From NCBI GenBank assembly GCA_012798115.1, contig JAAZNV010000006.1, positions 91,971 through 155,970 of the forward strand: a DNA stretch of 64,000 bases, in the 5' to 3' direction. Shown here in pieces: positions 1-64,000 of this stretch. This stretch comes from a candidate division WWE3 bacterium (GTDB taxonomy: Bacteria; Patescibacteriota; WWE3; UBA101185; UBA10185). The translations under genes were made by a program, and so were the position numbers. How positions within the stretch are numbered: position 1 is the stretch's first letter; each line of letters opens with the position of its first letter. The notes under the pieces are model-generated. The model did no database searches and had not been told where the DNA came from. It was given only the letters and a program-made list of their open reading frames with translations.

Positions 1-1
1 T

Positions 2-1111
2 GTATTGGGAGAGGATGTTGGAGGTAGGGTAGTGGCTTATGACATTGGAAAGATGCCTCACCTTTTAATAGCTGGAACAACAGGATCTGGTAAATCTATA
101 TTTATTCATAATTTGTTATTTTCAATTTTATTTAGAGCAACTCCCCAAGAGGTTAAGTTTATAATCATTGATCCTAAGAGAGTTGAGCTTATTCATTATG
201 AAGGTATTCCGCATCTTTTAACTCCAGTTGTTACTGATATGGATAAAGCTCCTTCTGTTTTCAGATGGGCTGTAGATGAAGTGGAAAGAAGATATAAATT
301 ATTTGAACAAGCTAGAGTAAGAAATATAGAAGGATATAATGAAAAGTCTGGTATTCAAGTTATGCCATACATAGTTATTGTGGTAGATGAACTAAGCGAT
401 ATTATGGTTAGAGATCCTGCTGGAGTAGAAAAAAGTATTATTAGAATTGCTCAACTTGCAAGAGCAACAGGTATCCATTTAGTTTTAGCAGTTCAAAGAC
501 CCTCAGCTGACATTATAACAGGGCTTATTAAAGCAAATATTCCTTGTAGAGCTGCCTTCCAAGTTCTAAGTCAAATAGATTCAAGAGTAATAATTGATCA
601 ACCAGGCGCTGAAAAGCTTCTTGGAAAAGGAGATATGCTTTTTGTTCCTCCAGATGTGATGAAACCAATGAGACTTCAGGGGGCTTATATCTCAGATAAA
701 GAAATTGGTGATCTTGTAGAATACTTAAAAGCTCAAGGTATGGAACCAGATTATAAAGAAGAAGTGTTGAGAACTCCTACAGATTCTTCAAAAAGAGGAG
801 GGTCTTCTGAATGGGGTAATGAGGTAGATGAACTTTTTGATCAAGCTGTTGATATTGTTATATCAGCAGGAAAGGCTTCTGCATCTCTTCTTCAAAGGAA
901 ACTTTCAATTGGTTATGCAAGAGCTGCAAGAATAATTGATGAAATGGAAGAAAAGGGAATAATTGGACCGGAGGTAAGTGGTAGTAGAGGAAGGGAAGTT
1001 ATGGTTGATGATACTCCTAGTGGCCTTAACAAATCAGATGCAGATCCTGGGTATGGACCTGAGGATTTTACTGATGAAGATTTCCCAAGAAATGATAATA
1101 TTGTGAATTAA
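2..1111 (+). CDS. ftsK: DNA translocase FtsK/SpoIIIE, C-terminal motor plus gamma domain (5' end truncated by window edge)
   Basis: Walker [13 protein letters not shown], Walker [12 protein letters not shown]-terminal winged-helix gamma domain [29 protein letters not shown]; reading frame runs off the window start. Confidence 0.85.
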
Positions 1112-2109
1112 AGTTTTATTTCTTCATCGACAAACTCATCTAGGTTACCGCTCAATACTTCTTCCGGGCTAGAACTCTCAACATTTGTTCTCAAGTCCTT
1201 TACCAATTTGTATGGGTGTAGAACATAATTTCTAATTTGATTTCCCCACCCAGGTGTTTTGTACTCACCCTTCAATTTTTTGGTTTCCATTAAAGATTTT
1301 TCTTCTTCTATTTGATAAAGCTTTGACTTTAATACTTTTAAAGCTTTTTCTCTGTTTTTTCCTTGATATCTTTCTTCTTGGCACTCCACAACAATTCCAG
1401 ATGGTTTGTGTTTTAATCTAACTGCAGTTGATACTTTGTTAACATTTTGACCACCTTTTCCTCCAGATCTAAAAAATTCCCATTCTAAATCTTCTTCTTT
1501 TATATTTAACTCAATATCATTATCAATAAGAGGTATTACTTCAACAAGAGCAAAAGATGTTTGTCTTAAATTATCTGCATTAAAAGGAGATTGTCTAACA
1601 AGTCTATGTACACCAGATTCTCTTTTTAAGAATCCATAAGAATAACTTCCTTCAACTTCAAAAACTACGGACTTTATTCCTGCTTCATCCCCTGGAATCT
1701 TAATAATTTCTGTTGTTCTCCAGTCTTTCCTCTCACAATACCTTAAATACATTCTCAAAAGCATTTCTACCCAATCATTTGCTTCAGTTCCTCCTTGTCC
1801 AGCATGTATTGATAATATTGCATTTCCTTTATCGTGTTTTCCAGATAAGTATGTTTTAAGCTCTAGCTTTTTAGCTTCTTCTTCGAAGTTTTTAATTTCA
1901 TTGTTATCTAGATACAACTCAAGTATCTCATAATCTTCTATTTCTTTTTTTAAGCTAGCTAATTCTTTAGTTAGTTCTTGGCCTTCTTCCCACTTTTTCC
2001 ACGTTTCTTCGTTTTTAAGTTTTTCTTTTATACTTAATATTCTCTGCTTTTTCTCATCAATTCTTAGTGATTTATTCAGCTTTTGAAGTCTTTGTTTCTG
2101 TTCTTCCAT
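1108..2109 (-). CDS. prfB: peptide chain release factor 2
   Basis: SPF tripeptide (RQSPFNADN) and GGQ motif ([17 protein letters not shown]); one uninterrupted frame with no internal UGA frameshift site. Confidence 0.85.
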
Positions 2110-2152
2110 GCGAAGATTATATATTAAAGGAAAGATTAATGAAAACTTTGTT

Positions 2153-4717
2153 TTAGTTAAATACCTCAGTACCTAGCAATAAGCTGTCCCCAGCCTTTAC
2201 TTCCTTTTTAAGTATTTTAACTGCTAAATAAGATTCTACTGAGTCTTCTATTGCTCTGGCTAAGGGTCTTGCTCCCCATTGAGGGCTATATCCTCTTTTA
2301 ATGAGTTCTTCAACTAGCTCTGGCTTGAAACTTAATTTAATTCCTTTTTCTTCTGCTCTACTTGTAACTTTTTTTAGCATTAACTTTGTTATCTCTCTCA
2401 TGTTTTCAACTGATAAAGGGTTAAATACTATAATTCCTGTGTATCTGTTTAAAAGTTCTGGAGCAAATTTATTCCTAATGTCAGTCATTGCTGCCTTAGT
2501 CATTTGATCGTATGTACCTTTTGCTTCAAAAACTGTTTGAATAGATCTTGTTCCAACATTGCTTGTACATATAATAATTGAGTTAGTAAAGTTAGCTATA
2601 TTTCCAGATGTGTCTGTTAATCTTCCTTCATCTAACACTTGTAAGAACATTAAAAGAATATTAGGATGTGCTTTTTCTATTTCATCTATCAAAATTAATC
2701 CAAATGGTTTTGACCTTACACTGTCCGTTAACGTTCCATTTATGGAGCCATCTGGTGATCCAATAAGCCTATTTATACTGTCTAATTGTTGATATTCACT
2801 CATATCTAATCTAATCATGTCCTCCTCATTTCCAAAGTAGCTTGATGCTAAAGCCTTTGCTGTTTCTGTTTTTCCTACACCAGTTGTTCCAACAAACAAG
2901 AAGCTTGCTATTGGCTTCTTTTCATCTCTTATTCCAGTTCTTGCTCTTTGAAGAGCAGCTGCAACTTTTTCAAGAGCTTGATCTTGACCAATTACTCTTT
3001 TTTTCATCTCAGATTCAATATTTAAAAGTTTGACTGCATCGTCTTGAGTAATGGTGGTAATTGGAACATTTGTCATTTCGGAAACTTCCTTGGCAACGTC
3101 TTCTGAGGTTAATATTTTTGTAGATTCTTTAACTGATACTGCAGATCTGTTTAGTATATCTATAGCTTTATCAGGAAGAACTCTTTCTTGGATTAATTCT
3201 TCTGATAGCTCTACACTTTCTACAACAGCAGGAAATGTTATAAATGTCTTGTATTCATCTTCATATTTTCTTGCAATGTATTTAAGTATTTCAATAGTAT
3301 CTAACTTTGAGCTTTGATTTAACTCAATAATTTGGAAAAGTCTAGAAATAACTTCGTTTGGTTCAATATATTTTCTGTAATTTGATATTGATGTAGCACC
3401 AATAAATCTAATCTTGTCGCTTACTAGGTAATTTTCAAGCATTGAAAAAATTGTTGAGGAATCCCCATCCTTCTCTCCTAATCCAGTTACTAAATTCTGT
3501 ATCTCATCTATAAATAGTATTATGTCTCCAGATCCTTCTGCATCATCAAGCACACTAGTAAGCCTCTTTGCAATTCCTCCAGCGTTTTCTGCTCCAGAAA
3601 TTAAGGATCCTACATCCAAACTTACAATTCTTTTGTTATGTAGTGTTTTATACTCAGTGCCACATATTATTCTGTAAGCAATACCTTTAAGAATAGAGGT
3701 TTTTCCACTTCCTGGCTCTCCAATAATTAAAATGTTTCCTTTGTTTCCATCAAGCATTTCAGCAATTTGTTTTATTTCTTCTTCTCTTCCTATAATTCTA
3801 TCCACCCTTCCTTTTTGTACTTCTTTTGTGATGTCAAGAGAAACCTTATCTAAAGTAGGGGTTACTCTTCCCAACATTCCTTTTCCTATTCCTCCTAAAG
3901 GACTTCTTTCGTAATTTTCTTGCCATATGTACACTTTTGATAAATACTCTCTTTCCTCAACTATCCATGAAGCTGTTTGTTTTATGGTTTCAACATCAGA
4001 GTTAAAGGAAGACAGTATTGTAGAGATATTAGGAATATTTGTTATTACAGATGTAAATAAATGTTCTAATTCGACATACCTAGATTTATTTTCATTTGCT
4101 AAATCAAAACTTTGTTTCTCAATATTATTAGTTTTCATTTCTGTAATATTACTGAGCTTTTCTATTAACTCTTTATTATCCAGCTCAGACTTTCTTAAAA
4201 GGTAGCTTATACTTTTATCTTTTATAATCTTGTTTATAGCATTCTTGGGATTTTTGATTAAAAGTTTTAAGTAGTACTTTGTTTTAGGTCTAAAGGATTT
4301 TATGTACTTGCTGTCTTTGATATCTTCAATCTTCCTTTCTGGTGTATTTAGATTTGATACTGCCCAAATAAGGTAAAGAACTACAAAGAAAATAAATGTT
4401 GCTTCAAGCGAGTAGTATCCTATGATTAGAGGGATAGCAAGCCAAACTATTGGGATTAGTACACAAATGATTAATATTGCAGTCATGAAGAGAAGGCCTA
4501 CAGCAATCATAAGTATCCTTGCAACAAAGCTCATAACTCTTCCTGGTATCGTACGTATACCATACAAGGGAACAAATAAAAGTCTAATATTGGTTAAAAA
4601 GGATAGCTCATTGTTAGCTACTGCTAGAAACGTTGTAGCTATATTAAAAGCCTTAGCAGGTCCTTTTGTTGCCCACCAAGCTAAGAACTTATGTGGCAGT
4701 TTAAACGAGTAGGGCAT
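2153..4717 (-). CDS. Clp/Hsp100-family double AAA+ ATPase with N-terminal polytopic membrane anchor
   Basis: N-terminal ~130 aa strongly hydrophobic (about 4 TM). AAA1 Walker [15 protein letters not shown]2 Walker [15 protein letters not shown], Walker [12 protein letters not shown]. No ClpB M-domain or IGF loop evident. Confidence 0.75.
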
Positions 4718-4770
4718 ATATTAAAGAATATCAAATACAGGAGATTTAGGGTATATCTATTTGATAAACA

Positions 4771-5229
4771 TTAAAGAAACCTTTTAATAGCTCGTCCGAG
4801 TAAAAATCCTAAAGGAGCATAGAAAGAAATACTTAAGAATTTATAGGAAGATATTGTTCTTGTTATTAGTCCTAGATATGGAATTACTAAAATCACTTTT
4901 CCAATTATTTCAGATTCAATGATGGGATAAGGGTCTTCAAATGTATTATTGTCTCCTTTAGTGATAAAAAGGTTCTTGTTATGAAAAGAATAAATATTAA
5001 TTATTCTGTGAGTTATTAGATTTGGGATTTGAGGTGTTTTGTATACAATTATGTCTCCTGTCTTTAGCCCGCTCATTTTATTTATTTTAATTGCTATGAC
5101 AGCAGATCCTAGCTTTAAACTTGGTTCCATTGAAGATGTAGCTATTTCGTATAGTTTCAGATTTTTAGAACAAGTAATTGCTGTTAGAACTATCATTAAT
5201 ATTTTTAAAGCCTGAAAAGCTATTTTCAT
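4771..5229 (-). CDS. SipW-type (ER/archaeal-type, S26B) signal peptidase I
   Basis: N-terminal TM, catalytic SSMEPSL motif, conserved ITHRII and GDNN segments typical of SipW/Sec11-like peptidases. Confidence 0.7.
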   Translation of the reverse strand: MKIAFQALKILMIVLTAITCSKNLKLYEIATSSMEPSLKLGSAVIAIKINKMSGLKTGDIIVYKTPQIPNLITHRIINIYSFHNKNLFITKGDNNTFEDPYPIIESEIIGKVILVIPYLGLITRTISSYKFLSISFYAPLGFLLGRAIKRFL

Positions 5230-5271
5230 GTTTTTAATTCGCCTTCCCGGGTAAAGCGATATTGTAGATCT

Positions 5272-5859
5272 CTACAATTGAATAGCCTCAAATTCAAAGT
5301 CAAACACTGCTGTAGATCCTTGTTGATCATTTCCTAAGGTTGGAGCAGAAAACCTTAGTATTAAAGGCATTTGCTGTCCTGCTCCTATTTCTCCAAGATC
5401 AAATCCTTCTGTTTTCCATTTTGTTATAGTTTTCTTGCCAAGAGATACCCCTTCCTCGCCAGAATCAACAACTCCATTAGAATTTAAGTCGCTCCATGGT
5501 ATCACTTCCACTTGGATGTCTGATCTGAGATCGTCTGGATCGTTTGCAGTTTCATAGTATGCGTTTGTTACTAATCCTAACTTTGAAGTTCCATTATTTA
5601 ATATCTTTATCAAATAGTCTTGAGTCCACGTTGGAGATATGTTACTAAAGTTAGGGCCTGTGAGTTCATCTGTGAGATTTGATGAGTTTGCTTCAAGAGT
5701 TATATTACTTAGAAACTTAATATCTGCGCTTCCTGCACTAAACGTTGATCCTAGAACCTTTCCTTTGTCTGTAAAAGCTGCATAGGTTACTCCAGCTGCT
5801 AAACTAGATATAAGTATTATTGGTCCAAGGAGATACAGTAAGTTTTTTGTTTTAAGCAT
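5272..5859 (-). CDS. TasA/camelysin-like secreted protein carrying a SipW-cognate-class signal peptide
   Basis: Signal peptide followed by AAFTDKGKVLGSTFSAGS, matching the TasA AAFNDIKS...ATFASG cleavage region; located directly downstream of the SipW-type peptidase. Confidence 0.6.
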   Translation of the reverse strand: MLKTKNLLYLLGPIILISSLAAGVTYAAFTDKGKVLGSTFSAGSADIKFLSNITLEANSSNLTDELTGPNFSNISPTWTQDYLIKILNNGTSKLGLVTNAYYETANDPDDLRSDIQVEVIPWSDLNSNGVVDSGEEGVSLGKKTITKWKTEGFDLGEIGAGQQMPLILRFSAPTLGNDQQGSTAVFDFEFEAIQL

Positions 5860-5882
5860 TTATATCACCACCTTTCTCATAA

Positions 5883-6563
5883 CTAATTACTAAATAATTT
5901 ATGAGCTTTCATACTAAAGAAAGCCTTGTCGGCAACAACTAAATGATCTACAAGTGGAATGCCTATATCCGTTCCTACCTTGGATATCTTTCTTGTTACT
6001 TTAATATCATCTTCGCTTGGGAATGCTTCATTTGATGGGTGGTTGTGAACAATAATTATTGAGTAAGCATTCTTAAGCAAAGCTTTTTTAAACACTTCTC
6101 TTGGGTGTATTAATGTTTCAGTTAATGTTCCTTTTGAAATTACATCTTTTGAAATTAATCTACTTTTTGAGTTCAAAGAGATTAATACAAGATACTCTTG
6201 GTCTTTTCCAATTAAATCTCGTTTTACTAAAGAATAAACATCCCCTGGTTTCTTAATGGCACTTCCAATATTATGATCTTCTTGATCAACTCTTTTAGCT
6301 ATTTCCCCTAGTGCCCTAATACAAGATGCTTTAGCATACCCAATGTTCTTAAAGCTTGTTAACTCTTGAATATCTGCACTTAATAAATTTCTTAATCCTG
6401 AGTATTTATTTAACAAATCTCTAGCAAGGTTTGTAGCAGGGCAGTCTTTTCCACCAGATCTTAAAATTATTGCTAACAACTCTACATTTGTAAGACTGTT
6501 TAAGCCTTTATATATGAGTTTTTCCCTTGGTTTTTCTTCTCTTTGTAAATCTTTAATCTTCAT
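5883..6563 (-). CDS. radC: RadC-like JAMM/MPN domain protein (UPF0758)
   Basis: N-terminal HhH region; C-terminal JAMM motif HNHPSNEAFPSEDD. Confidence 0.8.
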   Translation of the reverse strand: MKIKDLQREEKPREKLIYKGLNSLTNVELLAIILRSGGKDCPATNLARDLLNKYSGLRNLLSADIQELTSFKNIGYAKASCIRALGEIAKRVDQEDHNIGSAIKKPGDVYSLVKRDLIGKDQEYLVLISLNSKSRLISKDVISKGTLTETLIHPREVFKKALLKNAYSIIIVHNHPSNEAFPSEDDIKVTRKISKVGTDIGIPLVDHLVVADKAFFSMKAHKLFSN

Positions 6564-6666
6564 ATCATTTTTATTAAGTAGAATGTAATTTAGTGATCAA
6601 TTTACATCAATATGTATTGTTCTATTTATTTTGGGAAATAGTTGGTGAAAGTTGAGGAATAAGGAT

Positions 6667-6960
6667 ATGGAAAAAAACTTAGGAAAGAAGATAAAAGATA
6701 TTAGAGAAAAGAATAATTTATCTCAAGAAAGATTTGGAAGGAAAATAGGAAAGTCAGGGAAGACTATTTCTGCTTACGAAAAAGGAAGATGTACTCCTTC
6801 GCTTAAAGTTCTTGATTTAATATCCCAAACATATGATGTTTCATTTGTTCATCTCAAGGACAGTAGGGGTACTCAGCTATGGGAAAAGATTCAAGGTGTA
6901 AAAAATGTGCTTGAAGAGATTGAATCAATGATATCGCACAACAAAGATACCTTAAGATAA
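6667..6960 (+). CDS. XRE-family helix-turn-helix transcriptional regulator
   Basis: HTH_3 signature LGKKIKDIREKNNLSQERFGRKIGKSGKTISAYEKG; ATG at 6667 has GAGGAA 7 nt upstream (the ORF track begins at an upstream TTG). Confidence 0.7.
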   Translation: MEKNLGKKIKDIREKNNLSQERFGRKIGKSGKTISAYEKGRCTPSLKVLDLISQTYDVSFVHLKDSRGTQLWEKIQGVKNVLEEIESMISHNKDTLR

Positions 6961-6996
6961 TTAAACTTAAATAGTTGCTTTAGTGATTATTTGTTC

Positions 6997-7554
6997 TTAT
7001 CTCTTTGAATACTGAGGTCTCTTTCTTGCCTTGTGTAGGAATGGCTTCTTTCTTTCCACCATTCTTGGATCTCTAGTTAAGAATCCTTGTTTTCTCAAAG
7101 TTTTATCAAATTCCTCGTCTAGCTTTGCCAAAGCTTTTGATATAGCTAAAACCACCGCATCTAATTGAGAAGACTTGCCTGATCCAGCTACTTTAATACT
7201 GGCTGAGTACTTAGCTTCAGGATGAGATATTCCTATCGTATGAAATGGTCTTACCCATTTTGTTTGTTCAACATTTCCAGAGAAATATTTCTCTATGCTT
7301 TGTCCATTAACAGTAAAATCACCTTTTGCTTCCCATAGAAAAACTCTTGCTGTAGCTTCCTTTCTTCTTCCCGTTCCAGATATAAACCCTTTCTTTAGAG
7401 GCTTGTCTTTTTTAACGACTTTGGTATCTATTAGCTTTTCTGTAATTCCTTCTTTTGTTTCTTCTGTTTCAACGGACATTGTTGCTTCCTCTACGTTTTT
7501 AACTTCCTTTTCTTTTGTGTTCTTCTTGTTTTTTAGTTCTTTCGTCCTTGGCAT
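6997..7554 (-). CDS. rpsI: 30S ribosomal protein S9 with ~60 aa Lys/Glu-rich N-terminal extension
   Basis: S9 core GTGRRKEATARVFL and C-terminus KPFLHKARKRPQYSKR. Confidence 0.9.
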   Translation of the reverse strand: MPRTKELKNKKNTKEKEVKNVEEATMSVETEETKEGITEKLIDTKVVKKDKPLKKGFISGTGRRKEATARVFLWEAKGDFTVNGQSIEKYFSGNVEQTKWVRPFHTIGISHPEAKYSASIKVAGSGKSSQLDAVVLAISKALAKLDEEFDKTLRKQGFLTRDPRMVERKKPFLHKARKRPQYSKR

Positions 7555-7555
7555 A

Positions 7556-7987
7556 TTATTTACTTAACTGAGCTTGGTGAGGATGTTTATCACCTGCATA
7601 AATATATAAATTAGCCATCCTTTGTTTTCTCATTTTGTTCTTTGGAAGCATACCAGATACTGCTTTTTTAATCACCTCTGTTGGTTTTCTTCCAATAAGA
7701 TTACCTAAAGTTTCTGTTCTTAGCCCATGTGGAAACCCTGTGTAATGAATATAGAGCTTATCAGTCATTTTCTTTCCTGTAACCTTTATTTTTTCAGCAT
7801 TAATAACAACAACTTTGTCTCCCCAGTTTTGATTCAATACATACTCTGCTTTATCTTTTCCAACAAGGATTACTGCTATTTTAGTAGCAAGTTTACCTAA
7901 AGTCTCGCCTTTAGCATCTATTAAATGCCAATTATCCTTTTTATCTGCAGTGCTAAGCACCGTTGTCTTATTTGGTGTTCTTTTCAT
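7556..7987 (-). CDS. rplM: 50S ribosomal protein L13
   Basis: L13 N-terminus WHLIDAKGETLGKLATKIAVIL. Confidence 0.9.
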   Translation of the reverse strand: MKRTPNKTTVLSTADKKDNWHLIDAKGETLGKLATKIAVILVGKDKAEYVLNQNWGDKVVVINAEKIKVTGKKMTDKLYIHYTGFPHGLRTETLGNLIGRKPTEVIKKAVSGMLPKNKMRKQRMANLYIYAGDKHPHQAQLSK

Positions 7988-8498
7988 TTTTCTTTTCTGC
8001 CTTATCTACTTTGACTTCCTTCTTTTCAGTAGGCTTAGCTTTTGTCTTTTTTACCACCTTAGCCTTATTTGTATTTTCTTTCTTTTCCTTCCTTTCTTTT
8101 AGTTCTTTACCTTTACTTATTGATTCAACAAATTCTATTCTGGCTAAAATGGCATTGTCTCCACTTCTGTTTCCTGTTTTAATTATTCTTGTATAGCCGC
8201 CTTTCCTATTTAGAAATTTTGGAGCTACATTATCCATTAAGCTTCTAATAGATTTTTCTGATCTAAGGTGCTTTCTTAAAAGCTTTACAGTGTTAAACTT
8301 AATGAGATTATTCTCTGATTTATTGGCTTTGATTGCTTTCGTTACAAGCTTTTCAACATATGGTTTAACAACTTTTGCCTTAGCTAGAGTTGTGTTAATA
8401 GAGCCTTGCTCAATTAGCTGAGCTGCTAAGTTAGAAATCAAAGCTTTTCTTTGGTCCTTATTTCTTCCTAATGTCTTTTTAACAACTCTATGTCTCAT
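7968..8498 (-). CDS. rplQ: 50S ribosomal protein L17 with Lys/Glu-rich C-terminal tail
   Basis: MRHRVVKKTLGRNKDQRKALISNLA is a typical L17 start. Confidence 0.9.
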   Translation of the reverse strand: MRHRVVKKTLGRNKDQRKALISNLAAQLIEQGSINTTLAKAKVVKPYVEKLVTKAIKANKSENNLIKFNTVKLLRKHLRSEKSIRSLMDNVAPKFLNRKGGYTRIIKTGNRSGDNAILARIEFVESISKGKELKERKEKKENTNKAKVVKKTKAKPTEKKEVKVDKAEKKNEKNTK

Positions 8499-8521
8499 AA
8501 GCTTTGTTTAATTTAATTAAA

Positions 8522-9445
8522 TTACTTTCTAAATCCTTCCTTAGCTAACAACTCCTTTATTTCATCTAAAGATTTTTCACCAATATTTTTAATATCTTCT
8601 AAGTCTTCGTCTGACTTTTGTGCTAGCTCATGAAGTGTATTAATCTTACTCTTTTTAAGAGCATTAATGGTTCTTGTTTGAAGTGGAAGTTCTTCTACTG
8701 AAACGTCTTCTGTAAGTTTTGTTTCTCTAGTTTTTTCTTCTTTCTTTTCTTCAGTTGCTGTTCCTTCTTTCCATTCTTCAAAAGCAACATAGTAGTCTTT
8801 TAATATTTGTGCTGCATTTATCAAAGCTTGCTTTGGAGAAATACTCCCATCAGTTTCTATGGTAAAAATTATCTTATCTAGGTCTGTTCTTCCACCAAAT
8901 CGTGCTGGTTCAATTTCATAATTAGCAGATAAGACAGGAGAAAACAATGCGTCCAAGACTATCACTCCAAGTTTAGATGTTTGTCTTTCTTCCATTGGAG
9001 AGTATCCAACTCCTGGTTCAACTGTTATTTCTGCTTCAAATTTTGACTTTGCATCGGCTAGTGTAGCAATATGTTGATCTTTATTCATAATCTCAACATC
9101 TGATGGAGCTTCAATGTCTTTTGCTGTTACCTTTCCAGGACCCTTTTTATCTATAGTAACTATGACTGGACCTTCTGAATGATTCTTAAACCTTATTTTT
9201 TTTAAGTTTAATGTTAATTCAACAACATCTTCTTTTACTCCTGGCATAGTTGTAAATTGATGATTAGCACCATTTATTTTAACTTGGGTTGCAGCAGCTC
9301 CTTTGATTGATGTCATAAGAACTCTTCTTAGAGCATTTGCAAGGGTGTACCCAAAACCAGTTGGTAATGGTTCAAACGAATAAATACCAATGCCTTTTTC
9401 TTCTTTTACTGTGCTTATCTTTAAATTTTCTTTAGTTAGTTCCAT
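8522..9445 (-). CDS. rpoA: DNA-directed RNA polymerase alpha subunit
   Basis: N-terminal domain FEPLPTGFGYTLANALRRVLMTSIKGAA; C-terminal alpha-CTD helix-hairpin-helix. Confidence 0.9.
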   Translation of the reverse strand: MELTKENLKISTVKEEKGIGIYSFEPLPTGFGYTLANALRRVLMTSIKGAAATQVKINGANHQFTTMPGVKEDVVELTLNLKKIRFKNHSEGPVIVTIDKKGPGKVTAKDIEAPSDVEIMNKDQHIATLADAKSKFEAEITVEPGVGYSPMEERQTSKLGVIVLDALFSPVLSANYEIEPARFGGRTDLDKIIFTIETDGSISPKQALINAAQILKDYYVAFEEWKEGTATEEKKEEKTRETKLTEDVSVEELPLQTRTINALKKSKINTLHELAQKSDEDLEDIKNIGEKSLDEIKELLAKEGFRK

Positions 9446-9463
9446 AAATTCCTCCTTTTAAAA

Positions 9464-10066
9464 TTATCTTGAATAAAATTCAATAATTGATTGTATATCC
9501 ACCCTCTCCTGAAGGTCGTCTTCAGCTGGGAATCTGATATACTTTACGGATTTTTCTTTAAGGTTTGCTTCTAGCCAATCTGGCATCACAAAACCTTCTC
9601 TTAAATGAATCTTTTCAAAAGCTACGGGTTTGATTATATCACCAGCTTTAATTTGCATAGAAGGTATTGTTACCGCCTTGTCATTTACAGAAAACAAGCC
9701 TCTTCTAATATTTTGCCTTGCTTGTGCTCTAGAAACTGCAAAACCGCTTCTATAAACTAAGTTATCAAGTCTTGACTCAAGCTTTTGAATAAGAATTGTT
9801 CCAGACACACCTTTAGTTTTTAAAGCTTCTCTTACATAGTTTCTAAACTGTCTTTCTAAAATCCCATAAATTCTTTTTGCTTTTTGCTTTTCCCTAAGTT
9901 GCCTACCGTATTCTGATAGTGGTTTTCTACTCAGTCCATGTTGTCCAGGTGCTTGAGGTCTTTTTTCAAAAGGACACTTTTCACTCTCACACTTCTTACC
10001 TTTCAAGTTAAGTTTTACACCTTCTCTTCTGCATAACCTACATTTTGCATCAGTGTATCCTGCCAT
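9464..10066 (-). CDS. rpsD: 30S ribosomal protein S4
   Basis: MAGYTDAKCRLCRREG zinc-ribbon start. Start chosen at the internal ATG (10064-10066) matching S4 homologs; the ORF track extends 12 codons further. Confidence 0.85.
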   Translation of the reverse strand: MAGYTDAKCRLCRREGVKLNLKGKKCESEKCPFEKRPQAPGQHGLSRKPLSEYGRQLREKQKAKRIYGILERQFRNYVREALKTKGVSGTILIQKLESRLDNLVYRSGFAVSRAQARQNIRRGLFSVNDKAVTIPSMQIKAGDIIKPVAFEKIHLREGFVMPDWLEANLKEKSVKYIRFPAEDDLQERVDIQSIIEFYSR

Positions 10067-10067
10067 G

Positions 10068-10442
10068 TTAAACCCTTCTTCTGTTTTTAGGTCTACACCC
10101 ATTATGTGGAATGGGAGTTTGATCTGAAATTGATACTATATTTAAACCTGCGCTTTTTAGAGCTTTGATGGAAGATATTCTTCCAAGTCCTGGTCCTTTA
10201 ACAAATACTGCAACTTCTCTAATTCCTGCAGCATATGCCAAAGCTCCGGATTGTTCAGCTGCTTTTGTTGCAGCATAAGGAGTAGCTTTTCTTGATCCTT
10301 TAAACCCTGATTTTCCTGAACTTCCTGTAAATAATGTATTACCTTTATCATCGGTAATGGTAACAATAGTATTGTTCATACCTGCAGTAATAAAAGCCTT
10401 TCCACTTGATGTAATTATTTTTTCTTTCTTTTTCTTTGGCAT
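10068..10442 (-). CDS. rpsK: 30S ribosomal protein S11
   Basis: S11 family similarity, C-terminus PIPHNGCRPKNRRRV. Confidence 0.9.
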   Translation of the reverse strand: MPKKKKEKIITSSGKAFITAGMNNTIVTITDDKGNTLFTGSSGKSGFKGSRKATPYAATKAAEQSGALAYAAGIREVAVFVKGPGLGRISSIKALKSAGLNIVSISDQTPIPHNGCRPKNRRRV

Positions 10443-10443
10443 A

Positions 10444-10830
10444 TTATTTCTTAGTTAATTTCTTTTTCATGCCTCCTACAGTTTTCCTTTTACCTTTTCT
10501 TGTTCTAGCATTTGTCCTTGTTCTTTGTCCTCTAACTGGAAGACCTAAGTAATGTCTTAACCCTCTGTAACTTTTAATTTCCTTCAATCTCCTAATGTTT
10601 GCAGAAACTATTCTTCTTAATTCTCCTTCGATTGGTATTTCCAGCTCTGAAATTTTACTGTTTATTGTTGCTATTTCTGCTTCAGTTAAGTCCTTTGCTC
10701 TTGTATCAGGATTTATTTTTGTTTCTCCAAGTATTTTCTTTGATGTAGAAACACCAATACCTTCAATATAAGTAAGGGCTATTTCTACTCTTTTTTCATT
10801 TGGTATGTCTACACCTTTAATACGAGGCAT
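10444..10830 (-). CDS. rpsM: 30S ribosomal protein S13
   Basis: [26 protein letters not shown] is a typical S13 start. Confidence 0.9.
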
Positions 10831-10835
10831 ATTTA

Positions 10836-10952
10836 TTATCCTTGTCTTTGTTTGTGTTTAGGATTTCTTTTACAAATAACCCTAACTACACCTTTCCTTC
10901 TTATTACTTTGCATTCTCTGCAAATTGGTTTCACTGACGACCTAACTTTCAT
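10836..10952 (-). CDS. rpmJ: 50S ribosomal protein L36 (38 aa; absent from the ORF track because it is below the length cutoff)
   Basis: Hand translation of the minus strand gives [38 protein letters not shown], the C-x2-C...C-x4-H L36 signature. Confidence 0.85.
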
Positions 10953-10980
10953 ACTTGAAAGATCCTTCTTTCACATTTAA

Positions 10981-11199
10981 TTATTTTAAGCGGAAAGTAA
11001 TTCTACCTCTAGTAAGATCATGAGGAGAGAATTCAACTCTCACTTTATCTCCTACTAAGACTCTTATATGTTGTTTTCTCATTTTTCCTGATATCATAGC
11101 CAAAGCTAATGACTCATCATCAAACTGCACCTTAAACATCCCACTCATAAGAGTTTCTATTACTTTTCCATCTTTTTGTATTACTTCTTTTGTACTCAT
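10981..11199 (-). CDS. infA: translation initiation factor IF-1
   Basis: S1-like OB fold; [30 protein letters not shown]. Confidence 0.9.
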
Positions 11200-11218
11200 C
11201 GTTTAAACGACGCGCTTG

Positions 11219-11247
11219 ATTGTATCAGAGCAAATATTCAAGGTCAA
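11219..11247 (-). promoter_or_regulatory. candidate sigma70-type promoter for the infA-rpmJ-rpsM-rpsK-rpsD-rpoA-rplQ block
   Basis: Minus strand reads TTGACC-N17-TACAAT, about 20 nt upstream of the infA ATG. Confidence 0.4.
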
Positions 11248-11294
11248 TAACTCTTTGACCTATGGATCATATGTTATCAAACATTGTTGAAAAA

Positions 11295-11345
11295 GCAATA
11301 AAAAAGATCCCCTTCGATATTTCTCCCGAAGGGGTTTGTGTATTT
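11295..11345. terminator. bidirectional intrinsic terminator
   Basis: GC stem CCCCTTCG...CGAAGGGG (11309-11334) with a T-rich tract on the plus strand (TTTGTGTATTT) and an A-run on the other side (T-run on the minus strand). Confidence 0.6.
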
Positions 11346-11374
11346 CATAAATAACTTAGATCGAATCTTGTTAT

Positions 11375-11854
11375 TTATACGAAAATATCAGGGTTTGCTT
11401 CTACATACCTAGATAGCCATTTTAATATCTCTGTTGATATATCTTCTTCCTTTATGACTTCATAGAGTACGTCTTGCTGCACAATTCTACTTTCATCTTT
11501 AAGCACAAAAATTGGTCCGTTTATTCCCATGAAAAGGTCTATGGAAATATCTTCCTGGTTTGCATAGTTTTTGCTTCTAATACCAAAACTCTGGCCGTAG
11601 ACTCTGGGGTAGGATACCAAAGTTGAAAATTCAGGAGACACTTCATCTGGAAAGATCACCGTTATTGGATTTATCTCTTGAACCAGAGTCCTTTCGTATT
11701 CTTTAAGTAAGGAGAGAACATCTCTCTGATGAAACCAGACCTCTTTGGTATTAACCTTCATATGCTTTACGATTTCTTTTAGCAGATTACAAGCTGGTGA
11801 GGACCAAGTACTTAAAGAGCTAACAACTGTATCTATCTGCAGCTGTTTATTCAT
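11375..11854 (-). CDS. hypothetical protein (no recognisable domain)
   Basis: 159-aa ORF between the infA promoter region and serS; followed on its own strand by the 11309-11334 hairpin plus T-run. Confidence 0.5.
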   Translation of the reverse strand: MNKQLQIDTVVSSLSTWSSPACNLLKEIVKHMKVNTKEVWFHQRDVLSLLKEYERTLVQEINPITVIFPDEVSPEFSTLVSYPRVYGQSFGIRSKNYANQEDISIDLFMGINGPIFVLKDESRIVQQDVLYEVIKEEDISTEILKWLSRYVEANPDIFV

Positions 11855-12047
11855 CTTCTCTTCGTTTTTCTATATTTCGGATTTTTCTTTTTCTTTTAAT
11901 CCCTTTTGAATCGCTTCTTCAACACGCTCTGATAGGTTCATTTTTTCTCCTTTTATAGTTTATTGATCAGGATCCTACTACAGAGTTGTTGAAGTATCAA
12001 ATCAATATATTGAGAGCTAAATAAAATCAGGATATACTCTAGGAGAC

Positions 12048-13316
12048 GTGTTAGATATTAACTATATAAAAGAAAATAAAGAAAAGGTAAAAAAAGCTAT
12101 CATTGATAAAAGATTAGACGGGACTATTGATATAGACAAACTTCTAAAAGTGTACGAAGAATATCTTTCTTTGTTAAAGAAAGTTGAAATAGAAAGAAGC
12201 AATAGAAATAAAATATCTGAAGAAGTTGCTAAAGCTAAACCTTCTGAGAAGGAAAAATTTATTCAAGAAGCAAAGGTAATAAAAGATGTACTTCAAAGGA
12301 TGGAAAAAGAGTTAGAAGAATTGAAGTCTAGATTGGACAATATGTTGCTTTGGGTTCCTAATGTTCCTGCTGATGATGTACCTGTTGGGAAGGATGAAAC
12401 AGGAAATGTTGAAATTAAGAAGGTTGGGAAGATAAAAGACTTTAAATTTGAACCTAAAGATCATGTAGAATTGGGGAAATTACTAGATATTATTGATATC
12501 GATAGGGGAGCAAAGATTGCAGGGTTTAGAGGGTATTTTTTAAAAAACGAAGGGGCTATTCTTGAACAAGCAATATTAAGATATGCATTTGAATATATGA
12601 TCAAGCAAGGTTTTACCTTCATGAGTGTTCCTTGGATGGTAAATCCTGGTTTTTTTACCGGAACAGGGTATTTCCCTTGGGGGGAAAATGATCATTATAG
12701 AGTGGATGATAAAGCATTAATTGGAACTGCAGAAGTATCTTTAACTTCATATTATGCAGGTGAGACGTTAGAAGAAAAAGACCTTCCAGTAAAACTTGTT
12801 GCATTAAGCCCTTGCTTTAGGAAAGAGATTGGAGCTTATGGGAAAGATACTAAAGGAATATTTAGACTTCATCAGTTTTATAAAGTGGAACAAGTTGTTC
12901 TTTGTGAAGCAAGTGAAGACACATCAAGAAAGTGGCATGAACAAATGCTTGGTTTTTCAGAATCAATTCTTGAAGGTTTAAGTCTCCCATATCGTGTACT
13001 TCTTATGTGTACTGGGGATATCGGAGCAGGGCAAAGGAAAAAATATGATATTGAGACTTGGTTTCCTTCTCAAAAAATATACAGAGAAACTCACTCTGAC
13101 TCATACTTTTTAGATTTTCAATCAAGAAGACTAAATATTAAATACAAAGCAAAGGATGGAAGTTTAAAATATGTTCATACGTTAAACAATACAGTAGCTG
13201 CTACTCCAAGGCTTCTTGCGGCAGTTATGGAAAACTATCAAAAGAAAGATGGATCTATTGAAATTCCTAAAGTATTAAGAAAGTATACAGGTTTTAAGAA
13301 GATAGTACCTAAATAG
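12048..13316 (+). CDS. serS: seryl-tRNA synthetase
   Basis: N-terminal coiled-coil MLDINYIKENKEKV; class II core (motif 2/3 region FRKEIGAYGKDTKGIFRLHQF); GTG start preceded by AGGAG. Confidence 0.9.
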   Translation: MLDINYIKENKEKVKKAIIDKRLDGTIDIDKLLKVYEEYLSLLKKVEIERSNRNKISEEVAKAKPSEKEKFIQEAKVIKDVLQRMEKELEELKSRLDNMLLWVPNVPADDVPVGKDETGNVEIKKVGKIKDFKFEPKDHVELGKLLDIIDIDRGAKIAGFRGYFLKNEGAILEQAILRYAFEYMIKQGFTFMSVPWMVNPGFFTGTGYFPWGENDHYRVDDKALIGTAEVSLTSYYAGETLEEKDLPVKLVALSPCFRKEIGAYGKDTKGIFRLHQFYKVEQVVLCEASEDTSRKWHEQMLGFSESILEGLSLPYRVLLMCTGDIGAGQRKKYDIETWFPSQKIYRETHSDSYFLDFQSRRLNIKYKAKDGSLKYVHTLNNTVAATPRLLAAVMENYQKKDGSIEIPKVLRKYTGFKKIVPK

Positions 13317-13337
13317 ATTTATGTTAGGATTTATTTA

Positions 13338-14030
13338 ATGAGCATATTTGAAGGACTGAAAATGCCAAGAGTAATCTATGAGGTTGAGTCTAAATACAAT
13401 GGAAATGTTAAGGTAGTTGAGGTTGGCAGTACAAGAAAGATTTTAGTAGATGATGTTTCTCAATCAATAAGTTGTAACTCACCAAGTATTTCAAAGCTTT
13501 ATTGGGGTCAGCTCGTAGACTCTTTAAAGGAGAAGTCTCCTGATGTTAAAAATGTTTTAATACTTGGGCTTGGAGGAGGCACCCTTGTTCATTTAATATC
13601 TAAAAATTTTCCGGAGGCCAAGATTACAAGTGTAGAGTGGGATCCTGTGATGGTTGATATTGCTAAGAAATATTTTAACTTAGATTCTGTTCATGAACAT
13701 AGAGTGATTATAGATGATGCTTTGAAAGTAATAGTGGAGCCAGAAGAATATAATATTCCACTAGGGAGCTTTGATGTTTTAATAGTAGATATTTTAAATG
13801 GGAGTGCATACCCAGATCTTGGAAAGACAGGAAATTTTATTGCAGCTTTAAAGAAGCTTGTTTCCCCTAATGGTTTAATAATCTTTAATAGAATATATAC
13901 GGAAGACTACCAAGATGATGTTAACTTATTTATTGATTACGTTGAAAGTTTCCTTGGCGAAACCGAATTAGAAGTAGTTGCAGGTTATACTAACTCGGAT
14001 AACATTTTGATATTTGGGAAGGTAAAATGA
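13338..14030 (+). CDS. spermidine-synthase-like class I SAM-dependent methyltransferase-fold protein
   Basis: VLILGLGGGTLVHLI Rossmann motif and a following acidic residue pattern resembling the spermine/spermidine synthase family. Confidence 0.5.
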   Translation: MSIFEGLKMPRVIYEVESKYNGNVKVVEVGSTRKILVDDVSQSISCNSPSISKLYWGQLVDSLKEKSPDVKNVLILGLGGGTLVHLISKNFPEAKITSVEWDPVMVDIAKKYFNLDSVHEHRVIIDDALKVIVEPEEYNIPLGSFDVLIVDILNGSAYPDLGKTGNFIAALKKLVSPNGLIIFNRIYTEDYQDDVNLFIDYVESFLGETELEVVAGYTNSDNILIFGKVK

Positions 14031-14034
14031 GCTT

Positions 14035-14853
14035 ATGAGCATATTCAGATCCTTAGTATTGGGAGTAATACAAGGTTTTACAGAATTCCTGCCAATTTCA
14101 TCTTCAGCTCATTTGATTGTATTTAGATCATTGTCTGGCTGGGAAGAAATGCCTTTAGTTTTTGATACTACTCTTCATTTAGCTACTGCGTTATCTTTGA
14201 TTGTTTGCTTTTGGAACGATTTAAAGGTGATTACCTCATCTTTTTTCAAAGACGTTTTTTCTTCGCATAGTATTAAACTAAAAGAATACTCTTCTAACTC
14301 TCTTCTTGGGTTAAAAATTATTGTTGGGTCTATTCCTGTTGGTTTGGCTGGATTTTTCTTTGGAGATTTAATTGAAGCTAAGTATAGAAATCTTCTTCTT
14401 GTCTCCTTCTTCTTAATAACTGGAAGTATTTTAATGTATTTAGGGGAAAAGAAATTTGAGAAAAGACTTTTTATTAAAGATGATATTTCATTAAGGAAGA
14501 GTTTTGATGTTGGATTGTTTCAGGTTTTGTCTTTGTTTCCAGGAGTATCTAGATCTGGATCTACAATCTCAGGAGGTATGATTTTTGGGTTAAATAGGAA
14601 AGAAGCAACAAGATTTTCTTTTTTGCTTTCTATTCCTATTGTAGTCATAGCTGGAGTTTTTCAGTTGCTTCATTCTTATAGACTCTTATCTTTAATTAAT
14701 CCGTTGTGCTTATTAGTAGGTTTTGTATCCAGCTTTCTAGTTGGAATTTTGTGCATTAAGTTTTTGTTAAAGTTTGTACAAACAAATAATTTATATCCTT
14801 TTATTATTTATAGACTGATTCTAGCTGGAGTCATTTTACTAGTCTTAGTTTAA
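14035..14853 (+). CDS. uppP: undecaprenyl-diphosphate phosphatase
   Basis: BacA/UppP start MSIFRSLVLGVIQGFTEFLPISSSAHL; 8 TM. Confidence 0.85.
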   Translation: MSIFRSLVLGVIQGFTEFLPISSSAHLIVFRSLSGWEEMPLVFDTTLHLATALSLIVCFWNDLKVITSSFFKDVFSSHSIKLKEYSSNSLLGLKIIVGSIPVGLAGFFFGDLIEAKYRNLLLVSFFLITGSILMYLGEKKFEKRLFIKDDISLRKSFDVGLFQVLSLFPGVSRSGSTISGGMIFGLNRKEATRFSFLLSIPIVVIAGVFQLLHSYRLLSLINPLCLLVGFVSSFLVGILCIKFLLKFVQTNNLYPFIIYRLILAGVILLVLV

Positions 14854-14895
14854 TCTTCTTGTTTATTAATCATGTAAGTTCCAACAAATTTCTAA

Positions 14896-14904
14896 TGTTA
14901 TAAT
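14896..14904 (+). promoter_or_regulatory. extended -10 element (TGtTATAAT) 9 nt upstream of the secA ATG
   Basis: TGTTATAAT at 14896-14904 with no Shine-Dalgarno; the ATG at 14914 would be the approximate transcription start. Confidence 0.35.
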
Positions 14905-14913
14905 CATTTTGAT

Positions 14914-17466
14914 ATGTTTGGTGGTATTTTTGATTCTAATGAAAAACAAATAAAAAAGCTTAAACCTCTTTTAGATAAAGTTAATGGTTTTGAAGAATCT
15001 GTAAAAAAATTAACTTCAGAACAAATAAAAGAAAAAACAAACTATTGGAAAGAAGAATTAAAGAGACTAAGTGATGAAGAAAAAGAAAAATATTTAGATA
15101 ATATTCTTCCAGAAGCTTATGCTCTTGTTAGGGAATCTGCGCTTAGAACATTAAATCAAAGACATTTTGATGTTCAAATATTAGCTGGGATTGTACTTCA
15201 TCAAGGAAAAATTGCAGAACAAAAAACAGGAGAAGGAAAGACTTTAACAGCTACTCTTCCTTTGTATCTTAATTCATTAACTGGAAGTGGGGTTTCTCTT
15301 ATTACTCCAAATGATTATCTTGCAAGGCATGGAGCTGGTTGGATGGGTTCTGTTTATAACTATTTAGGAGTTAGTGTTGGGGTAATAATGCAAGAAAGAG
15401 CTTTTGTATTTGATCCTAACTTTGAAGGCAATGAATTTGAAGATTCTTATTCTATTCATTTAAGGGAAGTTTCAAGACAGCAAGCTTATCAATGTGATGT
15501 TATATATGGAACTAATTATGAGTTTGGATTTGATTATTTAAGAGATAACATGGTGGGAAGGTTAAAAGATATGGTTCAAACCAACCCTAATGGTGACTGG
15601 GGAGTGCATAATTTTGCAATTGTCGATGAAGTTGATTCCATCTTAATTGATGTAGCTAGAACCCCACTTATTATATCTGCAGCAGACCAAAAACCTAGTG
15701 AAAGGTATCACCAATCAAATACTATTGTTAAATCCCTTATTAAAGATACTGATTATGAGCTTGATGAAAAGTATAGAAATGTAACATTGACTGATCTTGG
15801 AATAAGAAGGGTAGAAAGGCTTTTAGGAATAGATAATCTTTATGAACAAGATTTTGAAATGGTTCATTTAATTGAACAAGCATTAGCTGCAAATACTTTG
15901 TATGAAAAAGATAGGGATTATGTTGTTAAAAATGGAGCTGTTGTTATTGTTGACCAGTTTACTGGGAGACTTCTCCCAAACAATAGATTTTCGCATGGAC
16001 TTCATCAAGCTATAGAAGCTAAAGAGGGTGTAGTCATACAGCAAGAATCAAAGACTCTAGCTGAAATTTCGTACCAAAACTACTTTAGGATGTATAAAAA
16101 GCTTGCTGGAATGACTGGTACTGCAGCTACAGAGTCAGAAGAATTTTTTAAGATTTACAAATTAGAAGTTGTAGTAATACCAACCAACAAGGAATGTATA
16201 AGGAAAGATGATAATGATGTTATATACAAGACAGAAGCTGGAAAATTTAAGGCAGTTGCTGATGAAATAGAAGCAAGGCATAAAAAAGGACAACCTGTTC
16301 TTGTTGGTACTACGTCAGTTGATAAGAGTGAACTTCTTCATAGTTTTCTCCAAAGAAGAGCTATTTCTCATGAAATATTAAATGCTAAAAACCATGAAAA
16401 GGAAGCTTTAATTATTGCTCAAGCTGGGAGACTTGGTGCTGTTACTATTTCTACTAATATGGCTGGTAGAGGAGTAGACATTTTACTTGGTGGCGATCCT
16501 CAAGATCCAGAAGAACAAAAGAAAGTTTTAAATGCTGGAGGACTTTGCGTACTTGGAACTGAAAGACACGAGTCAAGAAGAATTGATAATCAATTAAGAG
16601 GAAGATCTGGAAGGCAAGGAGATCCAGGAGAATCAAAGTTTTTTGTTTCACTTCAAGATGACTTGATGAGAATATTTGGTGGGGAGTCTGTTTCTAGAAT
16701 AATGGACAAATTTGGTATTGATGAAAATATTCCTCTTGAAGCAGGAATGGTTTCAAAAGCAATTGAAAATGCTCAAAAGAGAGTAGAAGGGTTTAACTTT
16801 GATAGAAGAAAACAACTAGTTGAAATGGATGACATAATGAACACTCATAGGGAAGTTGTTTATAAAATTAGGAGAAGAATATTAGAGTTAGGAGAAGGAA
16901 AGGAAGAAAACAAAGAGTGGGTAGTAGAAAAGTTATCTGAGTTTTCAGGATTAAGTGAGGATGAATGGGTTAAGAAAGAAAATGAATTTGAAAAAGAAAC
17001 ATGGTTGCAAATTGTTAGTGGTTTTAGTCTTCCAGTTATTGACTTTCTATGGATGGATCATCTTGTTGATATGGATCAAGTTAGAGAAGGAATTGGTTTA
17101 AGAGGGTATGCTCAGAGGGATCCAATGGTTGAGTATAAAAAGGAAGGACATGAAAGATTTGAAATTCTTGTCTCTAAGATTTATGCAATGGTTGGAGAAA
17201 GACTTTTATCTGTTTCTAAGAATGCTCAAGTTAAGAGAGAAGAAATGCAACAAAAAAATATTACTTATCATCATGGGGAGTTAGAAACTGGTGTTTCTCA
17301 AGAAGGAAAAGAAATAGAAAGAAACATTGTGGATGATACTGGAAGAAAAATAAGAGTTGAAAAAGTTGAGTCCGGAAAGGAAAAGATTGGGAGAAATGAT
17401 CCTTGTCCTTGTGGAAGTGGAAAGAAGTATAAGAATTGTCATGGGAGAACACCTAACATTGTTTAG
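14914..17466 (+). CDS. secA: preprotein translocase ATPase SecA
   Basis: DEAD-like motor, preprotein cross-linking domain, C-terminal zinc finger CPCGSGKKYKNCHG. Confidence 0.95.
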   Translation: MFGGIFDSNEKQIKKLKPLLDKVNGFEESVKKLTSEQIKEKTNYWKEELKRLSDEEKEKYLDNILPEAYALVRESALRTLNQRHFDVQILAGIVLHQGKIAEQKTGEGKTLTATLPLYLNSLTGSGVSLITPNDYLARHGAGWMGSVYNYLGVSVGVIMQERAFVFDPNFEGNEFEDSYSIHLREVSRQQAYQCDVIYGTNYEFGFDYLRDNMVGRLKDMVQTNPNGDWGVHNFAIVDEVDSILIDVARTPLIISAADQKPSERYHQSNTIVKSLIKDTDYELDEKYRNVTLTDLGIRRVERLLGIDNLYEQDFEMVHLIEQALAANTLYEKDRDYVVKNGAVVIVDQFTGRLLPNNRFSHGLHQAIEAKEGVVIQQESKTLAEISYQNYFRMYKKLAGMTGTAATESEEFFKIYKLEVVVIPTNKECIRKDDNDVIYKTEAGKFKAVADEIEARHKKGQPVLVGTTSVDKSELLHSFLQRRAISHEILNAKNHEKEALIIAQAGRLGAVTISTNMAGRGVDILLGGDPQDPEEQKKVLNAGGLCVLGTERHESRRIDNQLRGRSGRQGDPGESKFFVSLQDDLMRIFGGESVSRIMDKFGIDENIPLEAGMVSKAIENAQKRVEGFNFDRRKQLVEMDDIMNTHREVVYKIRRRILELGEGKEENKEWVVEKLSEFSGLSEDEWVKKENEFEKETWLQIVSGFSLPVIDFLWMDHLVDMDQVREGIGLRGYAQRDPMVEYKKEGHERFEILVSKIYAMVGERLLSVSKNAQVKREEMQQKNITYHHGELETGVSQEGKEIERNIVDDTGRKIRVEKVESGKEKIGRNDPCPCGSGKKYKNCHGRTPNIV

Positions 17467-17475
17467 CAAGGTTGC

Positions 17476-19092
17476 TTACTTGTTAAGTATTTTGTTCAAA
17501 TAAGTTTGACACAACTGATTGGTTGGATCTGCATCTAAGCATTTTTGGAAATATTCTGTGGCTTTATCATAGTTTTCTTCAAAGTAGTAAATCTCTCCTA
17601 GTTTAAAAGATGATTGATATAGTCTTGGATTCATATCTGTTGCTTGTGCTAAGTATTTTTTAGCTTTCTCAATATTGCCTATTTGACTGTATATATAGCC
17701 GATATTATGTACTGCATCTGCATAATCCGGCTTTAATGCTACTGATCTTTTAAAATTTTCCAGTGCCAGTTCGTAGTTTTTCTCTTCTGCATATACATCT
17801 CCAAGATTATTATAGACTCTATAGCTATATGGGGCTGTTTTTCTTGTTGCAAACCAAAGGTTCTTGCTATTTTTAAGATCGTTGTTTCTAATAACAGTTC
17901 TTATAGAAAAGAATGTTAACAATACAATTGTAAAAATAATAGAAAGGTTTTTTGTCTTATATTTATCTTCTGCTTTTAGTATTAATATACCTACCATTGC
18001 AGAGTAGAAAGCTGAAGCTATGTACAAATATCTTTCTGCTGCTGTCCATGCAATTATTATTGGGCTAAAACTAGGGAGTATGGAAAATATAATGATCATC
18101 ATTAGACCTGCAACGACTCTATCTTTTTTCCATAAGTATATTGTTAAAGAAATGATTGCTATGGTTATTATGACCATAAAAGCATATTCTACATTTCCTA
18201 AAACTTTTCCTTCATGATATATACTAAGCTCCATGGGGAAGGCTAGTAACTTGTATTCCATATAAATTGTATATGGAATTCTGTTTATGAGAGGAGTAGA
18301 AGTTTCTTCTTTAACATAATAAAGAGTTTGAAGTTCCTGAACTCTTTGCTTAAAAAACCCTGGAATAAGAATAGCAGCAAATATTAAGGATATTATTGCA
18401 TATGGAACGTACATTTTAATGTTTTTCCATGTTATTTTCTCTTCAAGCACAAATTGATCTAAGAGTATTAATATCACTGGTGTTACAAATAACCAACCAG
18501 AACTCCTGAAGAAGAGCATACCAACAAGGAATATCAACGATGAGTATAAAAGACAATACTTATTTTTTGACTTTTTGTATATTGCATAAAAAAGGAGCGT
18601 ACCAAAGATAAATATTCCTCTAATTAGATAAGGATAACCTGATATCCAACCTACAGCTTCAGTGTTAACAGGATGAGTGATAAATAAGGCTGTAGCTATT
18701 AAGGACACTTTCCTTCCAAATAAAACGTACATGAGCAAAAAGACTAAGATACTGTTTATGCAATGCATAATGATTGCAGCTACATGATAAGCAGTTGGGT
18801 TTAATCCGAAGATCTTAAAAATAACTACCTTGTATAAGTTGTATCCTTCCATACTTTTAATTGCTGCAGATATGTTTCCTATGTTTGGATCGTTAACTAT
18901 TCCACTTATATCATCAAGGTTTAAAAACTTTCCATTTATTAAATTTGCATATATGAGGAAGCAGGACAATATAATTGCTATTAAAAGGATTATATTTGCT
19001 TTTAAAAATCTAATAAGATCTTTCATTCCACCTATTTCAGTACCTAGATTTTCTATGGTAATTTGTTTCTTTTGTTTGTTATTATTTTTCAT
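17476..19092 (-). CDS. polytopic membrane protein with C-terminal TPR repeats (PMT/TMTC-like GT-C architecture)
   Basis: About 10 TM in the N-terminal 400 aa; the C-terminal ~130 aa contain 3-4 TPR repeats (YNNLGDVYAEEKNYELALENFKRSVALKPDYADAVHNIGYIY). Confidence 0.6.
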   Translation of the reverse strand: MKNNNKQKKQITIENLGTEIGGMKDLIRFLKANIILLIAIILSCFLIYANLINGKFLNLDDISGIVNDPNIGNISAAIKSMEGYNLYKVVIFKIFGLNPTAYHVAAIIMHCINSILVFLLMYVLFGRKVSLIATALFITHPVNTEAVGWISGYPYLIRGIFIFGTLLFYAIYKKSKNKYCLLYSSLIFLVGMLFFRSSGWLFVTPVILILLDQFVLEEKITWKNIKMYVPYAIISLIFAAILIPGFFKQRVQELQTLYYVKEETSTPLINRIPYTIYMEYKLLAFPMELSIYHEGKVLGNVEYAFMVIITIAIISLTIYLWKKDRVVAGLMMIIIFSILPSFSPIIIAWTAAERYLYIASAFYSAMVGILILKAEDKYKTKNLSIIFTIVLLTFFSIRTVIRNNDLKNSKNLWFATRKTAPYSYRVYNNLGDVYAEEKNYELALENFKRSVALKPDYADAVHNIGYIYSQIGNIEKAKKYLAQATDMNPRLYQSSFKLGEIYYFEENYDKATEYFQKCLDADPTNQLCQTYLNKILNK

Positions 19093-19150
19093 GTTGCTTA
19101 TTTACTTATATTGTATAGTTTAACTGATTATACTGTTATTATATAAAGTT

Positions 19151-19696
19151 ATGAAAGTAAAAGAGTTAATTGTTGAGATTATTGAGTCTCTTGTAGTATC
19201 TTTTATAGTAATAATGCTTATTTACATGCTTGTTGCTTCTGTTGAAGTTGTTGTTGGCCCAAGTATGGAGCCTAACTTTTACTCTGGGGAAAGAATCTTA
19301 GTTGATAGAATAACAAAGAAGCTGTTTCCCTTAAAAAGGGGAGAAATAGTTGTCTTTTTTCCACCAAATGATAATGAAAGTCACTATATTAAAAGAATAG
19401 TAGGTATGCCTGGGGATATATTTAAGATAATAGATTGTGGCGTTGTTATATCTAAAGACGGTGAAAGGTTTAAGTTAGATGAATCTTACTTGGGCGAAGG
19501 TACTTGTACTGAAGGTAATATAAAGATAAGAGAAGGGCATTCTATTAGAATAGAAGATAACCAATATGCTCTTTTAGGAGACAACCGCGAGGAATCTCTT
19601 GATTCAAGGATCTTAGGTTTTGTTGATAAGAAAAGGATCATAGGAAGGGTAGTATTTAGGTTTTGGCCGTTGAATAAGGTAGGTTTTGTGAATTAG
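19151..19696 (+). CDS. lepB: bacterial-type (S26A) signal peptidase I
   Basis: Catalytic GPSMEPNF box, KRIVGMPGD, GDNREESLDSR. Confidence 0.85.
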   Translation: MKVKELIVEIIESLVVSFIVIMLIYMLVASVEVVVGPSMEPNFYSGERILVDRITKKLFPLKRGEIVVFFPPNDNESHYIKRIVGMPGDIFKIIDCGVVISKDGERFKLDESYLGEGTCTEGNIKIREGHSIRIEDNQYALLGDNREESLDSRILGFVDKKRIIGRVVFRFWPLNKVGFVN

Positions 19697-19877
19697 ATGT
19701 TGACAGCCTGTACTTATTATGATAGCCTTCACGCTGTTCCAAAAAAACGGGCAGCTAAAATAAGAATTTAAATTTACCCTTAAGGGATGGGGGTATCTTT
19801 AGTTACATTAGGGAGAAGACTGTTAAAAATTAAATAAGTGTAGTAAAATTGTAAGCTGGATCTTTTTACATAAATTA

Positions 19878-22800
19878 ATGCGAGAAACTTTTTTAAAAAG
19901 AAAAATAGCGTTACCTCTTCCTAATCTTGTTGGTGTTCAACTTGAATCTTTTGAATGGTTAAAAAAAGAAGGATTAAAAGAAGTTTTAGACGAGCTTGGA
20001 ACTATAGAAGACAGTTCTGGTAGAGGTTGGGTTTTGACTCTCTCAAATCCTAGAGTAGGTAAAGAAAATATAACCATTTCAGAAGCAATAAGAACAGGTA
20101 GAACTTATGATGCTCAGTGGTATGTAGATGCATGTATTGAAGATCCCATTACTAAGAAACAAAGAACACAAGAAATTTATATGGGCGATATTCCCTTAAT
20201 GACAGAAAGAGGAACGTTTATTATAAACGGAGTTGAAAGGATTATAATCAGTCAACTTATTAGATCAGAAGGTGTTTTGTTTGGTGGCGAGTTTTCTCCC
20301 GTTACGGGACAATATCTTGCAGGTGCAAAAGTGTTGCCAAGGAGTGGTGTGTGGCTAGAGTTTGAAACCTCAAGAACTGGTGTTATTACGTTAAGGATAG
20401 ATAGAAAAAGAAAAATAACTGCAACCACCCTTCTTAGGATATTTGGATTGGAAAGTGATGATGAAATAAGGAAAACATTTGAGAATGTTGAAACAAATCC
20501 AGAAATAAACTTTACGGAAGCTACTCTTGCAAAAGATCCAGCATCAAATTTTGATGAAGCTTGCCTTGAGATATATAAAAAGATGAGGCCTGGAGAGCCT
20601 CTTGTGTTAGATAATGCTAAGGCTTTGGTTCATGCTATGTTCTTTAATAAAAGAAGATACAGCATGGGGGCAGTAGGAAGGTTCAAACTTAATCAAACAC
20701 TAGGCTTAAACTTTCCTAATGATCCAAAACATAGATTACTTCAGTTAGAAGATTTAATAAAAATAGTTTCAAAAATAATCTCTTTAAACAATGGTAATGG
20801 AGATCCAAGTGATGTGGACTTCTTAGGGAATAGAAGAGTTAAAAGCATGGGAGAGCTACTTCAATGGCAGATGAGAGTGGGATTCTTGAGAATGGAAAAG
20901 AACATAAAAGAAAGAATGAGTCTTGCCCCAAGAGATAGGTTACCAGATCCATCAACATTAATATCCCCAAGAGCTATAGCAGCTGCAGTTCATGCTTTCT
21001 TTGCAACTGGTCAGCTTTCACAGCTTCACGACCAACAAAATCCTTTAACAGCTCTTGATCATCTGAGAAGGCTTTCAGTTCTTGGACCTGGAGGTTTAAC
21101 TAAGGAAAGAGCAAGCTTTTCAGTTAGAGATGTTCATAATTCTTACTTTGGTAGAATATGTCCTGCTAGAACCCCAGAAGGACCAAACGTTGGGCTTATC
21201 AACTACATGTCTTTGTATGCAAAGGTAAATGAGTATGGATTTTTAGAAACCCCATACATTAAGCTTGAAAAAGACTCAACAGGAAGAATGAAACTTACAG
21301 ATGAAGTTGTTTACTTAGCAGCTTACGATGAAGAAAATGTTCATATTACAGATCAATCTGTTGAAATTGACAGCAACGGATACATTATTGATACTCAAGT
21401 TCCCTTGAGAAAAGGTGGAGAGTTTTTCTTAGGTGACGTTTCTTTAGCAGACTACATTGAGGTTGTTCCAGCTCAAGTTCTTGGTGTAATAGCCGGGCTT
21501 GTTCCTTTCGTTCAAAATGATGAAGTAACAAGAATCACAATGGGAACTCAACAAATGTCCCAGGCTGTTCCTTTAGTTAAACCTCAAAAGCCAATTGTTG
21601 GAACTGGCATTGAAGAAGAAGTTGCAAGAAACACAAATGCTTTAATCATGGCAGAAGATAATGGGGTAGTTGATTATGCTGACGCCGAAAAAGTTGTTGT
21701 TAAGTACAATATATCTGGGAAAGCAAAGAAAGTTGAATACATTGCTAAAAAGTTTGCTCAAACTAATAGTGGCACTTGTTATAACCAAGTAGTAAAAGTG
21801 GTAACAGATCAAAAGGTCAAAAAAGGAGATATTTTGATTGAAGGCCCTTCTGTAGACGATGGAGAGATTGCAATTGGTACAAACGTTAAAGTTGCATATA
21901 TGATCTATAAAGGTCTTGAATTTGAAGATGGAATTATTATTTCGGACAGGCTTGTTAAAGAAGATATACTAACATCAATTCACATATCTGATTATGTAAC
22001 TTCAGTTCAAGAAACAAAACTTGGACCGGAAGAAATAACAAGAGATATACCAAACGTTTCTGAAGACACACTTAGGAATCTAGATGAAAATGGAGTTGTT
22101 GCAATTGGATCAAAAGTTAAATCAGGAGATGTTCTTGTTGGAAAAGTTGCACCAAAAGGAGAAGTTGATTTAACAGCAGAGGAGAGATTACTAAGAGCAA
22201 TATTTGGTGAAAAGGCAAAAGATGTTAGAGATACGTCTCTTAGAATGCCTCATGGTGAGCATGGCGTTGTTATTGGAGTAAAGACCGTAACAAAAAAAGA
22301 CAATGAATCTTTACCAGCAGGGACCATTGAAGAGATTACTGTTTATGTAGCACAGCAAAAGAAGATTGAAATTGGAGATAAGCTTGCTGGGAGGCATGGA
22401 AACAAAGGTGTAATTTCTGCAGTTGTTCCTGCTGTTGATATGCCTACACTTCCTGATGGAACTTCAGTTGATATTGTTTTTTCGTCAGAAGCAGTTTTAA
22501 AAAGAATGAATGTTGGGCAAATATTAGAAGCTTCTCTAGGAGCTGTTGGTAGGAAGCTTGGAAAATTTTATGAGATCCCAGCTCTCCAAAGGATTCCAGA
22601 AGAAAAATTAATTGAGGAATTTAAAAAAGCAGGTTTTCCAGTTTCAGGGAAAATGAAATTAATCGATGGTAGAACAGGAGAATATTATCATAACGAAATT
22701 GTTGTTGGTGATTCTTATATCTTAAAGCTAGTTCATATGTCAGAAGAAAAAATGCATGCAAGATCTACTGGATCTTATTCTCTTATTACACAGCAACCCC

Positions 22801-23213
22801 TTGGAGGTAAAGCTCAGTTTGGGGGTCAAAGGTTTGGAGAAATGGAAGTTTGGGCACTTGAAGCTTATGGTGCAGCTCATTTACTTCAAGAAATGTTAAC
22901 AATAAAGTCAGATGATATGTTAGGTAGGGTTCAAGCATTTAGTGCTTTGATACAAGGAAATGAAATACCAGGAGCAACGGTTCCGGAGACATTTAAACTT
23001 CTTGTTAGAAAACTAAACGGTCTTGGTCTTGGTCTTGAAGCTTACTCAACGGAAGAACCTTCTGAAGAAAAAGAAAATTCAAAAGATAGAGATGAAGGAA
23101 ATGTGGAAAACATTATTGAAGATGTTGCTCAAGAAGAAGTTGTGAATGCAAAAGAGTTAGAAGAAGCTGGAGTCGAGGAAATTAAGGATGATGTAGGAAG
23201 TTCTGAGGAATAA
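19878..23213 (+). CDS. rpoB: DNA-directed RNA polymerase beta subunit
   Basis: Conserved rpoB blocks (GRHGNKGVIS, NVGQILE, GGQRFGEMEVWALEAYGAA); acidic C-terminal tail. Confidence 0.95.
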   Translation: MRETFLKRKIALPLPNLVGVQLESFEWLKKEGLKEVLDELGTIEDSSGRGWVLTLSNPRVGKENITISEAIRTGRTYDAQWYVDACIEDPITKKQRTQEIYMGDIPLMTERGTFIINGVERIIISQLIRSEGVLFGGEFSPVTGQYLAGAKVLPRSGVWLEFETSRTGVITLRIDRKRKITATTLLRIFGLESDDEIRKTFENVETNPEINFTEATLAKDPASNFDEACLEIYKKMRPGEPLVLDNAKALVHAMFFNKRRYSMGAVGRFKLNQTLGLNFPNDPKHRLLQLEDLIKIVSKIISLNNGNGDPSDVDFLGNRRVKSMGELLQWQMRVGFLRMEKNIKERMSLAPRDRLPDPSTLISPRAIAAAVHAFFATGQLSQLHDQQNPLTALDHLRRLSVLGPGGLTKERASFSVRDVHNSYFGRICPARTPEGPNVGLINYMSLYAKVNEYGFLETPYIKLEKDSTGRMKLTDEVVYLAAYDEENVHITDQSVEIDSNGYIIDTQVPLRKGGEFFLGDVSLADYIEVVPAQVLGVIAGLVPFVQNDEVTRITMGTQQMSQAVPLVKPQKPIVGTGIEEEVARNTNALIMAEDNGVVDYADAEKVVVKYNISGKAKKVEYIAKKFAQTNSGTCYNQVVKVVTDQKVKKGDILIEGPSVDDGEIAIGTNVKVAYMIYKGLEFEDGIIISDRLVKEDILTSIHISDYVTSVQETKLGPEEITRDIPNVSEDTLRNLDENGVVAIGSKVKSGDVLVGKVAPKGEVDLTAEERLLRAIFGEKAKDVRDTSLRMPHGEHGVVIGVKTVTKKDNESLPAGTIEEITVYVAQQKKIEIGDKLAGRHGNKGVISAVVPAVDMPTLPDGTSVDIVFSSEAVLKRMNVGQILEASLGAVGRKLGKFYEIPALQRIPEEKLIEEFKKAGFPVSGKMKLIDGRTGEYYHNEIVVGDSYILKLVHMSEEKMHARSTGSYSLITQQPLGGKAQFGGQRFGEMEVWALEAYGAAHLLQEMLTIKSDDMLGRVQAFSALIQGNEIPGATVPETFKLLVRKLNGLGLGLEAYSTEEPSEEKENSKDRDEGNVENIIEDVAQEEVVNAKELEEAGVEEIKDDVGSSEE

Positions 23214-23215
23214 CT

Positions 23216-26200
23216 ATGAGAGATATAACTAAACTAAAAGATTTTGATGCACTAAGAATATATCTTGCTTCAAGCAATGAGATATTAGAATGGTCATATG
23301 GTGAAGTAACAAAACCAGAAACAATAAACTACAGAACATTCAAAGCAGAAAGAGATGGCTTGTTTGATGAAAGAATATTTGGACCTTCTAAGAATTATGA
23401 ATGTTACTGTGGAAAGTACAAAGGAATAAGGTATAAAGGTGTTGTCTGTGATAAATGTGGTGTTGAAGTAACTCATAACAGGGTAAGAAGAGAAAGAATG
23501 GGGCACATTAAACTTGCATCTCCTGTTGCTCATGTGTGGTTCTTTAAGGGTATTCCATCAAAGATGGCACTTCTTCTTGATTTAACGCCAAGAAATGTAG
23601 AGTCTGTTGTTTATTTTGCATCGTTTATTGTTACGGAAATTGATGAAAAGAATAAAGCAAAAGCAATATCTCAAGTTGGGAAAGATCTTGAGGTTACAAA
23701 AGCTTCTCTTCAAAAGGAGTTAGAGGAGCAAATGAAAGAAACAGAAAAAGAACTTGCAAATCTCTCGAAGATAAAAGACGAAATGAAGGCAAAAGAAGAA
23801 GAGTTAAAGATTAGACAAAAAATACAAAAGATAAAAGCAGCTTATGATAAAAAAGTTGAAGAACAAGAAAAGAAGTTTAAACTTATTCAAAAGAAAATTG
23901 AAAGTGTAGGTCTTCATTCCGTAATTTCAGAAAATGAGTATATTTCTCTTATTTCTTACTTGGATAAATATTGCAAGTTGGAAATTGGAGCAGATGCTTT
24001 GAAAGGAATCTTAAGCAGGATTGATCTAAACACTTTAGCGGAACAATTAAAAGAACAACTTGAGAATGCTAAAGGACAAAAAGCTCAGAAGATTGCAAAA
24101 AGGTTTGGAGTAGTTGATCAGTTTAGAAGAGCAGGGATCACCCCTGATAGGATGATAATGGATGTTATTCCTGTGATTCCACCGGATTTAAGACCAATGG
24201 TTCAACTTGATGGTGGAAGATTTGCCACATCAGATCTTAATGATCTATATAGAAGACTTATCAATAGAAATAATAGGTTAAGAAGACTTCTTGATCTTGG
24301 TGCTCCTGAGATTATCGTTAGAAATGAAAAAAGAATGCTCCAAGAATCAGTAGATGCTTTGTTTGATTCTTCAAAGAGAAGGAAAAAGGCAAGGACTACT
24401 ACAAGAGGAAAAGAATTAAGATCGCTTGCAGATATGATAAAAGGAAAGCAAGGAATATTTAGACTTAATCTTCTTGGAAAAAGAGTAGACTACTCAGGAA
24501 GAGGAGTTATCATAAATGGACCTGACCTTAAATTAAATGAGTGTGGCATTCCAAAAGAAATGGCTCTTGAGTTGTTTAAGCCAATGGTTTTAAGAGAAAT
24601 ATTAAAGAGAGGGTATGCTCCGAATGTTAAGAGTGCAAAATTTTTCCTTGATACAAGAGTTCCTGAAGTTTGGGATATTTTAGAAGAAGTTGTTGCAGGT
24701 TACCCAGTGTTATTAAACAGGGCGCCTACGCTTTGGAGACTTGGTATTCAAGCATTTTATCCAAAGCTAGTTGAAGGAAATGCAATTAGATTGCCTCTTG
24801 TTGTTTGTACTGGATTTAATGCTGACTTTGATGGAGATCAGATGGCAGTCCATGTACCTTTATCTCCAGAAGCAATAGGAGAAGCTAAGGAAGTGATGAT
24901 CTCTTCAAATAATCTTTTAAATCCTTCTAATGGATCTCCCATTTCTATCCCAACAAAAATTATGTTATTTGGTGTGTACTATATAACATCAATTGACGAG
25001 AAATTACCGATATTAAATAAAGTTTATGCAGATGAAACAGAAATGATGTATGCAATGGATGCAAACAATGAAATTGATTTAAGGCAATTAGCAAAAGTTA
25101 GGCTAAATGGGGAGATAGTAGAAACAACTCCTGGGAGAGTTATTTTTAATAAAGTCGTACCAGAAAAGTATGGATATATTAATGATGCAATGGATAAAAA
25201 AAGAATAAATGCTTTGTTGACTAAAGTGTTAAGAGAAGATCCTAATGATGTAGCTGTTAAGTTAATTGATGATATTAAAGAAATTGGGCTTAAATATGGA
25301 ACTATTTGTGGTCAATCAGTATCACTTGCTGATATTGATATTCCTTTAAATAGGGATGCCATCATTAATGAAGGTAAAAAGCAAGTCGCTGAAATAGACG
25401 GTTATTTTAGAAGAGGGTTGATTACTAAATCAGAAAGAAGAAAACAAAATGAAGACGTTTGGAATAAAGTAATAGCAGAGCTTGATACTGCTGTTTGGGA
25501 AAATCTTCAAGAATATAATCCTGTTAAGATTTTGGTTAAGTCAGGATCAACAAAAGCTTCTAGAGATCAAGTTAAGCAACTTGCAGGTATGAAAGGTCTT
25601 GTTTCAGATCCTACTGGTAAGGTTGTTGAAATTCCAATATTTGGAAACTTTAAACTAGGACTTTCAGCTCTTGAATACTTTGTTGCTTCAAGAGGTGCAA
25701 GAAAAGGACTTGTTGATAAAGGCTTAAAGACTGCAGATGCTGGTTATTTAACCAGAAGGCTTGTTGATGTTTGTCAAGATGTGATAGTTAGGGAAGAAGA
25801 TTGTGGAACTACCGAAGGTAGAGAGATGGTAGTTGGAAGAGGCACTCTTCTTCAAACCTTTGCAGATAGGGTGATTGGAAGAGTGTTGGCAAAAGATGTA
25901 AAGGGTGGAAACAAAGTGATAGTTAAAGCAGGAACCTTTTTAACTGAGTTAGATGTTGAAGAAATCGAAAAATCTGGAGTAGAAAAAATCATTATTAGGT
26001 CTCCAATGCATTGTGAATCTAGAAGAGGAATTTGTGCTAGATGTTATGGTTCAGATCTTATGACTGGAAAACTTGTGAAGGTTGGAACAGCAGTTGGAGT
26101 TGCAGCAGCTCAATCAATTGGAGAACCAGGCACTCAGCTTACTATGAAGACTTTCCACTCTGGAGGAATTGTTGGAAAAGATATTACTCAAGGTTTACCA

Positions 26201-26884
26201 AGAGTAGAGGAACTTGTTGAAGCAAGAGCACCAAAGTTCTTATCAGTAATGAGTGAAATATCAGGTTCTGTAAGGGTTGAAAAGAATGGTGATGAAAGAA
26301 AAATAGTTGTAATTCCTTCTGATCCGGGAGAGGAAGTAGTTGAGTATTCAATTGATCCTGTTGAAGAAGTGTTAGTAAAAGACGGTGAGCTAGTTGCAAA
26401 AGGTCAAAAACTAACAAGTGGCAATTTAAACTTAAGTGATTTATATAGAACCGTTGGTGTTGATGAAACAAAGAGATATATTATTGAGGAAGTACAAGGA
26501 GTTTATGCATCACAAGGTGTTGCCATTAATGATAAACACTTAGAAACTGTTGTAAAACAAATGTTTAACCATGTAAGGATTGAAGAACCAGGAGATACAG
26601 AATTTATGTCTGGGGAACTTGTAACAAGAGCAAGGTTTGATGAAGAAACAGAACGAATTGTTGCAAGCGGTGGCACACCAGCAACTGGTAAACTTATTAT
26701 GCTTGGTATTACAAAAGCTGCTCTTCATACGGACAGCTGGATGTCAGCAGCATCGTTTATTCACACAAGCAATGTATTGACCGATGCAGCTTGTTCTGGT
26801 AAGGTTGATTACCTTGTAGGCTTAAAAGAAAATGTTATTATTGGAAAATTGATTCCAACTGGAGAAAGAGCCAGAATAGATTAA
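23216..26884 (+). CDS. rpoC: DNA-directed RNA polymerase beta-prime subunit
   Basis: Zinc-binding [23 protein letters not shown], catalytic [12 protein letters not shown]; lineage-specific coiled-coil insertion around residues 140-260. Confidence 0.95.
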
Positions 26885-26885
26885 T

Positions 26886-27302
26886 ATGCCAACGATTAAT
26901 CAGCTTTTGAGAAAAGCTAGAAAAACAAAAGTTAAGAAAGCTAAAACCCCTGCTTTAAAAGAAGTTTTTAATTCTAAAAGAAGAAGGGTGAAGAAACATA
27001 ATAGTCCTTTAAAAAGAGGTGTTGTGCTTTTGGTTAGAACTCAAACTCCTAAGAAGCCAAACTCAGCTTTAAGAAAAGTTGCAAGAGTAAGATTATCGAA
27101 TAGGAGGGAAGTAACAGCTTATATCCCTGGTGAAGGTCATAATCTTCAAGAACACTCTGTTGTTATAGTAAAAGGTGGAAAAGTTCAAGATCTTCCTGGT
27201 ATAAAGTATGAAATAGTTAGAGGAACAGCAGATCTTGCAGGAGTAGAAGGAAGAAAAACATCTAGATCAATTTATGGCGCAAGGAAGTCTAAAGGAAAAT
27301 AG
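26886..27302 (+). CDS. rpsL: 30S ribosomal protein S12
   Basis: [13 protein letters not shown]... [16 protein letters not shown]. Confidence 0.95.
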
Positions 27303-27304
27303 TT

Positions 27305-27772
27305 ATGAGAGGTAAAAGAGCAAGAAAAAGAACATTAAATCCAGATCCACTTTTTAAATCAAAAGTTGTAGCTAGAATGATTAGTGTAGCTATGACTCAA
27401 GGTAAGAAAAGTATTGCAAGGGAAATAGTGTACAGTGCTATTAAGAATTTAAATGAAGATGAAAGAGAAGCATTAAGGATATTTGAACAAGCAGTAAAAA
27501 ACGTTATGCCGCAGCAAGAAGTTAGATCAAGAAGAGTTGGTGGTGCTACGTATCAAGTTCCAATTCCACTTAAGCATGATAGATCAGAAGCACTGGCTGT
27601 AAGGTGGATAATAGGTGCAGCAAGATCAAAAAGAGGTAGGCCAATGGTAGAGAAACTACATGACATATTAATGGATTCATACCAAAACGTTGGGGATGCT
27701 ATTAAAAAGAGAGACGATGTTCACAAGATGGCTGAAGCTAACAGGGCCTTTGCACACTTTGCTAGGTTTTAA
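27305..27772 (+). CDS. rpsG: 30S ribosomal protein S7
   Basis: S7 family; follows rpsL by 2 nt. Confidence 0.9.
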   Translation: MRGKRARKRTLNPDPLFKSKVVARMISVAMTQGKKSIAREIVYSAIKNLNEDEREALRIFEQAVKNVMPQQEVRSRRVGGATYQVPIPLKHDRSEALAVRWIIGAARSKRGRPMVEKLHDILMDSYQNVGDAIKKRDDVHKMAEANRAFAHFARF

Positions 27773-27805
27773 TCCACCACTTCTAGATATTGGAAAGGTA
27801 TAAGT

Positions 27806-29893
27806 ATGGCCGAGATTATTAATAAAAAATACCCTTTAGAAAAGATTAGAAACATTGGTATTATTGCTCATATTGATGCAGGGAAAACTACAACTACTGA
27901 AAGAATCCTTTTTTATACAGGAAAATCTCATAAAATTGGGGACATTGACGAAGGAAATACTCAAATGGATTGGATGGCTCAAGAAAGAGAAAGAGGAATT
28001 ACTATCACATCTGCTGCAACCACATGTTTTTGGAAAGATCATAGGATAAATATTATTGATACTCCTGGCCACGTTGATTTCACAGCAGAAGTTGAAAGAT
28101 CTCTAAGAGTTCTTGATGGTGGTGTCATTATTCTTGATGGTTCACAAGGAGTTGAACCTCAATCGGAAACTGTTTATAGACAAGCTCAGAAATATAATGT
28201 TCCATTGTTATTCTTCATAAATAAACTTGATAAAGTTGGTGGTGATTTTTATATGTCGGTTGGGTCGATTGCTGAGAAACTCACTAATAAAGGAGTAGTG
28301 GTCCAGCTTCCTATTGGTCTTGAAAATACATTTGAAGCAGTAATTGATCTTATTGAAATGAAAGCATACAAATTTGAAGGTACTGGTGGAGAGAAAGTTA
28401 TTGAGTTTGAAATACCAGTAGATATGTTAGAAGATGCAAAAAAATATAGATCCATAATGATTGAAAAAGTAGCAGAAGCTGATGATAAGTTAATTGAAAA
28501 GTACCTGGCAGGAGAAGAATTAACTAATGATGAGATTAGGAAAGGTCTAAGGGAATTGACAATTAAAGCAGAAGTGTATCCAATATTTTGTGGTGCCTCA
28601 CTTTCAAATAAAGGTGTGCAAAAAGTTCTTGATGGCGTCGTTGACTATCTACCATCTCCAAAGGATAAGCCAGACATTGTTGGAATAAGGGAAGGAACTG
28701 ACGAACAAATGCTTCTTAAGGCTGATGAAAATGGTCCTTTTGTTGCACTTGCATTTAAGATCCAAACAGATCCATATGTAGGGAAACTTACATACATTAG
28801 AGTTTACTCTGGAAAAATATCATCTGGTTCTTATGTTCATAACTCTACTGCAGATAGGAAAGAAAGACTAGGAAGAATTCTTTTAATGCATGCAAACCAT
28901 AGAGAAGAAATAAAAGAAATTTCTGCTGGAGAGATTGGGGCAGGTGTTGGTCTTGAGGCAATAACAGGAGACACTCTTTGTGCTGAAGATAATAAAATTG
29001 TTCTTGATAAGATTAGCTTTGCAGAACCAGTAATTGGCATTGTAGTAGAGCCAAAAACTAAAGCTGACAGAAATAAGATGGGCCAAGTAATAAAGAAATT
29101 TTTAGAAGAAGATCCAACTCTTGCAATTAAAACTAATATTGAAACTGGGCAAACTCTTTTGTATGGAATGGGCGAGCTTCATCTTGAGATTATTGTAGAT
29201 AGGATGAGGAGGGAGTTTAATCTTGAAGTAAATACTGGTACTCCTCAAGTTGCATATAGGGAAACAATAAGAAAAGTAGTTGAGTCAGAAGGAAAGTACA
29301 TTAGGCAGACAGGTGGTAGAGGGCAGTATGGTCATGTTGTTATCAAAGTTGAGCCTCTTGAAAGAGGAGAAGGTGTTAAGTTTGTTGATAAGATTGTTGG
29401 AGGAGCTATCCCAAGGGAATATATTCCTGCTGTTGAGAAAGGAATTAAAGAAGCTGCAGAAAGTGGCATTATTGCAGGTTATCCTTTTGTTGATTTTCAA
29501 GTTACTCTTTTTGATGGATCGTTTCATGAAGTTGACTCATCAGAAATGGCATTTAAAATGGCAGCCATTGAAGCTTTGAGACAAGCTCAAAGAGCAGGAG
29601 ATACCTTCCTTCTTGAGCCTATCATGAAAGTGGAAGTTATAGTTGCAGAAGAGTTTATGGGTGACGTTATTGGAAATATATCTTCAAAGAGAGGAAAGAT
29701 TGATTCCACTGAACAAAGGGGCAATGCTAGAATTATTACTGCTAAGGTTCCTCTTGCAGAAATGTTTGGGTATGCCACTGAGTTAAGAGGAATGACTCAA
29801 GGAAGAGGTTCTTTTACTATGGAGCCAAGCCATTACGAGGAAGTACCATCCAACATTGCAGAAGGCTTAATTAAAGATAACATTAGACATTAA
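27806..29893 (+). CDS. fusA: elongation factor G
   Basis: G-domain [25 protein letters not shown]; domains III-V. Confidence 0.95.
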
Positions 29894-30111
29894 TTTCTAG
29901 CGTTTAAATTATTAGTGTTGTGAGAAAAAGCCTTGATTTTTGGGTTCTTATTTGGTTAACTAAGTCTTGCTTTAGCAAATGTTTTTAGGTTAAAATAACG
30001 CCATTCTGGTCGGAAGCGAGTATTCTTTTGATAAAAGAATATTCACACACGTTCAGGATGGTTGACTATAAACCTAAATTTGTAATTTATTTGATCGAAA
30101 GGAAGGTTAAA

Positions 30112-31290
30112 ATGTCAGATTTCGTAAGAAATAAAGAACATGTAAATATAGGTACTATTGGCCATGTTGACCATGGTAAGACAACCTTAACATCAGCAAT
30201 TACTAAGGTACTTGCAGATAAAGGAATGGCTTCCTACAGGGCCTTTGATACCATTGACAATGCCCCTGAAGAAAAAGAAAGAGGCATCACAATTAATATT
30301 ACTCACGTTGAGTATGAAACAGAAAAGAGGCACTATGCTCATATTGATGCTCCAGGTCACAAAGACTACATTAAGAATATGATCACAGGAGCTGCGCAAA
30401 TGGATGGTGCTATACTTGTAGTTTCCGCTCCAGATGGACCAATGCCTCAAACAAGAGAACATATTCTTCTTGCAAAGCAAGTTAATGTTCCAGCTATAGT
30501 TGTTTTCTTAAACAAGGTAGATATGGTACAAGATAAAGAAATTTTGGATCTTGTTGAACTTGAAGTAAGAGAGCTTCTGACAAAGTACGGATTTCCTGGT
30601 GATAAAACACCAATTATAAGAGGATCTGCACTTAAGGCTTTGGAAGGTGATCCTGAGGCTGTTAAGGGTATTGAAGAACTTATGAAAGCAGTTGATGAGT
30701 ATATTCCAACTCCAGTTAGAGACCTTGATAAACCATTCTTAATGCCCATTGAAGATGTGTTTACTATTTCTGGAAGAGGAACTGTTGTAACTGGAAGAAT
30801 TGGAAGAGGAAAAGTAGCAATAAATGACGAAGTGGAAATAGTTGGAATAAGAGACACTAAGAAGACAGTTGTTACTGGTGTAGAAATGTTCAAGAAGTCA
30901 TTAAAAGAAGGTCAAGCAGGAGATAACGTTGGAATACTTTTAAGAGGTATTGAAAGGACAGATGTTGAAAGAGGACAAGTTCTTTCTAAACCAGGATCAG
31001 TTAAACCTCATTCTGAATTTGAAGCTGAAGTAATTGTATTATCAAAAGAAGAAGGTGGAAGACACAAACCATTCTTCTCAGGATATAGACCTCAATTCTA
31101 TATGGGAACTACTGATGTTACTGGTGAGGTTACATTGCCATCTGGTGTAGAAATGGTTATGCCAGGAGATAATGTTAAAATGTCTGTTAAGCTTATTACC
31201 CCAGTAGCTCTTGAAGAAGGAATGAGATTTGCTATTAGAGAAGGTGGTAGCACGGTTGGAGCAGGAGTTGTAAGTAAAATAGGTAATTAA
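30112..31290 (+). CDS. tuf: elongation factor Tu
   Basis: [21 protein letters not shown]. Start set at ATG 30112 ([15 protein letters not shown]) with GGAAGG RBS; the upstream in-frame extension in the ORF track was rejected. Confidence 0.95.
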
Positions 31291-31309
31291 ATAAGAAAAG
31301 ATTTAGTGA

Positions 31310-31336
31310 AACCCCCTCAAAGAGGGGGTTTCTTAT
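31310..31336 (+). terminator. intrinsic terminator/attenuator after tuf
   Basis: CCCCCTC-AAA-GAGGGGG hairpin (31312-31328) followed by TTTCTTATCT. Confidence 0.6.
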
Positions 31337-31341
31337 CTAAA

Positions 31342-31668
31342 ATGGCAAGAACAAAGACACAAAAAGAAACTAAGATAAGAATAAAGTTAAAGTCTTATGA
31401 CAGTAGGATTATTGACTTAAGTTGTTCAAAAATTGTTGATACTGCAATAAGAACAGGGGCTCAAATTGTTGGTCCAGTGCCGTTACCAACGAAAATAGAA
31501 AGATTTACTGTTATTAGGGGACCGCATGTTGATAAAAGATCAAGAGAACAATTTGAGTTGAGAACTCACAAGAGGGTGATTGATGTGTTAAATCCGACAT
31601 CATCAACAATTGAAACTTTATCAAAGCTTAGTTTACCGGCAGGAGTTGGCATTTCGATTAAGATGTAG
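31342..31668 (+). CDS. rpsJ: 30S ribosomal protein S10
   Basis: [20 protein letters not shown] aligns with S10 N-termini; the upstream ORF-track extension contains the terminator hairpin. Confidence 0.9.
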
Positions 31669-31768
31669 TAACATATTCAAGCTTTTTGGATTGTGAGTGT
31701 ATTAGTAACAACTAATGATAAATAAAAGAACATAAAATAATAAGTTAGTAATGCAGGGGTAGTTTAAG

Positions 31769-31797
31769 GCAGGCGCCCTTAAGGCGCTGATTTTTTT
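31769..31797 (+). promoter_or_regulatory. GC hairpin plus U7 tract ending 6 nt before the rplC start (attenuator or translational operator candidate)
   Basis: CAGGCGCCCTTAAGGCGCTG followed by TTTTTTT at 31791-31797; rplC ATG at 31804. Confidence 0.4.
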
Positions 31798-31803
31798 ATA
31801 AAA

Positions 31804-32238
31804 ATGGAAAAAATAACTGGAAAAAAATTAAACATGACTCAAGTTTTTACTGATGATGGGAGAGTTGTTCCTGTAACTATTGTTGTTTGTGACGAAGAAG
31901 TACCACCTGAGATTGAAGATAAAGATGTTGTTGTTGTTGGAAAATCGAAAGGAAAGGGGTTTACAGGTGTTATGAAGAAATGGGGATTTCATGGTGGTCC
32001 TGCAACTAGAGGGCAAGGAATTAAAATGAGAACGCCTGGGTCAATTGGATCTCAAACCCCAGGAAGGGTTTTAAAAGGAAAGAAAATGGCAGGGAGAGCT
32101 GGTAATGCAAGAATAACGATTAAGGGTTTAAAAATAGTAAAGGTAGCATCCGACTTAAAACAAATAATGATTTCAGGACCAGTGCCTGGAGCTAGAAATT
32201 CAAAGATTGAAGTAAAGATTTTAGGAGATAACAAATGA
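31804..32238 (+). CDS. rplC: 50S ribosomal protein L3 (short form, 144 aa)
   Basis: MEKITGKKLNMTQVF aligns with MIGLVGKKVGMTRIF of E. coli L3; GKSKGKGFTGVMKKWGF, TPGSIGS, KGKKMAGRAGN; about 65 internal residues absent relative to E. coli L3. Confidence 0.85.
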   Translation: MEKITGKKLNMTQVFTDDGRVVPVTIVVCDEEVPPEIEDKDVVVVGKSKGKGFTGVMKKWGFHGGPATRGQGIKMRTPGSIGSQTPGRVLKGKKMAGRAGNARITIKGLKIVKVASDLKQIMISGPVPGARNSKIEVKILGDNK

Positions 32239-32867
32239 AGGTAAATGTTATTAACTTAAAAGGTGAAAAGATAGAAGAAGTAGAACTTAACAATAATATC
32301 TTTGGAATTAAACCTAATGAAGAAGTTTTGAAGCAGTATATTAGAGTTTATATGTCTAACCAAAGACAAGGAACTTCTTCTGTAAAGAATAGGTCAGAGG
32401 TTTCTGGGGGTGGAAAAAAGCCTTGGGCTCAAAAACATACTGGAAGAGCAAGACAAGGTTCAATTAGAAGTCCAATTTGGGTTCATGGGGGTGTTGCCCA
32501 TGGTCCAAAACCCAAGGATTGGAGATTGTGTATTAGCAAGAATGTTAAAGAATTAGCTTTTAAGTCAATTCTTTCTCAAAGGATGAGTGAAAAGAAAATT
32601 ATGGTATTAGATAAAGTTAAGTTTGATAAACCAAGTACAAAGAAATTTGCAGAAGCATTTAAAAAATTAAAAGTTAGTGGAAGTTCTATCCTTGTTTGGC
32701 TGAAGAAAGATGAGGATTTTCTTAAGAGTGTTAGAAATATCAAAGAAATTACTTTAGTAAATGCTTCAACCTTAGGAGCGTTTGATGTTATAAAGGCAAA
32801 GAATGTTCTTTTTATGAAAGATGCAGTTTTAAGTATTGAAGAAAGGTATAAACATGAGGCTAAGTAA
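32235..32867 (+). CDS. rplD: 50S ribosomal protein L4
   Basis: L4 family; overlaps the rplC stop (ATGA). Confidence 0.9.
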   Translation: MKVNVINLKGEKIEEVELNNNIFGIKPNEEVLKQYIRVYMSNQRQGTSSVKNRSEVSGGGKKPWAQKHTGRARQGSIRSPIWVHGGVAHGPKPKDWRLCISKNVKELAFKSILSQRMSEKKIMVLDKVKFDKPSTKKFAEAFKKLKVSGSSILVWLKKDEDFLKSVRNIKEITLVNASTLGAFDVIKAKNVLFMKDAVLSIEERYKHEAK

Positions 32868-33144
32868 CTTAGTTTTAAAGCCAATAATTACAGAAAAATC
32901 ATACACTTTAGCAAGTGAAGGCAGATATGTATTTAAGGTGAATATGTCTGCGACTAAAAGATCTGTAGCTAAAGAAATAAAAAGGCTTTATGGAGTTGAC
33001 GTTATTGAAGTTAGTACTGCAGTTATGCCTGGTAAATCCAAGAGGATAGCTAGATCCAGGTTAATGAGCAAACCTTTAAAGTGGAAAAAGGCAACTGTTA
33101 AATTAAAAGAAGGACAAAGCATAGATTTGTTTCCTAAAGAATAA
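32854..33144 (+). CDS. rplW: 50S ribosomal protein L23
   Basis: MRLSNLVLKPIITEKS matches L23 N-termini; start taken at internal ATG 32854. Confidence 0.85.
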   Translation: MRLSNLVLKPIITEKSYTLASEGRYVFKVNMSATKRSVAKEIKRLYGVDVIEVSTAVMPGKSKRIARSRLMSKPLKWKKATVKLKEGQSIDLFPKE

Positions 33145-33146
33145 AT

Positions 33147-33977
33147 ATGATTAAAACATATAGACCTACAAGTGAAGGGTTAAGGACAAGGAAAACATTA
33201 GTGAAGAATGTTAACGATGTTAGACCTTATAAACCTTTGTCAAAAGGTGTTGTAGGACCTGTTGGTAGAAGTAGGGGAAAAGTTTCAAGTAGACATATGG
33301 AAAGGGGAGCTAGAAAACTTTATAGAACAGTTGATTTTAAGAGGGATAAGTTTGGAATTCCAGCAAAAGTCTTAACAATAGAAAATGATCCAAATAGAGG
33401 TCCAAATATTGCTCTTTTAGCCTATAAAGATGGGGAAAAAAGATACATTTTGGCACCAGAAGGACTAAAGGTTGGAATGGAAGTTATGTCAGGGAAGGAT
33501 GCAGAAGTGTCTGTTGGAAATTGTCTTCCAATGTCTAATATTCCGCTTGGAGTTTCAATTCATAATGTTGAAGTAAATCCAAAAGCTGGTGGAATTCTTG
33601 TGAGGGGGGCTGGCAATCAAGCTTTAATTATTGCAAAAGAAGGAGACTGTGTTAATGTAAAACTTCCTAGTGGAGAAGTTAAGAAGGTAAGAGGGATATG
33701 TTATGCCACAATTGGAGTTTTAGGAAATGTTGATAAAAGAAACGCTAGACTTGGAAAAGCAGGGAGAAAGAGACATCTTGGAATAAGACCACATGTAAGA
33801 GGTGTTGCTATGGGAGATCCACACAGAGACCACCCACATGCAGGAAAATACAGAACATCTGGTATTGGTATGGCTTCTCCAAAATCTCCATGGGGTTGGA
33901 TTACAAGAGGTGTTAAGACTAGAAGAAGAGTTAGAACTAACTATACTATTGTAAGTAGTAGAAAGGTTAAAAAATAA
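33147..33977 (+). CDS. rplB: 50S ribosomal protein L2
   Basis: GRNxxG-type motifs, HPHAGKYRTSGIG. Confidence 0.95.
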   Translation: MIKTYRPTSEGLRTRKTLVKNVNDVRPYKPLSKGVVGPVGRSRGKVSSRHMERGARKLYRTVDFKRDKFGIPAKVLTIENDPNRGPNIALLAYKDGEKRYILAPEGLKVGMEVMSGKDAEVSVGNCLPMSNIPLGVSIHNVEVNPKAGGILVRGAGNQALIIAKEGDCVNVKLPSGEVKKVRGICYATIGVLGNVDKRNARLGKAGRKRHLGIRPHVRGVAMGDPHRDHPHAGKYRTSGIGMASPKSPWGWITRGVKTRRRVRTNYTIVSSRKVKK

Positions 33978-33992
33978 TTAAAAAGGAAAGAT

Positions 33993-34289
33993 ATGTCTAG
34001 ATCACTTAAAAAAGGAATATATACAGAAGAAAAATTAATATTAAAAGTAAAAAAAGCCTTAAATGGTGACAAGAAGCCTATTAAGACATGGTCAAGAAGA
34101 TCTACTATTATTCCTGAAATGGTTGGTTTGACCTTTGAAGTTTATAACGGGAGAAAGCATCTCCCTGTTTTTGTTACAGAATCTATGGTTGGTCATAAGC
34201 TTGGAGAATTTGCTCCTACAAGAACGTTTAGAGTACATTCTTCAAAGAAGGATTCAGTAGCAGCATCAAGTGTAACTGCTAATAAATAA
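33993..34289 (+). CDS. rpsS: 30S ribosomal protein S19
   Basis: MSRSLKKG...[13 protein letters not shown]. Confidence 0.95.
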
Positions 34290-34291
34290 TT

Positions 34292-34642
34292 ATGAGTGAA
34301 ACAAAAATAACAGCAAAATATATGGGAGCAATGGTATCACCTAAGAAGGCAGCTACTGTTTTGGATTTGGTAAGAGGAAGAAGTTTAGAAGAAGCAAAAG
34401 TTATTCTAGCTTTTGATACAAGTAAAGCTGCAAAAATGATATTAAAAGTTGTAAAATCTGCAGAAGCTAATGCAGTAAATAATAATAAAATGGATAAATC
34501 AAAATTAAAGATTAGTGAAATATGGGTTAGCGGAGGACAGAATCTCAAGAGAATGCAGCCTGGAGCTAAAGGGCATGCAGATCCTAGATTGAGAAGGACA
34601 AGTCATATTTATGTAAGTTTGGTTGAAGGAGGCAAAAAGTAA
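34292..34642 (+). CDS. rplV: 50S ribosomal protein L22
   Basis: L22 family. Confidence 0.9.
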   Translation: MSETKITAKYMGAMVSPKKAATVLDLVRGRSLEEAKVILAFDTSKAAKMILKVVKSAEANAVNNNKMDKSKLKISEIWVSGGQNLKRMQPGAKGHADPRLRRTSHIYVSLVEGGKK

Positions 34643-35274
34643 TGGGCCATAAAATAAATGCTATTGGGTATAGATTAGGAATATCAAAAAACTGGGTTTC
34701 TAGATGGTCTGCGTCTAAGAAAGATTATGCTGATCTTGTTCTTGAAGATAGAAAGATTAGAGAACTCTTAAAAGATAAGTTAAGTCTTGCAGGCTTGAAA
34801 AGTGTTGAAATAGAAAGAACTGAGAATGAGATAAATGTGCTGATAAAAGTGTCAAAGCCAGGAGTTGTTATTGGAAAAGGAGGAACTGGAGTTGAAGAAA
34901 TTGAAAAAGAAATTAAGAAAATAACAAGAGGAAAGGTAAAGATAACAGCAGAAGGAGTAAAAGCTCCAGAAGTAGAAGCTCAACTTGTTGCTGACTACAT
35001 TGCAAGACAGCTAAAGAGAAGAGTTCCATACAGGAGAGTGGTTACTTTTGCAATTCGTTCTGCAATGGATAAAGGTGCAAAAGGTATAAAAATAAAATTA
35101 TCAGGAGTATTAAGTGGTAGCAATACTATTTCAAGAAGTGAGGTTTATAAAGAAGGATCAGTTCCTCTTCAAACTTTAAGAGCAGATATTGATTATGCTC
35201 AATATCATTGTCAAATGTTATTTGGGACAATTGGAATAAAAGTGTGGATTTATAAAGGAGAACTTGAAATTTAA
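34642..35274 (+). CDS. rpsC: 30S ribosomal protein S3
   Basis: MGHKINAIGYRLGI, KH domain. Confidence 0.95.
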   Translation: MGHKINAIGYRLGISKNWVSRWSASKKDYADLVLEDRKIRELLKDKLSLAGLKSVEIERTENEINVLIKVSKPGVVIGKGGTGVEEIEKEIKKITRGKVKITAEGVKAPEVEAQLVADYIARQLKRRVPYRRVVTFAIRSAMDKGAKGIKIKLSGVLSGSNTISRSEVYKEGSVPLQTLRADIDYAQYHCQMLFGTIGIKVWIYKGELEI

Positions 35275-35285
35275 GAGGTGTTTAT

Positions 35286-35696
35286 ATGTTGTTAATGCCA
35301 AGGAAAGTAAAATTTAGAAGGCAACAAAGAGGAACAAACAGAGGTTTAGCCGTTAGAGGTTCTGTTATTGCTTATGGAGATTATGCATTAAAGGTTGTTG
35401 ATAGAGGGTTGTTATCTTCAAGACAACTTGAGGCTGCAAGGAAATCTGTAATGCATGAAACAAAAAGAGGTGGAAAGCTTTGGATTAGAGTTTTCCCGGA
35501 CAAACCTATTGCTAAGAAAGCAAATGAAACAAGAATGGGTAGCGGAAAATCTCCAACGGATCATTATGCAGCACTTGTTAAACCAGGAAAGATAGTATTT
35601 GAAATAGCAGGAGTTTCTGAAGAAACAGCAAAAAAAGCTTTTCATAAAGCAGCTGCTAAGTTTCCTATAAGAACAAAGTTTATATCAAAAGAATAA
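35286..35696 (+). CDS. rplP: 50S ribosomal protein L16
   Basis: MLLMPRKVKFRRQQRG. Confidence 0.95.
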   Translation: MLLMPRKVKFRRQQRGTNRGLAVRGSVIAYGDYALKVVDRGLLSSRQLEAARKSVMHETKRGGKLWIRVFPDKPIAKKANETRMGSGKSPTDHYAALVKPGKIVFEIAGVSEETAKKAFHKAAAKFPIRTKFISKE

Positions 35697-35709
35697 AAAG
35701 GAAATTAAG

Positions 35710-35922
35710 ATGATAAAGTTAGAAGAATTTAGAAAAAAAACAAAAGAAGAATTAAAAAAAGAACTGCTTAATCTTGAAAAAGAAGTTCAAAAAGTAGTTT
35801 CTAATGTTTTGCAAAAAAAAGAAAAGAATGTTAAAAAGGTTAGTTACCTTAGAAAAGATGTTGCTAGAGTTAAAACTCTACTGAATGAAAAGTTAAAAGA
35901 AGAAGGAGCTTCTAAAGAATAA
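35710..35922 (+). CDS. rpmC: 50S ribosomal protein L29
   Basis: Small helical protein in the conserved L16-L29-S17 position. Confidence 0.85.
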   Translation: MIKLEEFRKKTKEELKKELLNLEKEVQKVVSNVLQKKEKNVKKVSYLRKDVARVKTLLNEKLKEEGASKE

Positions 35923-35924
35923 AT

Positions 35925-36185
35925 ATGAGTGCTAAAGTTTTTAAAGGAAAAGTTGTGTCGGATAAAATGCAAAATACTGTAGTTGTTGCAGTAGAAATGC
36001 CAAAGAGGCATGATATTTACGATAAGATTCTTAAGAATACAGTTAGGTTAAAAGCTAGGAATGAGCAGGGTGTTGTTAAAGGAGATGAAGTTATTATTGA
36101 GGAATGTAGACCTTTTTCTAAGGAAGTTTCTTTTAAAGTAATTAGTAAAATAGAAAAAGTTTTAGAAGGAAAGAAAGGAAAGTAA
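35925..36185 (+). CDS. rpsQ: 30S ribosomal protein S17
   Basis: KGKVVSDKMQNTVVVAVE OB fold. Confidence 0.9.
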   Translation: MSAKVFKGKVVSDKMQNTVVVAVEMPKRHDIYDKILKNTVRLKARNEQGVVKGDEVIIEECRPFSKEVSFKVISKIEKVLEGKKGK

Positions 36186-36186
36186 G

Positions 36187-36552
36187 ATGTTGCCTATTGG
36201 TTCCTACTTAAAACCAGCTGATAACTCAGGAGCAGTAGCTTTAAAGATCATGGGTATACCAGGATCAAATAAGAGATCTGCAAAGATTGGAGATTTGGTT
36301 ACTGTTGTTATTAAGGGAGCTTCATCAACAGGGATGGTAAAAGATCACACAGTTGCTAAGGCTATAATTGTCAGGGTTAAAAAAGAAATCAGAAGAAAAG
36401 ATGGTAGTTATATCAGGTTTGATGATAATGCAGCTGTTGTTGTTGATAAGGATAAGAACTTAGTTGGAACAAGAGTGTTTGGTCCTATTGCTAGAGAAAT
36501 TAGAGATAAAGGATACTTGAAGATTGTTTCTTTAGCTAAGGAGGTTTTATAA
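36187..36552 (+). CDS. rplN: 50S ribosomal protein L14
   Basis: L14 family. Confidence 0.9.
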   Translation: MLPIGSYLKPADNSGAVALKIMGIPGSNKRSAKIGDLVTVVIKGASSTGMVKDHTVAKAIIVRVKKEIRRKDGSYIRFDDNAAVVVDKDKNLVGTRVFGPIAREIRDKGYLKIVSLAKEVL

Positions 36553-36555
36553 GTT

Positions 36556-36873
36556 ATGAAGATAAGAAAAGGTGATAAGGTAAAAGTCATATCAGGAAAG
36601 GACAAGGGAAAGATCTCATCTGTACTGAGGGTGTTGCCTGATAGGAATCAATTAGTTGTTGAGGGTGTCGGAGTTGTTAAAAGACATGTTAAGCCAGGGA
36701 CTATATCAAAAGAAGGAGGAATTGTTAATGTTGAGAAGGCAATAAATGCTTCTAATGTTATGTATTATGACGACAAAGGTAAAAAGACTTTAAGAATTGG
36801 TTATAAAGTAATTGATGGAAAAAAATACAGAATAAACAAGAAGACTGGAGATGTCTTAGATAAAAAACTATGA
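36556..36873 (+). CDS. rplX: 50S ribosomal protein L24
   Basis: MKIRKGDKVKVISGKDKGK KOW motif. Confidence 0.9.
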   Translation: MKIRKGDKVKVISGKDKGKISSVLRVLPDRNQLVVEGVGVVKRHVKPGTISKEGGIVNVEKAINASNVMYYDDKGKKTLRIGYKVIDGKKYRINKKTGDVLDKKL

Positions 36874-37424
36874 ATAGATTAAAAGAACAATACAATAAAA
36901 TAATTGTTCCAAAGATAAAAGAAGAGTTTAAGCTTGGAAATGTTATGGAAGTTCCGAAGATAGTTAAGATAAATATTAACTCTGGCATTGGACCATTTAG
37001 AGAGAATAAAGAAGCCGTTGATTCTTTTGCTGAAGAACTATCTAACATTGCTGGGCAAAAAGTATACCCAAGGTCTGCAAAGAAATCAGAAGCTGGGTTT
37101 AAGATAAAGCAAGGAGATGTGGTAGGGTTTGCAGTTACTTTAAGAGGAGAAAGAATGTGGGCTTTTTTTGATAAACTTGTTAACATTGCATTTCCGAGAA
37201 TTAGGGATTTTAGAGGATTTAGTACAGTATCTTTTGACCATGATGGAAACTATTCCATTGGCATAAGAGAGCATGTTATATTTCCTGAAGTAAATCCAAA
37301 CACTACCAAGGGAATTAGAAGCTTACAAGTTACTATTGTTTTTAATTCCAAGGAAGTTGAAAAGAATAAGTTTTTATTGAAAGAGTTTGGTTTTCCGTTC
37401 GCGGAAGAAAAGAAAGATCAATAA
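36870..37424 (+). CDS. rplE: 50S ribosomal protein L5
   Basis: L5 family. Confidence 0.9.
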
Positions 37425-37426
37425 CT

Positions 37427-37612
37427 ATGGCTAAAGAAGCATTAATTGCTAAACATAAAAGAAAACAAAAATTTAGTGTTAGAGAATATACTAGGTGTTC
37501 TATATGTGGAAATCCAAGAGGTTACATGAGAAGGTTTAAGATTTGTAGAAAGTGTTTTAGGGAAATGGCTCACAAGGGAGAGCTTCCCGGAGTCAGAAAG
37601 GCTAGTTGGTAA
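37427..37612 (+). CDS. rpsN: 30S ribosomal protein S14 type Z (zinc-binding)
   Basis: 61 aa, [23 protein letters not shown]. Confidence 0.9.
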
Positions 37613-37613
37613 T

Positions 37614-38012
37614 ATGAGTGTAGATAGAATATCAAATATGTTAAGTACTATTAAAAATTGCTCTATGTCTGGCAGAGATTTTGTGGAAGTTTCTTATTCA
37701 AAAGAATGTGAAGCCATTGCAAAAGTTTTAGAAGAAAAAGGATTTTTGGAAGGAGTAAAAGTTTTTAAGAAGGAAAAAAGCTCCGCTAAGATGATTCATA
37801 TTGGTCTTGTTAAAGAAAATGGTAGAGCAAAACTGACTGAAGTTAGAAGGATATCCAAACCAGGAAGAAGGATATATAAAGGTGCAAAGGAACTAAAGAG
37901 TGTTCTACAAGGGTTTGGTGTTCTTGTTGTTTCCACATCAAGAGGGATAATGTCAGGAACTGAAGCAAGAAAGAAAAAACTTGGTGGGGAAGTTTTGTGC
38001 GAGGTTTATTAA
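37614..38012 (+). CDS. rpsH: 30S ribosomal protein S8
   Basis: S8 family. Confidence 0.9.
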   Translation: MSVDRISNMLSTIKNCSMSGRDFVEVSYSKECEAIAKVLEEKGFLEGVKVFKKEKSSAKMIHIGLVKENGRAKLTEVRRISKPGRRIYKGAKELKSVLQGFGVLVVSTSRGIMSGTEARKKKLGGEVLCEVY

Positions 38013-38013
38013 A

Positions 38014-38574
38014 ATGAGCAGAATCGGAAGGAAACCAATTGAGATAACACAAGGAGTTACCGTTGAAGTAAACGGAGGTGAAGTTGTTGTTAGAGGCCCA
38101 AAAGGAGTATTAACATGTGGTTTTGAGAAGGAAATTGGAGTAAAGGTGAAGGAAGGTGTTGTGAGAGTTGAAGTACTCCACGAATCAAAAAGATCCAATG
38201 CTTTGTGGGGTTTAACAAGGGCTTTGGTTGCTAATATGATAAAAGGAGTAACAGAAGGATTTGAAAAAAAGTTAGAATTAGTTGGAGTAGGTTATAGAGC
38301 CAAGTCAGTCTCTCCAAGTGAAGTGGTTTTAACGGTAGGTTTTTCTCATCCTGTTGAGTTTAAAGCTCCAGAAGGAATAGTAATAAATGTTGTTGATAAC
38401 ACCCACCTTACTGTGTCTGGTGCTGACAAGCAACTTGTGGGGTTAGTAGCAGCTAAGATTAGGAAAATTAAAAAACCAGAACCATACAAAGGAAAAGGGA
38501 TTAGATATGAAGGGGAAAGAGTAAGAAGAAAAGCTGGTAAGGCAGGAAAAGTTGGATCTGGAGGAGCAGCTTAA
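38014..38574 (+). CDS. rplF: 50S ribosomal protein L6
   Basis: MSRIGRKPIEI; start at ATG 38014 (the ORF-track TTG extension was rejected). Confidence 0.9.
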   Translation: MSRIGRKPIEITQGVTVEVNGGEVVVRGPKGVLTCGFEKEIGVKVKEGVVRVEVLHESKRSNALWGLTRALVANMIKGVTEGFEKKLELVGVGYRAKSVSPSEVVLTVGFSHPVEFKAPEGIVINVVDNTHLTVSGADKQLVGLVAAKIRKIKKPEPYKGKGIRYEGERVRRKAGKAGKVGSGGAA

Positions 38575-38575
38575 T

Positions 38576-38935
38576 ATGTACCATGTTAGGTTAAGAAAAA
38601 ACAATAGAATACAAAGGAAGATGAGAGTTAGAAGAAGAATACTTGGTAAATCAAACGAACTAAGATTAACAGTATTTAGATCTAATAAGTATATTTATGC
38701 TCAAATTGTTGATGATACTAAAGGAGCAACCTTAGTAGAAGCTTCTTCTAAAAGCATGAAGAACTTAAAGGGGAAAACAAAATGTGAAGAAGCATTTGAA
38801 GTGGGTAAAGAAATTGCTAAAAAAGCTTTGAGCAAAGATATTAAAACGGTTGTTTTTGATAGGAATGGATTTAGATATCATGGAAGAATAAAGTCAGTTG
38901 CAGATGGAGCTAGAGAAGGAGGTTTAAGATTATGA
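38576..38935 (+). CDS. rplR: 50S ribosomal protein L18
   Basis: L18 family (KYIYAQIVDD); start at ATG 38576. Confidence 0.85.
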   Translation: MYHVRLRKNNRIQRKMRVRRRILGKSNELRLTVFRSNKYIYAQIVDDTKGATLVEASSKSMKNLKGKTKCEEAFEVGKEIAKKALSKDIKTVVFDRNGFRYHGRIKSVADGAREGGLRL

Positions 38936-39459
38936 TGGAAAGAAGAAAAGAAGGAAATATTAATAAGATGGAAAACAAAAAAGGTAGAAGCATTAGGGAT
39001 TCTAGAATGAACCAAAACTTTATGCCCAAAGTAAGTGAATATGAAGAGAAAGTCCTTGAGATAAAAAGAGTAGCTAAGAAGATAAAAGGTGGAAATACAA
39101 TTGGATTTACAGTCTTGGTTGTTGTAGGAAATAGAAATGGAAAAGTTGGTTATGGTTATGACAAGGCAAGAAATGTTTCTGATGCTATTCAGAAGGCTGT
39201 GGCTGCAGCAAAAAAGAACATTGTTGAAATAAAGTTAAAAGGAAAAACTATTTCACATGAAACGTTTGCCAAGTATGGATCAGCAAGAGTTGTGTTAAGA
39301 CCAGCTCCTGAAGGAACGGGTATTATTGCAGGTGGGTCTGTGAGAATAGTTGTAGGATTAGCAGGTATAAAGGATATTTCTTCTAAAGTCTTAGGTTCAA
39401 AGAATAAGCTTTCTAATGTTAGGTGCACTATTAAAGCACTTCAAAAGTTAAAGGAATAA
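38932..39459 (+). CDS. rpsE: 30S ribosomal protein S5
   Basis: dsRBD plus S5 C-terminal domain. Confidence 0.9.
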   Translation: MMERRKEGNINKMENKKGRSIRDSRMNQNFMPKVSEYEEKVLEIKRVAKKIKGGNTIGFTVLVVVGNRNGKVGYGYDKARNVSDAIQKAVAAAKKNIVEIKLKGKTISHETFAKYGSARVVLRPAPEGTGIIAGGSVRIVVGLAGIKDISSKVLGSKNKLSNVRCTIKALQKLKE

Positions 39460-39461
39460 TT

Positions 39462-39905
39462 ATGGAGCTATCTAAATTGACCAAATATAAAACAGAAAAA
39501 AAGTCCAAGAGAGTAGGTAGAGGTAGAGGTAGTGGCAAAGGTGGCCATACTGTAGGAAAAGGAACGAAAGGTCAAAAAGCAAGAAGAGGAACTAAATTTG
39601 GGCTTGGCTTTGAAGGAGGCCAATCACCTTTATACAAAAGACTCCCTCAAATTGGTGGTTTCAGAAGACATCTCTCAAAAGAGATACAAGTTGTAAATTT
39701 AAATACTTTTAACTCTTTTAAAGATGGTGAAGTCGTAACCCCAGAAGTACTTCTTGAGAAAAAAATAATCAAGAATGTTTCTTCAGATGGTGTTAAAATA
39801 CTCTCAGGTGGGGATCTAAAAAAGAAACTTACCTTAAAGAACTTTTTGTTCTCTAAAGAAGCTAAAGAAAAAATTGAGAAATCTGGTTCTAAAATAAATG
39901 TTTAG
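39462..39905 (+). CDS. rplO: 50S ribosomal protein L15 (follows S5 directly; no L30 gene in between)
   Basis: RVGRGRGSGKGGHTVGKGTKGQKAR. Confidence 0.9.
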   Translation: MELSKLTKYKTEKKSKRVGRGRGSGKGGHTVGKGTKGQKARRGTKFGLGFEGGQSPLYKRLPQIGGFRRHLSKEIQVVNLNTFNSFKDGEVVTPEVLLEKKIIKNVSSDGVKILSGGDLKKKLTLKNFLFSKEAKEKIEKSGSKINV

Positions 39906-41154
39906 AGTATTTAAATCTCAAGAGTTAAGAAGAAAGATATTTTTTACAATTGTTGTTATTGCTATATTTAGACTTTTAGCTCATATCCCAGTTCCTGGAG
40001 TTGACTCAAGTGCTATTAAGTCTTACTTGCAAAGTAGTACATTCTTTGGGTTTTTTGATTTGTTTAGTGGTGGTGGCTTCCAGAATTTTTCTATTGTTAC
40101 ACTTGGCTTAGGACCTTATATTAATGCTTCCATTATTATTCAGCTTTTGACTATGTTAATCCCATCACTTGAAGAAATGTCCAAGGAAGGTGAATATGGA
40201 CAAGAAAAGATAAACTCGTACACTAAGCTTTTAACTGTTCCTATGGCATTTATTCAATCGTATGGCATTTACTTTTTATTAAGCAAGCAAAGTGTGATTA
40301 GTTCTCTTGATCCTGTTGGTTTAATAATTCTATTGTTAACTTTCACTGCTGGTACTTTATTCTTAGTGTGGCTTGGAGATTTGGTAACTGAAAAGGGAGT
40401 AGGAAATGGGGTTTCTCTCTTAATTTTTGTTTCTATAATTAGTAGATTACCTGCTTCTTTGCTAGTTACCATAACGAGAATGTTAGATTCAGGTTGGCAA
40501 GAAGCCTTAGTTTTGTTGATTATCTCATTACTGATTATCATTGGAGTGGTTCTTGTTAATGAAGGAACGAGAAATATACCTCTTGAATATGGAAGAAGGG
40601 GAGAAAGATCTCAAAAAGTTACTAATTATCTTCCTATTAAAATAAATCAAGCTGGGGTTATTCCTATAATATTTGCTGTTTCTATTGTTTCAATACCAGG
40701 TCTTATAGGAGGTCCTTTCATGGCTTCTGATAATGTTAAATTAAAAGCAATAGGAACTTTTCTAACAACTAATTTTCATTCTGAAACTTTTTCTTATAAC
40801 TTAATATATTTTTTAATGGTAGTAGCTTTTACCTTCTTTTATACATTTGTTCAGTTTAAACCTGAGAAGATTGCAGATGATATTAAAAAGAGAGGTGGTT
40901 TTGTTCCTGGTGTAAGACCTGGAGGATCTACTGCAGAGTACTTAAAGAAAATCATTACTAGGGTTACTCTTTCTGGAGCAGTATTTTTAGGTGTTATTGC
41001 TATTCTTCCTTATTTCGTACAAAAAGTATTTGGGATTAGCTCTATGATGATAGGAGGATCTAGTATTCTAATTGTTGTTTCTGTTGTTCTTGAGACAGTA
41101 AGACAAGTGGAATCGTTGATGGTTACAAGAAATTATGAAAAGTTTTTAGGATAA
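39898..41154 (+). CDS. secY: preprotein translocase subunit SecY
   Basis: 10 TM; secY signature regions. Confidence 0.9.
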   Translation: MFRVFKSQELRRKIFFTIVVIAIFRLLAHIPVPGVDSSAIKSYLQSSTFFGFFDLFSGGGFQNFSIVTLGLGPYINASIIIQLLTMLIPSLEEMSKEGEYGQEKINSYTKLLTVPMAFIQSYGIYFLLSKQSVISSLDPVGLIILLLTFTAGTLFLVWLGDLVTEKGVGNGVSLLIFVSIISRLPASLLVTITRMLDSGWQEALVLLIISLLIIIGVVLVNEGTRNIPLEYGRRGERSQKVTNYLPIKINQAGVIPIIFAVSIVSIPGLIGGPFMASDNVKLKAIGTFLTTNFHSETFSYNLIYFLMVVAFTFFYTFVQFKPEKIADDIKKRGGFVPGVRPGGSTAEYLKKIITRVTLSGAVFLGVIAILPYFVQKVFGISSMMIGGSSILIVVSVVLETVRQVESLMVTRNYEKFLG

Positions 41155-41170
41155 TTGGTAAAATATTAAT

Positions 41171-41437
41171 ATGTTTGAAAAGGTAAAAGAATTAAATAAA
41201 TTTAAACAAGCTCAAAGTAAAATAAAGAAGCAAATGGAAGGAATATTCTCAACAAGAGAAAAGGGAGATATGAGAGTAGTTGTAAGAGGAGATAAGAAGA
41301 TTCAAAAAATTGAAATAAACGGAGAAGATCAAAAAGAATTAAAAGACTTAATTAATGATACTTTTGGAGATGTAGATAAAAAGGTAGAAAAACAAATGAG
41401 AGGACAGTTAAAAGATTTAGGTCTCCCAGATTTTTAA
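41171..41437 (+). CDS. ybaB: YbaB/EbfC-family nucleoid-associated protein
   Basis: KQAQSKIKKQMEG ... INGEDQ ... LKDLINDTFGDV ... LGLP matches the YbaB family pattern. Confidence 0.7.
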   Translation: MFEKVKELNKFKQAQSKIKKQMEGIFSTREKGDMRVVVRGDKKIQKIEINGEDQKELKDLINDTFGDVDKKVEKQMRGQLKDLGLPDF

Positions 41438-41438
41438 T

Positions 41439-42059
41439 ATGAAAATATTGTTAATTGGTCCACCTGCAAGTGGGAAGGGTACAATAGGGGAAAGGATCAG
41501 TAAGGACTTACATATTCCTCTTATATCTGTAGGAAGTGTGTTAAGAGGCATTCCTGATAATCATTTTCAAAAAAAGAAAATAAGCGAAATTATGGAAAGA
41601 GGGGAGTTAGTTCCTCAGGATATTGTTGCTTCCCTTTTAAAAGAAGAAGTAGCAAAAGATACTGCAGAAAATGGGTTCATATTTGATGGTTGGGGTAGGA
41701 GGAAGGAAGATTTAGATTATTTTGATCCTAATTTTGATAAAGTTATTTATTTGAAAGTATCTCCAGAAACCTCCTTTCAGAGAATAAGTGCAAGAAGGAC
41801 GTGTGAAAACTGTGAGGCAGTTTATAATTTAACTTTTATTCCTCCAAAGATTTCTGGAGTATGTGACTTATGTGGGGGAAAATTAACAAAAAGAGAAGAT
41901 GAGTCAGAAGAAACTACAAGAAGAAGACTTGAAATATTTGAGGAAGAAACAAAGGAAACAATTGAATATTTTAAGAACCAAGGAAAGTTAGTAGAAGTAG
42001 ATGGAGAAGGAACTCCAGATGAAGAATACACCTTGGTTAAAAATGCTTTAGGTTACTAA
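41439..42059 (+). CDS. adk: adenylate kinase (zinc-lid type)
   Basis: P-loop GPPASGKGT; lid CENCEAVYNL...CDLCGG. Confidence 0.9.
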   Translation: MKILLIGPPASGKGTIGERISKDLHIPLISVGSVLRGIPDNHFQKKKISEIMERGELVPQDIVASLLKEEVAKDTAENGFIFDGWGRRKEDLDYFDPNFDKVIYLKVSPETSFQRISARRTCENCEAVYNLTFIPPKISGVCDLCGGKLTKREDESEETTRRRLEIFEEETKETIEYFKNQGKLVEVDGEGTPDEEYTLVKNALGY

Positions 42060-42107
42060 AGCATTCTTTATATTAAGCAAGACACTTTAAATGCTATAAT
42101 TTTTCTA

Positions 42108-43097
42108 ATGCCGTTTAATCTATTTAAAGAAAAAGCGCAAGAAAATCCTGCAGTAATTAAACATTGGAGAAAGAATCCAAAATCAATCGAGAAATATCAA
42201 TTTGTATATAATTTTCTTCCAAATCCAGATAAGAAGAGAAGAGCAAGTTTAATTTCTAATAAAGCTGTTTTTATATACTGTTCGTTAATTGTAATTGTAA
42301 CATTGGCTTTTAGGATAATACCAAAGTTCGCTCCTGGGGTTTTAGGTTATGCGTCCAATATTAATGTTAAAGATTTGCTTGAATACACAAACGGAAAAAG
42401 AGAAGAAGTAGGTCTTTCTGATTTGAAACTAAATTCTAAATTAACTTTAGCTGCTCAAGAAAAAGCAGCTGACATGTTTAAAGATGGATATTGGGCTCAT
42501 GTTGCACCTGATGGAGCAGAACCTTGGGATTTTATATTAGCCCAAAATTATGACTATATTTATGCAGGAGAAAACTTAGCTAAAAACTTTTCAACATCAA
42601 AAGAAGTTGTTGAAGCTTGGTATAAATCCCCGTCTCATAAGAGTAATCTACTTGGTGCTAACTATGACGAAGTTGGATTTGCAGTAGTGAATGGAGTACT
42701 AAACGGGTATGAGACTACGTTAGTTGTCCAAATGTTTGGAAGACCTAGAGAGCCTTCTATGGTTGCTAGTGTTTATGAAGAAGAAAGTGTCCTTAAGGAA
42801 AGTGTAAACAATTCTACCTTGGAACCTGTAAAAGGAAGTCAAACTTCTGCTTTGGAATCTTCTTCCTTTTCTCCTTCTACAGTGGTTTCCACCCCAAAAG
42901 TTGATATGACCTTAGCAGCAAAAAGTATAAGTTTAGCGTTTGGAGGTTTTGTTGGGTCTTTACTTGCTATTGATATGTGGTATTCAAGGAAGAAAGGTAT
43001 AAATAAGTTTACCGGACAAACCTTTGCTCATATAATAATACTTATTGTAGTTATTATTAGCGTTTGGTTCGTCCTTCAACCAGGTATAGTCTTATGA
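42108..43097 (+). CDS. CAP/SCP/PR-1-like (YkwD-type) domain protein with N- and C-terminal TM segments
   Basis: CAP domain LAAQEKAADMFKDGYWAH ... AWYKSPSHKSNLLGANYDEVGFAVV; hydrophobic N-terminus and two C-terminal TM helices. Confidence 0.7.
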   Translation: MPFNLFKEKAQENPAVIKHWRKNPKSIEKYQFVYNFLPNPDKKRRASLISNKAVFIYCSLIVIVTLAFRIIPKFAPGVLGYASNINVKDLLEYTNGKREEVGLSDLKLNSKLTLAAQEKAADMFKDGYWAHVAPDGAEPWDFILAQNYDYIYAGENLAKNFSTSKEVVEAWYKSPSHKSNLLGANYDEVGFAVVNGVLNGYETTLVVQMFGRPREPSMVASVYEEESVLKESVNNSTLEPVKGSQTSALESSSFSPSTVVSTPKVDMTLAAKSISLAFGGFVGSLLAIDMWYSRKKGINKFTGQTFAHIIILIVVIISVWFVLQPGIVL

Positions 43098-43354
43098 TGG
43101 AAGATATAAAAGAACATTTTGTTGAGTACGTAGCTTTGCTTATTGGGATGGCAGTTTTTGTTGTTCTTCTGGTAATCTATAGATTTGATAAAGATGCTCT
43201 TCTTATTATATCTGGCGTAGGTTCAGCTTTTTATGTAGCTTGGGGTATACTCCATTATGTTTTAAGAAAAAGACTCACTAGAACAATTGTTTATGAATAT
43301 GTTCTTTTTGGTATATTAGTTTTTCTTTTGTTGTTTACTGTCTTAAGCATTTAA
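43094..43354 (+). CDS. small 2-TM membrane protein (86 aa), hypothetical
   Basis: ATGA overlap with the upstream stop; two hydrophobic helices; 2 nt before the GT2-GtrA gene. Confidence 0.5.
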   Translation: MMEDIKEHFVEYVALLIGMAVFVVLLVIYRFDKDALLIISGVGSAFYVAWGILHYVLRKRLTRTIVYEYVLFGILVFLLLFTVLSI

Positions 43355-43356
43355 GT

Positions 43357-44484
43357 ATGAAAATAGTTGTTGTTATACCTACTTATAATGAGGCAAAAAA
43401 CATTGGGCGCCTAATAGATGCTTTAAGTGTTGAGTTTAAAAATATTCCTAATCATGAAATGCACATTCTTGTGGTTGAAGGCAACTCCCCGGATGGGACA
43501 GCTAGAGTGGTTAAAGAAAAAGAAGCAATATTTCCATTTGTTCATCTTTTAATGGAAGAAAAGAAAGCAGGTCTTGGAGCTGCTTATGTTTATGGATTTA
43601 AATATGCAATGAATGAGCTAAAAGCAGATGTTGTTGTTGAAATGGATGCTGATTTTCAACATGACCCAAAGGAACTACCAAGTCTGATTAAAGAAATTGA
43701 TAACGGTTATGATTACGTTATTGGTTCCAGATTTGTGAAAGGGGGGAGTATTCCTAAAGAATGGGAACTAAAAAGGAAGCTTTTTAGCAAACTTGGCAAC
43801 TTAACTTCAAAGATTGTCTTAGGAATAAAGGGAGTTAATGATTTTACTACTGGTTACAAAGTATCTAGGGTAGAAGGGTTTGTAGATACTATTGATTTGG
43901 ATAACATATTGTCTAAAGGTTTTGCATATAAAATGGATCTTCTTTATAAAATGCATAAAGCTGGCGCTAAGATAAAAGAAGTTCCCATTCAGTTTCAAAC
44001 AAGGGATGAAGGAAGTTCTAAAATGGAAAAAAACAACTTAAAGGACTCTTTAAGAGTTGTTATTAGTCTTAGACTAAAGGATAAGAATACTCAGAAATTC
44101 TTGAAGTTTTGTGCCGTTGGATTAGTGGGTTTGATTACAGATACTGGACTTGCAAATGTTTTTAGATTGACAATCTTGAGTTCAAAAAATGCCCCTCTTG
44201 CATCAGGTTTTATTGCAATGCTTGTTACCTTTTTGTTGAATAACTTTTGGTCGTTTAATGAAAATAAGATACCTGGTGTAATAAATAAGACAAAGTATTT
44301 TATTATTTATTGTGTTTCTTCCTATATTCCGATAATTCTTAGGTCTTTCTTAGTGGGTTTTTTTGTTTCTTCTTTTGGAAATACTTTTATTGTTTTTAAT
44401 ATTGCATTTTTCATTGGAATTGTACTTGGCTTAATCTGGAACTTTACAGTTTATAATAAGATAATATGGAAGGACAAGAAATGA
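43357..44484 (+). CDS. DPM1/ArnC-like GT2 polyprenyl-phosphate glycosyltransferase fused to a C-terminal GtrA-like 4-TM domain
   Basis: VVIPTYNEAKNI, DADFQHDP (DxD), then GtrA-like FLKFCAVGLVGLITDTGLANVF plus 3 more TM. Confidence 0.75.
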   Translation: MKIVVVIPTYNEAKNIGRLIDALSVEFKNIPNHEMHILVVEGNSPDGTARVVKEKEAIFPFVHLLMEEKKAGLGAAYVYGFKYAMNELKADVVVEMDADFQHDPKELPSLIKEIDNGYDYVIGSRFVKGGSIPKEWELKRKLFSKLGNLTSKIVLGIKGVNDFTTGYKVSRVEGFVDTIDLDNILSKGFAYKMDLLYKMHKAGAKIKEVPIQFQTRDEGSSKMEKNNLKDSLRVVISLRLKDKNTQKFLKFCAVGLVGLITDTGLANVFRLTILSSKNAPLASGFIAMLVTFLLNNFWSFNENKIPGVINKTKYFIIYCVSSYIPIILRSFLVGFFVSSFGNTFIVFNIAFFIGIVLGLIWNFTVYNKIIWKDKK

Positions 44485-45254
44485 TTGAATACTCTATTGT
44501 TATACCTGCATATAATGAAGAAGATAAGGTTACAAGTTCGTTAACTCAAGTTGTCAACTTTATGAGAAGTTTTTGTAGCTCTTTTGAGGTTTTAGTGGTA
44601 AACGATGGAAGTAGGGATACAACAGCAGACAAAGTAGGGGAGTACGTGAGAGAAAATCCAGAGGTAAAACTTATTAATAACCCACATAGAGGAAAAGGTT
44701 ATGCTGTTTGGACTGGAATGCAAGAAGCTAAAGGAAAATTAGTATACATGGCAGATATGGATTTATCTGCTCCCATTGAGGAACTAAGGAAGCTGAGCAT
44801 TTGGATAAAGGATCAAGATTTTGATATTGTTATTGCCTCAAGAGAAGGCGTTGGAGCTAGAAGAATAGGTGAGCCGTTTTATAGGCATTTGATGGGAAGG
44901 GTGTTTAATGTTTTAGTTCAGTTAATAGCCCTTCCAGGGATAACTGACAGTCAGTGTGGTTTTAAGCTTTTTAAAGGAGACGTTGCTAAGGATATATTTG
45001 GAAGGTTGGATATTTATGGTAAAAAAGCTGTAGATATAGACAAAGCTTACCTTGGAGCATGGGATGTTGAAGTTTTGTATTTAGCCAGGAAATTAGGGTA
45101 TACTATCAAGCAGGTTCCGGTAACATGGACTTTTGTTAAAACTAAAAGGTTAAGTCCAGTCAAAGATTCTTTGAAAATGGCCTTAGATGTCTTAAAGATT
45201 AGAATTAATGATTTGAAGGGAAAATATAAATCTGCTCAAATGCCCCGCAAGTAA
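44466..45254 (+). CDS. GT2 glycosyltransferase (polyprenyl-phosphate sugar synthase-like)
   Basis: YSIVIPAYNEEDKV, VVNDGSRDTT, MADMDLSAP. Confidence 0.75.
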   Translation: MEGQEMIEYSIVIPAYNEEDKVTSSLTQVVNFMRSFCSSFEVLVVNDGSRDTTADKVGEYVRENPEVKLINNPHRGKGYAVWTGMQEAKGKLVYMADMDLSAPIEELRKLSIWIKDQDFDIVIASREGVGARRIGEPFYRHLMGRVFNVLVQLIALPGITDSQCGFKLFKGDVAKDIFGRLDIYGKKAVDIDKAYLGAWDVEVLYLARKLGYTIKQVPVTWTFVKTKRLSPVKDSLKMALDVLKIRINDLKGKYKSAQMPRK

Positions 45255-45285
45255 CTAGTATATATTTGGGGTGAATTATTAACAT

Positions 45286-46656
45286 ATGAAAATTTGTGTA
45301 ATAGGTACAGGTTACGTTGGTTTAGTTGGTGCTGCTATATTTTCTGATTGGGGAAACACTATTGTAGGTGTTGATATAGATTCAGAAAAGATAGAAAGAA
45401 TAAAAAAAGGTGAAATGCCCATTTATGAGCCTGGTCTTTCTGAAATTGTTTTGAAAAATATTTCTGAAGGAAGATTGTCATTTACCACATCTTTATCAGA
45501 AGGAATGAGAGATGCAGAGATAGTTTTTGTATGTGTAGGAACTCCCCAAAGTGAAACTGGAGATGCAGATTTAACTGCAGTTTGGAAAGTAGCGGAAGAA
45601 ATAGGTAGAAATCTGGAAACGTATAAAGTAATTGTTTTAAAAAGTACTGTTCCTGTGGGAACAAATGAAAAAGTTAAAAAGTTAATTAAAGATAATTTAA
45701 GATTTAACACAGAGTTTGATGTAGTTTCCAACCCTGAATTTTTAAGAGAAGGTTATTCTGTTGAAGATATGAAAAACCCAGATAGAACTGTAATTGGTTC
45801 TGACTCTCCAAAAGCTCTTTCTATTATGAAAAGTTTATATGCACATCTTGGAAAGCCAATTGTTGAAGCTGACTTTAAATCTGCAGAGATGATTAAATAC
45901 GCCTCAAATGCATTTTTAGCTTCAAAAATATCTTTTATTAATGAAATGGCTCAAATTTGTGAAAGATCTGGAGCTGATGTTTCAGTAGTAGCAAAAGGAA
46001 TGGGTTTAGACAGTAGAGTAGGTCCAAAATTCTTAAATGCTGGTATAGGTTATGGTGGCAGCTGTTTTCCTAAGGATGTTGCAGCATTATATAAGACGTC
46101 TACTGATCAAGCTTATGATTTCAAGCTCTTGAGGGGAGTTATGGAAGTTAATGAACTTCAAAAGAATTATTTTGTATCAAAGATAGTTAGATATTTTGGA
46201 GGAAATCTTTCTGGAAAGACTTTTGGAGTCTTAGGTCTTGCTTTTAAGGAGAACACTGATGATATTAGGGAATCTGTAGCAATAGAAGTAGTTAGAATAT
46301 TAAGAGGCTTAGGGGCTTATCTTAAAGTATTTGACCCGCAAGCTATGTATAACTCCAAGAAGGTTTTAGGAGAAGTTGATATTAAATATTGTTTAGATAA
46401 ATATGAAGCAATAGAAGATACTGATGCTTTGATAATCCTTACTGAATGGAAAGAATTTGGAACTATTGACTTAGAAAGAGTGAAAAACAGTTTAAAAAGC
46501 CATGTTATCTTTGATGGAAGGAACATCCTTGATAGAAAAAAGGTCGAAGAAGCTAGATTTACTTACTTTGCAATTGGAAAAAGAACAAATGGAACTGAAT
46601 TGCTTAGTAAAAGACCAACAGGTACTCCTGGTGTAATATTAAAGAATGGAGACTAA
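45286..46656 (+). CDS. ugd: UDP-glucose/GDP-mannose dehydrogenase family protein (likely UDP-glucose 6-dehydrogenase)
   Basis: MKICVIGTGYVGLVGA Rossmann; catalytic GYGGSCFPKDV. Confidence 0.8.
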   Translation: MKICVIGTGYVGLVGAAIFSDWGNTIVGVDIDSEKIERIKKGEMPIYEPGLSEIVLKNISEGRLSFTTSLSEGMRDAEIVFVCVGTPQSETGDADLTAVWKVAEEIGRNLETYKVIVLKSTVPVGTNEKVKKLIKDNLRFNTEFDVVSNPEFLREGYSVEDMKNPDRTVIGSDSPKALSIMKSLYAHLGKPIVEADFKSAEMIKYASNAFLASKISFINEMAQICERSGADVSVVAKGMGLDSRVGPKFLNAGIGYGGSCFPKDVAALYKTSTDQAYDFKLLRGVMEVNELQKNYFVSKIVRYFGGNLSGKTFGVLGLAFKENTDDIRESVAIEVVRILRGLGAYLKVFDPQAMYNSKKVLGEVDIKYCLDKYEAIEDTDALIILTEWKEFGTIDLERVKNSLKSHVIFDGRNILDRKKVEEARFTYFAIGKRTNGTELLSKRPTGTPGVILKNGD

Positions 46657-47854
46657 GAAAAAAATTCTTGTTTTTATCCCGCAATTCCCGGTTTTAACTG
46701 AAACCTTTATTGAAAGAGAATTATCTAAGTTAGTAGAAAGAAACAACATTGATTTAGCTATCGTAGCTTTATCTAAAGGAGAAGGGAATGTATCAGATAA
46801 CTTAAGGAACAAAATAAATTACAAGAGATTAAGTCTTTATGATGCTCCTTATATTCTCTTGTTTTTTCTTACACATTTTTCTAAGATTCTATCTTTAGTT
46901 AGTAGCATCGAAGGAAAGTGCTGTAAGAAGTTGTTCTTAGTACTGAAAGCTATTGGTTACTCAAGGTATTTTTCAACTTTTAAGCCTGATTTGATTTTTT
47001 CTCATTTTATGTCTGAACCATCTACAATTGCAATGATCTCATCAAAACTTATTGGAGTACCATTTGCAATATCTGCTCATGCCAGAGATATTATAATCAG
47101 TGCTGATAATATAGCTAAGAAAGTGGAATGGGCTGAGTTTATCACTATTTGTAACAAGAATGCATATAACTCATTTTTGGAGCTAGTTAGTGAAGAGTAT
47201 ACTTCTAACGTTTTTGTTTCTTACCATGGTGTTGATGTTAATAAACTTGTTAAAGATGTTAATCAAAGTGATGAAAAACTAAGTAAGTTGGATAGACCAC
47301 TAGTGCTTGGAGTGGGTAGGTTAACAGAAAAGAAGGGTTTTAAATATTTAATAGAAGCTTCAAAGATTCTTAAGGATAAAGGAGTATATTTTTATACATT
47401 CATTATTGGTTCTGGACCTCTTTACTTTGAATTAGAAGAGCAGATTAAGAAGTTAGATCTAATTGATTATGTAAGCATCTTGGGTGGAAATAAAGGTTTG
47501 CCAAACATAAAAGTTTTGAAGTACTTAAGCATTGCCGATGTGTTTGTATTGCCAAGTATTCAAACAAGAGAAGGTGATGTTGATGGTGTTGCTAATGTGT
47601 TGCTTGAAGCTGGAGCATTTAAGTTACCAATTGTGGCAACAAATGCTGGTAGTACATTAGAAGTAATTAAAGATAATGAGACTGGGTTAGTTGTTCCTCA
47701 AGAGAACGCCAACACTCTAGCTGACTCAATTGATAAAATACTTAAAGATGAAAATTTAAGTACAAGACTTGGACAAGGTGCTTACATTAAAATAATAGAA
47801 GATTTTGATTTAAACAAGAACGTAGAAAAGTTAGAGTTACTTTTAATGCAATGA
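46646..47854 (+). CDS. GT4 (GT-B) glycosyltransferase
   Basis: EGDVDGVANVLLEAGAFKLPIVATNAGSTLEVIKDNETGLVV (EX7E-type region). Confidence 0.75.
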   Translation: METKKKILVFIPQFPVLTETFIERELSKLVERNNIDLAIVALSKGEGNVSDNLRNKINYKRLSLYDAPYILLFFLTHFSKILSLVSSIEGKCCKKLFLVLKAIGYSRYFSTFKPDLIFSHFMSEPSTIAMISSKLIGVPFAISAHARDIIISADNIAKKVEWAEFITICNKNAYNSFLELVSEEYTSNVFVSYHGVDVNKLVKDVNQSDEKLSKLDRPLVLGVGRLTEKKGFKYLIEASKILKDKGVYFYTFIIGSGPLYFELEEQIKKLDLIDYVSILGGNKGLPNIKVLKYLSIADVFVLPSIQTREGDVDGVANVLLEAGAFKLPIVATNAGSTLEVIKDNETGLVVPQENANTLADSIDKILKDENLSTRLGQGAYIKIIEDFDLNKNVEKLELLLMQ

Positions 47855-49059
47855 AAATAGCTGTATTTATAAAATCAACAACATTTCATAAAGGGTATGG
47901 TGGCTTAGAAGTCCAAAACAAGACCATATGCGAAGAGTTGGTCAAAAGAGGGCATACAGTTATTGTTTTTTCTCCAAGAAAAGAATTGGAATGCTCTGAA
48001 AGAGAAGAAAATGGTGTTAAGTATATTTTTATTAATGCTAGCTATCGTGGGTATTTATTCTCGTCCTTAAAAGTAGACAGCTGGTACAAAAGGTCCTTAG
48101 AAGTTTTTACAGATTACCATAATAAAGAAAGTTTTGATTTAGTCTTAAGTCAAAGTTCTTCTGCAGAAAGCGTCATTGAAAACAAAAACTTTCTTGGTGT
48201 TAAGGTTGTTTCAATTTCTCATGGAACAGCAGCTTCTGAATATCTCACTTTTATTAAAAATATATCAAGATTAAAGGATATTTTGTGGTTGTTTAGGAAT
48301 ACTCAATATTTTCTTAGGCAATATTTTGGAAGACAAAGAAGGTTTATTAATCATTCAAATAGGATTATTGCTGTTTCTAATTATGTAAAGAAAGCTTTAG
48401 TGGAAGAAACGTTTGTGCCAGAAGACAAGATTAGTGTTATTCATAATGGTATAGACTCTGCTGATTATTCTAATGCTATGCTATTGAACCAAGGAACAAA
48501 GAATACATTAGGTGATGTTAAAAGCAAGGTTCAAATATATTTTCTAGGTAGGATAGAAAGATCCAAAGGTATATTTACTATTCTGGATATTGTTAAAGAT
48601 TTAGAATCAGGGTTCGTGTTGCATATTGTTGGTGATGGTCCTAATCTTGAGGAAGCTAGAGATAAAGCAAGGGTTTTAGGATTGTCTGATGATGTAATTT
48701 TTCATGGTAAATGCATTCATAAAGATTTTATTAAACTCTATAAACCTGATATTTTTGTTTTTCCAACAAAAAGAATAGAAGGATTTCCTATGGTTTTGGT
48801 TGAATCAATGTTTGCAGGTCTCCCTGTTGTTGCCTTTAATATGGGAGGGGTTTCTGATGCTGTTGAAGATGGAAAGACCGGTTATCTAGTAAAAGAAGGA
48901 GACACAAAGGAATTTAAAAAAAGACTAATTGAGTTAATGAGTGATCCTTCTTTAAGATTTATTCTTGGAAAGAATGCTAAAGAGAAGGCAGAAAATGAAT
49001 TTAGACTTGATAAAATGATAGATGCTTATGAAGGGCTTTTTAAGGAGACTTTAAAATGA
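47851..49059 (+). CDS. GT4 (GT-B) glycosyltransferase
   Basis: EGFPMVLVESMFAGLPVVAFNMGGVSDAVEDGKTGYLV. Confidence 0.75.
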   Translation: MKIAVFIKSTTFHKGYGGLEVQNKTICEELVKRGHTVIVFSPRKELECSEREENGVKYIFINASYRGYLFSSLKVDSWYKRSLEVFTDYHNKESFDLVLSQSSSAESVIENKNFLGVKVVSISHGTAASEYLTFIKNISRLKDILWLFRNTQYFLRQYFGRQRRFINHSNRIIAVSNYVKKALVEETFVPEDKISVIHNGIDSADYSNAMLLNQGTKNTLGDVKSKVQIYFLGRIERSKGIFTILDIVKDLESGFVLHIVGDGPNLEEARDKARVLGLSDDVIFHGKCIHKDFIKLYKPDIFVFPTKRIEGFPMVLVESMFAGLPVVAFNMGGVSDAVEDGKTGYLVKEGDTKEFKKRLIELMSDPSLRFILGKNAKEKAENEFRLDKMIDAYEGLFKETLK

Positions 49060-50252
49060 AAATACTAAGAATAGTTTATGATTGGCCACCACCATGGCAA
49101 GGTTTAGCACCTCATCCGTATGAATTAACCAGTGCTCAAACAAACATGAGTCATGAAGTGGAAGTGTTTTGTGGGAGATGGCCAAAAGCTGGAGAAATTG
49201 AGCAACCAAATGGTATAAAAGTTAATCCAATAATGAGAGAACCGCTTAGTGGCTCCATTTTTTTCACTAGCTCTGTTATTTTATTCTTCAAATATTTATC
49301 TTGGAGAAGAAAAAATAATCCAGATATTATTCATTCCCATGGACACTTTGGAGTTTGGATATACCTTTATAGGAAGTTGCTCCAAAAGTATTTCCCTTGG
49401 TCAAAAGAACTTAAGGTTCCGCTTGTTGTTCATTTTCATAACATAGCAAAGGATAGGTGGGATTCTATGAAGAAAGCTAAAAAAGAAATAAAGCCTATTT
49501 CGAGGTTCTTGGTTTGGCCATTGTCTGCTTTTTCAGATAAACAAGCAGTTAAGACTGCTTCTGCTTGCGTATTTGTTAGTGAAGATAATATGAAAAAAGC
49601 AATTGATCTTTATGGAGCTGATCCTAAAAGATGTTTTGTCGTGGAATCTGGTGTCAACCCAAGATTATTTAAACCAGTTAGTGTTGAAGAAAAAGAAAAG
49701 TCTAGAAAAGATATTGGTTTTGATATTGAGGACAAAGTTATTTTAAACCATGGTGTGATGTCAGAAAGAAAAAATGTTCATCTTCTTATAGAAGCTTTAA
49801 AATATCTTCCAAGGAATTACAAGCTTTTTCTAGTAGGTTCTGTGGATTCTGGATACACCTCAAAACTCAATACTTTAATTAAAGAAAATAACCTTATAGA
49901 TAGGGTAATGATGGCAGGATACACTCCTTATCCTTTAGCTCCAATTGCTTATCAAGTTTCAGATGTCTTTGTTCTTCCTTCTTCTTGGGAAGGGATGCCT
50001 AAAGTTGTTGTACAAGGATTAGCTTGTGGAATTCCTTGCCTTGTTTCAGGCTTTAAATTATCTGAAGAAATTAGAGGTTTATTCTACTTAGAAAGTTTAA
50101 ATCCTGAGCATATAGCTAGCTTTATTCTACAGATTGTAGAAAATCCAATGAGTGTAGATACTCAAAAAGTTGCCTTATATTACTCATGGGATTTTAGGGC
50201 TAAGGAAATAAATAATATTTATGAATTTGCCAAGAAGAATTATCTCATTTAA
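49056..50252 (+). CDS. GT4-like (GT-B) glycosyltransferase
   Basis: EGMPKVVVQGLACGIPCLVSGF; N-terminal half divergent. Confidence 0.6.
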   Translation: MKILRIVYDWPPPWQGLAPHPYELTSAQTNMSHEVEVFCGRWPKAGEIEQPNGIKVNPIMREPLSGSIFFTSSVILFFKYLSWRRKNNPDIIHSHGHFGVWIYLYRKLLQKYFPWSKELKVPLVVHFHNIAKDRWDSMKKAKKEIKPISRFLVWPLSAFSDKQAVKTASACVFVSEDNMKKAIDLYGADPKRCFVVESGVNPRLFKPVSVEEKEKSRKDIGFDIEDKVILNHGVMSERKNVHLLIEALKYLPRNYKLFLVGSVDSGYTSKLNTLIKENNLIDRVMMAGYTPYPLAPIAYQVSDVFVLPSSWEGMPKVVVQGLACGIPCLVSGFKLSEEIRGLFYLESLNPEHIASFILQIVENPMSVDTQKVALYYSWDFRAKEINNIYEFAKKNYLI

Positions 50253-51858
50253 ATATCCTTCCAAAATATCTTCTTTAAAGATTATTATTTTTCTTTTCTT
50301 TATCTTGTTACACTTGCTTTTGTTTAATGTTAACACTGCTGAGTGGGGTGATTCTTATAAAATACTTAGAGCATCAGAATTTATTAAAGAAGGAAGTTAC
50401 CCTGCTGATGAAAAAAGACCACCGGCTTTTTCCATGGTTCTAGCACTAAGACCTTTTCAAATGGACGCTATCTTGTGGGGTAGGGGAATTATGTTGATAT
50501 TTAGTATCTTGTCTTTTATTGTTTTTGATAAATTAATCTCCATTTTTATAAAAGAAAAAAAATATAAATTGATTTCTTTAATCATTTTTACCTTAAACCC
50601 TGTTTATTTATACTGGTCTTTAAGAATTATGGCGGATGTTCCATTTTCCTTTCTTGTTTTGTTATCTTCTTATCTTTTAACAAGGTGGAAAAATAGCTTA
50701 TCTATTTGGAAAAGCGTCTTAATTGGACTCATTTGTGGTTTAGCTATTTTAACTAGGTTTGAGGGTTATATTCTTTTGCTTTCTATGTTTGTTGGTATCT
50801 TGTTTGTAGATATACAAGGTCAACAGTTGCCATTTAAATTAAAAAATCTTCTAGGGTTGATGGCTAACAAACTGTCATATTTATTATCCTTAGGATTAAC
50901 GACCTTGGTTGTGATTTTGCCTTGGGTATTGTATCGTAATCCTTTTTCATCAAAATATTTCAATGAACCATCAGGAAGAACATATGATTTAAAAATGGTT
51001 TGGACTTACTTTTCTTCATTGTTTTACTTGTTTGGTTTTTCATCTGCGTTTTATTTCATTTTGAAATCATTTTTTAGTAACTTATGTGTTGCTAAATTTT
51101 TAAAAGAAAACATTGGCATAACTTTGTTTTTATCTCTTGAATTAATTCTCATCCTTTTATGGCCTGCAGCTATTCCAAGATTATTTGTTTCAGTAATTCC
51201 TTTCCTTATCATTTTATTTTCCTTGTCTTTTAAGGAATATGAAGAGAGCAATTTAAGCAATGCTAATAGGATTGATGTATGTTTCTTGGTTTTAATTTTA
51301 ATGTTTTATGTATTAAGTCAATTTATTCTCAAACTTCAATTTTTAATAGTTATAAGAGCTATCTTTGTAGTAATAATTTTGCTTCAAGCAGTTTCCATTT
51401 TATTTATTTACCTAAGGAAATTTAATCCAGCTTTGCTTGTATATGTTTTATCAGCCTTTATCTGGTCCTTGTCCACAGTTTATATCCATAAAGATATATA
51501 CACTGCAATAAAACAAGCCTCCTTGTATGCAGTTGATAACTTAGAAGGAAAGGTTGTTTATAATGATACAACTAGTGTTGCTCAATGGTATCTTAATTAC
51601 TTTAAACAAGGGAATTTCAAAGGTAGTACCTTGTATGGTGAATACTTAGATATGAGAAATTTAAATAATTTAAACTCAAATGTCTTATCTAGCTCCAAAG
51701 TTTCTTATGTTATTCTAACTAACGAAGACAGTATTAACTATGAGTCTGAGGTTGAAAAACTTAAATATCTAAATTTAATCAAAGATTTTAGGTATAATAT
51801 CGGAGATAAGCAGTTTTTTGCTAAAATATTTAAATTTAATGGAGGAACTTTTAAGTGA
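50221..51858 (+). CDS. ArnT/PMT-like GT-C membrane glycosyltransferase
   Basis: About 12 TM; first extracytoplasmic loop carries the acidic motif YPADEKRPPAF typical of GT39/GT83 enzymes. Confidence 0.65.
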   Translation: MNLPRRIISFKYPSKISSLKIIIFLFFILLHLLLFNVNTAEWGDSYKILRASEFIKEGSYPADEKRPPAFSMVLALRPFQMDAILWGRGIMLIFSILSFIVFDKLISIFIKEKKYKLISLIIFTLNPVYLYWSLRIMADVPFSFLVLLSSYLLTRWKNSLSIWKSVLIGLICGLAILTRFEGYILLLSMFVGILFVDIQGQQLPFKLKNLLGLMANKLSYLLSLGLTTLVVILPWVLYRNPFSSKYFNEPSGRTYDLKMVWTYFSSLFYLFGFSSAFYFILKSFFSNLCVAKFLKENIGITLFLSLELILILLWPAAIPRLFVSVIPFLIILFSLSFKEYEESNLSNANRIDVCFLVLILMFYVLSQFILKLQFLIVIRAIFVVIILLQAVSILFIYLRKFNPALLVYVLSAFIWSLSTVYIHKDIYTAIKQASLYAVDNLEGKVVYNDTTSVAQWYLNYFKQGNFKGSTLYGEYLDMRNLNNLNSNVLSSSKVSYVILTNEDSINYESEVEKLKYLNLIKDFRYNIGDKQFFAKIFKFNGGTFK

Positions 51859-52538
51859 AATTATCTGTTGTGATACCTTGCTATAACGAGAAGAATACTA
51901 TAGAAAAGATAGTAGATTTAGTTAAGGGTGTAGAAAGCATAGAAAAGGAAATAATTATAGTTGATGATGCCTCAAAGGATGGAACCGTAGATGTGCTAAA
52001 GAGCATCGAGAAGAAATATCCTGATATAAAAGTTATATATAAAGAAGTAAACAAAGGCAAAGGTGATACTTTAAAAGTAGGTTTTCAACATACAACTGGA
52101 GATTATGTAATTGTTCAAGATGCTGATCTTGAATACGACCCTCAAGACTACGTAAAGCTCTTAAAGGTTCTTGAAGAAGGAGTAGATGTGGTTTACGGGT
52201 CTAGGTTTTTAGGTAAATACGAAAAAATGACTACCCTTCACTACTTTGGAAATAAGTTTTTAACTTTAGTTACTAATCTTTTGTTTGGGGTAACACTTAC
52301 TGATATGGAAACTTGCTATAAATTAATGCCTGGGGATTTTGTAAGAAAACTTGATATTAAATCATCTAGATTTGAGTTTGAGCCGGAAATAACAGCTAAG
52401 ATACTTAAGTCTGGATTAAAAATAAAGGAAGTCCCCATTTCATATAAGGGAAGAAGTTTTAGTGAAGGAAAGAAGATGACGTGGAAAGATGGTTTTAATG
52501 CTATCTATTCCCTTGTTAAGTTTAAATTTTTTGATTGA
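51855..52538 (+). CDS. DPM1/ArnC-like GT2 polyprenyl-phosphate glycosyltransferase
   Basis: LSVVIPCYNEKNTI, IVDDASKDGT, QDADLEYDP. Confidence 0.8.
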   Translation: MKLSVVIPCYNEKNTIEKIVDLVKGVESIEKEIIIVDDASKDGTVDVLKSIEKKYPDIKVIYKEVNKGKGDTLKVGFQHTTGDYVIVQDADLEYDPQDYVKLLKVLEEGVDVVYGSRFLGKYEKMTTLHYFGNKFLTLVTNLLFGVTLTDMETCYKLMPGDFVRKLDIKSSRFEFEPEITAKILKSGLKIKEVPISYKGRSFSEGKKMTWKDGFNAIYSLVKFKFFD

Positions 52539-52564
52539 AGTTGGTTAAGTTTTGGAAATTAAAC

Positions 52565-54715
52565 ATGGTTAAAAAAATCGTTAAGCTTATTAAAGAAAAT
52601 ATCTTTCTTGTGATTGTTATTGGTTTTATGGCTGTGAACTTTTTTGTTGCTCTAAGGCTAAACGTTTTTAGGTACAATAATTTTGACTTTGGAAAATTTG
52701 ATCAAGGAAACATGACTCAGATGGTTTGGAACACATTAAGAGGAAGGGTTATGTACCTAACAGATTACTTTGGTTCTAATGTACCAAGATGGGCAATGAG
52801 TCATGTAGATCCAATTCTTTTATTGTTTGTGCCTGTTTTTGCAATTTTTCCACATCCCATGACACTGGCGTATGCTCAGCTTGTACTAGTGATTTTATCC
52901 GCACTTTTTATCTTTGAAATCACTAGGATGGAGCTTAAGTCCAAGTCAGCTGCTTGTTTCTTTAGTTTTGCTTATCTTTTATACCCATCTATGGGTTTCA
53001 TTAACGGAACAATGGGTTTTCATGGTGTGACTGCAGCAGTTCCATTTTTCTTAGCTGCCTTTTACTTGTTTGAAAAGATGTATAAGGAAGATAGCTTTTC
53101 TAAAAAGAAAGTTATTCTTTTCTGGATACTTTTAGTGATAACTATGTCTGGGAAGGAACAAATTCCTTTGTACATAATAATGTGGGGTTTGTTCATTCTT
53201 TTATTTAGAACAACTAAAGGTGAGGGGGCCACGTTAAAATTTAAGTTAAATAAAGACTGGTTGAAAAAGTTTTTTAATTTAAAACCCGCTAGACTTGGTT
53301 TAAGTATGATTATTTTTGGCTTACTGTGGTTTGTAATTGCATTTTTTGTAGTAATTCCAAAGTACGCACCACTTAGAACTGAAAGTTACAAAAAATTTGT
53401 AGAGTCTATAAACGTTTCGTTTGTTAGCAATAGTGATGTAACACTTCCTAATTACTTTTTAAGCAGGTATGGAGATTTTGGGTCTTCTTATAAAGAAGTG
53501 ATCATCAATATGCTTCTTAGCCCTAAAAAGGCTATTAAAGTCTTCTTAAGTGGGGATAGGCTTGATAGTTTAAACAGGACATTTGCTCCTGTTTCTTATC
53601 TTCCCTTAGCTAATCCATTTATGCTATTAATCTCAGCTCCAGATTTTGCTATCAACTATATGACCACATCAGAAGGTTTAGGAACTGAAGAAATTGAAAA
53701 TCATAGAATATCAATGATTATTCCTGTTCTTTTTATCTCTAGTATTTATGCAGTTTCTTTTCTTGCCAGCTTGTTTGAAGAATTACTTCCAAAATACAAG
53801 AATATAAAAACAGCACTTGTAGTAGTTATTTCTGGAGTTGTTTTGATTTCATGTGTTAAAACTTCATCTGATTACAATAACCCAATGTATTTGTGGTTTA
53901 ATCAAGCTATAAAAAAACGAGTATTTGCTAAATATGACCAAGAGTTGATTAAAGATTCTAATCTTCAAGTAGGTACTGTTGTTAGGCTTCCTGATTTGGA
54001 TGTCAAAGATTATGCGTGTGCTAAGGCTGTTGTAGAAATGATTCCAGATGGAGCTTCTGTTTCTGGGCCAGACAATTTGGGAACTCATTTGAGTATGAGA
54101 GAAACTTATGCAATATATCCTTCATTATGGAATTCAGCGGATTATGTTATTGTTAACGTTTTATCAAGAAAGTTGCTTGCAATTCTCCAATTGAACACAA
54201 ATATAGTTAGAGATGTGACTAAGAATGTGATTGCAAGTAAAGATTACAAACTCATTCTTGGTTGTGGGAATTTATTTTTATTTCAAAGAGGAGCTTCTCA
54301 AGACAAGCTTGAACCATACCCAATACAAGAAAGGTACGTGTATGACTATAAATATAATTTTGAGTTTACAGACACTTTAAAAGTAGTTGACTTTAAGCTT
54401 CCTGCAAGAGTTAAAAGAGGAATTCCTGATAAAAATACAATTGTATATCAACGATCTGGAGATGGAGCATTAGATGGTTTTGTTTTGTATATGACTTATG
54501 TGAATAAAGAAGATCAAAGTATTTATCAAGTAGCCAATCTTCCTTCATTTGCCATTAACAGACCATCTGATTGGACAAAAGAAAGGTATTACATAGAAAA
54601 TGTGGATGTAGCTCTTCCTTCTTATTTAAAGCCTGGAAATTATCAAGTATTTGTTAGTTTATCAAATAAAATAAAGTATAGAAGTTTGTACTTAGGTGAT
54701 TTAATTGTTGAGTAA
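52565..54715 (+). CDS. large polytopic membrane protein (DUF2079-like; candidate GT-C)
   Basis: About 12 TM N-terminal region with FDFGKFDQGNMTQMVWNTLRG, then a ~280 aa soluble C-terminal domain; an alternative TTG start at 52535 overlaps the GT2 stop. Confidence 0.55.
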   Translation: MVKKIVKLIKENIFLVIVIGFMAVNFFVALRLNVFRYNNFDFGKFDQGNMTQMVWNTLRGRVMYLTDYFGSNVPRWAMSHVDPILLLFVPVFAIFPHPMTLAYAQLVLVILSALFIFEITRMELKSKSAACFFSFAYLLYPSMGFINGTMGFHGVTAAVPFFLAAFYLFEKMYKEDSFSKKKVILFWILLVITMSGKEQIPLYIIMWGLFILLFRTTKGEGATLKFKLNKDWLKKFFNLKPARLGLSMIIFGLLWFVIAFFVVIPKYAPLRTESYKKFVESINVSFVSNSDVTLPNYFLSRYGDFGSSYKEVIINMLLSPKKAIKVFLSGDRLDSLNRTFAPVSYLPLANPFMLLISAPDFAINYMTTSEGLGTEEIENHRISMIIPVLFISSIYAVSFLASLFEELLPKYKNIKTALVVVISGVVLISCVKTSSDYNNPMYLWFNQAIKKRVFAKYDQELIKDSNLQVGTVVRLPDLDVKDYACAKAVVEMIPDGASVSGPDNLGTHLSMRETYAIYPSLWNSADYVIVNVLSRKLLAILQLNTNIVRDVTKNVIASKDYKLILGCGNLFLFQRGASQDKLEPYPIQERYVYDYKYNFEFTDTLKVVDFKLPARVKRGIPDKNTIVYQRSGDGALDGFVLYMTYVNKEDQSIYQVANLPSFAINRPSDWTKERYYIENVDVALPSYLKPGNYQVFVSLSNKIKYRSLYLGDLIVE

Positions 54716-54720
54716 AAACT

Positions 54721-56205
54721 ATGAAAGAATTAGGAAAATGGCAAATAGTTAGTATGATAGCTCAAGGTTTGGCCATGATTTCTGGAGCAGTTCAAACCTT
54801 CGTTATTATTAGGATTCTTAGTGTTGGAGAATGGGGTATTGTTCAACTGGCAACGTCTATTGGAGGAGCTTTAGGGATTTATCAGCACTTAGGGCTTGTG
54901 TCAGCAAGTACTAGAGAAATATCCTCTGCAGAGAAAAAGGAAGATATATTTAAGATTTTTATTACTTCCACTGCAGTTAGATATTGTGTGACATTGCCTC
55001 TTGCCATAGGTCTTTTCTTTTATTCAAAGTCTCTTGCAGTGAATATTTATCATAACGAAAGCTTGATTATTCCGTTAAAGATGTATGCTCTTTCTTTAGT
55101 TTTTCAAGGTGTCCAAGGAATACTAAACTCTGTGATTTCTGGAATGCAAAGGTTTAAGACATTGTTTGTATATCAAATTGTAATTTCTTATGTAAGTATT
55201 CTTTTGTACATTCCTCTTGTTCATTTCTTTAGAATCAATGGGTATTTTTATGCTTTCCTTTTGTTTAATATCATATCTTCTATTGTTTTGTCTGTTTTAG
55301 CCTTTAAGCCGTTAAAAGGAAAGCTGATTTTACCATCAAAGAAAGATTTTATGAGATTATTTAAGGAAATATTTTCAATTAGTATTGCTATTTATGTAGT
55401 TAAAATTTTATATACAAATTGGGAAAAGCTTGGAAGTAATGCTTTAGGGTTGTTCAATTCACCAGAAGTTGTGGCTATATATGCTTTTGCAATGCTTTAT
55501 GCAAAAAAGATAATGAGTATTTCAGATTCTGTTACTACAGTTAACATTCCTGTGTTTTCAGAAAGATATGCTAAAAACTTCAATGAGTTTAAAGAAACTT
55601 TTGTTAAAAACTTTAATAAATTATTTTCTTTGATAGTCTTTATCGGATCTTTTGCTTCTTACTTTGCTCCAGATGTAATTAGACTACTTGTTGGCGGAAA
55701 TAAGTATAATGAATCTTTTTCTCTCATTGCTCCTATGGTTTTTGCCTTCATAATATATTCTTTTGTAAACATAATAAGTTCCAGTGTTTTAATACCAGCC
55801 AAGATGGCAAAAAGCATGGTAGGAAGTTATGTATTTTTGATAGTAGGATCTGTTTTAAGTTTCTTTGGACTTTATAAGTTTATAGATCTTCTTTCTGCTG
55901 TTTCATGGGCAATGACTTTTGGAAGCATAATATGTCTTGGATTTATGCTCTACTGGATTAAAAAGAAAATGAATTTTAGTTTCTTTAATATTGATCATGT
56001 GGTTATTCTCTTACAAGGGTTTTTTATTGCATGGCTTTGTAAGGTTGATGTTTTTTGGTTTAAAATTGCTGCCTTTGTTCCTTTTGCATCTCTTCTTTTG
56101 TGGTCTTTGTTTGTGTCAAAATTTTTTACGAAAGAAGATGTAATGTCCATGTTTAGAAAGTTTAAAGGGCTAGTTCCTAAAAAATTAACCTCAAGGGCAG
56201 AATAA
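54721..56205 (+). CDS. Wzx-like MOP-superfamily oligosaccharide flippase
   Basis: About 14 TM polysaccharide-biosynthesis-protein architecture. Confidence 0.6.
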   Translation: MKELGKWQIVSMIAQGLAMISGAVQTFVIIRILSVGEWGIVQLATSIGGALGIYQHLGLVSASTREISSAEKKEDIFKIFITSTAVRYCVTLPLAIGLFFYSKSLAVNIYHNESLIIPLKMYALSLVFQGVQGILNSVISGMQRFKTLFVYQIVISYVSILLYIPLVHFFRINGYFYAFLLFNIISSIVLSVLAFKPLKGKLILPSKKDFMRLFKEIFSISIAIYVVKILYTNWEKLGSNALGLFNSPEVVAIYAFAMLYAKKIMSISDSVTTVNIPVFSERYAKNFNEFKETFVKNFNKLFSLIVFIGSFASYFAPDVIRLLVGGNKYNESFSLIAPMVFAFIIYSFVNIISSSVLIPAKMAKSMVGSYVFLIVGSVLSFFGLYKFIDLLSAVSWAMTFGSIICLGFMLYWIKKKMNFSFFNIDHVVILLQGFFIAWLCKVDVFWFKIAAFVPFASLLLWSLFVSKFFTKEDVMSMFRKFKGLVPKKLTSRAE

Positions 56206-56207
56206 AA

Positions 56208-57107
56208 ATGAAAAAGATAAAAGAAAAACTTAAAACATTATTTAAGATTACAGTTAGTATAGTTTTGATTGTTTATCTTGTTTTAAATAAAGTAGATAAA
56301 AATGAACTAATAAGAAATTTTAAACTCTTAGATTGGAGGTTTATTCCTTTAATTTTTATCCTTATTGTTTCTCATTATATTGTTAGCTCCTTTAGGTGGA
56401 AATCTCTTCTTGTTCATGATAAGGCAAAGAATGTTTCTCCTCTTTATTTGTTTAACCTTTACTTTATAGGAGCGTTCTTTAATAACTTTATGCCTACAAG
56501 TGTTGGGGGAGATGTCTATAAAGCATATATGCTGTCAAAGAAAATTGATGATTCTGCAATTGGACTTTCATCTGTGTTTACAGAAAGATTTACAGGGATA
56601 ATAATGCTTGCCTTGATTGCATTGCTGAGTTTATCTAAAAGTTTAGGTTTTAAGGTTTTAATTCTTATTATTTGGCTTGTTATGGGAATTTATCTTGGTC
56701 TTTATGCCTTAAAGTTATTAAGTAAAACTAAATTTAAGTTCTTTAAGAAAGTTTATGATGCTCTAATGATATATAGGAATTATCCTAAGGTACTTCTTTT
56801 TGCTATGCTTTCTTCCATTATTGTTCAAGTTCTTTCTATTCTCACTCAATACTTTACATTTATGGCAATAGGAGTTAGGCTTCCAATATTTTATTCGTTT
56901 TTAGCATTTCCTGTAATAACACTAGCTGGTTTCTTTATTCCTTCTCTTAATGGTTATGGGGTTCAAGATGCTTTATATATGAGCATGTTTTCTCTTGTGG
57001 GTGTTCCTGCAGAAACTGCTGTTTCTGCTTCCATTATTTATCACCTGTTAAGACTAGGTGTGAGTTTAATTGGAGGGGTTTTGTATGCTCTTGGAAAAGA
57101 TTCGTAA
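56208..57107 (+). CDS. UPF0104 / lysylphosphatidylglycerol-synthase-TM-like flippase-domain membrane protein
   Basis: 8 TM; N-terminal LVLNKVDKNELIRNFKLLDWRFIPL and a FNNFMPTSVGGDVYKAYML segment typical of this family. Confidence 0.55.
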   Translation: MKKIKEKLKTLFKITVSIVLIVYLVLNKVDKNELIRNFKLLDWRFIPLIFILIVSHYIVSSFRWKSLLVHDKAKNVSPLYLFNLYFIGAFFNNFMPTSVGGDVYKAYMLSKKIDDSAIGLSSVFTERFTGIIMLALIALLSLSKSLGFKVLILIIWLVMGIYLGLYALKLLSKTKFKFFKKVYDALMIYRNYPKVLLFAMLSSIIVQVLSILTQYFTFMAIGVRLPIFYSFLAFPVITLAGFFIPSLNGYGVQDALYMSMFSLVGVPAETAVSASIIYHLLRLGVSLIGGVLYALGKDS

Positions 57108-58734
57108 AGCCTTTTCCTTTTTAAGTCAAGCTGAAAAGAATAAATTATCCAGGTGTGCACTTTTATTGATCTTTGTATTCTTATTCTTTGCAACAAGGAT
57201 TCCTTATTTATCTAAGGATACAATAAATCCAGATGGAGTAAATTGGCATTATAGGTCTCAGCAATTTGTTGTTGGTTTGAAGTTTCTCCAATTTGAAAAA
57301 ACATATCAGCATTATCACCCTGGTGTGACCTTAATGTGGGTTACAGGAATTCCAATAGAAATATTTAAGCAAGTAACTAATATTAAAGATTATAACTTGT
57401 ATAACTTCCAAGCCTTTGATTTTATTGCTAAGTTTTCATTAGTTATTGTTCAGCTTGTCTTATCTTTACTGGTTATTTATGCTCTTTCTAAGATAGTAGG
57501 CTTTAATAAGTCTTTTCTAACAGTTGTCTTTTTTTCTTTTGAACCCTTTTTTGTAGGTAATTCTCGCTTGTATCACATGGATACTCTTCTTTCTATTCTT
57601 TTGTTCTTAGCAATAATTTTTTCCTTTCTTAATCTTAAAAACCCTTCATTTGGAATGTCTTTACTTTCTGGATTATTTCTTGCTTTATCTTTTTTAACTA
57701 AAAGTGTTTCAATAGGAGCCGTTCTTTTTGTTGTTTTATATGCTTTGGCTTACTTTGTTTATTCAAAACAATATAAAAGCATTCTTCCTTATGTTGCTTA
57801 CACCTTGTTTTTCTTTGTGTTATTCACATTCTTACTTTTTCCGGCTCTTTGGGAAAACCCCATATATTATCTTTCTTTGATATTTAAGGAAGCTGCTAGG
57901 GTAGGTATAAGGAAAGGGCATGGACAAGTAGTATTTGGGGAATATACAAGAGATCCTGGGTTTTGGTTTTATCCCTTGGTTTTACTCGTTAAAACAAGTC
58001 CATTTACAATTATTGGTTGCATACTCTTTGTAGTGTCATCTATCAAGAGTTTAGTTATTGATGTAAAGGAAAACATTAAGAATGAGATTAAAATGTTTAA
58101 AGACACTAAGAAGAAGTTCTTAAATTTTGGTTTTTACATTGCTGTTTTTTATCTTGGATATGTGTTTAGCATGTCCTTTCCGACAAAGAAGATAGATAGA
58201 TATATGTTGGTTGTTTATCCGTTTATGGCTTATTTAGCTGTTGTTGGATACGGGAAAGTATTTTTATTCTTAAAAAGTAAGGTAAAAAAGCTTATGTTTT
58301 GGTCTACAATATCTTTATTGTGTTTAGTTTTTTGGGTTATGCCTTTTGTTAGAGTTTATCCTTACTATTTTACTTACACTAGTCCTTTATTTATTAACTC
58401 GCAAACTGCAAATAAAATAGTTGCTCAAAAGCCTTTTGGAATTGGAATGTATGATTTAAAGGAACTTATTGTTAAAAGATATGGGAGTTCAAAAAATCTT
58501 ATGACTCCAAAATTAGCATTTGTAGACACTAAGCCGATGAAATCTATTTATCCCAACTCAAAAGTATTTGATGTTAGAGTATCAGGACCAGGGCAGTATG
58601 ACCTTTTGGTATTAGGTGTCAATGAAGATATACCTGAGAATATAGAAAACAGTAAATATACATTTGAAAAAGATGCTTCTATGTGGATTAATGGTCTTGA
58701 GTACTGGAGGATTTATGTCAAAAAAGAAAAGTAA
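57085..58734 (+). CDS. ArnT/PMT-like GT-C membrane glycosyltransferase (paralog 1 of 3 in tandem)
   Basis: Polytopic; HYHPGVTLMWVTGIPIE shared with paralog 3; GGAGGGG RBS before ATG 57085. Confidence 0.65.
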   Translation: MLLEKIRKAFSFLSQAEKNKLSRCALLLIFVFLFFATRIPYLSKDTINPDGVNWHYRSQQFVVGLKFLQFEKTYQHYHPGVTLMWVTGIPIEIFKQVTNIKDYNLYNFQAFDFIAKFSLVIVQLVLSLLVIYALSKIVGFNKSFLTVVFFSFEPFFVGNSRLYHMDTLLSILLFLAIIFSFLNLKNPSFGMSLLSGLFLALSFLTKSVSIGAVLFVVLYALAYFVYSKQYKSILPYVAYTLFFFVLFTFLLFPALWENPIYYLSLIFKEAARVGIRKGHGQVVFGEYTRDPGFWFYPLVLLVKTSPFTIIGCILFVVSSIKSLVIDVKENIKNEIKMFKDTKKKFLNFGFYIAVFYLGYVFSMSFPTKKIDRYMLVVYPFMAYLAVVGYGKVFLFLKSKVKKLMFWSTISLLCLVFWVMPFVRVYPYYFTYTSPLFINSQTANKIVAQKPFGIGMYDLKELIVKRYGSSKNLMTPKLAFVDTKPMKSIYPNSKVFDVRVSGPGQYDLLVLGVNEDIPENIENSKYTFEKDASMWINGLEYWRIYVKKEK

Positions 58735-60259
58735 GACAATACTTTTGATAGTTTTACTTTGTGCACTAGTTTTAAGGCTTGCTGGGATAACCCATGGCTT
58801 CCCCTTTATATTTCATCCAGATGAACCAACTATTGTTAGATCTGCATTAGGAATTAGATTTAATTTAAATCCTAAGCACTTTGACTGGTCTCATTTATAT
58901 ATGTATCTTAATTACTTCTTATATATGATGTTTTCTAGGTGTAGAAATATGTTGGGAATTCTAGGGATAAGAAATGCTATCTCAACATTGTTTCCTTTAG
59001 TATGGAATGATGATTTAGTCTTCTACTTTTTAACAAGGTGTTTTTCAGCAATACTTGGAGCCTTAACAGTAATTCCAGTTTATTTATCCGCAAGAAAATT
59101 ATTTAATGAAAAAGCTGCTTTGTTCTCTGCCTTTTGTATGGCCTTTCTTCCTTATCATGTTTGGCACTCTCATTACTCTTTAGGAGATGTTCCAATGGTT
59201 TTTTTCCTTTCTTGGGGCCTTTATTTCTCCTGTTTGATATTAAATGACTCTAAGATAAAAAATTATGTACTTTCGGGGCTTTTTATTGGTCTATCAGCGT
59301 CTACTAAGTACAACGGTGGTTTATCAGCTTTAATGGTTCCTACAGCTCATTTTTTAAGGGTGTTGGGTACAGTTAAGATGAGTGGAAAAAAGGTTAAAAT
59401 ACTGGATTTTAAGGGCATTTTAGCCTTAATTTTATCTGGGTTTAGTGCTCTTGTAGGGTTTTTAATAGGCACTCCTTATGCTCTTTTAGACTTTAAGACT
59501 TTTTCAAGAACAGATAGTCCTAAAGGAGCTTTTTGGCAGTTTACAAATGTTGGATCCATTGGTTTTACAAAGCACTTTACTCAGTTTTTCAATGAGCTTT
59601 TTGTAAGTGTATCAAGCAACATGGGATGGGTAACAATACTTGCTTATGTTCTTACGTTTTTTTATTTAATGTTTACAGTGTTAAAAAAGAAAAACAATGA
59701 AGTTATACATAAACTAATGTTTTTGTATATAAACTCTTTATTTCTTTTTTGGTATATTTCTGGATTTAAAAATACCAGAGCACATTATTACTTTGTTTTT
59801 TATCCGTTTGCTGCAGTGATATTTGGATTTTTTGTGTCAAAGGTTAATGATTGGCTTCTTGCTAAGAAAAAACTTTATTCTTCCTTGTTTATACTTTTAA
59901 TGTGCCTTCCTTTAGTAATTTTCTCAATTAAGAACTCATACTCTTTTTATAAAGGAGATACTAGGAATGATTTGTATGATTGGCTTGTTTTAAATCTTAA
60001 GGTAGGAGAAAATATATTTTATAACGATATAAAAGCATCTGATGTATTTGATAAGCTACAAGTCAACGCAAAAAAAGGTTTTGATAATTTGACAACTACA
60101 AATAGTGCCTTAGTGATTGTTCTTGATCCTGAGAATTCTACAGATTTTCTTGCTAAGAATTCTTCTTACTTAACTAAAGAAAAATCTTTTAGTAATAATT
60201 TAAGGTTAGGCCCAAACATTGAGATCTATAGGTATCAAAATGAAAAATTTACTAAGTAA
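58715..60259 (+). CDS. ArnT/PMT-like GT-C membrane glycosyltransferase (paralog 2)
   Basis: Loop-1 HPDEP acidic motif, PYHVWHSHYSLGDVP; GGAGGA RBS before ATG 58715. Confidence 0.65.
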   Translation: MSKKKSKTILLIVLLCALVLRLAGITHGFPFIFHPDEPTIVRSALGIRFNLNPKHFDWSHLYMYLNYFLYMMFSRCRNMLGILGIRNAISTLFPLVWNDDLVFYFLTRCFSAILGALTVIPVYLSARKLFNEKAALFSAFCMAFLPYHVWHSHYSLGDVPMVFFLSWGLYFSCLILNDSKIKNYVLSGLFIGLSASTKYNGGLSALMVPTAHFLRVLGTVKMSGKKVKILDFKGILALILSGFSALVGFLIGTPYALLDFKTFSRTDSPKGAFWQFTNVGSIGFTKHFTQFFNELFVSVSSNMGWVTILAYVLTFFYLMFTVLKKKNNEVIHKLMFLYINSLFLFWYISGFKNTRAHYYFVFYPFAAVIFGFFVSKVNDWLLAKKKLYSSLFILLMCLPLVIFSIKNSYSFYKGDTRNDLYDWLVLNLKVGENIFYNDIKASDVFDKLQVNAKKGFDNLTTTNSALVIVLDPENSTDFLAKNSSYLTKEKSFSNNLRLGPNIEIYRYQNEKFTK

Positions 60260-61922
60260 AATAAAAGCCTTTTTTTCAAAATTTAAATACGAGCTTGTTG
60301 TTTTTCTTGTTTTTGTCTTGGTAAGACTCCCAAGTTTAGGTCATGATAATTTTAATACTGATGTATGGAGGTGGAAAGCAAGATCATATGATTTTGGAAA
60401 TGGTGTCTTTTTAAGGCAGTTTGCAAACACTCTTCAGAAATATCATCCTGGCGTAACTTTAATGTGGGTGTCTGGTATTGGAGCAAAGATAAATAATGCG
60501 TACAGTGTAGCAAGAGGAATTTCCTTATCTGCTGATAACAATATAAATATAATATTTCAATTGGATTTCATTCAAAAGTTTCTAATTGTATGTACCATTG
60601 GTATTGCCTTGTCTTTCATATTTTATGTTTTAAGAAATGTTTTTGGTCTAAAGTATGCTATTGTTTCAATATTTCTCTTATCATTTGAACCATTTTATCT
60701 TGCTTTAACTAGGGTGATTCATCTTGAGGGGTTGGTTTCTACGTTTATGTTAGCTAGTGTAGTTTGGCTTTACTATTATTTTCTTAATGATAGAAACTAC
60801 AAAAGATTAATTATTTCTGGGTTATTTGCTGGATTTTCTGTTCTTACTAAGACTTCTGCTATCTTTTTAATTCCTTTTTGTGGTTTATCTACTGCTCTTT
60901 TCTTCTTAAAGGGGAAACAAGATGAAAGAGTAAATAATGAGAAAAAGATAAAGAATGTACTTGTATCTATTTTTAGGGTATTTTTCATTTGGTTTGGGGT
61001 TTTACTAGTTACTTTCTTTGTTTTTTGGCCTGCTATGTGGGTAGAACCATTAAAAGTATTCCAAACCTTATATGAAGGTATAGCTTCTGTTGGGGTGGAA
61101 GGAGATCATATTCAGTATTACTTTGGAAGGTTAGTGGAAGATCCAGGCCCTAGTTTTTATTTTGTAGTTTTAGGTTTTAGGTCGTCGATTTACCTTCTTG
61201 TAGGCTTTGTTGGCTCTTTAATTATAAGAAAAAAATTACCTGTTAACTTAAGGAGGTTTATGGATTATCTTCTTATTTTTGTTTTCTTTTACTTTATTCA
61301 ATTAACTCTTCCATCAAAAAAGTTGGATAGGTACATACTTCCTGAACTTGTAGTTATGTCTCTTATTTCTTCTATGTTTTTTGTTTGGTTGTTTGAAAAA
61401 CTAAACTTTAAGAAAGTTATGGTAATGGTATTTATGATGCCTGCTATTTTAACTGCTTTGTACCTTCATCCTGAGTATATGTCTTATTACAACCCAATGT
61501 TTGGTGGAATAAAAATTGGGGTTAAGACTTTAGAGCCTAAATGGTTAATAGGCACAAGTAATATTATTAGGTACTTTAAAGGTTTATCTGAAAGAGATAA
61601 TTTACAATCTTCTTTTAATACTTCATTTGAAGAATTAGTTTACGTTCATCATGGAAGAGATCTTGAACCATTATTAACTGTTGCTTTTAGGGAAAAGTAT
61701 TATACCCAAATATGGCCATTTTTTAGAGAATTTGGAGCATGGCCTGTCATTGAATCTTTAACCCCATTTGCAGAAAGAACAAAATATTTTGTTTACCCTG
61801 TATGGGATGATACTGCATCTACAGAAAATAGATTTACTCTTAGATATGTTGACACCATCAAGTTAAGAGGAGCCCCTCTTTATAACGTCTACTTTAATGA
61901 AACTTTGGTAAATGAAAGATAA
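60240..61922 (+). CDS. ArnT/PMT-like GT-C membrane glycosyltransferase (paralog 3)
   Basis: KYHPGVTLMWVSGIGAKI nearly identical to the corresponding block of paralog 1; polytopic. Confidence 0.65.
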   Translation: MKNLLSKIKAFFSKFKYELVVFLVFVLVRLPSLGHDNFNTDVWRWKARSYDFGNGVFLRQFANTLQKYHPGVTLMWVSGIGAKINNAYSVARGISLSADNNINIIFQLDFIQKFLIVCTIGIALSFIFYVLRNVFGLKYAIVSIFLLSFEPFYLALTRVIHLEGLVSTFMLASVVWLYYYFLNDRNYKRLIISGLFAGFSVLTKTSAIFLIPFCGLSTALFFLKGKQDERVNNEKKIKNVLVSIFRVFFIWFGVLLVTFFVFWPAMWVEPLKVFQTLYEGIASVGVEGDHIQYYFGRLVEDPGPSFYFVVLGFRSSIYLLVGFVGSLIIRKKLPVNLRRFMDYLLIFVFFYFIQLTLPSKKLDRYILPELVVMSLISSMFFVWLFEKLNFKKVMVMVFMMPAILTALYLHPEYMSYYNPMFGGIKIGVKTLEPKWLIGTSNIIRYFKGLSERDNLQSSFNTSFEELVYVHHGRDLEPLLTVAFREKYYTQIWPFFREFGAWPVIESLTPFAERTKYFVYPVWDDTASTENRFTLRYVDTIKLRGAPLYNVYFNETLVNER

Positions 61923-63198
61923 GTTAAATAATATAAAAGGGAATAAAGATCTATATGAAACTGTTCTTGTGGGTACTGGCACCATTGTTGGCTCTTTTTT
62001 TAGTTATCTATTGCAGTTTATCTTAGGGAGGAAATTGTCAGTTGAAGATTACGGGTCTTTTAACACTCTTCTTTCTGTTTCTAGTTTAGTAGGTGTTTTG
62101 TCCACGGTTTTAGGAGTGTCTTTAGTAAAGGTATCTTCAGATCTTTATGTTAATGAGGAGAAAGAAAAGCTTAAACTTTTATTTGTTAACATATCTAAAC
62201 TTTCATTACTTACAGGAGCATTTTTGTTTTTAGTAGTGTTTTCTTCTAGGTATGCTATTTCTAATTTGTTTAGGATAAGTAATGTTGTTGTTATTTCCTA
62301 TTTTGCAGCAAATGTTGGTTTATCAATTTTAAATGGTGTTCCTCCTAGTTTTATAAGAGGCTTGCAAAGATTCAGAAGATTTTCTTTATATCAAGTTTTA
62401 TCTTGTTTAAATAGGTTTTTATTTCCTACAATACTTGTTTTTATGGGATTTGGGTTGACTGGCGTATTCAAAGGGTTAACAATTTCTTCAATTTTAACCA
62501 TTGTTTTAGGGTTTGTTCTTTTAGGATTGAACTTAAGAACATTCAAGGACTTAAATTTAACCAAGGAGTATAAAAAGATATTATCTTTTAGCCTCCCTGT
62601 AATATTTACTCATCTTTTTACCACTTCTTTAACAAATACTGATTTAATTTTAGTTAAAAAATACTTTTCACCATTAGAGGCAGGCTATTATGCAGGCGCT
62701 GTAACTTTGGGAAAGATTCTTTTGTTTGGAGCTGGTGCTGTAACTATTGTTATGTTTCCAAAGATATCTGCTTTGTATGCTAAAAAAGAAGATTTTTATC
62801 CAAGATTTAAAAACTTGTCAATGATTCTCTTAGGTGTTCTTTTAGTGGGAATTCTTAGCTACTCAATATTCCCGGCATTGCTTACAAAGATATTTTTTGG
62901 AATAAGCTTTGAAAACTCTGTTAAATACCTTCCTATGTTTTCTATTGGTGTTTCTTTGTTTGTTCTTGTTAATTTTTTTACTACATTCTTCCTTGCTGTT
63001 GAAAAAACAAACGTGTCTTTTTTGCTTCTTCCTGGTGTAGTCTTGCAATATTTGCTTATAACAACTCATCATTCTTCCTTATATGAAGTTATAGAAGCTA
63101 ATATTTTTGCATGTATAATAACGTTAGTTTTGCTAGTATTTTACTTTTATGCCCAAAGATCTAAATGGTTAAAAACATCGTTAAAACTAAAAAGTTAG
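61912..63198 (+). CDS. Wzx-like MOP-superfamily flippase (second copy)
   Basis: About 12-14 TM; polysaccharide-biosynthesis-protein-like. Confidence 0.55.
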   Translation: MKDKLNNIKGNKDLYETVLVGTGTIVGSFFSYLLQFILGRKLSVEDYGSFNTLLSVSSLVGVLSTVLGVSLVKVSSDLYVNEEKEKLKLLFVNISKLSLLTGAFLFLVVFSSRYAISNLFRISNVVVISYFAANVGLSILNGVPPSFIRGLQRFRRFSLYQVLSCLNRFLFPTILVFMGFGLTGVFKGLTISSILTIVLGFVLLGLNLRTFKDLNLTKEYKKILSFSLPVIFTHLFTTSLTNTDLILVKKYFSPLEAGYYAGAVTLGKILLFGAGAVTIVMFPKISALYAKKEDFYPRFKNLSMILLGVLLVGILSYSIFPALLTKIFFGISFENSVKYLPMFSIGVSLFVLVNFFTTFFLAVEKTNVSFLLLPGVVLQYLLITTHHSSLYEVIEANIFACIITLVLLVFYFYAQRSKWLKTSLKLKS

Positions 63199-64000
63199 TT
63201 TCTGTAATTATCCCTGCCTACAAACAAGAAAAGACCATAGAAAAAGATTTAAGGAATATTTATGGTGTTATGTCAGAAACTAGATGGGATTTTGAGATTA
63301 TTGTTGTAGTTGATGGTATGTTAGATAAAACTTTTGAAAATGCAAGAAGAGTAAATGAAAAGAATGTGAAAGTTACAGGCTATGAAACTAATCATGGAAA
63401 AGGATATGCAGTTAGATATGGAATGGTTAGAGCGAAAGGAGACTATATTGCTTTTATTGACTCTGGAATGGAGATACAACCTAATGGTATTTCTATGCTC
63501 TTAGAACACATGGAATGGTATAACGCAGATATTATGCTGGGAAGCAAAAGACACCCTGCTTCTAAAGTTAATTACCCTTCCTTTAGAAGATTTTATAGTT
63601 TTGTATATCATGCAATAGTTAAAGTTTTATTTAGAATTCCAGTAAAAGATACTCAAGTTGGTTTAAAAGTGTTTAAAAGGAATGTGCTTGAGGCAGTACT
63701 CCCTAGACTTGTAATTAAACAATATGCTTTTGATATTGAGCTTTTAGCTGTTGCACATAGATTGGGTTTTAAAAGAATATATGAAGCACCTGTGTATATA
63801 AGTATAGATTTTAGTTCAGGAACCAACTTTGGAAGGTTTCTTCCTTTTAGTAGATATATTCGTAAGATGTTGTTTGATACTTTGGCTGTATTTTATAGAA
63901 TGTACTTTCTACGTTACTATGATGATAGAAGCAAGCAAAAATGGGTTTATGATAAGGAGCTTGATATGAAAGTAAATACTGGAGGTTTATATGACTCATA
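63165..64000 (+). CDS. GT2 glycosyltransferase (3' end truncated by window edge; not in the ORF track)
   Basis: Hand translation from ATG 63165: MVKNIVKTKKLVSVIIPAYKQEKTIEK ... IIVVVDGMLDKT ... FIDSGME; open to the window end. Confidence 0.7.
   Translation, partial: MVKNIVKTKKLVSVIIPAYKQEKTIEKDLRNIYGVMSETRWDFEIIVVVDGMLDKTFENARRVNEKNVKVTGYETNHGKGYAVRYGMVRAKGDYIAFIDSGMEIQPNGISMLLEHMEWYNADIMLGSKRHPASKVNYPSFRRFYSFVYHAIVKVLFRIPVKDTQVGLKVFKRNVLEAVLPRLVIKQYAFDIELLAVAHRLGFKRIYEAPVYISIDFSSGTNFGRFLPFSRYIRKMLFDTLAVFYRMYFLRYYDDRSKQKWVYDKELDMKVNTGGLYDS

Follow-up and report, generated by a model that had tools for sequence, protein, structure and literature searches.

A Clp-like gene with an N-terminal membrane module

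In the window (the whole 64-kb stretch of DNA that was analysed), an open reading frame on the minus strand (2153..4717) encodes a membrane-anchored Clp/Hsp100-like ATPase; it is given in the ORF list as 854 amino acids plus stop, with an ATG start. NCBI lists an identical protein, titled 'AAA domain-containing protein [candidate division WWE3 bacterium]', and the full-length AlphaFold model has a pLDDT of 84.9. There are 108 homologues of equal length, with 48-83% identity and 99-100% coverage. When 1.84 billion proteins were searched with a profile of residues 1-300, 663 cluster representatives were matched; 47 of these are full-length, at 28-49% identity, and include Berkelbacteria and unclassified Patescibacteria. 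The family is automatically named ClpA or ClpC in databases.

The protein begins with a conserved, positively charged cytosolic segment (residues 1-61; 4535..4717, minus strand), delimited by conservation, motif, K+R content and hydropathy. Within it lie a long amphipathic helix (8-38) and the loop motif LLFxPL(F/Y)GDYTxxGR; in the structure model helices are seen at 8-38 and 40-45. This is followed by a two-pass membrane hairpin (residues 62-121; 4355..4534, minus strand), identified by hydropathy, charge and AlphaFold, in which TM1 (~66-88) is joined to TM2 (~97/103-121) by a conserved turn, P89-x2-W92-x3-P96. The original prediction was of an anchor of four transmembrane helices spanning about 130 hydrophobic residues. 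A membrane anchor is indeed present and is conserved in the 108 homologues, but hydropathy and charge exclude four helices and give two passes (~66-121) instead. Transmembrane-grade hydropathy, with a Kyte-Doolittle maximum of 3.15, is confined to residues ~62-121, the family profile has two peaks, and K+R by segment is 8.3 for residues 1-67, 0.04 for 68-87, 0.4 for 88-102 and 5.8 for 122-145; the two peaks together with this distribution of charge fit an N-in/C-in two-pass hairpin. AlphaFold places helices at 57-102 and 104-121 with a pLDDT of ~90.

The first ~105 residues recur in other Patescibacteria as a separate gene of ~110 amino acids directly upstream of Clp-like genes, and an HMM built from 51 of these stand-alone proteins matches the ORF at E 1.3e-26. 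Stand-alone genes of 110-118 amino acids lie 2-43 nt upstream of Clp-like genes at loci L045, L047/L048 and L051 (Minisyncoccia), and L006 probably has the same arrangement; L007 and L046, whose surroundings were too short or diverged too far, are not counted. Neither the N-terminal module nor the stand-alone proteins belong to a known family in Pfam, and a fold search of the membrane module against the PDB returned noise-level matches only, to ABC-exporter transmembrane domains (probability <=0.08). The existence of two-gene and fused forms points to a membrane partner.

Since the N-terminal module is a separate gene in other lineages, some fusion event must have occurred in the past, and it might be asked whether the ORF is itself artefactual, its start having been wrongly called, a frameshift having fused the gene of a small membrane protein to that of a soluble Clp, or a chimera having arisen in assembly. 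Nevertheless, over 100 independent assemblies, the complete genome CP006914 among them, contain the single ORF at the same length, its junction regions are in-frame and conserved across the family, and the first in-frame ATG past the transmembrane region is codon 194, within the N-domain. Furthermore, residues 1-60 have a mean identity of 48% in the 108 full-length homologues, so that the hydrophobic N-terminus is genuine. Full-length conservation therefore rules out a mis-called start or fusion artefact, and we regard any such explanation as exceedingly improbable.

Between the hairpin and the first ATPase module the original prediction placed a Lys-rich linker of about 150 residues. An unstructured linker is excluded by the fold of this region and by hhalign; residues 138-262 (3932..4306, minus strand) instead form a divergent, degenerate Clp N-domain of eight helices. 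The best Foldseek matches in the PDB are the N-domains of Hsp104, ClpC, ClpB and HSP101 (probability 0.9-0.99, E 0.14-1, TMt ~0.5), and hhalign matches it to the N-domain of B. subtilis ClpC at E 4.5e-5, over repeat 2 only. The Pfam Clp_N match is sub-threshold (E 0.07), and PF02861 is carried by some homologues; the two-repeat Clp N-terminal domain is thus present in divergent form. A detectable N-domain had been expected to count against the membrane anchor; a divergent one was found, and the anchor is not thereby refuted. The N-domain leads to D1 through a family-specific Gly-rich connector (residues 263-300; 3818..3931, minus strand), defined by conservation of the motif W-Q-(E/D)-D-Y ... 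GGIGKGM(T/L)GRVTPxLDxxSxDxT, in which W265, Q266, D268, G275, G276, G278, G280, G283, R284, T286 and P287 are invariant or nearly so. Modelled without D1 it has a pLDDT below 50, which rises to ~80-84 in the model of the whole protein.

The first upstream neighbour, 53 nt from the Clp ORF, is an archaeal/SipW-type signal peptidase I (4771..5229, minus strand; TIGR02228, 92.8 bits against a cutoff of 51.85). The second is a 195-aa secreted protein (5272..5859, minus strand) with a SipW-cognate signal peptide (…VTYAAFTD…); it scores 18.3 against the TIGR04088 cutoff of 19 and E 0.068 with Pfam Peptidase_M73, its camelysin/TasA likeness being restricted to the N-terminus. The genes for the secreted protein, the SipW-type peptidase (where present) and TM-Clp follow one another in this order and share a strand, separated by 42-53 nt: in each of the 38 WWE3-type loci whose sequence extends far enough, the secreted-protein gene precedes the Clp gene in the same orientation, and the peptidase gene lies upstream in 27 loci, being missing or replaced in some WWE3 loci. 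The order persists in L037-L041 despite the loss of radC and prfB synteny, and in L041 the sipW and clp ORFs overlap; the SipW association is absent from the distant members L045, L049, L050 and L051. The region is a conserved housekeeping syntenic block beside ribosomal genes. A promoter and terminator scan of positions 900-7200 performed no better than on shuffled sequence.

Two AAA+ rings and the elements they lack

Two AAA+ modules make up the rest of the protein: D1 with its lid (residues 301-559; 3041..3817, minus strand), delimited by Pfam, motifs, ClpC/ClpA alignments and DSSP, and D2 (AAA_2 and ClpB_D2-small, residues 560-854; 2153..3040, minus strand), delimited by Pfam and column counts. 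The Pfam matches are those of a class-I, two-ring protein, namely AAA (D1, 6e-21), AAA_lid_9 (7e-13), AAA_2 (D2, 2e-49) and ClpB_D2-small (7e-22), and Foldseek superimposes the AAA+ core on substrate-bound ClpC and ClpB protomers with TMt 0.76-0.81. Both Walker A boxes are exactly as first quoted, GEPGSGKTS in D1 (residues 333-341; nt 3695-3721) and GTTGVGKTE in D2 (610-618; nt 2864-2890). In D2 the Walker A, Walker B (D678/E679), sensor-1 TSN, arginine finger R758 and sensor-2 GARP are invariant in the family. The D1 Walker B is D404/E405, and Walker A and B of this module are intact in the WWE3 subfamily; the second Arg of the D1 ERRFQ pair is replaced by Leu, so that one of two D1 trans-acting arginines is lost. 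In distant members D1 has decayed (GSGRES/IEDIH, FIDQIE, FIDNLE, LEDFE), and some of the more distant relatives have lost the D1 Walker B Glu or Walker A Lys. The expectation of two complete AAA+ modules therefore holds for the nucleotide motifs but not for the lost D1 arginine, nor for the aromatic pore loops.

The textbook Hsp100 is a soluble machine that threads proteins, and its pore-loop tyrosines are regarded as indispensable; in ClpA, ClpB, ClpC and Hsp104 the aromatic pore-loop residue drives threading. The aromatic loops of class-I Clp/Hsp100 proteins, KYRG in D1 and GYVG in D2, are both lacking here. The D1 loop (residues 374-385; 3563..3598, minus strand) aligns without gaps to S. 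aureus ClpC by HMMER, with ENAG in place of KYRG; the canonical Tyr is Asn in this protein and T/S/G/E/N/D across the family. The D2 loop (residues 653-664; 2726..2761, minus strand), placed by HMMER alignments to ClpC, ClpE and ClpB, has G-S-I and a four-residue deletion in place of GYVG, with no aromatic residue. The canonical pore Tyr of both rings is missing in the 108 close and 47 distant relatives, a Tyr occurring at position 658 in 4/108, and the D2 site is Q/S/H/E in the distant relatives. Such variability at the Tyr positions suggests that they have no grip function. The WWE3 D2 loop is well conserved though non-aromatic, as [ST]-P-D-G-x-[ST]-[KS]-G; the WWE3 loops are rich in Gly, Ser and Thr, with K/R at position 377 in 66/108 and at 660 in 71/108, and loop lengths differ across the wider family.

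The predicted absence of a coiled-coil M-domain, which ClpB carries within the D1 small domain, is supported by alignment and by structure. S. aureus ClpC 158-433 and 470-783 align to query residues 284-558 and 535-837, leaving ClpC 433-470 without a counterpart, as is the M-domain of ClpB; the alignment to ClpA is continuous (query 291-839 to ClpA 171-724); and in the AlphaFold model only short lid helices (516-549) lie between D1 and D2. Likewise, the ClpP-binding tripeptide that had been reported missing is truly missing. A motif search of the ORF found no hydrophobic-Gly-Phe/Leu tripeptide (IGF/IGL/VGF/AGF/LGF). The position of the docking loop (residues 722-738; 2504..2554, minus strand), fixed by this search and by ClpB/ClpC alignment, is gapless against T. 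thermophilus ClpB, while ClpC needs a seven-residue insertion carrying FAGFGG; it is thus ClpB-like in length, with columns that vary in the family. No match to E. coli ClpP was obtained by tblastn in the 64-kb window or in 44-50 related loci, and no second Clp paralogue was found in the ~583 kb of sequence searched.

The protein falls below the cutoffs of the named Clp families, with ClpB (TIGR03346) the best NCBIfam match at 552.7 bits (cutoff 1232.1) and ClpA (TIGR02639) at 487.7 (cutoff 993.15). ClpV/TssH was rejected on score (TIGR03345, 444.7 against 884.95) and on neighbours, which are ribosomal genes, radC, signal peptidase, prfB and ftsK. FtsH was rejected because Pfam and NCBIfam detect no peptidase domain and the rings are two and of Clp type. 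An anti-phage defence ATPase was also excluded, PADLOC finding partial, generic Clp-D2 similarity to DolB and PDC-M37B only and the housekeeping synteny being conserved, as was a replacement for SecA, a normal SecA being encoded at 14914-17466.

The subfamily can be defined by an N-terminal module (WW..P ... PL(F/Y)GDYT..GR.IGF..R and the transmembrane hairpin) followed by a divergent N-domain and by D1-D2 without aromatic pore loops, all of which are found in the ORF. It is a Patescibacteria-specific, class-I (two-ring) Clp/Hsp100 subfamily that is integral to the cytoplasmic membrane. The suggestion of a conserved, lineage-specific, membrane-tethered two-ring Hsp100 family is thereby confirmed, the M-domain and ClpP loop being absent and 108 homologues present. 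This membrane-integrated subfamily is previously undescribed: literature searches returned no description of a membrane-anchored bacterial Hsp100 or of Patescibacteria Clp, and the paper on the RAAC2 WWE3 genome discusses neither Clp nor chaperones. Automatic annotation has given hundreds of Patescibacteria genes the name "ATP-dependent Clp protease ATP-binding subunit ClpA/ClpC", and with it an implied place in ClpP-dependent proteolysis that this protein cannot fill.

Possible modes of action

Given the missing ClpP loop, M-domain and pore tyrosines, the protein is, from its sequence, probably not the ordinary unfoldase that its database name suggests. The most likely reading, to which we nevertheless give somewhat less than even confidence, is that of a D2-driven, ClpP-independent remodeller that does not thread substrates processively. 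By analogy with the family, a hexamer would form with its N-domain/D1 face directly beneath the membrane, an orientation suggested by the N-terminal anchor and by the mere ~16 residues between TM2 and the N-domain. D2 would be the ATP-hydrolysing motor and D1 would chiefly bind nucleotide, holding the ring together, though the intact D1 Walker A and B of the WWE3 subfamily mean that D1 may hydrolyse ATP there. The ring would neither dock ClpP nor couple to DnaK via an M-domain, and processive threading of whole proteins is unlikely where there are no aromatic pore paddles; we therefore suggest that ATP drives short, non-processive strokes by which the ring remodels its target on the inner side of the membrane. 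This target would be some dedicated membrane-proximal client or partner, held or recognised by the N-domain ring and the N-terminal membrane module, the latter being presumably a separate subunit encoded just upstream in the related two-gene systems.

Two of these features would also fit a real unfoldase: the N-domain is retained, a domain to which substrates and adaptors bind in every Hsp100, and the D2 loop is well conserved in WWE3 though not aromatic. Some AAA+ rings function with non-aromatic loops in one tier. Less probably, in our view, the protein is the canonical membrane-tethered unfoldase or dislocase first proposed, which would extract membrane or pre-secretory proteins from the bilayer by way of its central pore, in the manner of FtsH or Msp1, and release them or pass them to a separate protease. 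As first suggested, it may pair with FtsH or act on secreted substrates. The anchor would set the D1 entry face at the membrane in the FtsH/Msp1 geometry, the WWE3 subfamily has intact Walker A and B motifs in both rings, and the core superimposes on substrate-bound protomers. The tether has been upheld, but the unfolding activity is made less plausible by the loss of the canonical aromatics from both rings in 155 relatives, by a D2 loop four residues shorter, by the lack of a protease-docking loop and by the absence of a ClpP gene from the window and 44-50 related loci, the last being a partial test. Alternatively, the polar or basic residues that replace the aromatic ones could serve to move or remodel a non-protein or charged polymer (nucleic acid or an anionic envelope polymer) at the membrane. 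The Gly/Ser/Thr-rich loops, often with Lys or Arg, would suit such a role, but the basic residues are not invariant, loop lengths vary in the wider family, domain searches of the ORF detected no nucleic-acid-binding domain, and we know of no precedent for polymer translocation in the Clp/Hsp100 clade. Even with the dependence of Patescibacteria on macromolecule scavenging (PMC3812714) in its favour, we consider this very improbable.

The neighbouring genes suggest a further role, as a motor or assembly factor for the adjacent SipW-type secretion/fibre module in WWE3, in which ATP-driven movements of the membrane module would aid export, processing or polymerisation of the secreted protein. The conserved gene order described above argues for this role, which would loosely resemble that of the cytoplasmic hexameric ATPases that drive pilus assembly via a membrane platform. 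TasA-family proteins form donor-strand fibres and are present in Patescibacteria (PMC9245690). The association is nonetheless missing in the distant family members and the peptidase gene in some WWE3 loci; the TasA assignment depends on the signal peptide of the 195-aa protein; no ATPase is known to be needed for TasA or for archaeal bundling pili; and, the block being one of conserved housekeeping synteny, the linkage may be inherited gene order. We judge such a role to be improbable. A link to the CPR Pam pilus was rejected, as its paper makes no mention of Clp, AAA, ATPase or signal peptidase. More speculatively, and in our estimate just as improbably, the Hsp100 may have been turned into a membrane-embedded mechanical actuator that works on the envelope side without threading polypeptide, in WWE3 for export or assembly of the SipW-processed surface protein; D2 hydrolysis would be relayed by the rigid Gly-rich connector, and by the ring of N-domains, to a membrane module of 12 helices. 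Were this the case, bacteria would have a two-ring parallel to the non-threading AAA+ action of the Torsin type, and the envelope of these organisms, which live fixed to other cells, would contain a new type of machine.

The family is large, conserved and integral to the membrane, and lacks pore tyrosines, M-domain and ClpP loop, yet its D2 ATPase motifs are intact. If it is active, either an Hsp100 ring works without aromatic paddles or the scaffold has found another use at a membrane, in work that involves no threading.

Comparison with known systems

With ClpB and Hsp104 the protein shares the N-domain, D1, D2 and ClpB_D2-small and a D2 without a ClpP loop; it differs from them in lacking the coiled-coil M-domain and pore-loop tyrosines and in being anchored to the membrane. 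It resembles ClpA in lacking an M-domain and is structurally closest to ClpC and ClpC1 protomers, but the IGL/VGF/AGF tripeptide of ClpA, ClpC and ClpE is absent, the pore loops are non-aromatic and a membrane anchor is present.

In FtsH and Msp1/ATAD1 an N-terminal anchor sets the entry face of the ATPase against the cytosolic side of the membrane, and the same placement would apply here. Those proteins are single-ring classical AAA ATPases with aromatic pore loops, FtsH having a fused M41 peptidase, whereas this is a two-ring Clp/Hsp100 protein with no peptidase domain and no aromatic loops. The Plasmodium PTEX component HSP101 is likewise an Hsp100 that acts at a membrane, and its N-domain fold matches residues 138-262. 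HSP101 is a soluble protein that docks by its D2 side on EXP2, which forms a separate pore, and it has retained both the M-domain and canonical pore loops; the attachment of the present protein is on the opposite (N-terminal, D1) side.

Torsins, AAA+ proteins of the eukaryotic ER and nuclear envelope, have Clp/Hsp100 as their nearest phylogenetic kin and are membrane-associated proteins without aromatic pore loops or an arginine finger and have been argued to be non-processive (PMC5425593). The likeness lies in membrane association by an N-terminal hydrophobic segment, the absence of aromatic pore loops and arginine-finger loss. Torsins, however, have one ring, are lumenal and eukaryotic and depend on LAP1 or LULL1 for the arginine, whereas the protein described here keeps its own D2 arginine finger and all D2 catalytic motifs.

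The reading frame and its membrane anchor

The ORF list confirms a real 854-amino acid ORF with an ATG start at 2153..4717 on the minus strand of the window (G+C 33%), and its two Walker A boxes are exactly those quoted in the original prediction. Pfam assigns AAA (residues 329-465; the first ring, D1), AAA_lid_9 (472-559), AAA_2 (601-759; the second ring, D2) and ClpB_D2-small (768-846), which is the class-I Clp/Hsp100 core. The top NCBIfam models are ClpB (552.7 bits), ClpA (487.7) and ClpV (444.7), each score being only around half of the curated cutoff. An identical copy of the protein is recorded in NCBI on a 252-kb contig; the best 120 homologues (identity 48-83%) are nearly all ~855 aa long with query coverage of 99-100%, and those that are named carry ClpA, ClpC or “Hsp100 family, ClpC-type” labels. 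A mis-called start, which the original prediction had named as one way it could be wrong, is excluded: the homologues are of the same full length, residues 1-60 are conserved across the family (mean identity 48% versus 33% for the membrane segment in a 108-sequence alignment of close relatives), and the next in-frame ATG past the hydrophobic region, codon 194, falls within a folded domain.

The N-terminal anchor proposed earlier stands, with two membrane passes rather than four. Transmembrane-grade hydropathy is reached only by residues ~62-121, and two peaks, around residues 66-95 and 103-120, stand out in the family profile. The family mean K+R content is 8.3 for residues 1-67, 0.04 for residues 68-87, 0.4 for the 15-residue stretch 88-102, where P89, W92 and P96 are near-invariant, and 5.8 for residues 122-145. 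This pattern of charge and hydropathy is the signature of a predicted N-in/C-in hairpin, whose helix ends are approximate; the topology fits, since the ATPase part has to lie in the cytoplasm. Helices 8-38, 40-45, 57-102 and 104-121 are seen both in an AlphaFold model limited to residues 1-300 (pLDDT 84.5) and in one of the whole protein (pLDDT 84.9). Residues 1-61 are a basic amphipathic segment with the motif LLFxPL(F/Y)GDYTxxGRxIGFxxR.

The segment that follows had been described as a Lys-rich linker; it folds instead as a divergent Clp N-domain. Residues 138-262 form eight helices in the AlphaFold model, for which the top ~20 Foldseek matches in the PDB are the N-domains of Hsp104, ClpC, ClpC1, ClpB and Plasmodium HSP101, with probabilities of 0.9-0.99 and target TM-scores of about 0.5, but E-values of only 0.14-1. 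Furthermore, in a profile-profile comparison with the B. subtilis ClpC N-domain (E 4.5e-5), residues 195-258 align with repeat 2 and residues 284-298 with the TPTLDxxxxDLT motif. Pfam Clp_N is sub-threshold in the window protein (E 0.07) and is recorded for some homologues. The strongest conservation within the first 300 residues, W-Q-E/D-D-Y...GGIGKGM(T/L)GRVTP, lies between the N-domain and D1; the model is confident over this segment only if D1 is included.

A separable N-terminal module

A HMMER profile of residues 1-300 was run against 1.84 billion cluster representatives and gave 663 matches at E<=1e-3, of which 133 reach E<=1e-10 and 52 reach E<=1e-30. Around 50 of these are proteins of 90-160 aa which cover profile positions ~5-105 only, the rest including full-length proteins and fragments. 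An HMM made from the small proteins recovers the window protein at E 1.3e-26. The stand-alone membrane proteins P0210-P0269, of ~110-125 aa, are homologous to its first ~105 residues and have no Pfam family. Wherever the context in these other Patescibacteria is readable, the small gene is directly upstream of a Clp-like gene with its own TM segments. At locus L045 a 113-aa gene (26-367) precedes one for a Clp-like protein of 837 aa, which the family HMM matches at E 2.6e-168; at L047/L048 a 118-aa gene (L047 643-999) precedes a Clp fragment (E 2.4e-62); at L051, from a Minisyncoccia MAG, a 110-aa gene (8001-8333) is separated by a 2-nt gap from an 831-aa Clp-like gene; and the same arrangement is probably present at L006. 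The existence of fused and split forms argues that the module is an autonomous unit which would serve as a functional partner of the ATPase, more than as a passive anchor.

A scan of GTDB species representatives with one WWE3-type peptide pattern, which gives a lower bound, found at least 37 loci with WWE3, Patescibacteria or “uncultured Candidatus Saccharibacteria” in their record titles, the complete genome CP006914 among them; the names attached to more distant members are Berkelbacteria, Saccharibacteria and Patescibacteria. One locus labelled Candidatus Bathyarchaeia archaeon (L036; JBAZEV010000237.1, 2551 bp) is probably a mis-binned Patescibacteria fragment; on it the genes for secreted protein, SipW-type peptidase and TM-Clp form the trio typical of WWE3.

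The two ATPase rings

The AAA+ core superimposes well on protomers of ClpC, ClpC1 and ClpB (E 1e-41 to 1e-50, TMt 0.75-0.81, ~570 columns). In both rings the Walker A and B motifs vary little or not at all within the family, and the same is true of the D2 sensor-1 (TSN), arginine finger R758 and sensor-2 (GARP); the second arginine of the D1 ERRFQ pair is leucine in 100 of 108 sequences. In distant members D1 is further decayed (Walker A GSGRES; Walker B IEDIH, FIDQIE, FIDNLE or LEDFE) while D2 is intact; D1 catalytic loss is seen in L045 371-2884, L051 8336-10831, protein P0228 and L047 1042-2460. An extra N-terminal CxxC zinc-ribbon-like segment is present in L047, the L007 downstream gene, P0258 and P0266.

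The predicted absence of both an M-domain and a ClpP-docking loop was borne out. HMMER aligns S. aureus ClpC 158-433 with query residues 284-558 and ClpC 470-783 with 535-837; because the alignment splits at 433/470, the ClpC M-domain has no counterpart in the query. E. coli ClpA, which has no M-domain, aligns as a single stretch, and in the full-length model only short lid helices lie between D1 and D2. A motif search found no hydrophobic-Gly-Phe/Leu tripeptide in the window protein. The loop region is gap-free against T. thermophilus ClpB D2, and ClpC has 1+6 inserted residues (RFAGFGGSSDGQ) there; VFE stands where ClpE has VGF, and columns at this position vary across the family. A search of the window and 44 related loci turned up no ClpP homologue, and one of ~583 kb of sequence no second Clp paralogue, each search covering parts of genomes.

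The pore tyrosines of both rings are also lost. In D1 a 12-residue stretch lies ungapped opposite ClpC AGTKYRGEFEER, with T, S, G, E, N or D at the tyrosine position and an aromatic residue in none of the 108 relatives. In D2, GSPDGSI----NG takes the place of GAPPGYVGxxxGG, with tyrosine at the pore position in 4/108 sequences. Both are likewise lost in 47 full-length cluster representatives of 28-49% identity, some of which retain the canonical loop length with tyrosine changed to Q, S, H or E (e.g. GAPPGQAGYQEGG, GPPPGQPGALEGG).

Gene neighbourhood and proposed role

On the minus strand radC is followed by genes for a 195-aa secreted protein, a signal peptidase and Clp, and then by prfB, with gaps of 42-53 nt; the secreted protein and peptidase genes (4771-5859, minus strand) are directly upstream of Clp. 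TIGR02228 (92.8 bits; cutoff 51.85) identifies the peptidase as a signal peptidase I of the archaeal/SipW type. The SipW-cognate signal peptide (…VTYAAFTD…) of the 195-aa protein scores 18.3, just below the threshold of 19; beyond this the protein shows only a weak match to the camelysin/TasA N-terminus. The block adjoins an S13-S11-S4-rpoA-L17-L13-S9 ribosomal cluster, and its synteny is kept across WWE3. The secreted-protein gene lies upstream on the same strand in every one of the 38 WWE3-type loci with sufficient upstream DNA, including L037-L041, which are the most divergent and have lost radC and prfB; the peptidase gene is absent or substituted in some loci, and in L041 its ORF overlaps that of Clp. 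No SipW-type neighbours are found beside distant family members, and the link therefore persists in one lineage rather than family-wide. That the Clp may act with the adjacent secreted protein is the hypothesis we consider the most interesting reading the evidence allows. A canonical SecA, with DEAD, preprotein cross-linking, wing/scaffold and SEC-C domains, is encoded in the window (14914-17466, plus strand), so that TM-Clp as a SecA substitute is rejected; secA often adjoins prfB in Firmicutes.

Other features of the region were recorded. At the distant locus L049, Clp is just upstream of Nramp-prfB-(158-aa ORF)-ftsE-ftsX-M23. An AAA protein of 357 aa that has a Lon-type lid (PF22667) and no recorded protease domain, and which may be another unusual proteostasis ATPase, lies outside the window (16616-17689 of L001-L003), upstream of ftsK / RNase J / UDG, and is conserved near the Clp block in WWE3. 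GC skew is negative at 2-12 kb and strongly positive at 12-64 kb; the sign change near 12 kb (window ~10000-12100) falls where the genes switch from the minus strand (ribosomal cluster, Clp block) to the plus strand (from serS on), and could be an origin-like strand switch or gene-orientation bias alone. An envelope glycosylation cluster (52535-61922) begins with genes for a DUF2079 membrane protein (52535-54715) and a protein of polysaccharide-biosynthesis/flippase type (54721-56205); three PMT_2-type glycosyltransferase paralogues follow in a row, their ends overlapping (57070-58734, 58664-60259 and 60219-61922).

By its sequence, the window protein belongs to the class-I Hsp100s, is conserved and integrated in the membrane, and has an intact D2 ATPase. 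It lacks the M-domain that marks ClpB, the ClpP loop that marks ClpA, ClpC and ClpE, and the aromatic pore loops of all canonical Hsp100 threading. The protein would form a hexamer whose N-domain/D1 face sits under the membrane, with D2 as the motor, acting without ClpP or DnaK, and probably non-processively, on a membrane-proximal client or partner, the N-terminal module taking part. The main rival is a dislocase like FtsH or Msp1 but with a weak grip, with which retention of the N-domain and a D2 loop that, though non-aromatic, is well conserved within WWE3 would be compatible.

In full-text literature searches neither a membrane-anchored bacterial Hsp100 nor the Patescibacteria family was found described; the family's database labels are ClpA, ClpC or “AAA domain-containing”. 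For a non-processive Hsp100 at the membrane, the nearest functional precedent is the Torsins, which are Clp/Hsp100-related, membrane-associated and without aromatic pore loops and arginine finger, and for which processive threading has been argued against (PMC5425593). The family shares its fold and ATPase chemistry with Hsp100; what sets it apart is that it is integrated in the membrane, has a separable partner module and has lost both pore tyrosines throughout.

Follow-up and report, generated by a model that had tools for sequence, protein, structure and literature searches.

A gene pair for a small secreted protein and an S26B signal peptidase

Two co-directional ORFs lie 42 nt apart on the minus strand of the window, the 64-kb stretch of DNA analyzed here from a WWE3 bacterium, a candidate-phylum organism with a tiny genome, and occur exactly at the coordinates given in an earlier note on this DNA. 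The first (5272–5859, minus strand) encodes a precursor of 195 amino acids that reads MLKTKNLLYLLGPIILISSLAAGVTYAAFTDKGKVLGSTFSAGS..., as had been noted, and the second, downstream of it (4771–5229, minus strand), encodes a signal peptidase of 152 amino acids. A Shine-Dalgarno-like GAAAGGTGGTGA (5866–5877, minus strand) can be read 6 nt upstream of the ATG of the 195-residue protein. The pair is flanked by radC (5883–6563) on one side and a gene for a ClpB-like AAA+ protein (2153–4717) on the other, with prfB also among its neighbors. Database searches gave 216 homologs of the 195-residue protein (with E-values as good as 1e-121), all of about the same length, and 197 relatives of the peptidase, proteins named SipW among them. 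With hundreds of homologs for the two, a reading of these genes as chance ORFs is ruled out. A site scan found no terminator-like site between the genes, and a scan for promoters detected no excess of sites over shuffled sequence; these results are compatible with co-transcription of the pair, and are otherwise uninformative on transcription units.

Signal peptidases of the S26B type use a Ser/His catalytic pair (SM-x-P, HR) together with the Asp of GDNN..D, whereas those of the LepB type use a Ser/Lys dyad. The 152-residue enzyme is of the S26B (SipW/Sec11) type, as the earlier note had proposed. It scores 92.8 bits on TIGR02228 (sigpep_I_arch, cut-off 51.85) and 29.8 on PF10502 (cut-off 22.9), and its best solved relatives are human SEC11C (E 1.7e-9) and SEC11A (E 3.2e-9), with which its SMEP, HR, and GDNN..D motifs align. 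The signature of SSMEP, HR, and GDNN that had been read from the sequence is complete, falling in TSSMEPS (residues 30–36), THR (73–75), and KGDNN (91–95). In an alignment of 21 WWE3 peptidases with 5 outgroup S26B peptidases, 3 of which are named SipW, residues S33, M34, T73, H74, R75, K91, G92, D93, N95, and D99 were invariant. The predicted catalytic residues are Ser33 (5131–5133), His74 (5008–5010), Asp93 (4951–4953), and Asp99 (4933–4935). Residues 3–21 are hydrophobic and form an N-terminal membrane segment (Kyte-Doolittle 1.93), and the carboxyl-terminal tail is hydrophobic as well. The start codon is uncertain, as one database record (P0121) begins 11 codons later.

On NF046067, the equivalog model for Bacillus SipW, the peptidase scores 68.2 bits, below the cut-off of 190, and it is therefore a relative of SipW rather than an orthologue in the NCBI sense. 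Among the peptidase relatives examined from beyond the WWE3 synteny, the closest is P0130 (39% identity, 84% query coverage), whose gene adjoins two PF12389 genes. The window also contains the second, conventional signal peptidase that had been reported for it: outside the pair, a gene on the plus strand (19151–19696) encodes a housekeeping signal peptidase I of the LepB (S26A) type, which scores 129.8 bits on TIGR02227 (sigpep_I_bact, cut-off 47).

The 195-residue protein is a remote homolog of TasA

All named homologs of the 195-residue protein come from WWE3/Patescibacteria, and one relative with 61% identity (P0024) carries the NCBI name "SipW-dependent-type signal peptide-containing protein". 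The earlier note had assigned the protein a SipW-cognate signal (TIGR04088). Its own score on this model is just under the cut-off (18.3 bits, cut-off 19), while 49 of 69 family members match the model at E ≤ 0.1 (best 1.3e-5). Read strictly, HMM support for this one sequence thus narrowly falls short; the relatives, a profile comparison with TasA, and the predicted fold nonetheless point to the TasA superfamily. On PF12389 (Peptidase_M73), the protein likewise scores below the cut-off (13.4 bits, cut-off 22.5), with a match confined to residues 18–61, and 34 of the 69 members match weakly (E ≤ 0.1, best 0.0018). Direct support from PF12389 was therefore not obtained, but the family profile does lead to proteins above its cut-off: in an exhaustive search, it reached P0303, P0305, and P0328 as full-length hits, with P0307 covering the greater part of the profile, and these four pass PF12389 with 42.3, 25.7, 24.0, and 34.2 bits, respectively. 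More distant matches of the profile score 20–35 bits on TIGR04088 (cut-off 19).

Comparison of the family alignment with TasA by hhalign gave a probability of 74.7% (below 90%) and an E-value of 2.6e-5 over 114 columns. The match extends to residue 128, 100 residues beyond the signal peptide. When the family alignment was used for a sequence-profile search of the PDB, TasA was not retrieved, and the sole hit was SdrD, insignificant (E 0.077) and on the Ca-loop motif. An AF2 model of the protein (pLDDT 84.3, pTM 0.70) shows a confident β-sandwich, with a pLDDT of about 90 from residue 50 onward. Its top PDB match in Foldseek is the TasA fiber (8aur_A, E 2.4e-5, prob 1.00), which bears out the TasA-like jelly-roll that had been expected, with a TMq of 0.52 that indicates a moderate fold similarity. 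The next five matches are a Pyrobaculum bundling pilus (7ueg), the Sulfolobus 0406 thread (7pnb), the CS20 pilus (8eht), PapA (2uy6), and Pyrodictium cannulae (9h8b), so that all of the best six are fiber or pilus subunits. By remote homology and fold similarity, the protein belongs to the TasA superfamily. The interpretation given in the earlier note is supported overall, with marginal direct HMM scores for this sequence.

The signal peptide (codons 1–27; 5779–5859, minus strand) consists of an n-region MLKTK, a hydrophobic h-region (residues 7–25), and a c-region T-Y-A, and residues 5–28 are modeled as a helix. In the hhalign comparison it aligns with the signal peptide of TasA, which is also 27 residues long. 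Since the mature chain of TasA in the fiber structure 8AUR begins at A28 (AFNDIKSK), cleavage is predicted after T25-Y26-A27 (TYA|AFTD, A27|A28), which would make AFTDKGKVLGSTF... the mature N-terminus. The motif AAFTDKGKVLGSTFSAGS, previously taken as the end of the signal peptide, straddles this likely cleavage site in the TasA alignment and would lie mostly in the mature N-terminus; this detail of the earlier description had to be revised. The putative junction GVTYA|AFTD resembles both GGTWA|AFND of TasA and GLTYA|QWSE of AbpX from Pyrodictium abyssi (bioRxiv 10.64898/2026.01.04.697558), and shares with the latter the pattern G-x-T-[YW]-A|x-[FW]-x-[DE].

Directly behind the predicted cleavage site, F29, D31, and F40 are invariant (69/69 family members) and align with TasA positions 29, 31, and 39, within a segment (residues 28–45) that matches TasA residues 28–44. 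The donor strand of TasA comprises residues 28–38, with contacts made by F29, I32, and F39 (PMC9674648). The aromatic residue at +2 (F29) and the acidic residue at +4 (D31) follow the rule reported for AbpX-like donor strands. In the monomer model, the N-terminal segment of the mature protein is unstructured and has the lowest pLDDT, and monomer models of AbpX likewise have a disordered N-terminus (bioRxiv 10.64898/2026.01.04.697558). Because the first 18 mature residues are among the most conserved, yet lie outside the modeled core, we predict that they (AFTDKGKVLGSTFSAGSA; codons 28–45; 5725–5778, minus strand) correspond to the donor strand of TasA.

A second conserved element is an EF-hand-like loop of 12 residues, D124–E135 (D-L-N-S-N-G-V-V-D-S-G-E; codons 124–135; 5455–5490, minus strand), which is preceded by an invariant W122. 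Its columns are nearly constant over the 69 members (D124 in 68, N/D126 in 68, N/D128 in 67, G129 in 68, D/E132 in 63, and E135 in 68), suggesting that the loop binds Ca2+. It gives weak matches to the SdrD_B and EF-hand Pfam models, and this part of the profile has multiple matches within giant proteins of 1–5 kaa.

A loop of this type, which recurs in giant adhesin-like proteins and in SdrD B domains, would also suit a protein that is secreted and processed but stays monomeric, whether as a cell-envelope protein or as a surface or adhesin domain that binds Ca2+. The moderate TMq of the match to TasA fits such a protein as well, as does the report of a stable monomeric form of TasA (PMC9674648). 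In addition, a motif search of the 64-kb window found no TapA-like partner that could act as a nucleator; the motif [AGS]-x-[FY]-[TS]-D was found behind a signal-like segment in one ORF only. We nevertheless consider a monomeric protein unlikely, as all six of the best structural matches are fiber or pilus subunits, and a monomer offers no easy reason for the conservation of 18 mature residues outside the folded core, a pattern expected of a donor strand.

Association of the peptidase with its presumed substrate

Gene order was compared in 64 related genome loci, and the family was found in 63 WWE3/Patescibacteria genomes, at a single locus in each. The position of the substrate gene is constant, in a core syntenic block (rpsI-HTH-radC-X-clp-prfB) that adjoins the ribosomal-protein/rpoA block. 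A peptidase gene is adjacent to it in 27 of the 64 loci, and in 37 it is missing from the conserved position and has left no pseudogene remnant there, suggesting that the peptidase is either dispensable or encoded elsewhere. The peptidase of locus L042 looked weak, but masking of a run of N accounts for this, and it is no pseudogene. All adjacent peptidase genes, in the 27 genome loci and in every WWE3 look-up, lie directly downstream of the substrate gene. On a rough tree, adjacency changed at least 7 times. The pair had been described as a dedicated peptidase and its substrate; the word "dedicated" is weakened by an adjacency in only 27 of 64 loci.

The same distribution could mean that the precursor is cleaved by LepB, the adjacency being a historical remnant, or that the S26B enzyme serves other substrates. 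Besides the 37 loci that keep the substrate in place with neither peptidase nor remnant, and the repeated changes of adjacency, the sequence T-Y-A|A obeys the −3/−1 rule of LepB as well, and LepB is encoded in the window. Archaeal AbpA, moreover, is thought to rely on a generic peptidase (PMC9245690). We find these scenarios rather improbable, a little more so than a monomeric protein. Against them stand the invariable position of the peptidase gene directly behind that of the substrate and the recurrence of the pairing in other lineages. Furthermore, A-F-[TS]-D is present in all 26 readable precursors with an adjacent peptidase and in 11 of the 33 without one (5 without the Asp), a comparison that is confounded by phylogeny.

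A camelysin-type (Peptidase_M73) metalloprotease is a very improbable identity for the 195-residue protein. The weak match to PF12389 ("Camelysin metallo-endopeptidase") covers only the signal peptide and the N-terminus, and the mature protein contains neither His nor Cys (family median 0 for each) and thus no conventional Zn site. The earlier label "TasA/camelysin-like" therefore holds for the TasA superfamily, to which Foldseek, hhalign, and the profile links all point, and not for camelysin as a protease. Still less credible is a precursor of a ribosomally synthesized modified peptide (RiPP), an identity suggested by the JGI name of several relatives ([quoted passage not shown]) and rejected here, as the entire 168-residue mature region is conserved and modeled as a confidently folded β-sandwich, and the neighbors (radC, the ClpB-like gene, and prfB) include no modification enzymes.

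A putative two-gene fiber module and its relatives

We interpret the locus as a two-gene TasA-type secretion and assembly module in a WWE3 (Patescibacteria/CPR) bacterium, with a probability of roughly 70%. The 195-residue precursor would be exported by Sec, and its 27-residue signal peptide would be removed after T-Y-A by the adjacent, membrane-bound S26B Ser/His peptidase or, where the gene for this enzyme is missing, by the housekeeping LepB. Cleavage would free the N-terminus A-F-T-D-K-G-K-V-L-G-S-T-F, and this segment could then serve as a donor β-strand that enters the open groove in the jelly-roll/β-sandwich of the next subunit. Through such insertion, the acidic 168-residue subunits would polymerize outside the cell into a non-covalent fiber, similar to those of TasA, archaeal bundling pili, and AbpX, which may function in a matrix or in attachment. 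Ca2+, bound by the loop D124–E135 and possibly also by D31, an invariant residue of the donor strand, would stabilize the subunit or the fiber only after export from the cell.

WWE3 cells are ultra-small and probably episymbiotic. A more far-reaching and tentative reading is that the family constitutes the principal extracellular fiber of the WWE3 lineage, given its single locus per genome and constant core position in 63 genomes. This fiber would be a minimal, TapA-independent donor-strand polymer triggered by Ca2+ and used for host attachment or as a matrix, and repeated loss of the dedicated S26B gene would be explained by the ability of the housekeeping LepB to uncover the donor strand.

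[quoted passage not shown] However, no tapA-like gene was found in the WWE3 window, the substrate gene precedes that of the peptidase, and both lie in a core syntenic block rather than in a biofilm operon, with the peptidase missing in more than half of the related loci. The WWE3 subunit is shorter than TasA (168 versus 234 mature residues), does not have its carboxyl-terminal extension, and has an EF-hand-like Ca2+ loop with no counterpart in TasA. The peptidase, of 152 residues, also differs from Bacillus SipW in its score on the equivalog model (68 bits against a cut-off of 190).

AbpX, from a Ca2+-responsive clade of the TasA superfamily, has an equally minimal locus of two genes, the second of which, directly downstream, encodes a TIGR02228-type peptidase (bioRxiv 10.64898/2026.01.04.697558). 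The two subunits are similarly acidic (pI 4.2 and 13.7% D+E here, about 4.0 and 14.6% in AbpX), and a role for Ca2+ is likely in the WWE3 protein as well. Of the traits of the AbpX-like clade, the WWE3 pair thus shows the acidic subunit, the aromatic residue at +2, the acidic residue at +4, and the TIGR02228 peptidase, 42 nt downstream; it shows neither clustering with AbpX by sequence nor a peptidase with ten transmembrane (TM) helices. The hhalign match to AbpX (53%, E 1.3e-4) spans the first 55 columns only and is weaker than that to TasA. Ca2+ in AbpX is located at the interface of donor strand and groove (D18, D46, D48, and E52), whereas the WWE3 loop is EF-hand-like and lies at mature residues 97–108. 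The AbpX-associated peptidases are described with ten TM helices, whereas the WWE3 enzyme has one clear TM segment and a hydrophobic tail.

AbpA from Pyrobaculum, the Sulfolobus 0406 threads, and the Pyrodictium cannulae share the fold class (Foldseek ranks 2, 3, and 6), but are far more distant (TMq 0.33–0.35), and AbpA has no dedicated peptidase (PMC9245690). With eukaryotic Sec11 and archaeal signal peptidase I (MEROPS S26B), the WWE3 enzyme shares the aligned Ser, His, and Asp motifs and a score above the TIGR02228 cut-off. In contrast to Sec11, it appears to be stand-alone, as no SPC-type accessory genes are found among its neighbors.

Donor-strand fibers of the TasA type have lately emerged as a cross-domain route to biofilm matrices. 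Most Patescibacteria/CPR have not been cultured, and little is known about their surface structures other than type IV pili. The WWE3 locus is a divergent member of the known TasA/SipW system rather than a new kind of system; it changes nothing in the known mechanism of that system, and close relatives already receive correct names from annotation pipelines. Our literature search found no relevant paper on TasA with WWE3, Katanobacteria, or CPR, and the sole link was a remark, based on AnnoTree, that PF12389 homologs occur in Patescibacteria (PMC9245690). What the locus offers is a concrete, small (168-residue), and highly conserved candidate fiber subunit for one whole CPR lineage. At the same time, the related genomes, in which the substrate gene persists whether or not a peptidase gene lies next to it, provide a natural experiment on the need for a SipW-type peptidase.

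A signal peptidase of the S26B type

The locus is a module of the known SipW/TasA type, consisting of an S26B peptidase (152 aa; 4771-5229, minus strand) and a TasA-superfamily precursor (195 aa; 5272-5859, minus strand) with the characteristic junction and donor strand. An earlier note had proposed a SipW-type peptidase with a TasA-like substrate, a reading supported by the S26B HMM, the hhalign match to TasA, and PF12389 proteins linked to the precursor through its profile. TasA-superfamily genes have been reported as often co-located with signal peptidase I, and PF12389 homologs have already been noted in Patescibacteria (PMC9245690); a literature search on TasA with WWE3, Katanobacteria, or CPR found no paper treating WWE3 specifically.

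The peptidase scored 92.8 bits on TIGR02228, the archaeal/ER-type signal peptidase I model (cut-off 51.85), and the bacterial LepB model TIGR02227 gave it only 35.5 bits (cut-off 47). Its closest solved relatives are human SEC11C (E 1.7e-9) and SEC11A (E 3.2e-9), with an alignment that spans SMEP, HR, and KGDNN...D. Residues S33, M34, T73, H74, R75, K91, G92, D93, N95, and D99 are invariant among 21 WWE3 peptidases and 5 outgroup S26B sequences (4 from Bacillales, 3 of them named SipW, and 1 from Microbacterium). These residues form the Ser/His(/Asp) arrangement that marks family S26B; LepB instead has a Ser/Lys dyad. The peptidase failed the Bacillus SipW equivalog model (68 versus 190 bits), and is therefore a relative of SipW, not an orthologue by NCBI's criterion. 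It carries a hydrophobic N-terminal segment (residues 3-21) and a hydrophobic tail. Its start codon is ambiguous: a database record of 141 aa (P0121) begins at Met12, a start that would cut short the one clear membrane segment, and the GGAAGG preceding Met1 ends 13 nt from the ATG, which is unusually long.

The conventional LepB that the earlier note placed in the window is indeed encoded at 19151-19696 (129.8 bits on TIGR02227). Back-to-back with it lies a gene for a 538-aa protein (17476-19092, minus strand) with C-terminal TPR repeats and a long N-terminal part that is hydrophobic by eye.

A divergent TasA-like precursor

Direct HMM evidence for the 195-aa protein is marginal. It scored 18.3 bits on TIGR04088 (cut-off 19) and 13.4 on PF12389 (Peptidase_M73/TasA; cut-off 22.5), the latter over residues 18-61 only. 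Its family is tight, with 216 matches, almost all of 192-205 aa and 45-99% identical, and its profile, run exhaustively against 1.84 billion representatives, returned only 187 proteins at E<=1e-3. Among 69 aligned family members, 49 matched TIGR04088 and 34 matched PF12389 at E<=0.1, and one relative (P0024) is labelled by NCBI as a "SipW-dependent-type signal peptide-containing protein". The profile of this alignment also reached distant proteins, 3 over its full length (P0303, P0305, and P0328) and one over most of it (P0307), which pass the PF12389 cut-off with 42.3, 25.7, 24.0, and 34.2 bits, respectively; P0303, P0307, and P0328 pass that of TIGR04088 as well. The WWE3 substrate thus represents a divergent subfamily, specific to its lineage, that the curated cut-offs miss. 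Weak matches to DUF4179 were seen in 7 of the WWE3 proteins as well.

In hhalign, the family alignment matched Bacillus subtilis TasA with 74.7% probability (E 2.6e-5, 114 columns, up to residue 128), pairing ILNNGTS with FENNGSL and DPDDLRSDIQVEV with SPEDFLSQFEVTL. The TasA sequence used agrees fully with chain 8AUR_A across residues 28-261. By hhalign the family lies nearer to TasA than to AbpX, the Ca2+-responsive TasA-superfamily subunit of Pyrodictium abyssi (53%, E 1.3e-4, 55 columns).

As a third test reaching past the signal peptide, besides hhalign and the profile matches, an AlphaFold2 model was built with the same alignment (mean pLDDT 84.3, pTM 0.70). The signal peptide is helical in it (residues 5-28), residues ~29-45 are unstructured and of low confidence, and the remainder is a beta-rich domain with a pLDDT of ~90. 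Mature TasA begins at A28 (AFNDIKSK; 8AUR), and its donor strand in the fibre comprises residues 28-38, with hydrophobic contacts from F29, I32, and F39; fibre formation is crippled when residues 28-38 are lacking (PMC9674648). The junctions align as GVTYA/AFTDKGKVLGSTF in WWE3 and GGTWA/AFND-IKSKDATF in TasA, and that of AbpX reads GLTYA/QWSE. F29, D31, and F40 are invariant in all 69 family members, and A27, A28, L36, G37, and G43 nearly so. AbpX-like donor strands are reported to have an aromatic residue at +2 and an acidic one at +4; the acidic residue coordinates Ca2+ at the interface of strand and groove, and monomer predictions leave the N-terminus disordered (bioRxiv 10.64898/2026.01.04.697558). 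By homology, we infer that the signal peptide ends in TYA and is followed by a donor strand, with cleavage and strand exchange as in these systems. The signal peptide had been described as ending in AAFTDKGKVLGSTFSAGS; the motif is present, but given the mature start of TasA, the junction alignment, and the invariant F29, D31, and F40, most of it is better read as donor strand.

A putative Ca2+-binding loop

The mature protein (168 aa, pI 4.2, 13.7% Asp+Glu) lacks His and Cys altogether, with a family median of zero for both. The likeness to camelysins suggested earlier is therefore not supported in the protease sense, and a camelysin-type metalloprotease function is not credible.

Residues 124-135 (D-L-N-S-N-G-V-V-D-S-G-E), which follow the invariant W122, fit a canonical 12-residue EF-hand loop, with D/N at positions 1, 3, and 5, G at 6, a hydrophobic residue at 8, D at 9, and E at 12; these positions are conserved in 58-68 of the 69 members. 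This loop accounts for the weak Pfam matches of the family to SdrD_B and EF-hand, for an insignificant SdrD match in a PDB sequence-profile search (E 0.077), and for the many proteins of 1-5 kaa that match only about positions 112-143 of the profile, up to 22 times each. In sequence, the putative Ca2+ loop is of the same kind as in SdrD B domains. The giant proteins found by the profile (including P0266, P0293, P0297, and P0309) carry 5-22 copies of the W-x-D-x-N-x-N-G-x-x-D-x-x-E loop (codons 122-135; 5455-5496, minus strand, in the window), and are presumably adhesins.

TasA has no equivalent of the loop at this place in hhalign, and the Ca2+ ligands of AbpX lie elsewhere in the chain. The locus further differs from the Bacillus system in its core-genome position, in the patchy occurrence of its peptidase among related loci, and in that no second TIGR04088-like precursor (TapA analogue) was found within the 64-kb window. 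On a more novel and less probable reading, a minimal Ca2+-triggered fibre, for which the peptidase would be dispensable, could be the main surface appendage of this CPR lineage.

Conservation of the pair and its neighbourhood

The 64 loci compared, which come from 63 species-representative genomes, share the gene order rpsI-HTH-radC-substrate-...-clp-prfB, placing the substrate gene in a core syntenic block. An S26B gene directly follows it in only 27 of these loci (L004-L017 and others); the peptidase of L042 looks weak only through masked Ns. In the other 37 (L018-L063), a ClpB-like gene or prfB comes directly after the substrate, and HMM and tblastn searches of these loci detected no peptidase and no remnant of one. 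A rough neighbour-joining tree of the substrate places the peptidase in most members of the window's clade and in scattered members of the other large clade, requiring at least 7 changes in adjacency. Such a scatter, always at one and the same place, suggests that the ancestor had the peptidase gene and that it was lost or relocated repeatedly. The patchy adjacency weakens the term "dedicated" used in the earlier note. Every WWE3-type S26B peptidase looked up lies immediately downstream of the substrate.

Every readable precursor encoded next to a peptidase (26 of 26) has the motif A-F-[TS]-D, compared with 11 of 33 that lack such a neighbour, and 5 of these 33 have lost the Asp (AAFSGK, AAFTYK twice, AVFLGN, and AAISNK). 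This variation hints at relaxed constraint, in a comparison confounded by phylogeny. The peptidase is the faster-evolving of the two: relative to the closest genome, it is 58-59% identical and the substrate 85%.

Outside WWE3 synteny, the nearest peptidase relative among those examined adjoins two PF12389 genes, which follow it (L074, 663-2662). In other non-WWE3 loci (L069-L071, 1989-4501), a relative follows two unannotated genes (358 and 265 aa), and in L069 a 400-aa DUF4179 protein is encoded ~1.2 kb downstream.

Where homologs of the two proteins carry an organism name, the records are of candidate division WWE3 or the "Patescibacteria group", a complete genome (CP006914.1) among them, which places the window in a WWE3 (CPR) bacterium. 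In the AT-rich window (GC ~33%), the pair lies in a minus-strand gene run that includes rpsI, radC (5883-6563; NF000642, 224.7 bits), the ClpB-like AAA+ gene (2153-4717), and prfB (1108-2109), with ribosomal protein genes and rpoA, also on the minus strand, at 7-10 kb. A divergently transcribed HTH gene lies at 6652-6960 (plus strand), and most related loci have a divergent HTH gene of the Xre type ahead of radC. Gaps of 23, 42, and 53 nt separate radC, the substrate, the peptidase, and the ClpB-like gene, no terminator-like hairpin was found between them, and GAAAGGTGGTGA lies 6 nt upstream of the substrate ATG. In some relatives radC overlaps the start of the substrate gene by 4 nt (L001, 5315-6004/6001-6588), suggesting that genes unrelated in function are translationally coupled or co-transcribed.

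The 854-aa ClpB/ClpA-like double-AAA+ protein, whose gene is kept beside the substrate or peptidase in most related WWE3 loci, has a hydrophobic N-terminal region with 2-3 predicted membrane segments (about residues 60-121) where Clp proteins usually have their N-domain, and scores far under the ClpB equivalog cut-off (552.7 versus 1232.1 bits). At ~11850-12050, between a 159-aa ORF (11375-11854, minus strand) and a 422-aa ORF (12048-13316, plus strand), gene orientation flips from minus to plus and GC skew changes sign, with the cumulative minimum at 10-12 kb; this switch could mark an origin of replication, or no more than a divergent promoter region.

Follow-up and report, generated by a model that had tools for sequence, protein, structure and literature searches.

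Mycobacterial PpgS (Rv3631; NCBIfam NF058614) goes with the GT-C enzyme Rv3779, and the PF03706 domain is chiefly known for flipping a phospholipid, lysyl-phosphatidylglycerol. A polyprenyl-phosphate sugar synthase is encoded together with flippase candidates and a GT-C enzyme in three-component systems for extracytoplasmic glycosylation, namely GtrA/GtrB/Gtr* and ORF15/ORF14/ORF12 of C. youngae (GT136; PMC11127046). We analyzed a window of 64,000 nt from a candidate division WWE3 bacterium (Patescibacteria; contig JAAZNV010000006.1, positions 91,971-155,970, forward strand), in which the same components are co-encoded and one membrane protein belongs to DUF2079 (PF09852). A literature search returned no paper with "DUF2079", and "PF09852" surfaced only in a general study of membrane-protein motifs; DUF2079 is a family without a characterized member.

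A conserved cell-envelope sugar cluster

The DUF2079 gene lies in a cell-envelope sugar cluster of ~20 kb with 4 GT2, 3 GT4, 5 GT-C-fold proteins (4 PMT_2-type plus DUF2079), 2 Wzx, 1 PF03706 flippase-like protein and 1 sugar dehydrogenase, and is surrounded by 15 further glycan-synthesis genes:

43357 (start), + strand, GT2 fused to a GtrA domain (Pfam)
44466 (start), + strand, GT2 (Pfam)
45286 (start), + strand, UDP-glucose/GDP-mannose dehydrogenase-family enzyme (Pfam)
46646, 47851 and 49056 (starts), + strand, three GT4 enzymes (Pfam)
50221..51858, + strand, PMT_2-type GT-C membrane glycosyltransferase GTC50, 545 aa (Pfam and hhalign)
51841..51846, + strand, GGAGGA Shine-Dalgarno sequence ending 8 nt 5′ of the GT2 GTG start (read from sequence)
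51855..52538, + strand, GT2 of 227 aa with a GTG start and without a transmembrane segment (PF00535, E 1.4e-35)
52565..54715, + strand, DUF2079 polytopic membrane protein with a predicted GT-C fold, 716 aa (PF09852, AF2 model, Foldseek)
54721..56205, + strand, Wzx-type flippase (Polysacc_synt; Pfam, synteny counts)
56208..57107, + strand, PF03706 (LPG_synthase_TM, MprF flippase-like) membrane protein, 299 aa (E 4.6e-46)
57070..58734, 58664..60259 and 60219..61922, + strand, three more PMT_2-type GT-C genes (Pfam PMT_2/PMT, E 1e-8 to 9e-15)
61912..63198, + strand, second Wzx-type flippase (Pfam)
~63166 to window end, + strand, fourth GT2, after the second Wzx (sequence)

The gene order is kept in 80 Patescibacteria/WWE3 loci at identities down to 27%, and the conserved order of the upstream half (43357..50252, + strand) was scored across these 80 loci.

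The preliminary description had proposed that a GT-C gene and a polyprenyl-phosphate sugar synthase precede the DUF2079 gene, and both proposals were confirmed. GTC50 alone matched PMT_2 weakly (Pfam E 0.0086), and the profile of its orthologues aligned with the PMT_2-type family of the ORF at 58664-60259 over 423 columns (hhalign, 97% probability, E 3.4e-11). The best solved relative of the GT2 was the P. furiosus Dol-P-Man synthase (5mlz, E 3.9e-21, full length), followed by ArnC and GtrB, and its best NCBIfam matches were AglJ, PgfS, ArnC and PpgS, every one below its cut-off. By sequence, the 227-aa GT2 is a DPMS/ArnC/GtrB-type polyprenyl-phosphate sugar synthase. A 4-nt overlap (GTGA) joins the stop of GTC50 to the GT2 start, and the GTC50, GT2 and DUF2079 genes are operonic, since no promoter or terminator signal was found between them.

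DUF2079 membership was also as first described (PF09852, E 5.4e-33, 115 bits with a threshold of 28.2; aligned over residues 47-541 in the 726-aa translation from TTG 52535), but the proposed gene start was not. A TTG at 52535..52537 (+ strand), overlapping the GT2 stop (TGA, 52536-52538), had suggested translational coupling and a length of 726 aa; orthologue N-termini and gene calls favor ATG 52565 instead. A database entry of identical sequence (P0001) has a called length of 716 aa, the longest ORF of an 86%-identical orthologue (L001) begins exactly at the residue aligned to this ATG, and 49/72 orthologous longest ORFs start within two residues of it. ATG 52565 is therefore most likely the real start, leaving a 26-nt spacer after the GT2 and a weak GGA 8 nt upstream.

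The DUF2079 protein has a predicted GT-C fold

The AF2 model of the window protein (pLDDT 88, pTM 0.84) matched STT3A (1.4e-6), AglB (2e-5), DPY19 (9.6e-5), PglB (4.8e-4) and ArnT (3.7e-3) in Foldseek. A model of the core of P0196, a distant member with 470 aa (pLDDT 95.5), gave 17 matches at E<=1e-3, all to GT-C enzymes, followed by AftA and ALG3, with ArnT reaching a TM-score of 0.56. The top PDB matches of both models were thus GT-C enzymes (STT3, PglB, AglB, DPY19, ALG9 and ArnT), at modest whole-chain TM-scores of 0.35-0.56. Sequence-level searches found no match of the DUF2079 protein to solved structures. A narrow WWE3-only profile was not significant in hhalign, and the DUF2079 profile aligned with PMT_2-type families at 79-88% probability across the TM3-TM6 core. 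As modeled, DUF2079 has a GT-C (class A-like) glycosyltransferase fold, and the window protein is a member of this GT-C-fold family and likely an extracytoplasmic glycosyltransferase. The preliminary description had considered either a novel GT-C-type transferase or a polymerase; two independent models and the profile alignments favor the former fold, and the latter gained no fold support, as Wzy, WaaL and SEDS structures were not among the 50 matches listed for each model.

The protein has a lysine-rich N-terminus, predicted inside, followed by ~9-11 membrane helices, the first of which spans residues 13-38 (AF2). Two predicted extracytoplasmic parts stand out:

52682..52813, + strand, first extracytoplasmic loop, residues 40-83 (FDFGKFDQGNMTQMVW...RWAMSHVDP), directly after TM1
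53873..54712, + strand, extracytoplasmic C-terminal region (AF2 secondary structure)

Across 138 DUF2079 sequences from WWE3, Chloroflexi and other CPR, ten residues are invariant, eight of them polar; D46, Q52, W55, H80, Q105, H153, E198 and R512 are conserved in 138/138. From hydropathy and the positive-inside rule, these eight were assigned to outer loops or to the C-terminal domain, except for Q105, which falls at the outer end of membrane helix 2. D46 (codon 52700-52702), Q52, W55 and H80 belong to the first loop, H80, H153 and K197/E198 fall on predicted outer loops, and R512 lies in the domain after the membrane part. Judging from its place in the chain, D46 would sit where the catalytic acid of GT-C enzymes stands. 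The C-terminal region is predicted to consist of an alpha/beta domain (~residues 437-560), which holds R512, and a beta-sandwich (~residues 561-716) that falls outside the Pfam match, is missing from P0196 and resembles, weakly and locally, the carbohydrate-binding domain at the Wzt C-terminus as well as Ig-like barrels (Foldseek, E ~1e-2).

Proposed function and partners

The explanation we favor, and hold to be somewhat better than an even bet, is that DUF2079 is an extracytoplasmic glycosyltransferase that uses a flipped polyprenyl-phosphate-linked sugar for the envelope glycan of the conserved cluster. The protein would act outside the cytoplasmic membrane, its donor would be a polyprenyl-phosphate-linked sugar that is first flipped across the membrane, and the sugar would be transferred onto a cell-envelope glycan or glycoconjugate made by the ~20-kb cluster. 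DUF2079 may share the donor of the GT2 at 51855 or use the product of another GT2 of the cluster. Gene context is what suggests donor, acceptor and flippase. The PF03706 protein, a separate gene in the window, is most likely the flippase that serves DUF2079, because many non-WWE3 lineages carry PF03706 as an N-terminal fusion to DUF2079. PF03706 was matched in 13/70 distant DUF2079 representatives; DUF2079 carries an N-terminal extension of ~300 aa in ~55/80 metagenome loci, and 9/10 of the extensions tested gave a full-length PF03706 match. The PF03706 gene is absent in 19/65 WWE3 loci.

A tentative alternative, which we consider less probable, is that the GT2 at 51855 makes a specific polyprenyl-phosphate sugar for DUF2079 as a dedicated synthase-transferase pair, similar to GtrB and its serotype-specific GT-C. 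The GT2 lies directly 5′ of DUF2079 in 69/75 WWE3-type loci, with gaps mostly of -4 to +20 nt, including the most distant ones (L076-L079, 28-34% identity), and in two split clusters (L020 and L066) the split separates the upstream GT-C from the GT2, so that GT2-DUF2079-Wzx opens a new unit. A direct donor relation is possible because of this adjacency and because the GT2 is kept with DUF2079 at these splits. However, six loci from at least four lineages retain DUF2079 after losing both the GT2 and the upstream GT-C; these two genes are both present in 61 loci and both absent in 6, with the GT2 alone in 2 and the upstream GT-C alone in 0. In the window, the GT2 is also linked to the upstream GT-C by their 4-nt overlap and by a strong Shine-Dalgarno sequence, with DUF2079 26 nt further on. 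Outside the WWE3 clade, 89/91 DUF2079 contexts have no nearby GT2; the two independent cases with one are a Dehalococcoidia locus (L083) with a GtrB-like GT2, a methyltransferase and DUF2079 in order, and a locus where the GT2 overlaps DUF2079 (L091). Comparative genomics suggests that the obligate client of the GT2 is the upstream PMT_2-type GT-C, and the GT2 is probably not a dedicated partner of DUF2079. The preliminary argument that position implies use of the donor made by this GT2, with linkage of the two genes as its check, is at most weakly supported: adjacency and the split clusters within WWE3-type loci favor it, and the loci that lost the GT2 and the contexts outside this clade speak against it.

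It is rather unlikely that DUF2079 instead uses oligosaccharides on undecaprenyl diphosphate, built by the GT4 enzymes and flipped by the adjacent Wzx, and either transfers them en bloc, like an oligosaccharyltransferase or ligase, or polymerizes them. The top structural matches are oligosaccharyltransferases (STT3A, AglB and PglB; STT3A, STT3B and PglB for the core model), Wzx comes immediately 3′ of DUF2079 in 64/68 WWE3-type loci, no Wzy- or WaaL-type Pfam match was found among the cluster genes examined, and DUF2079 survives without a neighboring GT2. Nevertheless, the oligosaccharyltransferase motif WWDYG, located in the C-terminal domain of those enzymes, occurs in 0/138 sequences, the monosaccharide-donor enzymes DPY19, ALG9 and ArnT score about equally (ArnT with the highest TM-score), and polymerase and ligase folds are missing from the matches listed. 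Moreover, the usual fusion partner elsewhere is the MprF-type flippase-like domain rather than Wzx, and no initiating phosphoglycosyltransferase was seen within the cluster.

Improbable, finally, is a GT-C fold without a glycosyltransferase role, as a scaffold or acting on a flipped phospholipid-type substrate: the phospholipid link of its PF03706 partner, the ~1100-aa forms that add a C-terminal Peptidase_S9/BD-FAE-type alpha/beta-hydrolase domain in some lineages, and the MacB-type ABC genes found 5′ of most fused forms in place of nearby glycosylation genes would fit it, but all significant matches of the P0196 core model are active glycosyltransferases, the invariant outer-face Asp/His/His/Glu/Arg constellation points to catalysis, and the window gene sits among glycan-synthesis genes.

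Comparison with known systems

Like the GT-C class A enzymes (STT3/PglB/AglB, DPY19, ALG9 and ArnT), DUF2079 has this overall fold in two models; its N-terminus is predicted inside, TM1 leads straight into a conserved first outer loop that bears an invariant Asp, and the last membrane helix is followed by a soluble domain. It differs in lacking sequence-level similarity to the solved structures and the WWDYG motif, and in its distinct invariant set (D46, H80, H153, K197/E198 and R512). Profile homology to the PMT_2/ArnT-like family (PF13231) is weak and confined to TM3-TM6, one distant member matches PMT_2 at E 1.2e-4, and the window gene shares cluster and orientation with its four PMT_2 paralogues. 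DUF2079 nonetheless has a Pfam family of its own, the window protein has no PMT_2 match, and its first-loop motif, FDxGN(M)xQxxWN, differs from the DE/PD-type loop of the paralogues.

The GT2 aligns with the PpgS model along its whole length (E 4.5e-15; positions 4-216 in a profile of 226) but scores 55.7 against an equivalog cut-off of 370 bits, so this likeness is one of analogy and not of orthology. Unlike the three-component systems, the window cluster has 4 synthase-type GT2, 5 GT-C-fold genes and 4 flippase candidates, which makes the pairings ambiguous; the GT2 beside DUF2079 co-varies with another GT-C, and the fusion-linked flippase of DUF2079 is MprF-type (PF03706), not GtrA, SMR or MATE. 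C. youngae ORF12, a GT-C, carries an additional beta-sandwich domain that may bind carbohydrate (PMC11127046), and the DUF2079 protein of the window likewise has a predicted beta-sandwich.

Results

Gene layout and start codon

The DUF2079 gene sits in a large envelope-glycan cluster of about 20 kb (43357-64000; window G+C ~32%), with a gene order that 80 WWE3 loci share, down to 27% identity. Throughout this span all ORFs of at least 80 aa but one lie on the plus strand, with small gaps or overlaps between them. The genes around DUF2079 are tightly packed and surely co-transcribed, and a search for promoters and terminators found nothing that exceeds chance. The features used here are the following:

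42108-43097: CAP/SCP-domain protein whose C-terminal segment is hydrophobic (PF00188, E 3e-16)
43357, plus strand: GT2 fused to GtrA, of the same class as the GT2 at 51855 and 32% identical to it
44466, plus strand: GT2 of the same class, 26% identical to the GT2 at 51855
45423-45731, minus strand: the single, short minus-strand ORF
50221-51858, plus strand: upstream GT-C, 545 aa
51855-52538, plus strand: the GT2, 227 aa
52565-54715, plus strand: DUF2079 gene, 716 aa
56208-57107, plus strand: stand-alone PF03706 gene (E 4.6e-46), two genes 3′ of DUF2079
58664-60259, plus strand: PMT_2-type gene
near 63166, plus strand: start of the fourth GT2

In order, the cluster reads CAP-domain protein, GT2-GtrA, GT2, a UDP-glucose/GDP-mannose dehydrogenase-family gene, three GT4, GT-C, GT2, DUF2079, Wzx, PF03706 (present in 46 of 65 WWE3 loci), three PMT_2 GT-C, Wzx and GT2. 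It thus holds four DPMS-type GT2, three GT4, two Wzx, one PF03706 and five GT-C-fold genes, four of them PMT_2-type and the fifth DUF2079, and no initiating phosphoglycosyltransferase was seen in it. The CAP/SCP gene is the conserved first gene beside the cluster in most WWE3 loci. Directly 5′ of the cluster, judging by ORF sizes and order alone, 19878-42059 resembles rpoB/rpoC (1111 and 1222 aa), rpsL/rpsG, fusA and tuf, together with ribosomal-protein operons and secY.

The GT2 starts with a GTG, with GGAGGA ending 8 nt 5′ of it, and this codon overlaps the TGA stop of the upstream GT-C by 4 nt (GTGA). The GTGA at 51855-51858 is the only real 4-nt start/stop overlap in the region around the GT2 and DUF2079, and a -4 overlap between the upstream GT-C and the GT2 also occurs in 14 other loci. 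The preliminary description had suggested a possible DUF2079 start at TTG 52535, which would overlap the GT2 stop and give a protein of 726 aa. The TTG is present, but we rejected it as a start on orthologue N-termini and gene calls: the identical database protein P0001 is called at 716 aa, an orthologue 86% identical (locus L001) lacks an upstream start, its longest ORF beginning where the alignment places ATG 52565, and 49 of 72 orthologous longest ORFs start no more than 2 residues from that ATG. The protein is therefore taken as 716 aa, with a 26-nt spacer after the GT2, and the overlapping start is unlikely.

Structure prediction gives the DUF2079 protein a GT-C fold

Assignment of the large membrane protein to DUF2079, at first a resemblance, was borne out by a PF09852 match of 115.2 bits (E 5.4e-33; gathering threshold 28.2 bits) spanning residues 47-541 of the 726-aa translation and profile positions 2-422 of 459, and PF09852 was found in all 120 listed homologues. 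PDB sequence searches with the single protein and with a 70-sequence profile returned nothing meaningful. An AlphaFold model of the window protein was built from 70 homologues (pLDDT 88, pTM 0.84), and its best Foldseek matches were all GT-C enzymes.

Foldseek matches of the window protein model (E-value)
STT3A: 1.4e-6
AglB: 2e-5
DPY19: 9.6e-5
PglB: 4.8e-4
ArnT: 3.7e-3

A second model, of the core of the distant 470-aa member P0196, was built on a separate, independent alignment, drawn from Chloroflexi and CPR (pLDDT 95.5, pTM 0.94). Its 17 matches at E<=1e-3 consist entirely of GT-C enzymes (STT3A/B, PglB, DPY19, ALG9 and ArnT, the last with a TM of 0.56), followed by AftA and ALG3. With GT-C enzymes as the top matches of both models, the glycosyltransferase-like structure first proposed for DUF2079 is well founded. 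In hhalign comparisons with the PMT_2-type families of the window, a broad DUF2079 profile matched across the TM3-TM6 core with a probability of 79-88%, and a narrow WWE3-only profile gave 2-15%, which is not significant. A polymerase had been named as an alternative; Pfam gave no Wzy_C, O-antigen polymerase or SEDS hit, and no Wzy, WaaL or SEDS structure is among the 50 listed matches of each model, so that the fold lends this alternative no support.

In an alignment of 138 sequences that combines WWE3, Chloroflexi and other CPR, residues D46, Q52, W55, H80, Q105, P141, H153, E198, P387 and R512 are invariant and K197 is conserved in 96%. The window protein carries the family motifs, namely FDxGN.xQ..WN in the first loop, H.DP, FH, KE and HLS.R. 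AlphaFold helices and hydropathy give 9-11 TM helices, preceded by an N-terminus rich in lysine, and D46 lies 8 residues past TM1. Proteins of the GT-C type have 7-13 membrane helices, and the extracytoplasmic loop that follows TM1, their first, carries a conserved acidic residue; the DUF2079 protein agrees with both. With topology read from predicted helices, hydropathy and the lysine/arginine distribution, the N-terminus would be cytoplasmic, D46, Q52, W55 and H80 would lie in the first outer loop straight after TM1, H153 and K197/E198 on the next outer loops, and R512 in an alpha/beta domain after the last membrane helix. This layout matches that expected for a GT-C active site from a general description (PMC11127046), and the invariant residues probably cluster in space. 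The C-terminal end of the WWE3-type protein is modelled as a beta-sandwich, with weak local matches to the Wzt carbohydrate-binding domain and other Ig-like barrels (E ~1e-2). Within the C-terminal region (residues 437-716, 53873-54712), C485 and C567 are invariant among 70 WWE3-type proteins, a pattern consistent with an extracytoplasmic disulfide.

The GT2 and its neighbours in WWE3 loci

The gene before the GT2 had been described as a GT-C enzyme. By itself it gives a weak PMT_2 match (E 0.0086), and a profile built from 59 of its orthologues aligns with the PMT_2-type family to which ORF 58664-60259 belongs at 97% probability over 423 columns, which identifies it as GT-C. The GT2 matches PF00535 (E 1.4e-35), has no membrane segment, and is similar over its full length to the dolichol-phosphate mannose synthase of Pyrococcus furiosus (5mlz, E 3.9e-21, residues 1-222 against 23-248). 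Matches to solved ArnC (~1e-15) and GtrB (2e-12) follow, so that its nearest solved relatives are polyprenyl-phosphate glycosyltransferases of the DPMS/GtrB/ArnC type, in agreement with the polyprenyl-phosphate sugar synthase originally named for it. Its NCBIfam matches (AglJ, PgfS, ArnC, haloarchaeal Dol-P-hexose transferase and PpgS) all score under the equivalog cut-offs, and the class is therefore supported without assigning sugar specificity.

A scan of species-representative genomes gave 80 homologous loci, all Patescibacteria/WWE3. All homologues with an organism name are likewise Patescibacteria or candidate division WWE3, and tblastn against plasmids gave no match. The GT2 is directly 5′ of DUF2079 in 69 of the 75 loci with enough flank, and presence of both upstream genes was tabulated for the 69 loci whose upstream flank reaches 2.6 kb or more.

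Upstream GT-C and GT2 in 69 WWE3 loci
Upstream GT-C present, GT2 present: 61 loci
Upstream GT-C absent, GT2 absent: 6 loci
Upstream GT-C absent, GT2 present: 2 loci
Upstream GT-C present, GT2 absent: 0 loci

In a neighbour-joining tree built from the DUF2079 proteins, the double absences are scattered over at least four distinct positions. In five of them (L003, L060, L051, L058 and L071) DUF2079 comes after the third GT4 gene, the two being 579 nt apart in L060 and either 1-33 nt apart or overlapping by 26 nt in the other four, and in the sixth (L080) a PMT_2-type GT-C gene precedes it instead. An extra ORF of ~480-500 aa lies between DUF2079 and Wzx in L058 (12093-13586) and L071 (12055-13488), in a clade with neither the upstream GT-C nor the GT2, and has no match to any window protein. 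The two loci with the GT2 alone (L020 and L066) are sister lineages with a split cluster, where GT2-DUF2079-Wzx opens a new unit beside unrelated divergent genes. We had considered that the GT2 belongs solely to the upstream GT-C, a reading tempered by these two loci, in which it stays with DUF2079.

Because the upstream GT-C never occurs without the GT2 and DUF2079 sometimes does, the upstream GT-C fits as an obligate consumer of what the GT2 makes, and DUF2079 would be at most a facultative one. The proposal that DUF2079 uses the GT2 donor draws on adjacency in 69 of 75 WWE3 loci and is weakened by the six of 75 that retain DUF2079 without the GT2.

The wider family and its fusions to PF03706

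When 1.84 billion representatives were searched with a profile, 5709 of them qualified as DUF2079 at E<=1e-3, and the named relatives are in Anaerolineae, Dehalococcoidia, Levyibacteriota and Acidobacteria. Since the genome scan had given Patescibacteria/WWE3 loci only, distant contexts were taken from other contigs, comprising 11 distant genes on their encoding contigs and 80 further metagenome loci. One of the 11 has a GT2 in its operon (L083, Dehalococcoidia, in the order GtrB-like GT2, methyltransferase, DUF2079, with a PF03706 gene 6 kb downstream), and one of the 80 has an adjacent GT2 (L091). Outside WWE3, DUF2079 thus has an adjacent GT2 in 2 of 91 contexts. A dedicated synthase-transferase pair of the GT2 and DUF2079, which the WWE3 adjacency favors, is therefore doubtful; in a Gtr-type module synthase and GT-C are inherited as a unit, whereas the GT2 and DUF2079 are not.

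Fusion to a PF03706 domain recurs in many lineages outside WWE3. PF03706 (LPG_synthase_TM, MprF flippase-like) is matched by 13 of 70 distant representatives and is N-terminal to DUF2079 in the fusions examined, which include P0166, P0171, P0186, P0190 and P0294 as well as proteins in the L092-L170 set (e.g., L094:2020-4425). An N-terminal extension of ~300 aa occurs in about 55 of the 80 metagenome loci, and of 10 extensions tested, 9 match Pfam's PF03706 full length; a PF03706 HMM built from WWE3 did not recognize the fused domains, but Pfam's own did. Together with the separate PF03706 gene of the window, these fusions are Rosetta-stone evidence suggesting that the DUF2079 substrate is delivered by a PF03706-type flippase.

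Some family members are larger. Proteins of ~1100 aa (P0186, P0229, P0249, P0297 and P0320, the last at L086:8001-11306) carry an alpha/beta-hydrolase (Peptidase_S9, BD-FAE or Hydrolase_4) C-terminal to DUF2079, and P0186, P0249 and P0297 match PF03706 at the N-terminus too. At five places (L081, L082, L085, L086 and that of P0304), DUF2079 genes of ~775-1100 aa with a ~300-aa N-terminal extension share a common context: a ~270-aa ATP-cone/Mrr_cat-like gene is directly 3′ in four and one gene further in the fifth, in three the end of an MFP-ABC-FtsX (MacB-type) transporter operon lies 8 nt inside DUF2079 or shortly in front of it, and no glycosyltransferase genes were found near any of the five.

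Discussion

Most extracytoplasmic glycans are built or decorated by GT-C enzymes. What the analysis shows is the family membership, the fold, the set of conserved residues, the class of the GT2 and the synteny and fusion counts; that DUF2079 is catalytic, and what its donor, acceptor and flippase partner would be, we infer. The best-supported reading is that of an extracytoplasmic GT-C-type transferase that would take its sugar from a flipped lipid-linked donor and pass it to an envelope acceptor. The gene context, with lipid-sugar synthase-type GT2s and flippase-like genes and fusions, points to a polyprenyl-phosphate-linked donor at the extracytoplasmic face. A bolder reading, less likely than not, is that DUF2079 would be an unrecognized active GT-C family whose natural partner would be an MprF-type PF03706 protein rather than GtrA, SMR, MATE or Wzx; many CPR and related lineages would have one flip-and-transfer polypeptide, and WWE3 would use separate genes in a five-GT-C-fold assembly line for an envelope glycopolymer of these uncultivated bacteria with reduced genomes.

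An oligosaccharyltransferase- or ligase-like enzyme supplied by the adjacent Wzx is unlikely. STT3A, AglB and PglB are among the best structural matches, but oligosaccharyltransferases (STT3/PglB/AglB) have a C-terminal WWDYG motif that DUF2079 lacks: neither WW[DE][YWF]G nor even WWD occurs in any of the 138 sequences, and we downgraded this reading accordingly. Beside the GT-C matches of both models, a role other than that of a glycosyltransferase is very improbable.

Returning to the GT-C-type transferase, the family is widespread and without a characterized member, and new GT-C families are still founded on single characterized members, such as GT136 (PMC11127046). The GT-C fold and the defined invariant residues offer direct targets for mutagenesis. 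Direct evidence for the flipping step of lipid-linked donors is generally lacking (PMC11127046), and the recurrent PF03706 fusion is a testable lead on the flippase; if the bolder reading is correct, PF03706 proteins are candidate polyprenyl-phosphate-sugar flippases. A conserved 20-kb cluster beside putative ribosomal protein operons also points to an important, unstudied envelope glycan of Patescibacteria. Of the leads from this work, the flippase-domain fusion and the cluster with its five GT-C-fold proteins promise to be the most useful.

To our knowledge, DUF2079 has no CAZy family, and we take PF09852 to be a member of Pfam's GT-C clan. Our literature search found no paper mentioning DUF2079, PF09852 being named in a general membrane-protein motif study alone, and searches on PF03706, on glycosyltransferases and flippases of WWE3/Patescibacteria, on GT-C and on CL0111 gave nothing on the family. 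The finding is the recognition of an uncharacterized representative of an enzyme class already known, in a pathway of a familiar type, and it extends both that class and the logic of that pathway without being surprising in kind.

Follow-up and report, generated by a model that had tools for sequence, protein, structure and literature searches.

A conserved trio of predicted GT-C glycosyltransferases encoded in a large surface-sugar operon of WWE3 bacteria

The closest described systems are the GT39/83-like bacterial GT-C glycosyltransferases of the PMT_2 type (PF13231), which comprise ArnT, RgtA-D and bacterial Pmt. The Rhizobium Rgt system combines several PMT_2 paralogs with a GT2 enzyme that makes a polyprenyl-phosphate-linked uronic acid donor. 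The mycobacterial embC-embA-embB genes form a set of three adjacent GT-C genes in one operon and serve an extracytoplasmic cell-envelope glycan; the Emb proteins use polyprenyl-phosphate sugar donors, are close paralogs of one family (GT53), about 1,100 aa long, and carry large C-terminal carbohydrate-binding domains. Protein O-mannosyltransferases (PMTs) have a D-E pair in loop 1. In the three-component GtrA/GtrB/GT-C systems (O-antigen, LTA/WTA glycosylation), a cytoplasmic GT2 enzyme loads polyprenyl phosphate with a sugar, a small flippase or GtrA-like domain brings the product outward, and a GT-C enzyme transfers the sugar outside.

Three adjacent ORFs, P1, P2 and P3, are located on the plus strand of a 64,000-nt stretch of a genome of candidate division WWE3 (Patescibacteria; GCA_012798115.1, contig JAAZNV010000006.1, positions 91,971-155,970; hereafter the window), and their genes are annotated in the NCBI database record as "glycosyltransferase family 39". 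An earlier note on this DNA had located them correctly (Table 1) and had read them as a local triplication of ArnT/PMT-like GT-C genes. Comparison with related loci and families, at the level of sequence, revealed two characteristic features of the trio: (i) P1-P2-P3 is an old trio inside a large surface-sugar operon of nearly all WWE3 species, and (ii) P1 and P3 are old paralogs, P2 comes from a PMT/ArnT-like lineage of its own, and the trio is not a set of redundant copies. The biology of the trio is ordinary, its architecture neatly conserved.

Table 1. Trio genes, start sites, signature blocks and operon neighbors; positions refer to the window
Feature	Position	Strand	Description
Candidate donor-making polyprenyl-phosphate mannose synthase homolog	43357-44484	+	Pfam GT2 + GtrA_DPMS_TM
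UDP-glucose 6-dehydrogenase	45286-46656	+	three UDPG_MGDP_dh domains
Three consecutive GT4 cytoplasmic glycosyltransferases	46646-50252	+	Pfam
Membrane protein, possible fourth GT-C	50221-51858	+	545 aa; PMT_2 16.7 bits vs cutoff 26.1
Second DPMS/ArnC-like GT2	51855-52538	+	catalytic domain only; Pfam GT2 123 bits
DUF2079 membrane protein	52535-54715	+	726 aa; PF09852 115 bits; syntenic with trio
Wzx-like flippase (Polysacc_synt, MOP family)	54721-56205	+	Pfam; upstream of trio; syntenic
LPG_synthase_TM (MprF-type) flippase-like membrane protein	56208-57107	+	PF03706 158 bits; TIGR00374 87.6 bits; directly upstream of P1
GGAGG + P1 ATG	57072-57087	+	GGAGG at 57072-57076; within 3' end of upstream flippase-like gene (23-nt overlap)
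P1	57085-58734	+	549 aa; GT-C glycosyltransferase, PMT_2 type, QxYHPGVTLMW subfamily
P1 signature-block DNA (QFEKTYQHYHPGVTLMWVTG...)	57289-57368	+	direct repeat D1; pairs with 60417-60496 of P3
Shine-Dalgarno-like GGAGG + P2 ATG	58706-58717	+	GGAGG at 58706-58710
P2	58715-60259	+	514 aa; GT-C glycosyltransferase, other subfamily, PMT/ArnT-like
P3	60240-61922	+	560 aa; GT-C glycosyltransferase, ancient P1 paralog, QxYHPGVTLMW subfamily
P3 signature-block DNA (QFANTLQKYHPGVTLMWVSG...)	60417-60496	+	direct repeat D1 partner
Second Wzx-like flippase	61912-63198	+	Pfam; 11-nt overlap with P3 end; syntenic

All three proteins exceed the curated gathering cutoff of the PMT_2 model (26.1 bits), scoring 35.7 (P1), 55.8 (P2) and 35.5 bits (P3), and the domain was matched at E<=1e-3 by 41 of the 41 P2 orthologs and by 28 of the 31 members of the P1 and P3 families. 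Structure comparison identified the GT-C_A multi-pass membrane fold with its conserved N-terminal module (for P3, via hhalign to P1); the fold matches include Pmt1-Pmt2 (PDB 6p2r) and EmbA-EmbB (7bvf), and a sequence search of P1 and P3 against solved structures gave no detectable match. The PMT domain PF02366 (cutoff 22.7 bits) was found in P2 at 46.9 bits, covering profile positions 80-229 only, and below the cutoff in P3 (21.5 bits), with no match in P1; the NCBIfam ArnT model matched no protein of the trio. The ArnT/PMT-like GT-C identity proposed for all three is thus supported by the PMT_2 domain, the fold and the conserved motifs.

Paralogy of the three proteins, as claimed before, holds for P1 and P3, the most similar pair as had been expected (29% identity over 438 aa, E=5e-45 by BLASTP; E=7.6e-67 over 490 columns by profile-profile alignment with hhalign), but P2 aligned by BLASTP with P1 over 56 aa only (E=0.011) and with P3 over 117 aa only (E=3e-6). 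On these alignments, P2 is a member of a separate GT-C subfamily and not an equivalent paralog of the other two. The block shared by P1 and P3, which had been noticed in the letters alone, is real: 12 of its 17 residues are identical, including the 10 consecutive residues YHPGVTLMWV, and both ortholog families conserve it more strongly than any other motif; it is not a chance match of low complexity. At the DNA level the corresponding 80-nt direct repeat is only 70% identical, with synonymous differences inside the identical peptide. The extended pattern, QxYHPGVTLMW, is the signature of a broad uncharacterized PMT_2 subfamily that reaches Chloroflexota and has 1,649 representatives at E<=1e-30; the shared motif is not evidence of recent duplication.

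Conserved acidic residues, which the earlier note had suggested looking for, were found in the first outward loop of each protein. P1, P2 and P3 each start with a basic (K/R-rich), presumably cytoplasmic N-terminus and TM1, followed by a loop of 70-75 aa, with secondary structure as part of the evidence. D50 is invariant in the loop of about 70 aa of P1, and D41 of P3, which aligns with it, is likewise invariant; across both families this Asp is unchanged, as are about 35 further positions. P2 carries the HPDEP motif in its loop, with H34, D36 and E37 invariant in 41 orthologs. The loops gave no sequence match in the PDB; by position only, D50, D36-E37 and D41 would be the counterparts of the catalytic Asp in ArnT, PMT or OST, and we infer an outward orientation of the active site in the three proteins.

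In 56 of 58 species-level loci of WWE3/Patescibacteria the order P1-P2-P3 is kept, the surrounding operon being syntenic over more than 20 kb, and this argues for an inherited lineage-wide module and not for a local event; the "WWE3-wide" breadth rests partly on record titles, since many public locus labels are generic ("Patescibacteria", "Saccharibacteria"). Orthologs are 45-81% identical, compared with 23-29% for the paralogs, and thus the split of P1 and P3 is older than the WWE3 radiation; by the same comparison, the copies lack the closer mutual similarity expected of a recent tandem paralog array. Distinct specificities of P1, P2 and P3, another suggestion of the earlier note, are plausible in view of the deep and separate ortholog families to which the three genes belong.

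The overlapping starts and the GGAGG motifs before the first two of them were confirmed: the ATG codons of P1, P2 and P3 overlap the upstream genes by 23, 20 and 20 nt, respectively, and P3 is preceded by a weak AGG only. The GGAGG and ATG of P2 sit inside the codons for the conserved C-terminus of P1 (E-Y-W-R-I-Y-V-K), and the arrangement TGGAGR-AT-N-TATG recurs at this junction in most of about 60 related loci, with an overlap that is usually 17-20 nt (range about 8-35). Between P2 and P3 the junction is not constant: some loci have a 4-nt overlap there, others a gap. The embedded start suggests that P1 and P2 are translationally coupled, and no excess of terminator-like sites was observed within the operon.

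The neighboring genes encode candidate enzymes for both donor and acceptor synthesis. The mannose synthase homolog aligns full-length (residues 1-371) with the Pyrococcus furiosus Dol-P-Man synthase (5mlz; E=4.9e-40), including the GT2 catalytic and GtrA-like TM parts, and the second GT2 matches both 5mlz (E=3.9e-21) and ArnC (E of about 3e-15). The dehydrogenase, which scores 551.7 bits with the TuaD model (cutoff 700) and 478 bits as an NDP-sugar dehydrogenase, would supply UDP-glucuronate. A BacA/UppP undecaprenyl-diphosphatase is encoded at 14035-14853 of the window. The earlier count of five GT-C-like enzymes in the window stands for the trio and is weak for the other two, both below the PMT_2 threshold: the possible fourth GT-C, whose ortholog in locus L002 has a weak PMT_2 match, aligned with the P2 family over 91 columns (hhalign E=4.9e-4, probability 32%), and the N-terminal part of the 17476-19092 product scored about 17 bits. 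The large DUF2079 protein was missing from that list. The LPG_synthase_TM gene is present in L001 and missing from the RAAC2-type loci L002 and L003.

The reading that we prefer, with a probability of roughly 0.75, is that P1, P2 and P3 are three distinct WWE3 GT-C enzymes, probably all active, that use polyprenyl-phosphate sugar donors in coupled steps to build a surface glycan; most likely, they would catalyze separate extracytoplasmic transfers onto a putative surface glycan or glycoprotein acceptor. The likely donors, polyprenyl-monophosphate sugars, would be made on the cytoplasmic face by the two Dol-P-Man-synthase/ArnC-like GT2 enzymes and then flipped outward, and one donor sugar may be a uronic acid formed via UDP-glucose dehydrogenase. 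By analogy with all characterized GT-C enzymes, the acidic residue of loop 1 (P1 D50, P2 D36-E37, P3 D41) would serve to activate the acceptor on the outer side of the membrane. A glycan, possibly lipid-, wall- or protein-linked, is the probable acceptor; the GT4 and GT2 enzymes would assemble it, and the two Wzx-like flippases would export it. P1 and P3 would descend from the ancient duplication described above, and the fixed gene order together with the embedded P2 start suggests that three successive steps are co-expressed in a coupled manner. The fold, the family, the conservation, the synteny and the donor-synthase homologs are what the analysis shows, whereas we infer the donor type, the stepwise action and the acceptor.

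A tentative alternative, compatible with the preferred reading and different from it in the acceptor only, is protein glycosylation, in which at least one enzyme of the trio, above all P2, would modify proteins that are secreted or lie at the surface, for instance S-layer proteins or pilins, like PMT or the archaeal Agl system (AglJ/AglD Dol-P-sugar synthases, AglM dehydrogenase, AglR flippase, and the GT-C enzymes AglS and AglB). The P2 family profile matches yeast Pmt1 in the TM3-TM6 region (E=1e-11), and 24 of 41 P2 orthologs match the Pfam STT3 model, all below its threshold (P2 itself 21.6 bits, cutoff 24.5; no match for P1 or P3). AglJ is the best NCBIfam match of the operon GT2 enzymes and AglM scores 377 bits with the dehydrogenase, but none of these scores comes near its equivalog cutoff, and the archaeo_STT3 model gave 31.6 bits against a cutoff of 450. 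A glycosylated S-layer has been suggested for WWE3 (Kantor et al. 2013, PMC3812714), which would fit such a role, but no candidate target protein was found. Moreover, a WWDYG-type motif (W[WYF][DE][YFWH]G or WWD) occurs in none of the 125 family members checked (42+41+42), the C-terminal domains of the trio are only about 100-140 aa long (that of P1 is alpha/beta), and Pfam detected neither MIR nor any extra domain in P1, P2 or P3.

We consider it unlikely that the trio is an obligate hetero-oligomeric transferase like Pmt1-Pmt2 or EmbA-EmbB, with gene order and overlaps serving stoichiometric assembly and not three independent steps. The fixed order, the conserved embedded start of P2 and the presence of these known GT-C heterodimers among the fold matches agree with it; however, one locus (L034) has P1 and P3 without P2, two others (L063 and L070) have solo P1-like copies, and the P2-P3 junction is variable. 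Less probable still is a version in which the trio would be one translationally coupled hetero-oligomeric extracytoplasmic polymerase/ligase and the WWE3-wide operon would make a cell-wall polymer that is specific to the lineage, contains uronic acid and in part replaces the structural role of peptidoglycan. The parts named in it are the trio, the two further GT-C-like proteins, DUF2079, the two Wzx flippases and the two polyprenyl-phosphate-sugar synthases; its background is the peptidoglycan pathway, reported to be incomplete in WWE3.

It is very improbable that the trio modifies lipid A or some other membrane lipid in the manner of ArnT to give resistance to cationic antimicrobials: some orthologs are named "ArnT family glycosyltransferase" by NCBI and the MprF-type gene directly precedes P1, but lipid A/LPS biosynthesis genes are missing from WWE3 and related candidate phyla (PMC3812714), no Ara4N pathway genes beyond the generic ArnC-like GT2 were seen in the operon, and the operon consists mostly of polysaccharide-type GT4, GT2 and Wzx genes. 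We give almost no credence to the triplication read by the earlier note, taken here as a recent event in this lineage in which one GT-C gene was triplicated and its copies then diversified, because the tandem arrangement, the similar lengths, the common PMT_2 domain and the striking motif of P1 and P3 are outweighed by the divergence of the proteins, their separate ortholog families in a fixed order, the synonymous changes in the motif DNA and the size of the family that the motif typifies.

Compared with the described systems, the trio resembles the PMT_2 bacterial GT-C enzymes in its above-threshold PF13231 domain, its GT-C fold, its long first outward loop with conserved acidic residues and its nearby DPMS/ArnC-like synthases, and the UDP-glucose dehydrogenase adds a likeness to Rhizobium Rgt; it differs in the LPS-lacking lineage, in the P1/P3 signature of its own and in that neither subfamily has a characterized member. 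The trio shares with Emb the three adjacent GT-C genes in one operon, and would likewise serve an extracytoplasmic envelope glycan with polyprenyl-phosphate sugar donors, whereas its proteins are only 514-560 aa long and P2 falls outside the subfamily of the other two. P2 has the loop-1 D-E pair of PMTs such as yeast Pmt1-Pmt2 (6p25/6p2r), but is shorter (514 versus more than 700 aa), lacks MIR, and has a loop 1 not alignable by sequence. The neighboring genes resemble parts of the Agl pathway, and the trio differs from AglB/STT3 in the motif and in the much smaller C-terminal domain. The operon follows the same logic as the GtrA/GtrB/GT-C systems, the GT2 at 43357 carrying a GtrA_DPMS_TM domain; in contrast to those systems, it combines several GT-C and several GT2 enzymes with Wzx flippases in one conserved operon, which suggests that an entire polymer is assembled and not that a single sugar is added as decoration.

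The three genes for GT-C membrane glycosyltransferases P1, P2 and P3 (together, the trio) form an ancient, lineage-wide and already-annotated module, in which two old paralogs, P1 and P3, are combined with an enzyme of another GT-C subfamily, P2, in a conserved surface-glycan operon. The earlier note described them as a local triplication of ArnT/PMT-like GT-C paralogs. The observation itself is real and well described, and the family assignment is correct: all three proteins exceed the gathering threshold of Pfam PMT_2, and P2, over profile positions 80-229, that of PMT too. The evolutionary reading, however, is wrong. As had been expected, identity is highest between P1 and P3 (29% over 438 residues, E=5e-45 in BLASTP), whereas P2 matches only the central PMT_2 core of P1 (56 aa, E=0.011) and of P3 (117 aa, E=3e-6). 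The alignment of the P1 and P3 ortholog-family profiles spans 490 columns and takes in the C-terminal domain (E=7.6e-67); the profile-profile comparison for P2 gave 93.6% probability over 240 columns. P2 is a lineage distinct from P1/P3.

The near-identical block noticed in P1 and P3 does exist (12 of 17 residues identical, ten of them consecutive), and its invariance in both families and presence in distant representatives rule out a chance or low-complexity match. The 80 nt of DNA that encode this motif share only 70% identity, with synonymous differences within the identical peptide, which rules out recent duplication or gene conversion. Paralogs are 23-27% identical versus 45-80% for orthologs; therefore, the P1/P3 duplication is older than the WWE3 radiation. 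A recent triplication is thus excluded by the identities, the separate ortholog families, the synteny and the divergence of the motif DNA.

Each of the three proteins belongs to its own deep ortholog family in WWE3/Patescibacteria assemblies, with 45-81% identity to the window protein. A species-level scan (one genome per species) yielded 75 loci, almost all from WWE3/Patescibacteria and including one from Chloroflexota, and their six-frame ORFs were scored with HMMs built from the P1, P2 and P3 families. Of the 58 loci that extend at least 3.3 kb downstream, 56 have the order P1-P2-P3; one species (locus L034) has P1-P3 without P2. Extra solo P1-like copies away from the trio were observed in two genomes (L063, 4463-5995; L070, 10001-11536; 36-39% identity); the L063 genome carries this divergent second copy as well as the trio. 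The wider syntenic order, conserved at about 50% protein identity, comprises UDP-glucose dehydrogenase, three GT4s, the ortholog of 50221-51858, a small GT2, DUF2079, Wzx, P1-P2-P3, Wzx, two GT2s and a radical SAM gene. In relatives, the operon runs on beyond the position of the window 3' end: two further GT2 genes and the gene of a B12-binding radical SAM enzyme follow (L001, 18022-19587; L002, 18103-19716), in L002 together with a small ferredoxin; this content hints at an unusual sugar modification. WWE3 genomes are smaller than 1 Mb (878 kb for the complete RAAC2 genome), and nearly every species nevertheless retains this surface-glycan operon, which exceeds 20 kb and contains the 4.8-kb trio; thus, the glycan is probably central to the envelope or the host-attached lifestyle of the uncultured WWE3 bacteria.

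Features of the trio, its operon and other genes of interest in the window
Feature	Position	Strand	Details
P1	57085-58734	+	549 aa; start overlaps preceding stop codon by 23 nt
P2	58715-60259	+	start overlap 20 nt
P3	60240-61922	+	560 aa; start overlap 20 nt
GGAGG before P1	57072-57076
GGAGG before P2	58706-58710
BacA/UppP undecaprenyl-diphosphate phosphatase	14035-14853	+	254.6 bits
Membrane protein with C-terminal repeats	17476-19092	-	538 aa; multi-pass N-terminal part, strong C-terminal TPR repeats; PMT_2 17.2 bits (sub-threshold, profile positions 13-156 of 160)
CAP/SCP-domain (cysteine-rich secretory protein family) protein	42108-43097	+	between ribosomal-protein block and glycan operon
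Full-length Pyrococcus Dol-P-Man synthase homolog	43357-44484		GT2 domain and GtrA-like TM domain; E=4.9e-40
UDP-glucose 6-dehydrogenase	45286-46656
Membrane protein syntenic in WWE3	50221-51858	+	545 aa; no above-threshold Pfam match; PMT_2 16.7 bits
Dol-P-Man synthase/ArnC-like catalytic domain	51855-52538
DUF2079 membrane protein	52535-54715	+	726 aa; adjoins trio in all loci inspected
MprF-type LPG_synthase_TM (flippase-like) gene	56208-57107	+	overlaps P1 start by 23 nt

The three co-directional ORFs were confirmed at the place reported, with best-supported ATG starts. P1 is 100% identical over its full length to an NCBI protein, annotated there as "glycosyltransferase family 39", and a protein identical to P3 is present in the database. 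The P2 start lies within the conserved C-terminal motif of P1; most related loci have an in-frame ATG there, whereas conservation is lacking for another possible ATG, located 24 nt farther upstream. Start overlaps of about 20 nt and GGAGG before the first two starts, both pointed out previously, were recovered in the window sequence; P3 is preceded by a weak AGG only, and the following gene overlaps P3 by 11 nt. At the P1-P2 junction (gag tac TGG AGg att tAT Gtc), the Shine-Dalgarno-like GGAG and the ATG of P2 are embedded in the codons of the P1 C-terminal peptide E-Y-W-R-I-Y-V-K. Most related loci show the same arrangement, their overlap usually measuring 17-20 nt (range about 8-35). Translational coupling would fit this pattern. 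The P2-P3 junction is variable, a 4-nt ATGA overlap being the commonest form and the 20-nt overlap being confined to the window and its closest relative. Terminator-like and promoter-like sites are not in excess within 42-62 kb, which fits one long operon.

The AlphaFold2 models built from ortholog alignments were confident for both P1 (pLDDT 89.7, pTM 0.91) and P2 (pLDDT 90.4, pTM 0.91). Their fold scores, given for P2 and P1, respectively, against AglB (27.5, 23.6), ALG12 (27.0, 25.8), Pmt4 (26.3, 23.3), ArnT (24.2, 23.2) and AftA (18.5, 19.8) do not distinguish GT-C enzymes that act on proteins from those that act on lipids or glycans. In searches of PDB sequences, the P2 family profile matches yeast Pmt1 (E=1e-11), and the P1 and P3 profiles have no meaningful match to a solved structure. 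All three proteins start with a basic N-terminus, TM1 and a loop of 70-75 residues. In P1/P3, the loop contains D-x-x-N-x-D, with D50 of P1 and D41 of P3 invariant, and is closed directly before TM2 by the signature Q-x-Y-H-P-G-V-T-L-M-W. The P2 loop is nearly invariant (GFPFIFHPDEPTIVRSALGIRF...HFDWPHLY), with H34, D36 and E37 fixed. Compared by sequence with solved chains, the N-terminal loop of P2 had no match and that of P1 only spurious ones to LRR sequences; judged by position, D50, D41 and D36-E37 would be the counterparts of the catalytic Asp of ArnT, PMT or OST. Some 35 positions keep the same residue throughout both the P1 and the P3 family, so both paralogs look active.

In a search of 1.84 billion cluster representatives, the combined P1 and P3 family profile matched 10,445 proteins at E<=1e-3; the number falls to 3,974 at E<=1e-10 and to 1,649 at E<=1e-30. 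Since QxYHPGVTLMW is retained in many distant representatives, some of them 865-aa Caldilineaceae (Chloroflexota) proteins named "glycosyltransferase family 39", it is a signature that marks a large uncharacterised branch of PMT_2. Distant homologs of P1/P3 type outside Patescibacteria (L078, 9824-13057, from a Chloroflexota MAG, and P0502/P0524 from Caldilineaceae) are much longer, at 865-1,090 aa, and have large extra C-terminal regions. The branch is entirely uncharacterised, and a single biochemical characterisation would provide annotation for thousands of proteins.

Besides the synthase-like genes in the table, the trio is surrounded by three GT4 and further GT2 enzymes, two Wzx-like flippases and an MprF-type flippase-like protein. 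The gene for the latter is present in the window and in the related locus L001, and absent from the RAAC2-type loci L002 and L003, where Wzx directly precedes P1. The BacA/UppP gene fits an undecaprenyl-phosphate carrier-lipid cycle in the organism. Farther upstream, gene orientation switches from - to + at about 11854-12048, at the minimum of cumulative GC skew; no origin of replication is evident there, the flanking + gene encoding seryl-tRNA synthetase and not DnaA.

The GT-C enzymes that have been characterised take their sugars from polyprenyl-phosphate-linked donors on the outer face of the membrane. In the most economical model, GT2 synthases would load sugars onto polyprenyl phosphate, the donors would be flipped outward, and P1, P2 and P3 would each transfer one sugar to an acceptor on the outside, either a glycan or a glycoprotein. 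An oligosaccharyltransferase role for P2, raised by its AglB/STT3 signals, is unlikely because the STT3 scores are sub-threshold and none of the 125 members of the P1, P2 and P3 families checked has a WWDYG-type motif. Lipid A genes are reported to be missing from WWE3 (PMC3812714), which makes it unlikely as well that any of the trio modifies lipid A in the manner of ArnT. According to PMC3812714, the genome of WWE3 is also particularly rich in glycosyltransferases and has no complete identifiable peptidoglycan pathway, which leaves room for the speculative reading that the operon builds a structural wall polymer. The literature on the trio or on GT-C enzymes in Patescibacteria/WWE3 yielded only a general remark on abundant glycosyltransferases.

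The proposed total of five GT-C-like enzymes in the window holds for the trio; for the other two candidates, 50221-51858 and 17476-19092, the PMT_2 matches stay below threshold (about 17 bits). The former, whose RAAC2-type ortholog also matches PMT_2 weakly, could represent a fourth, divergent GT-C in the operon. Neither the DUF2079 protein nor 17476-19092 significantly matches the P2 family profile. The trio reveals no new kind of system; what is mildly notable is limited to the conservation of gene order, the start codon embedded in P1 and how large the uncharacterised P1/P3 subfamily is. The gene at 17476-19092, flanked by secA on one side and a signal peptidase gene on the other, combines a weak PMT_2 match with TPR repeats in a layout that recalls the TMTC-type GT-C O-mannosyltransferases.
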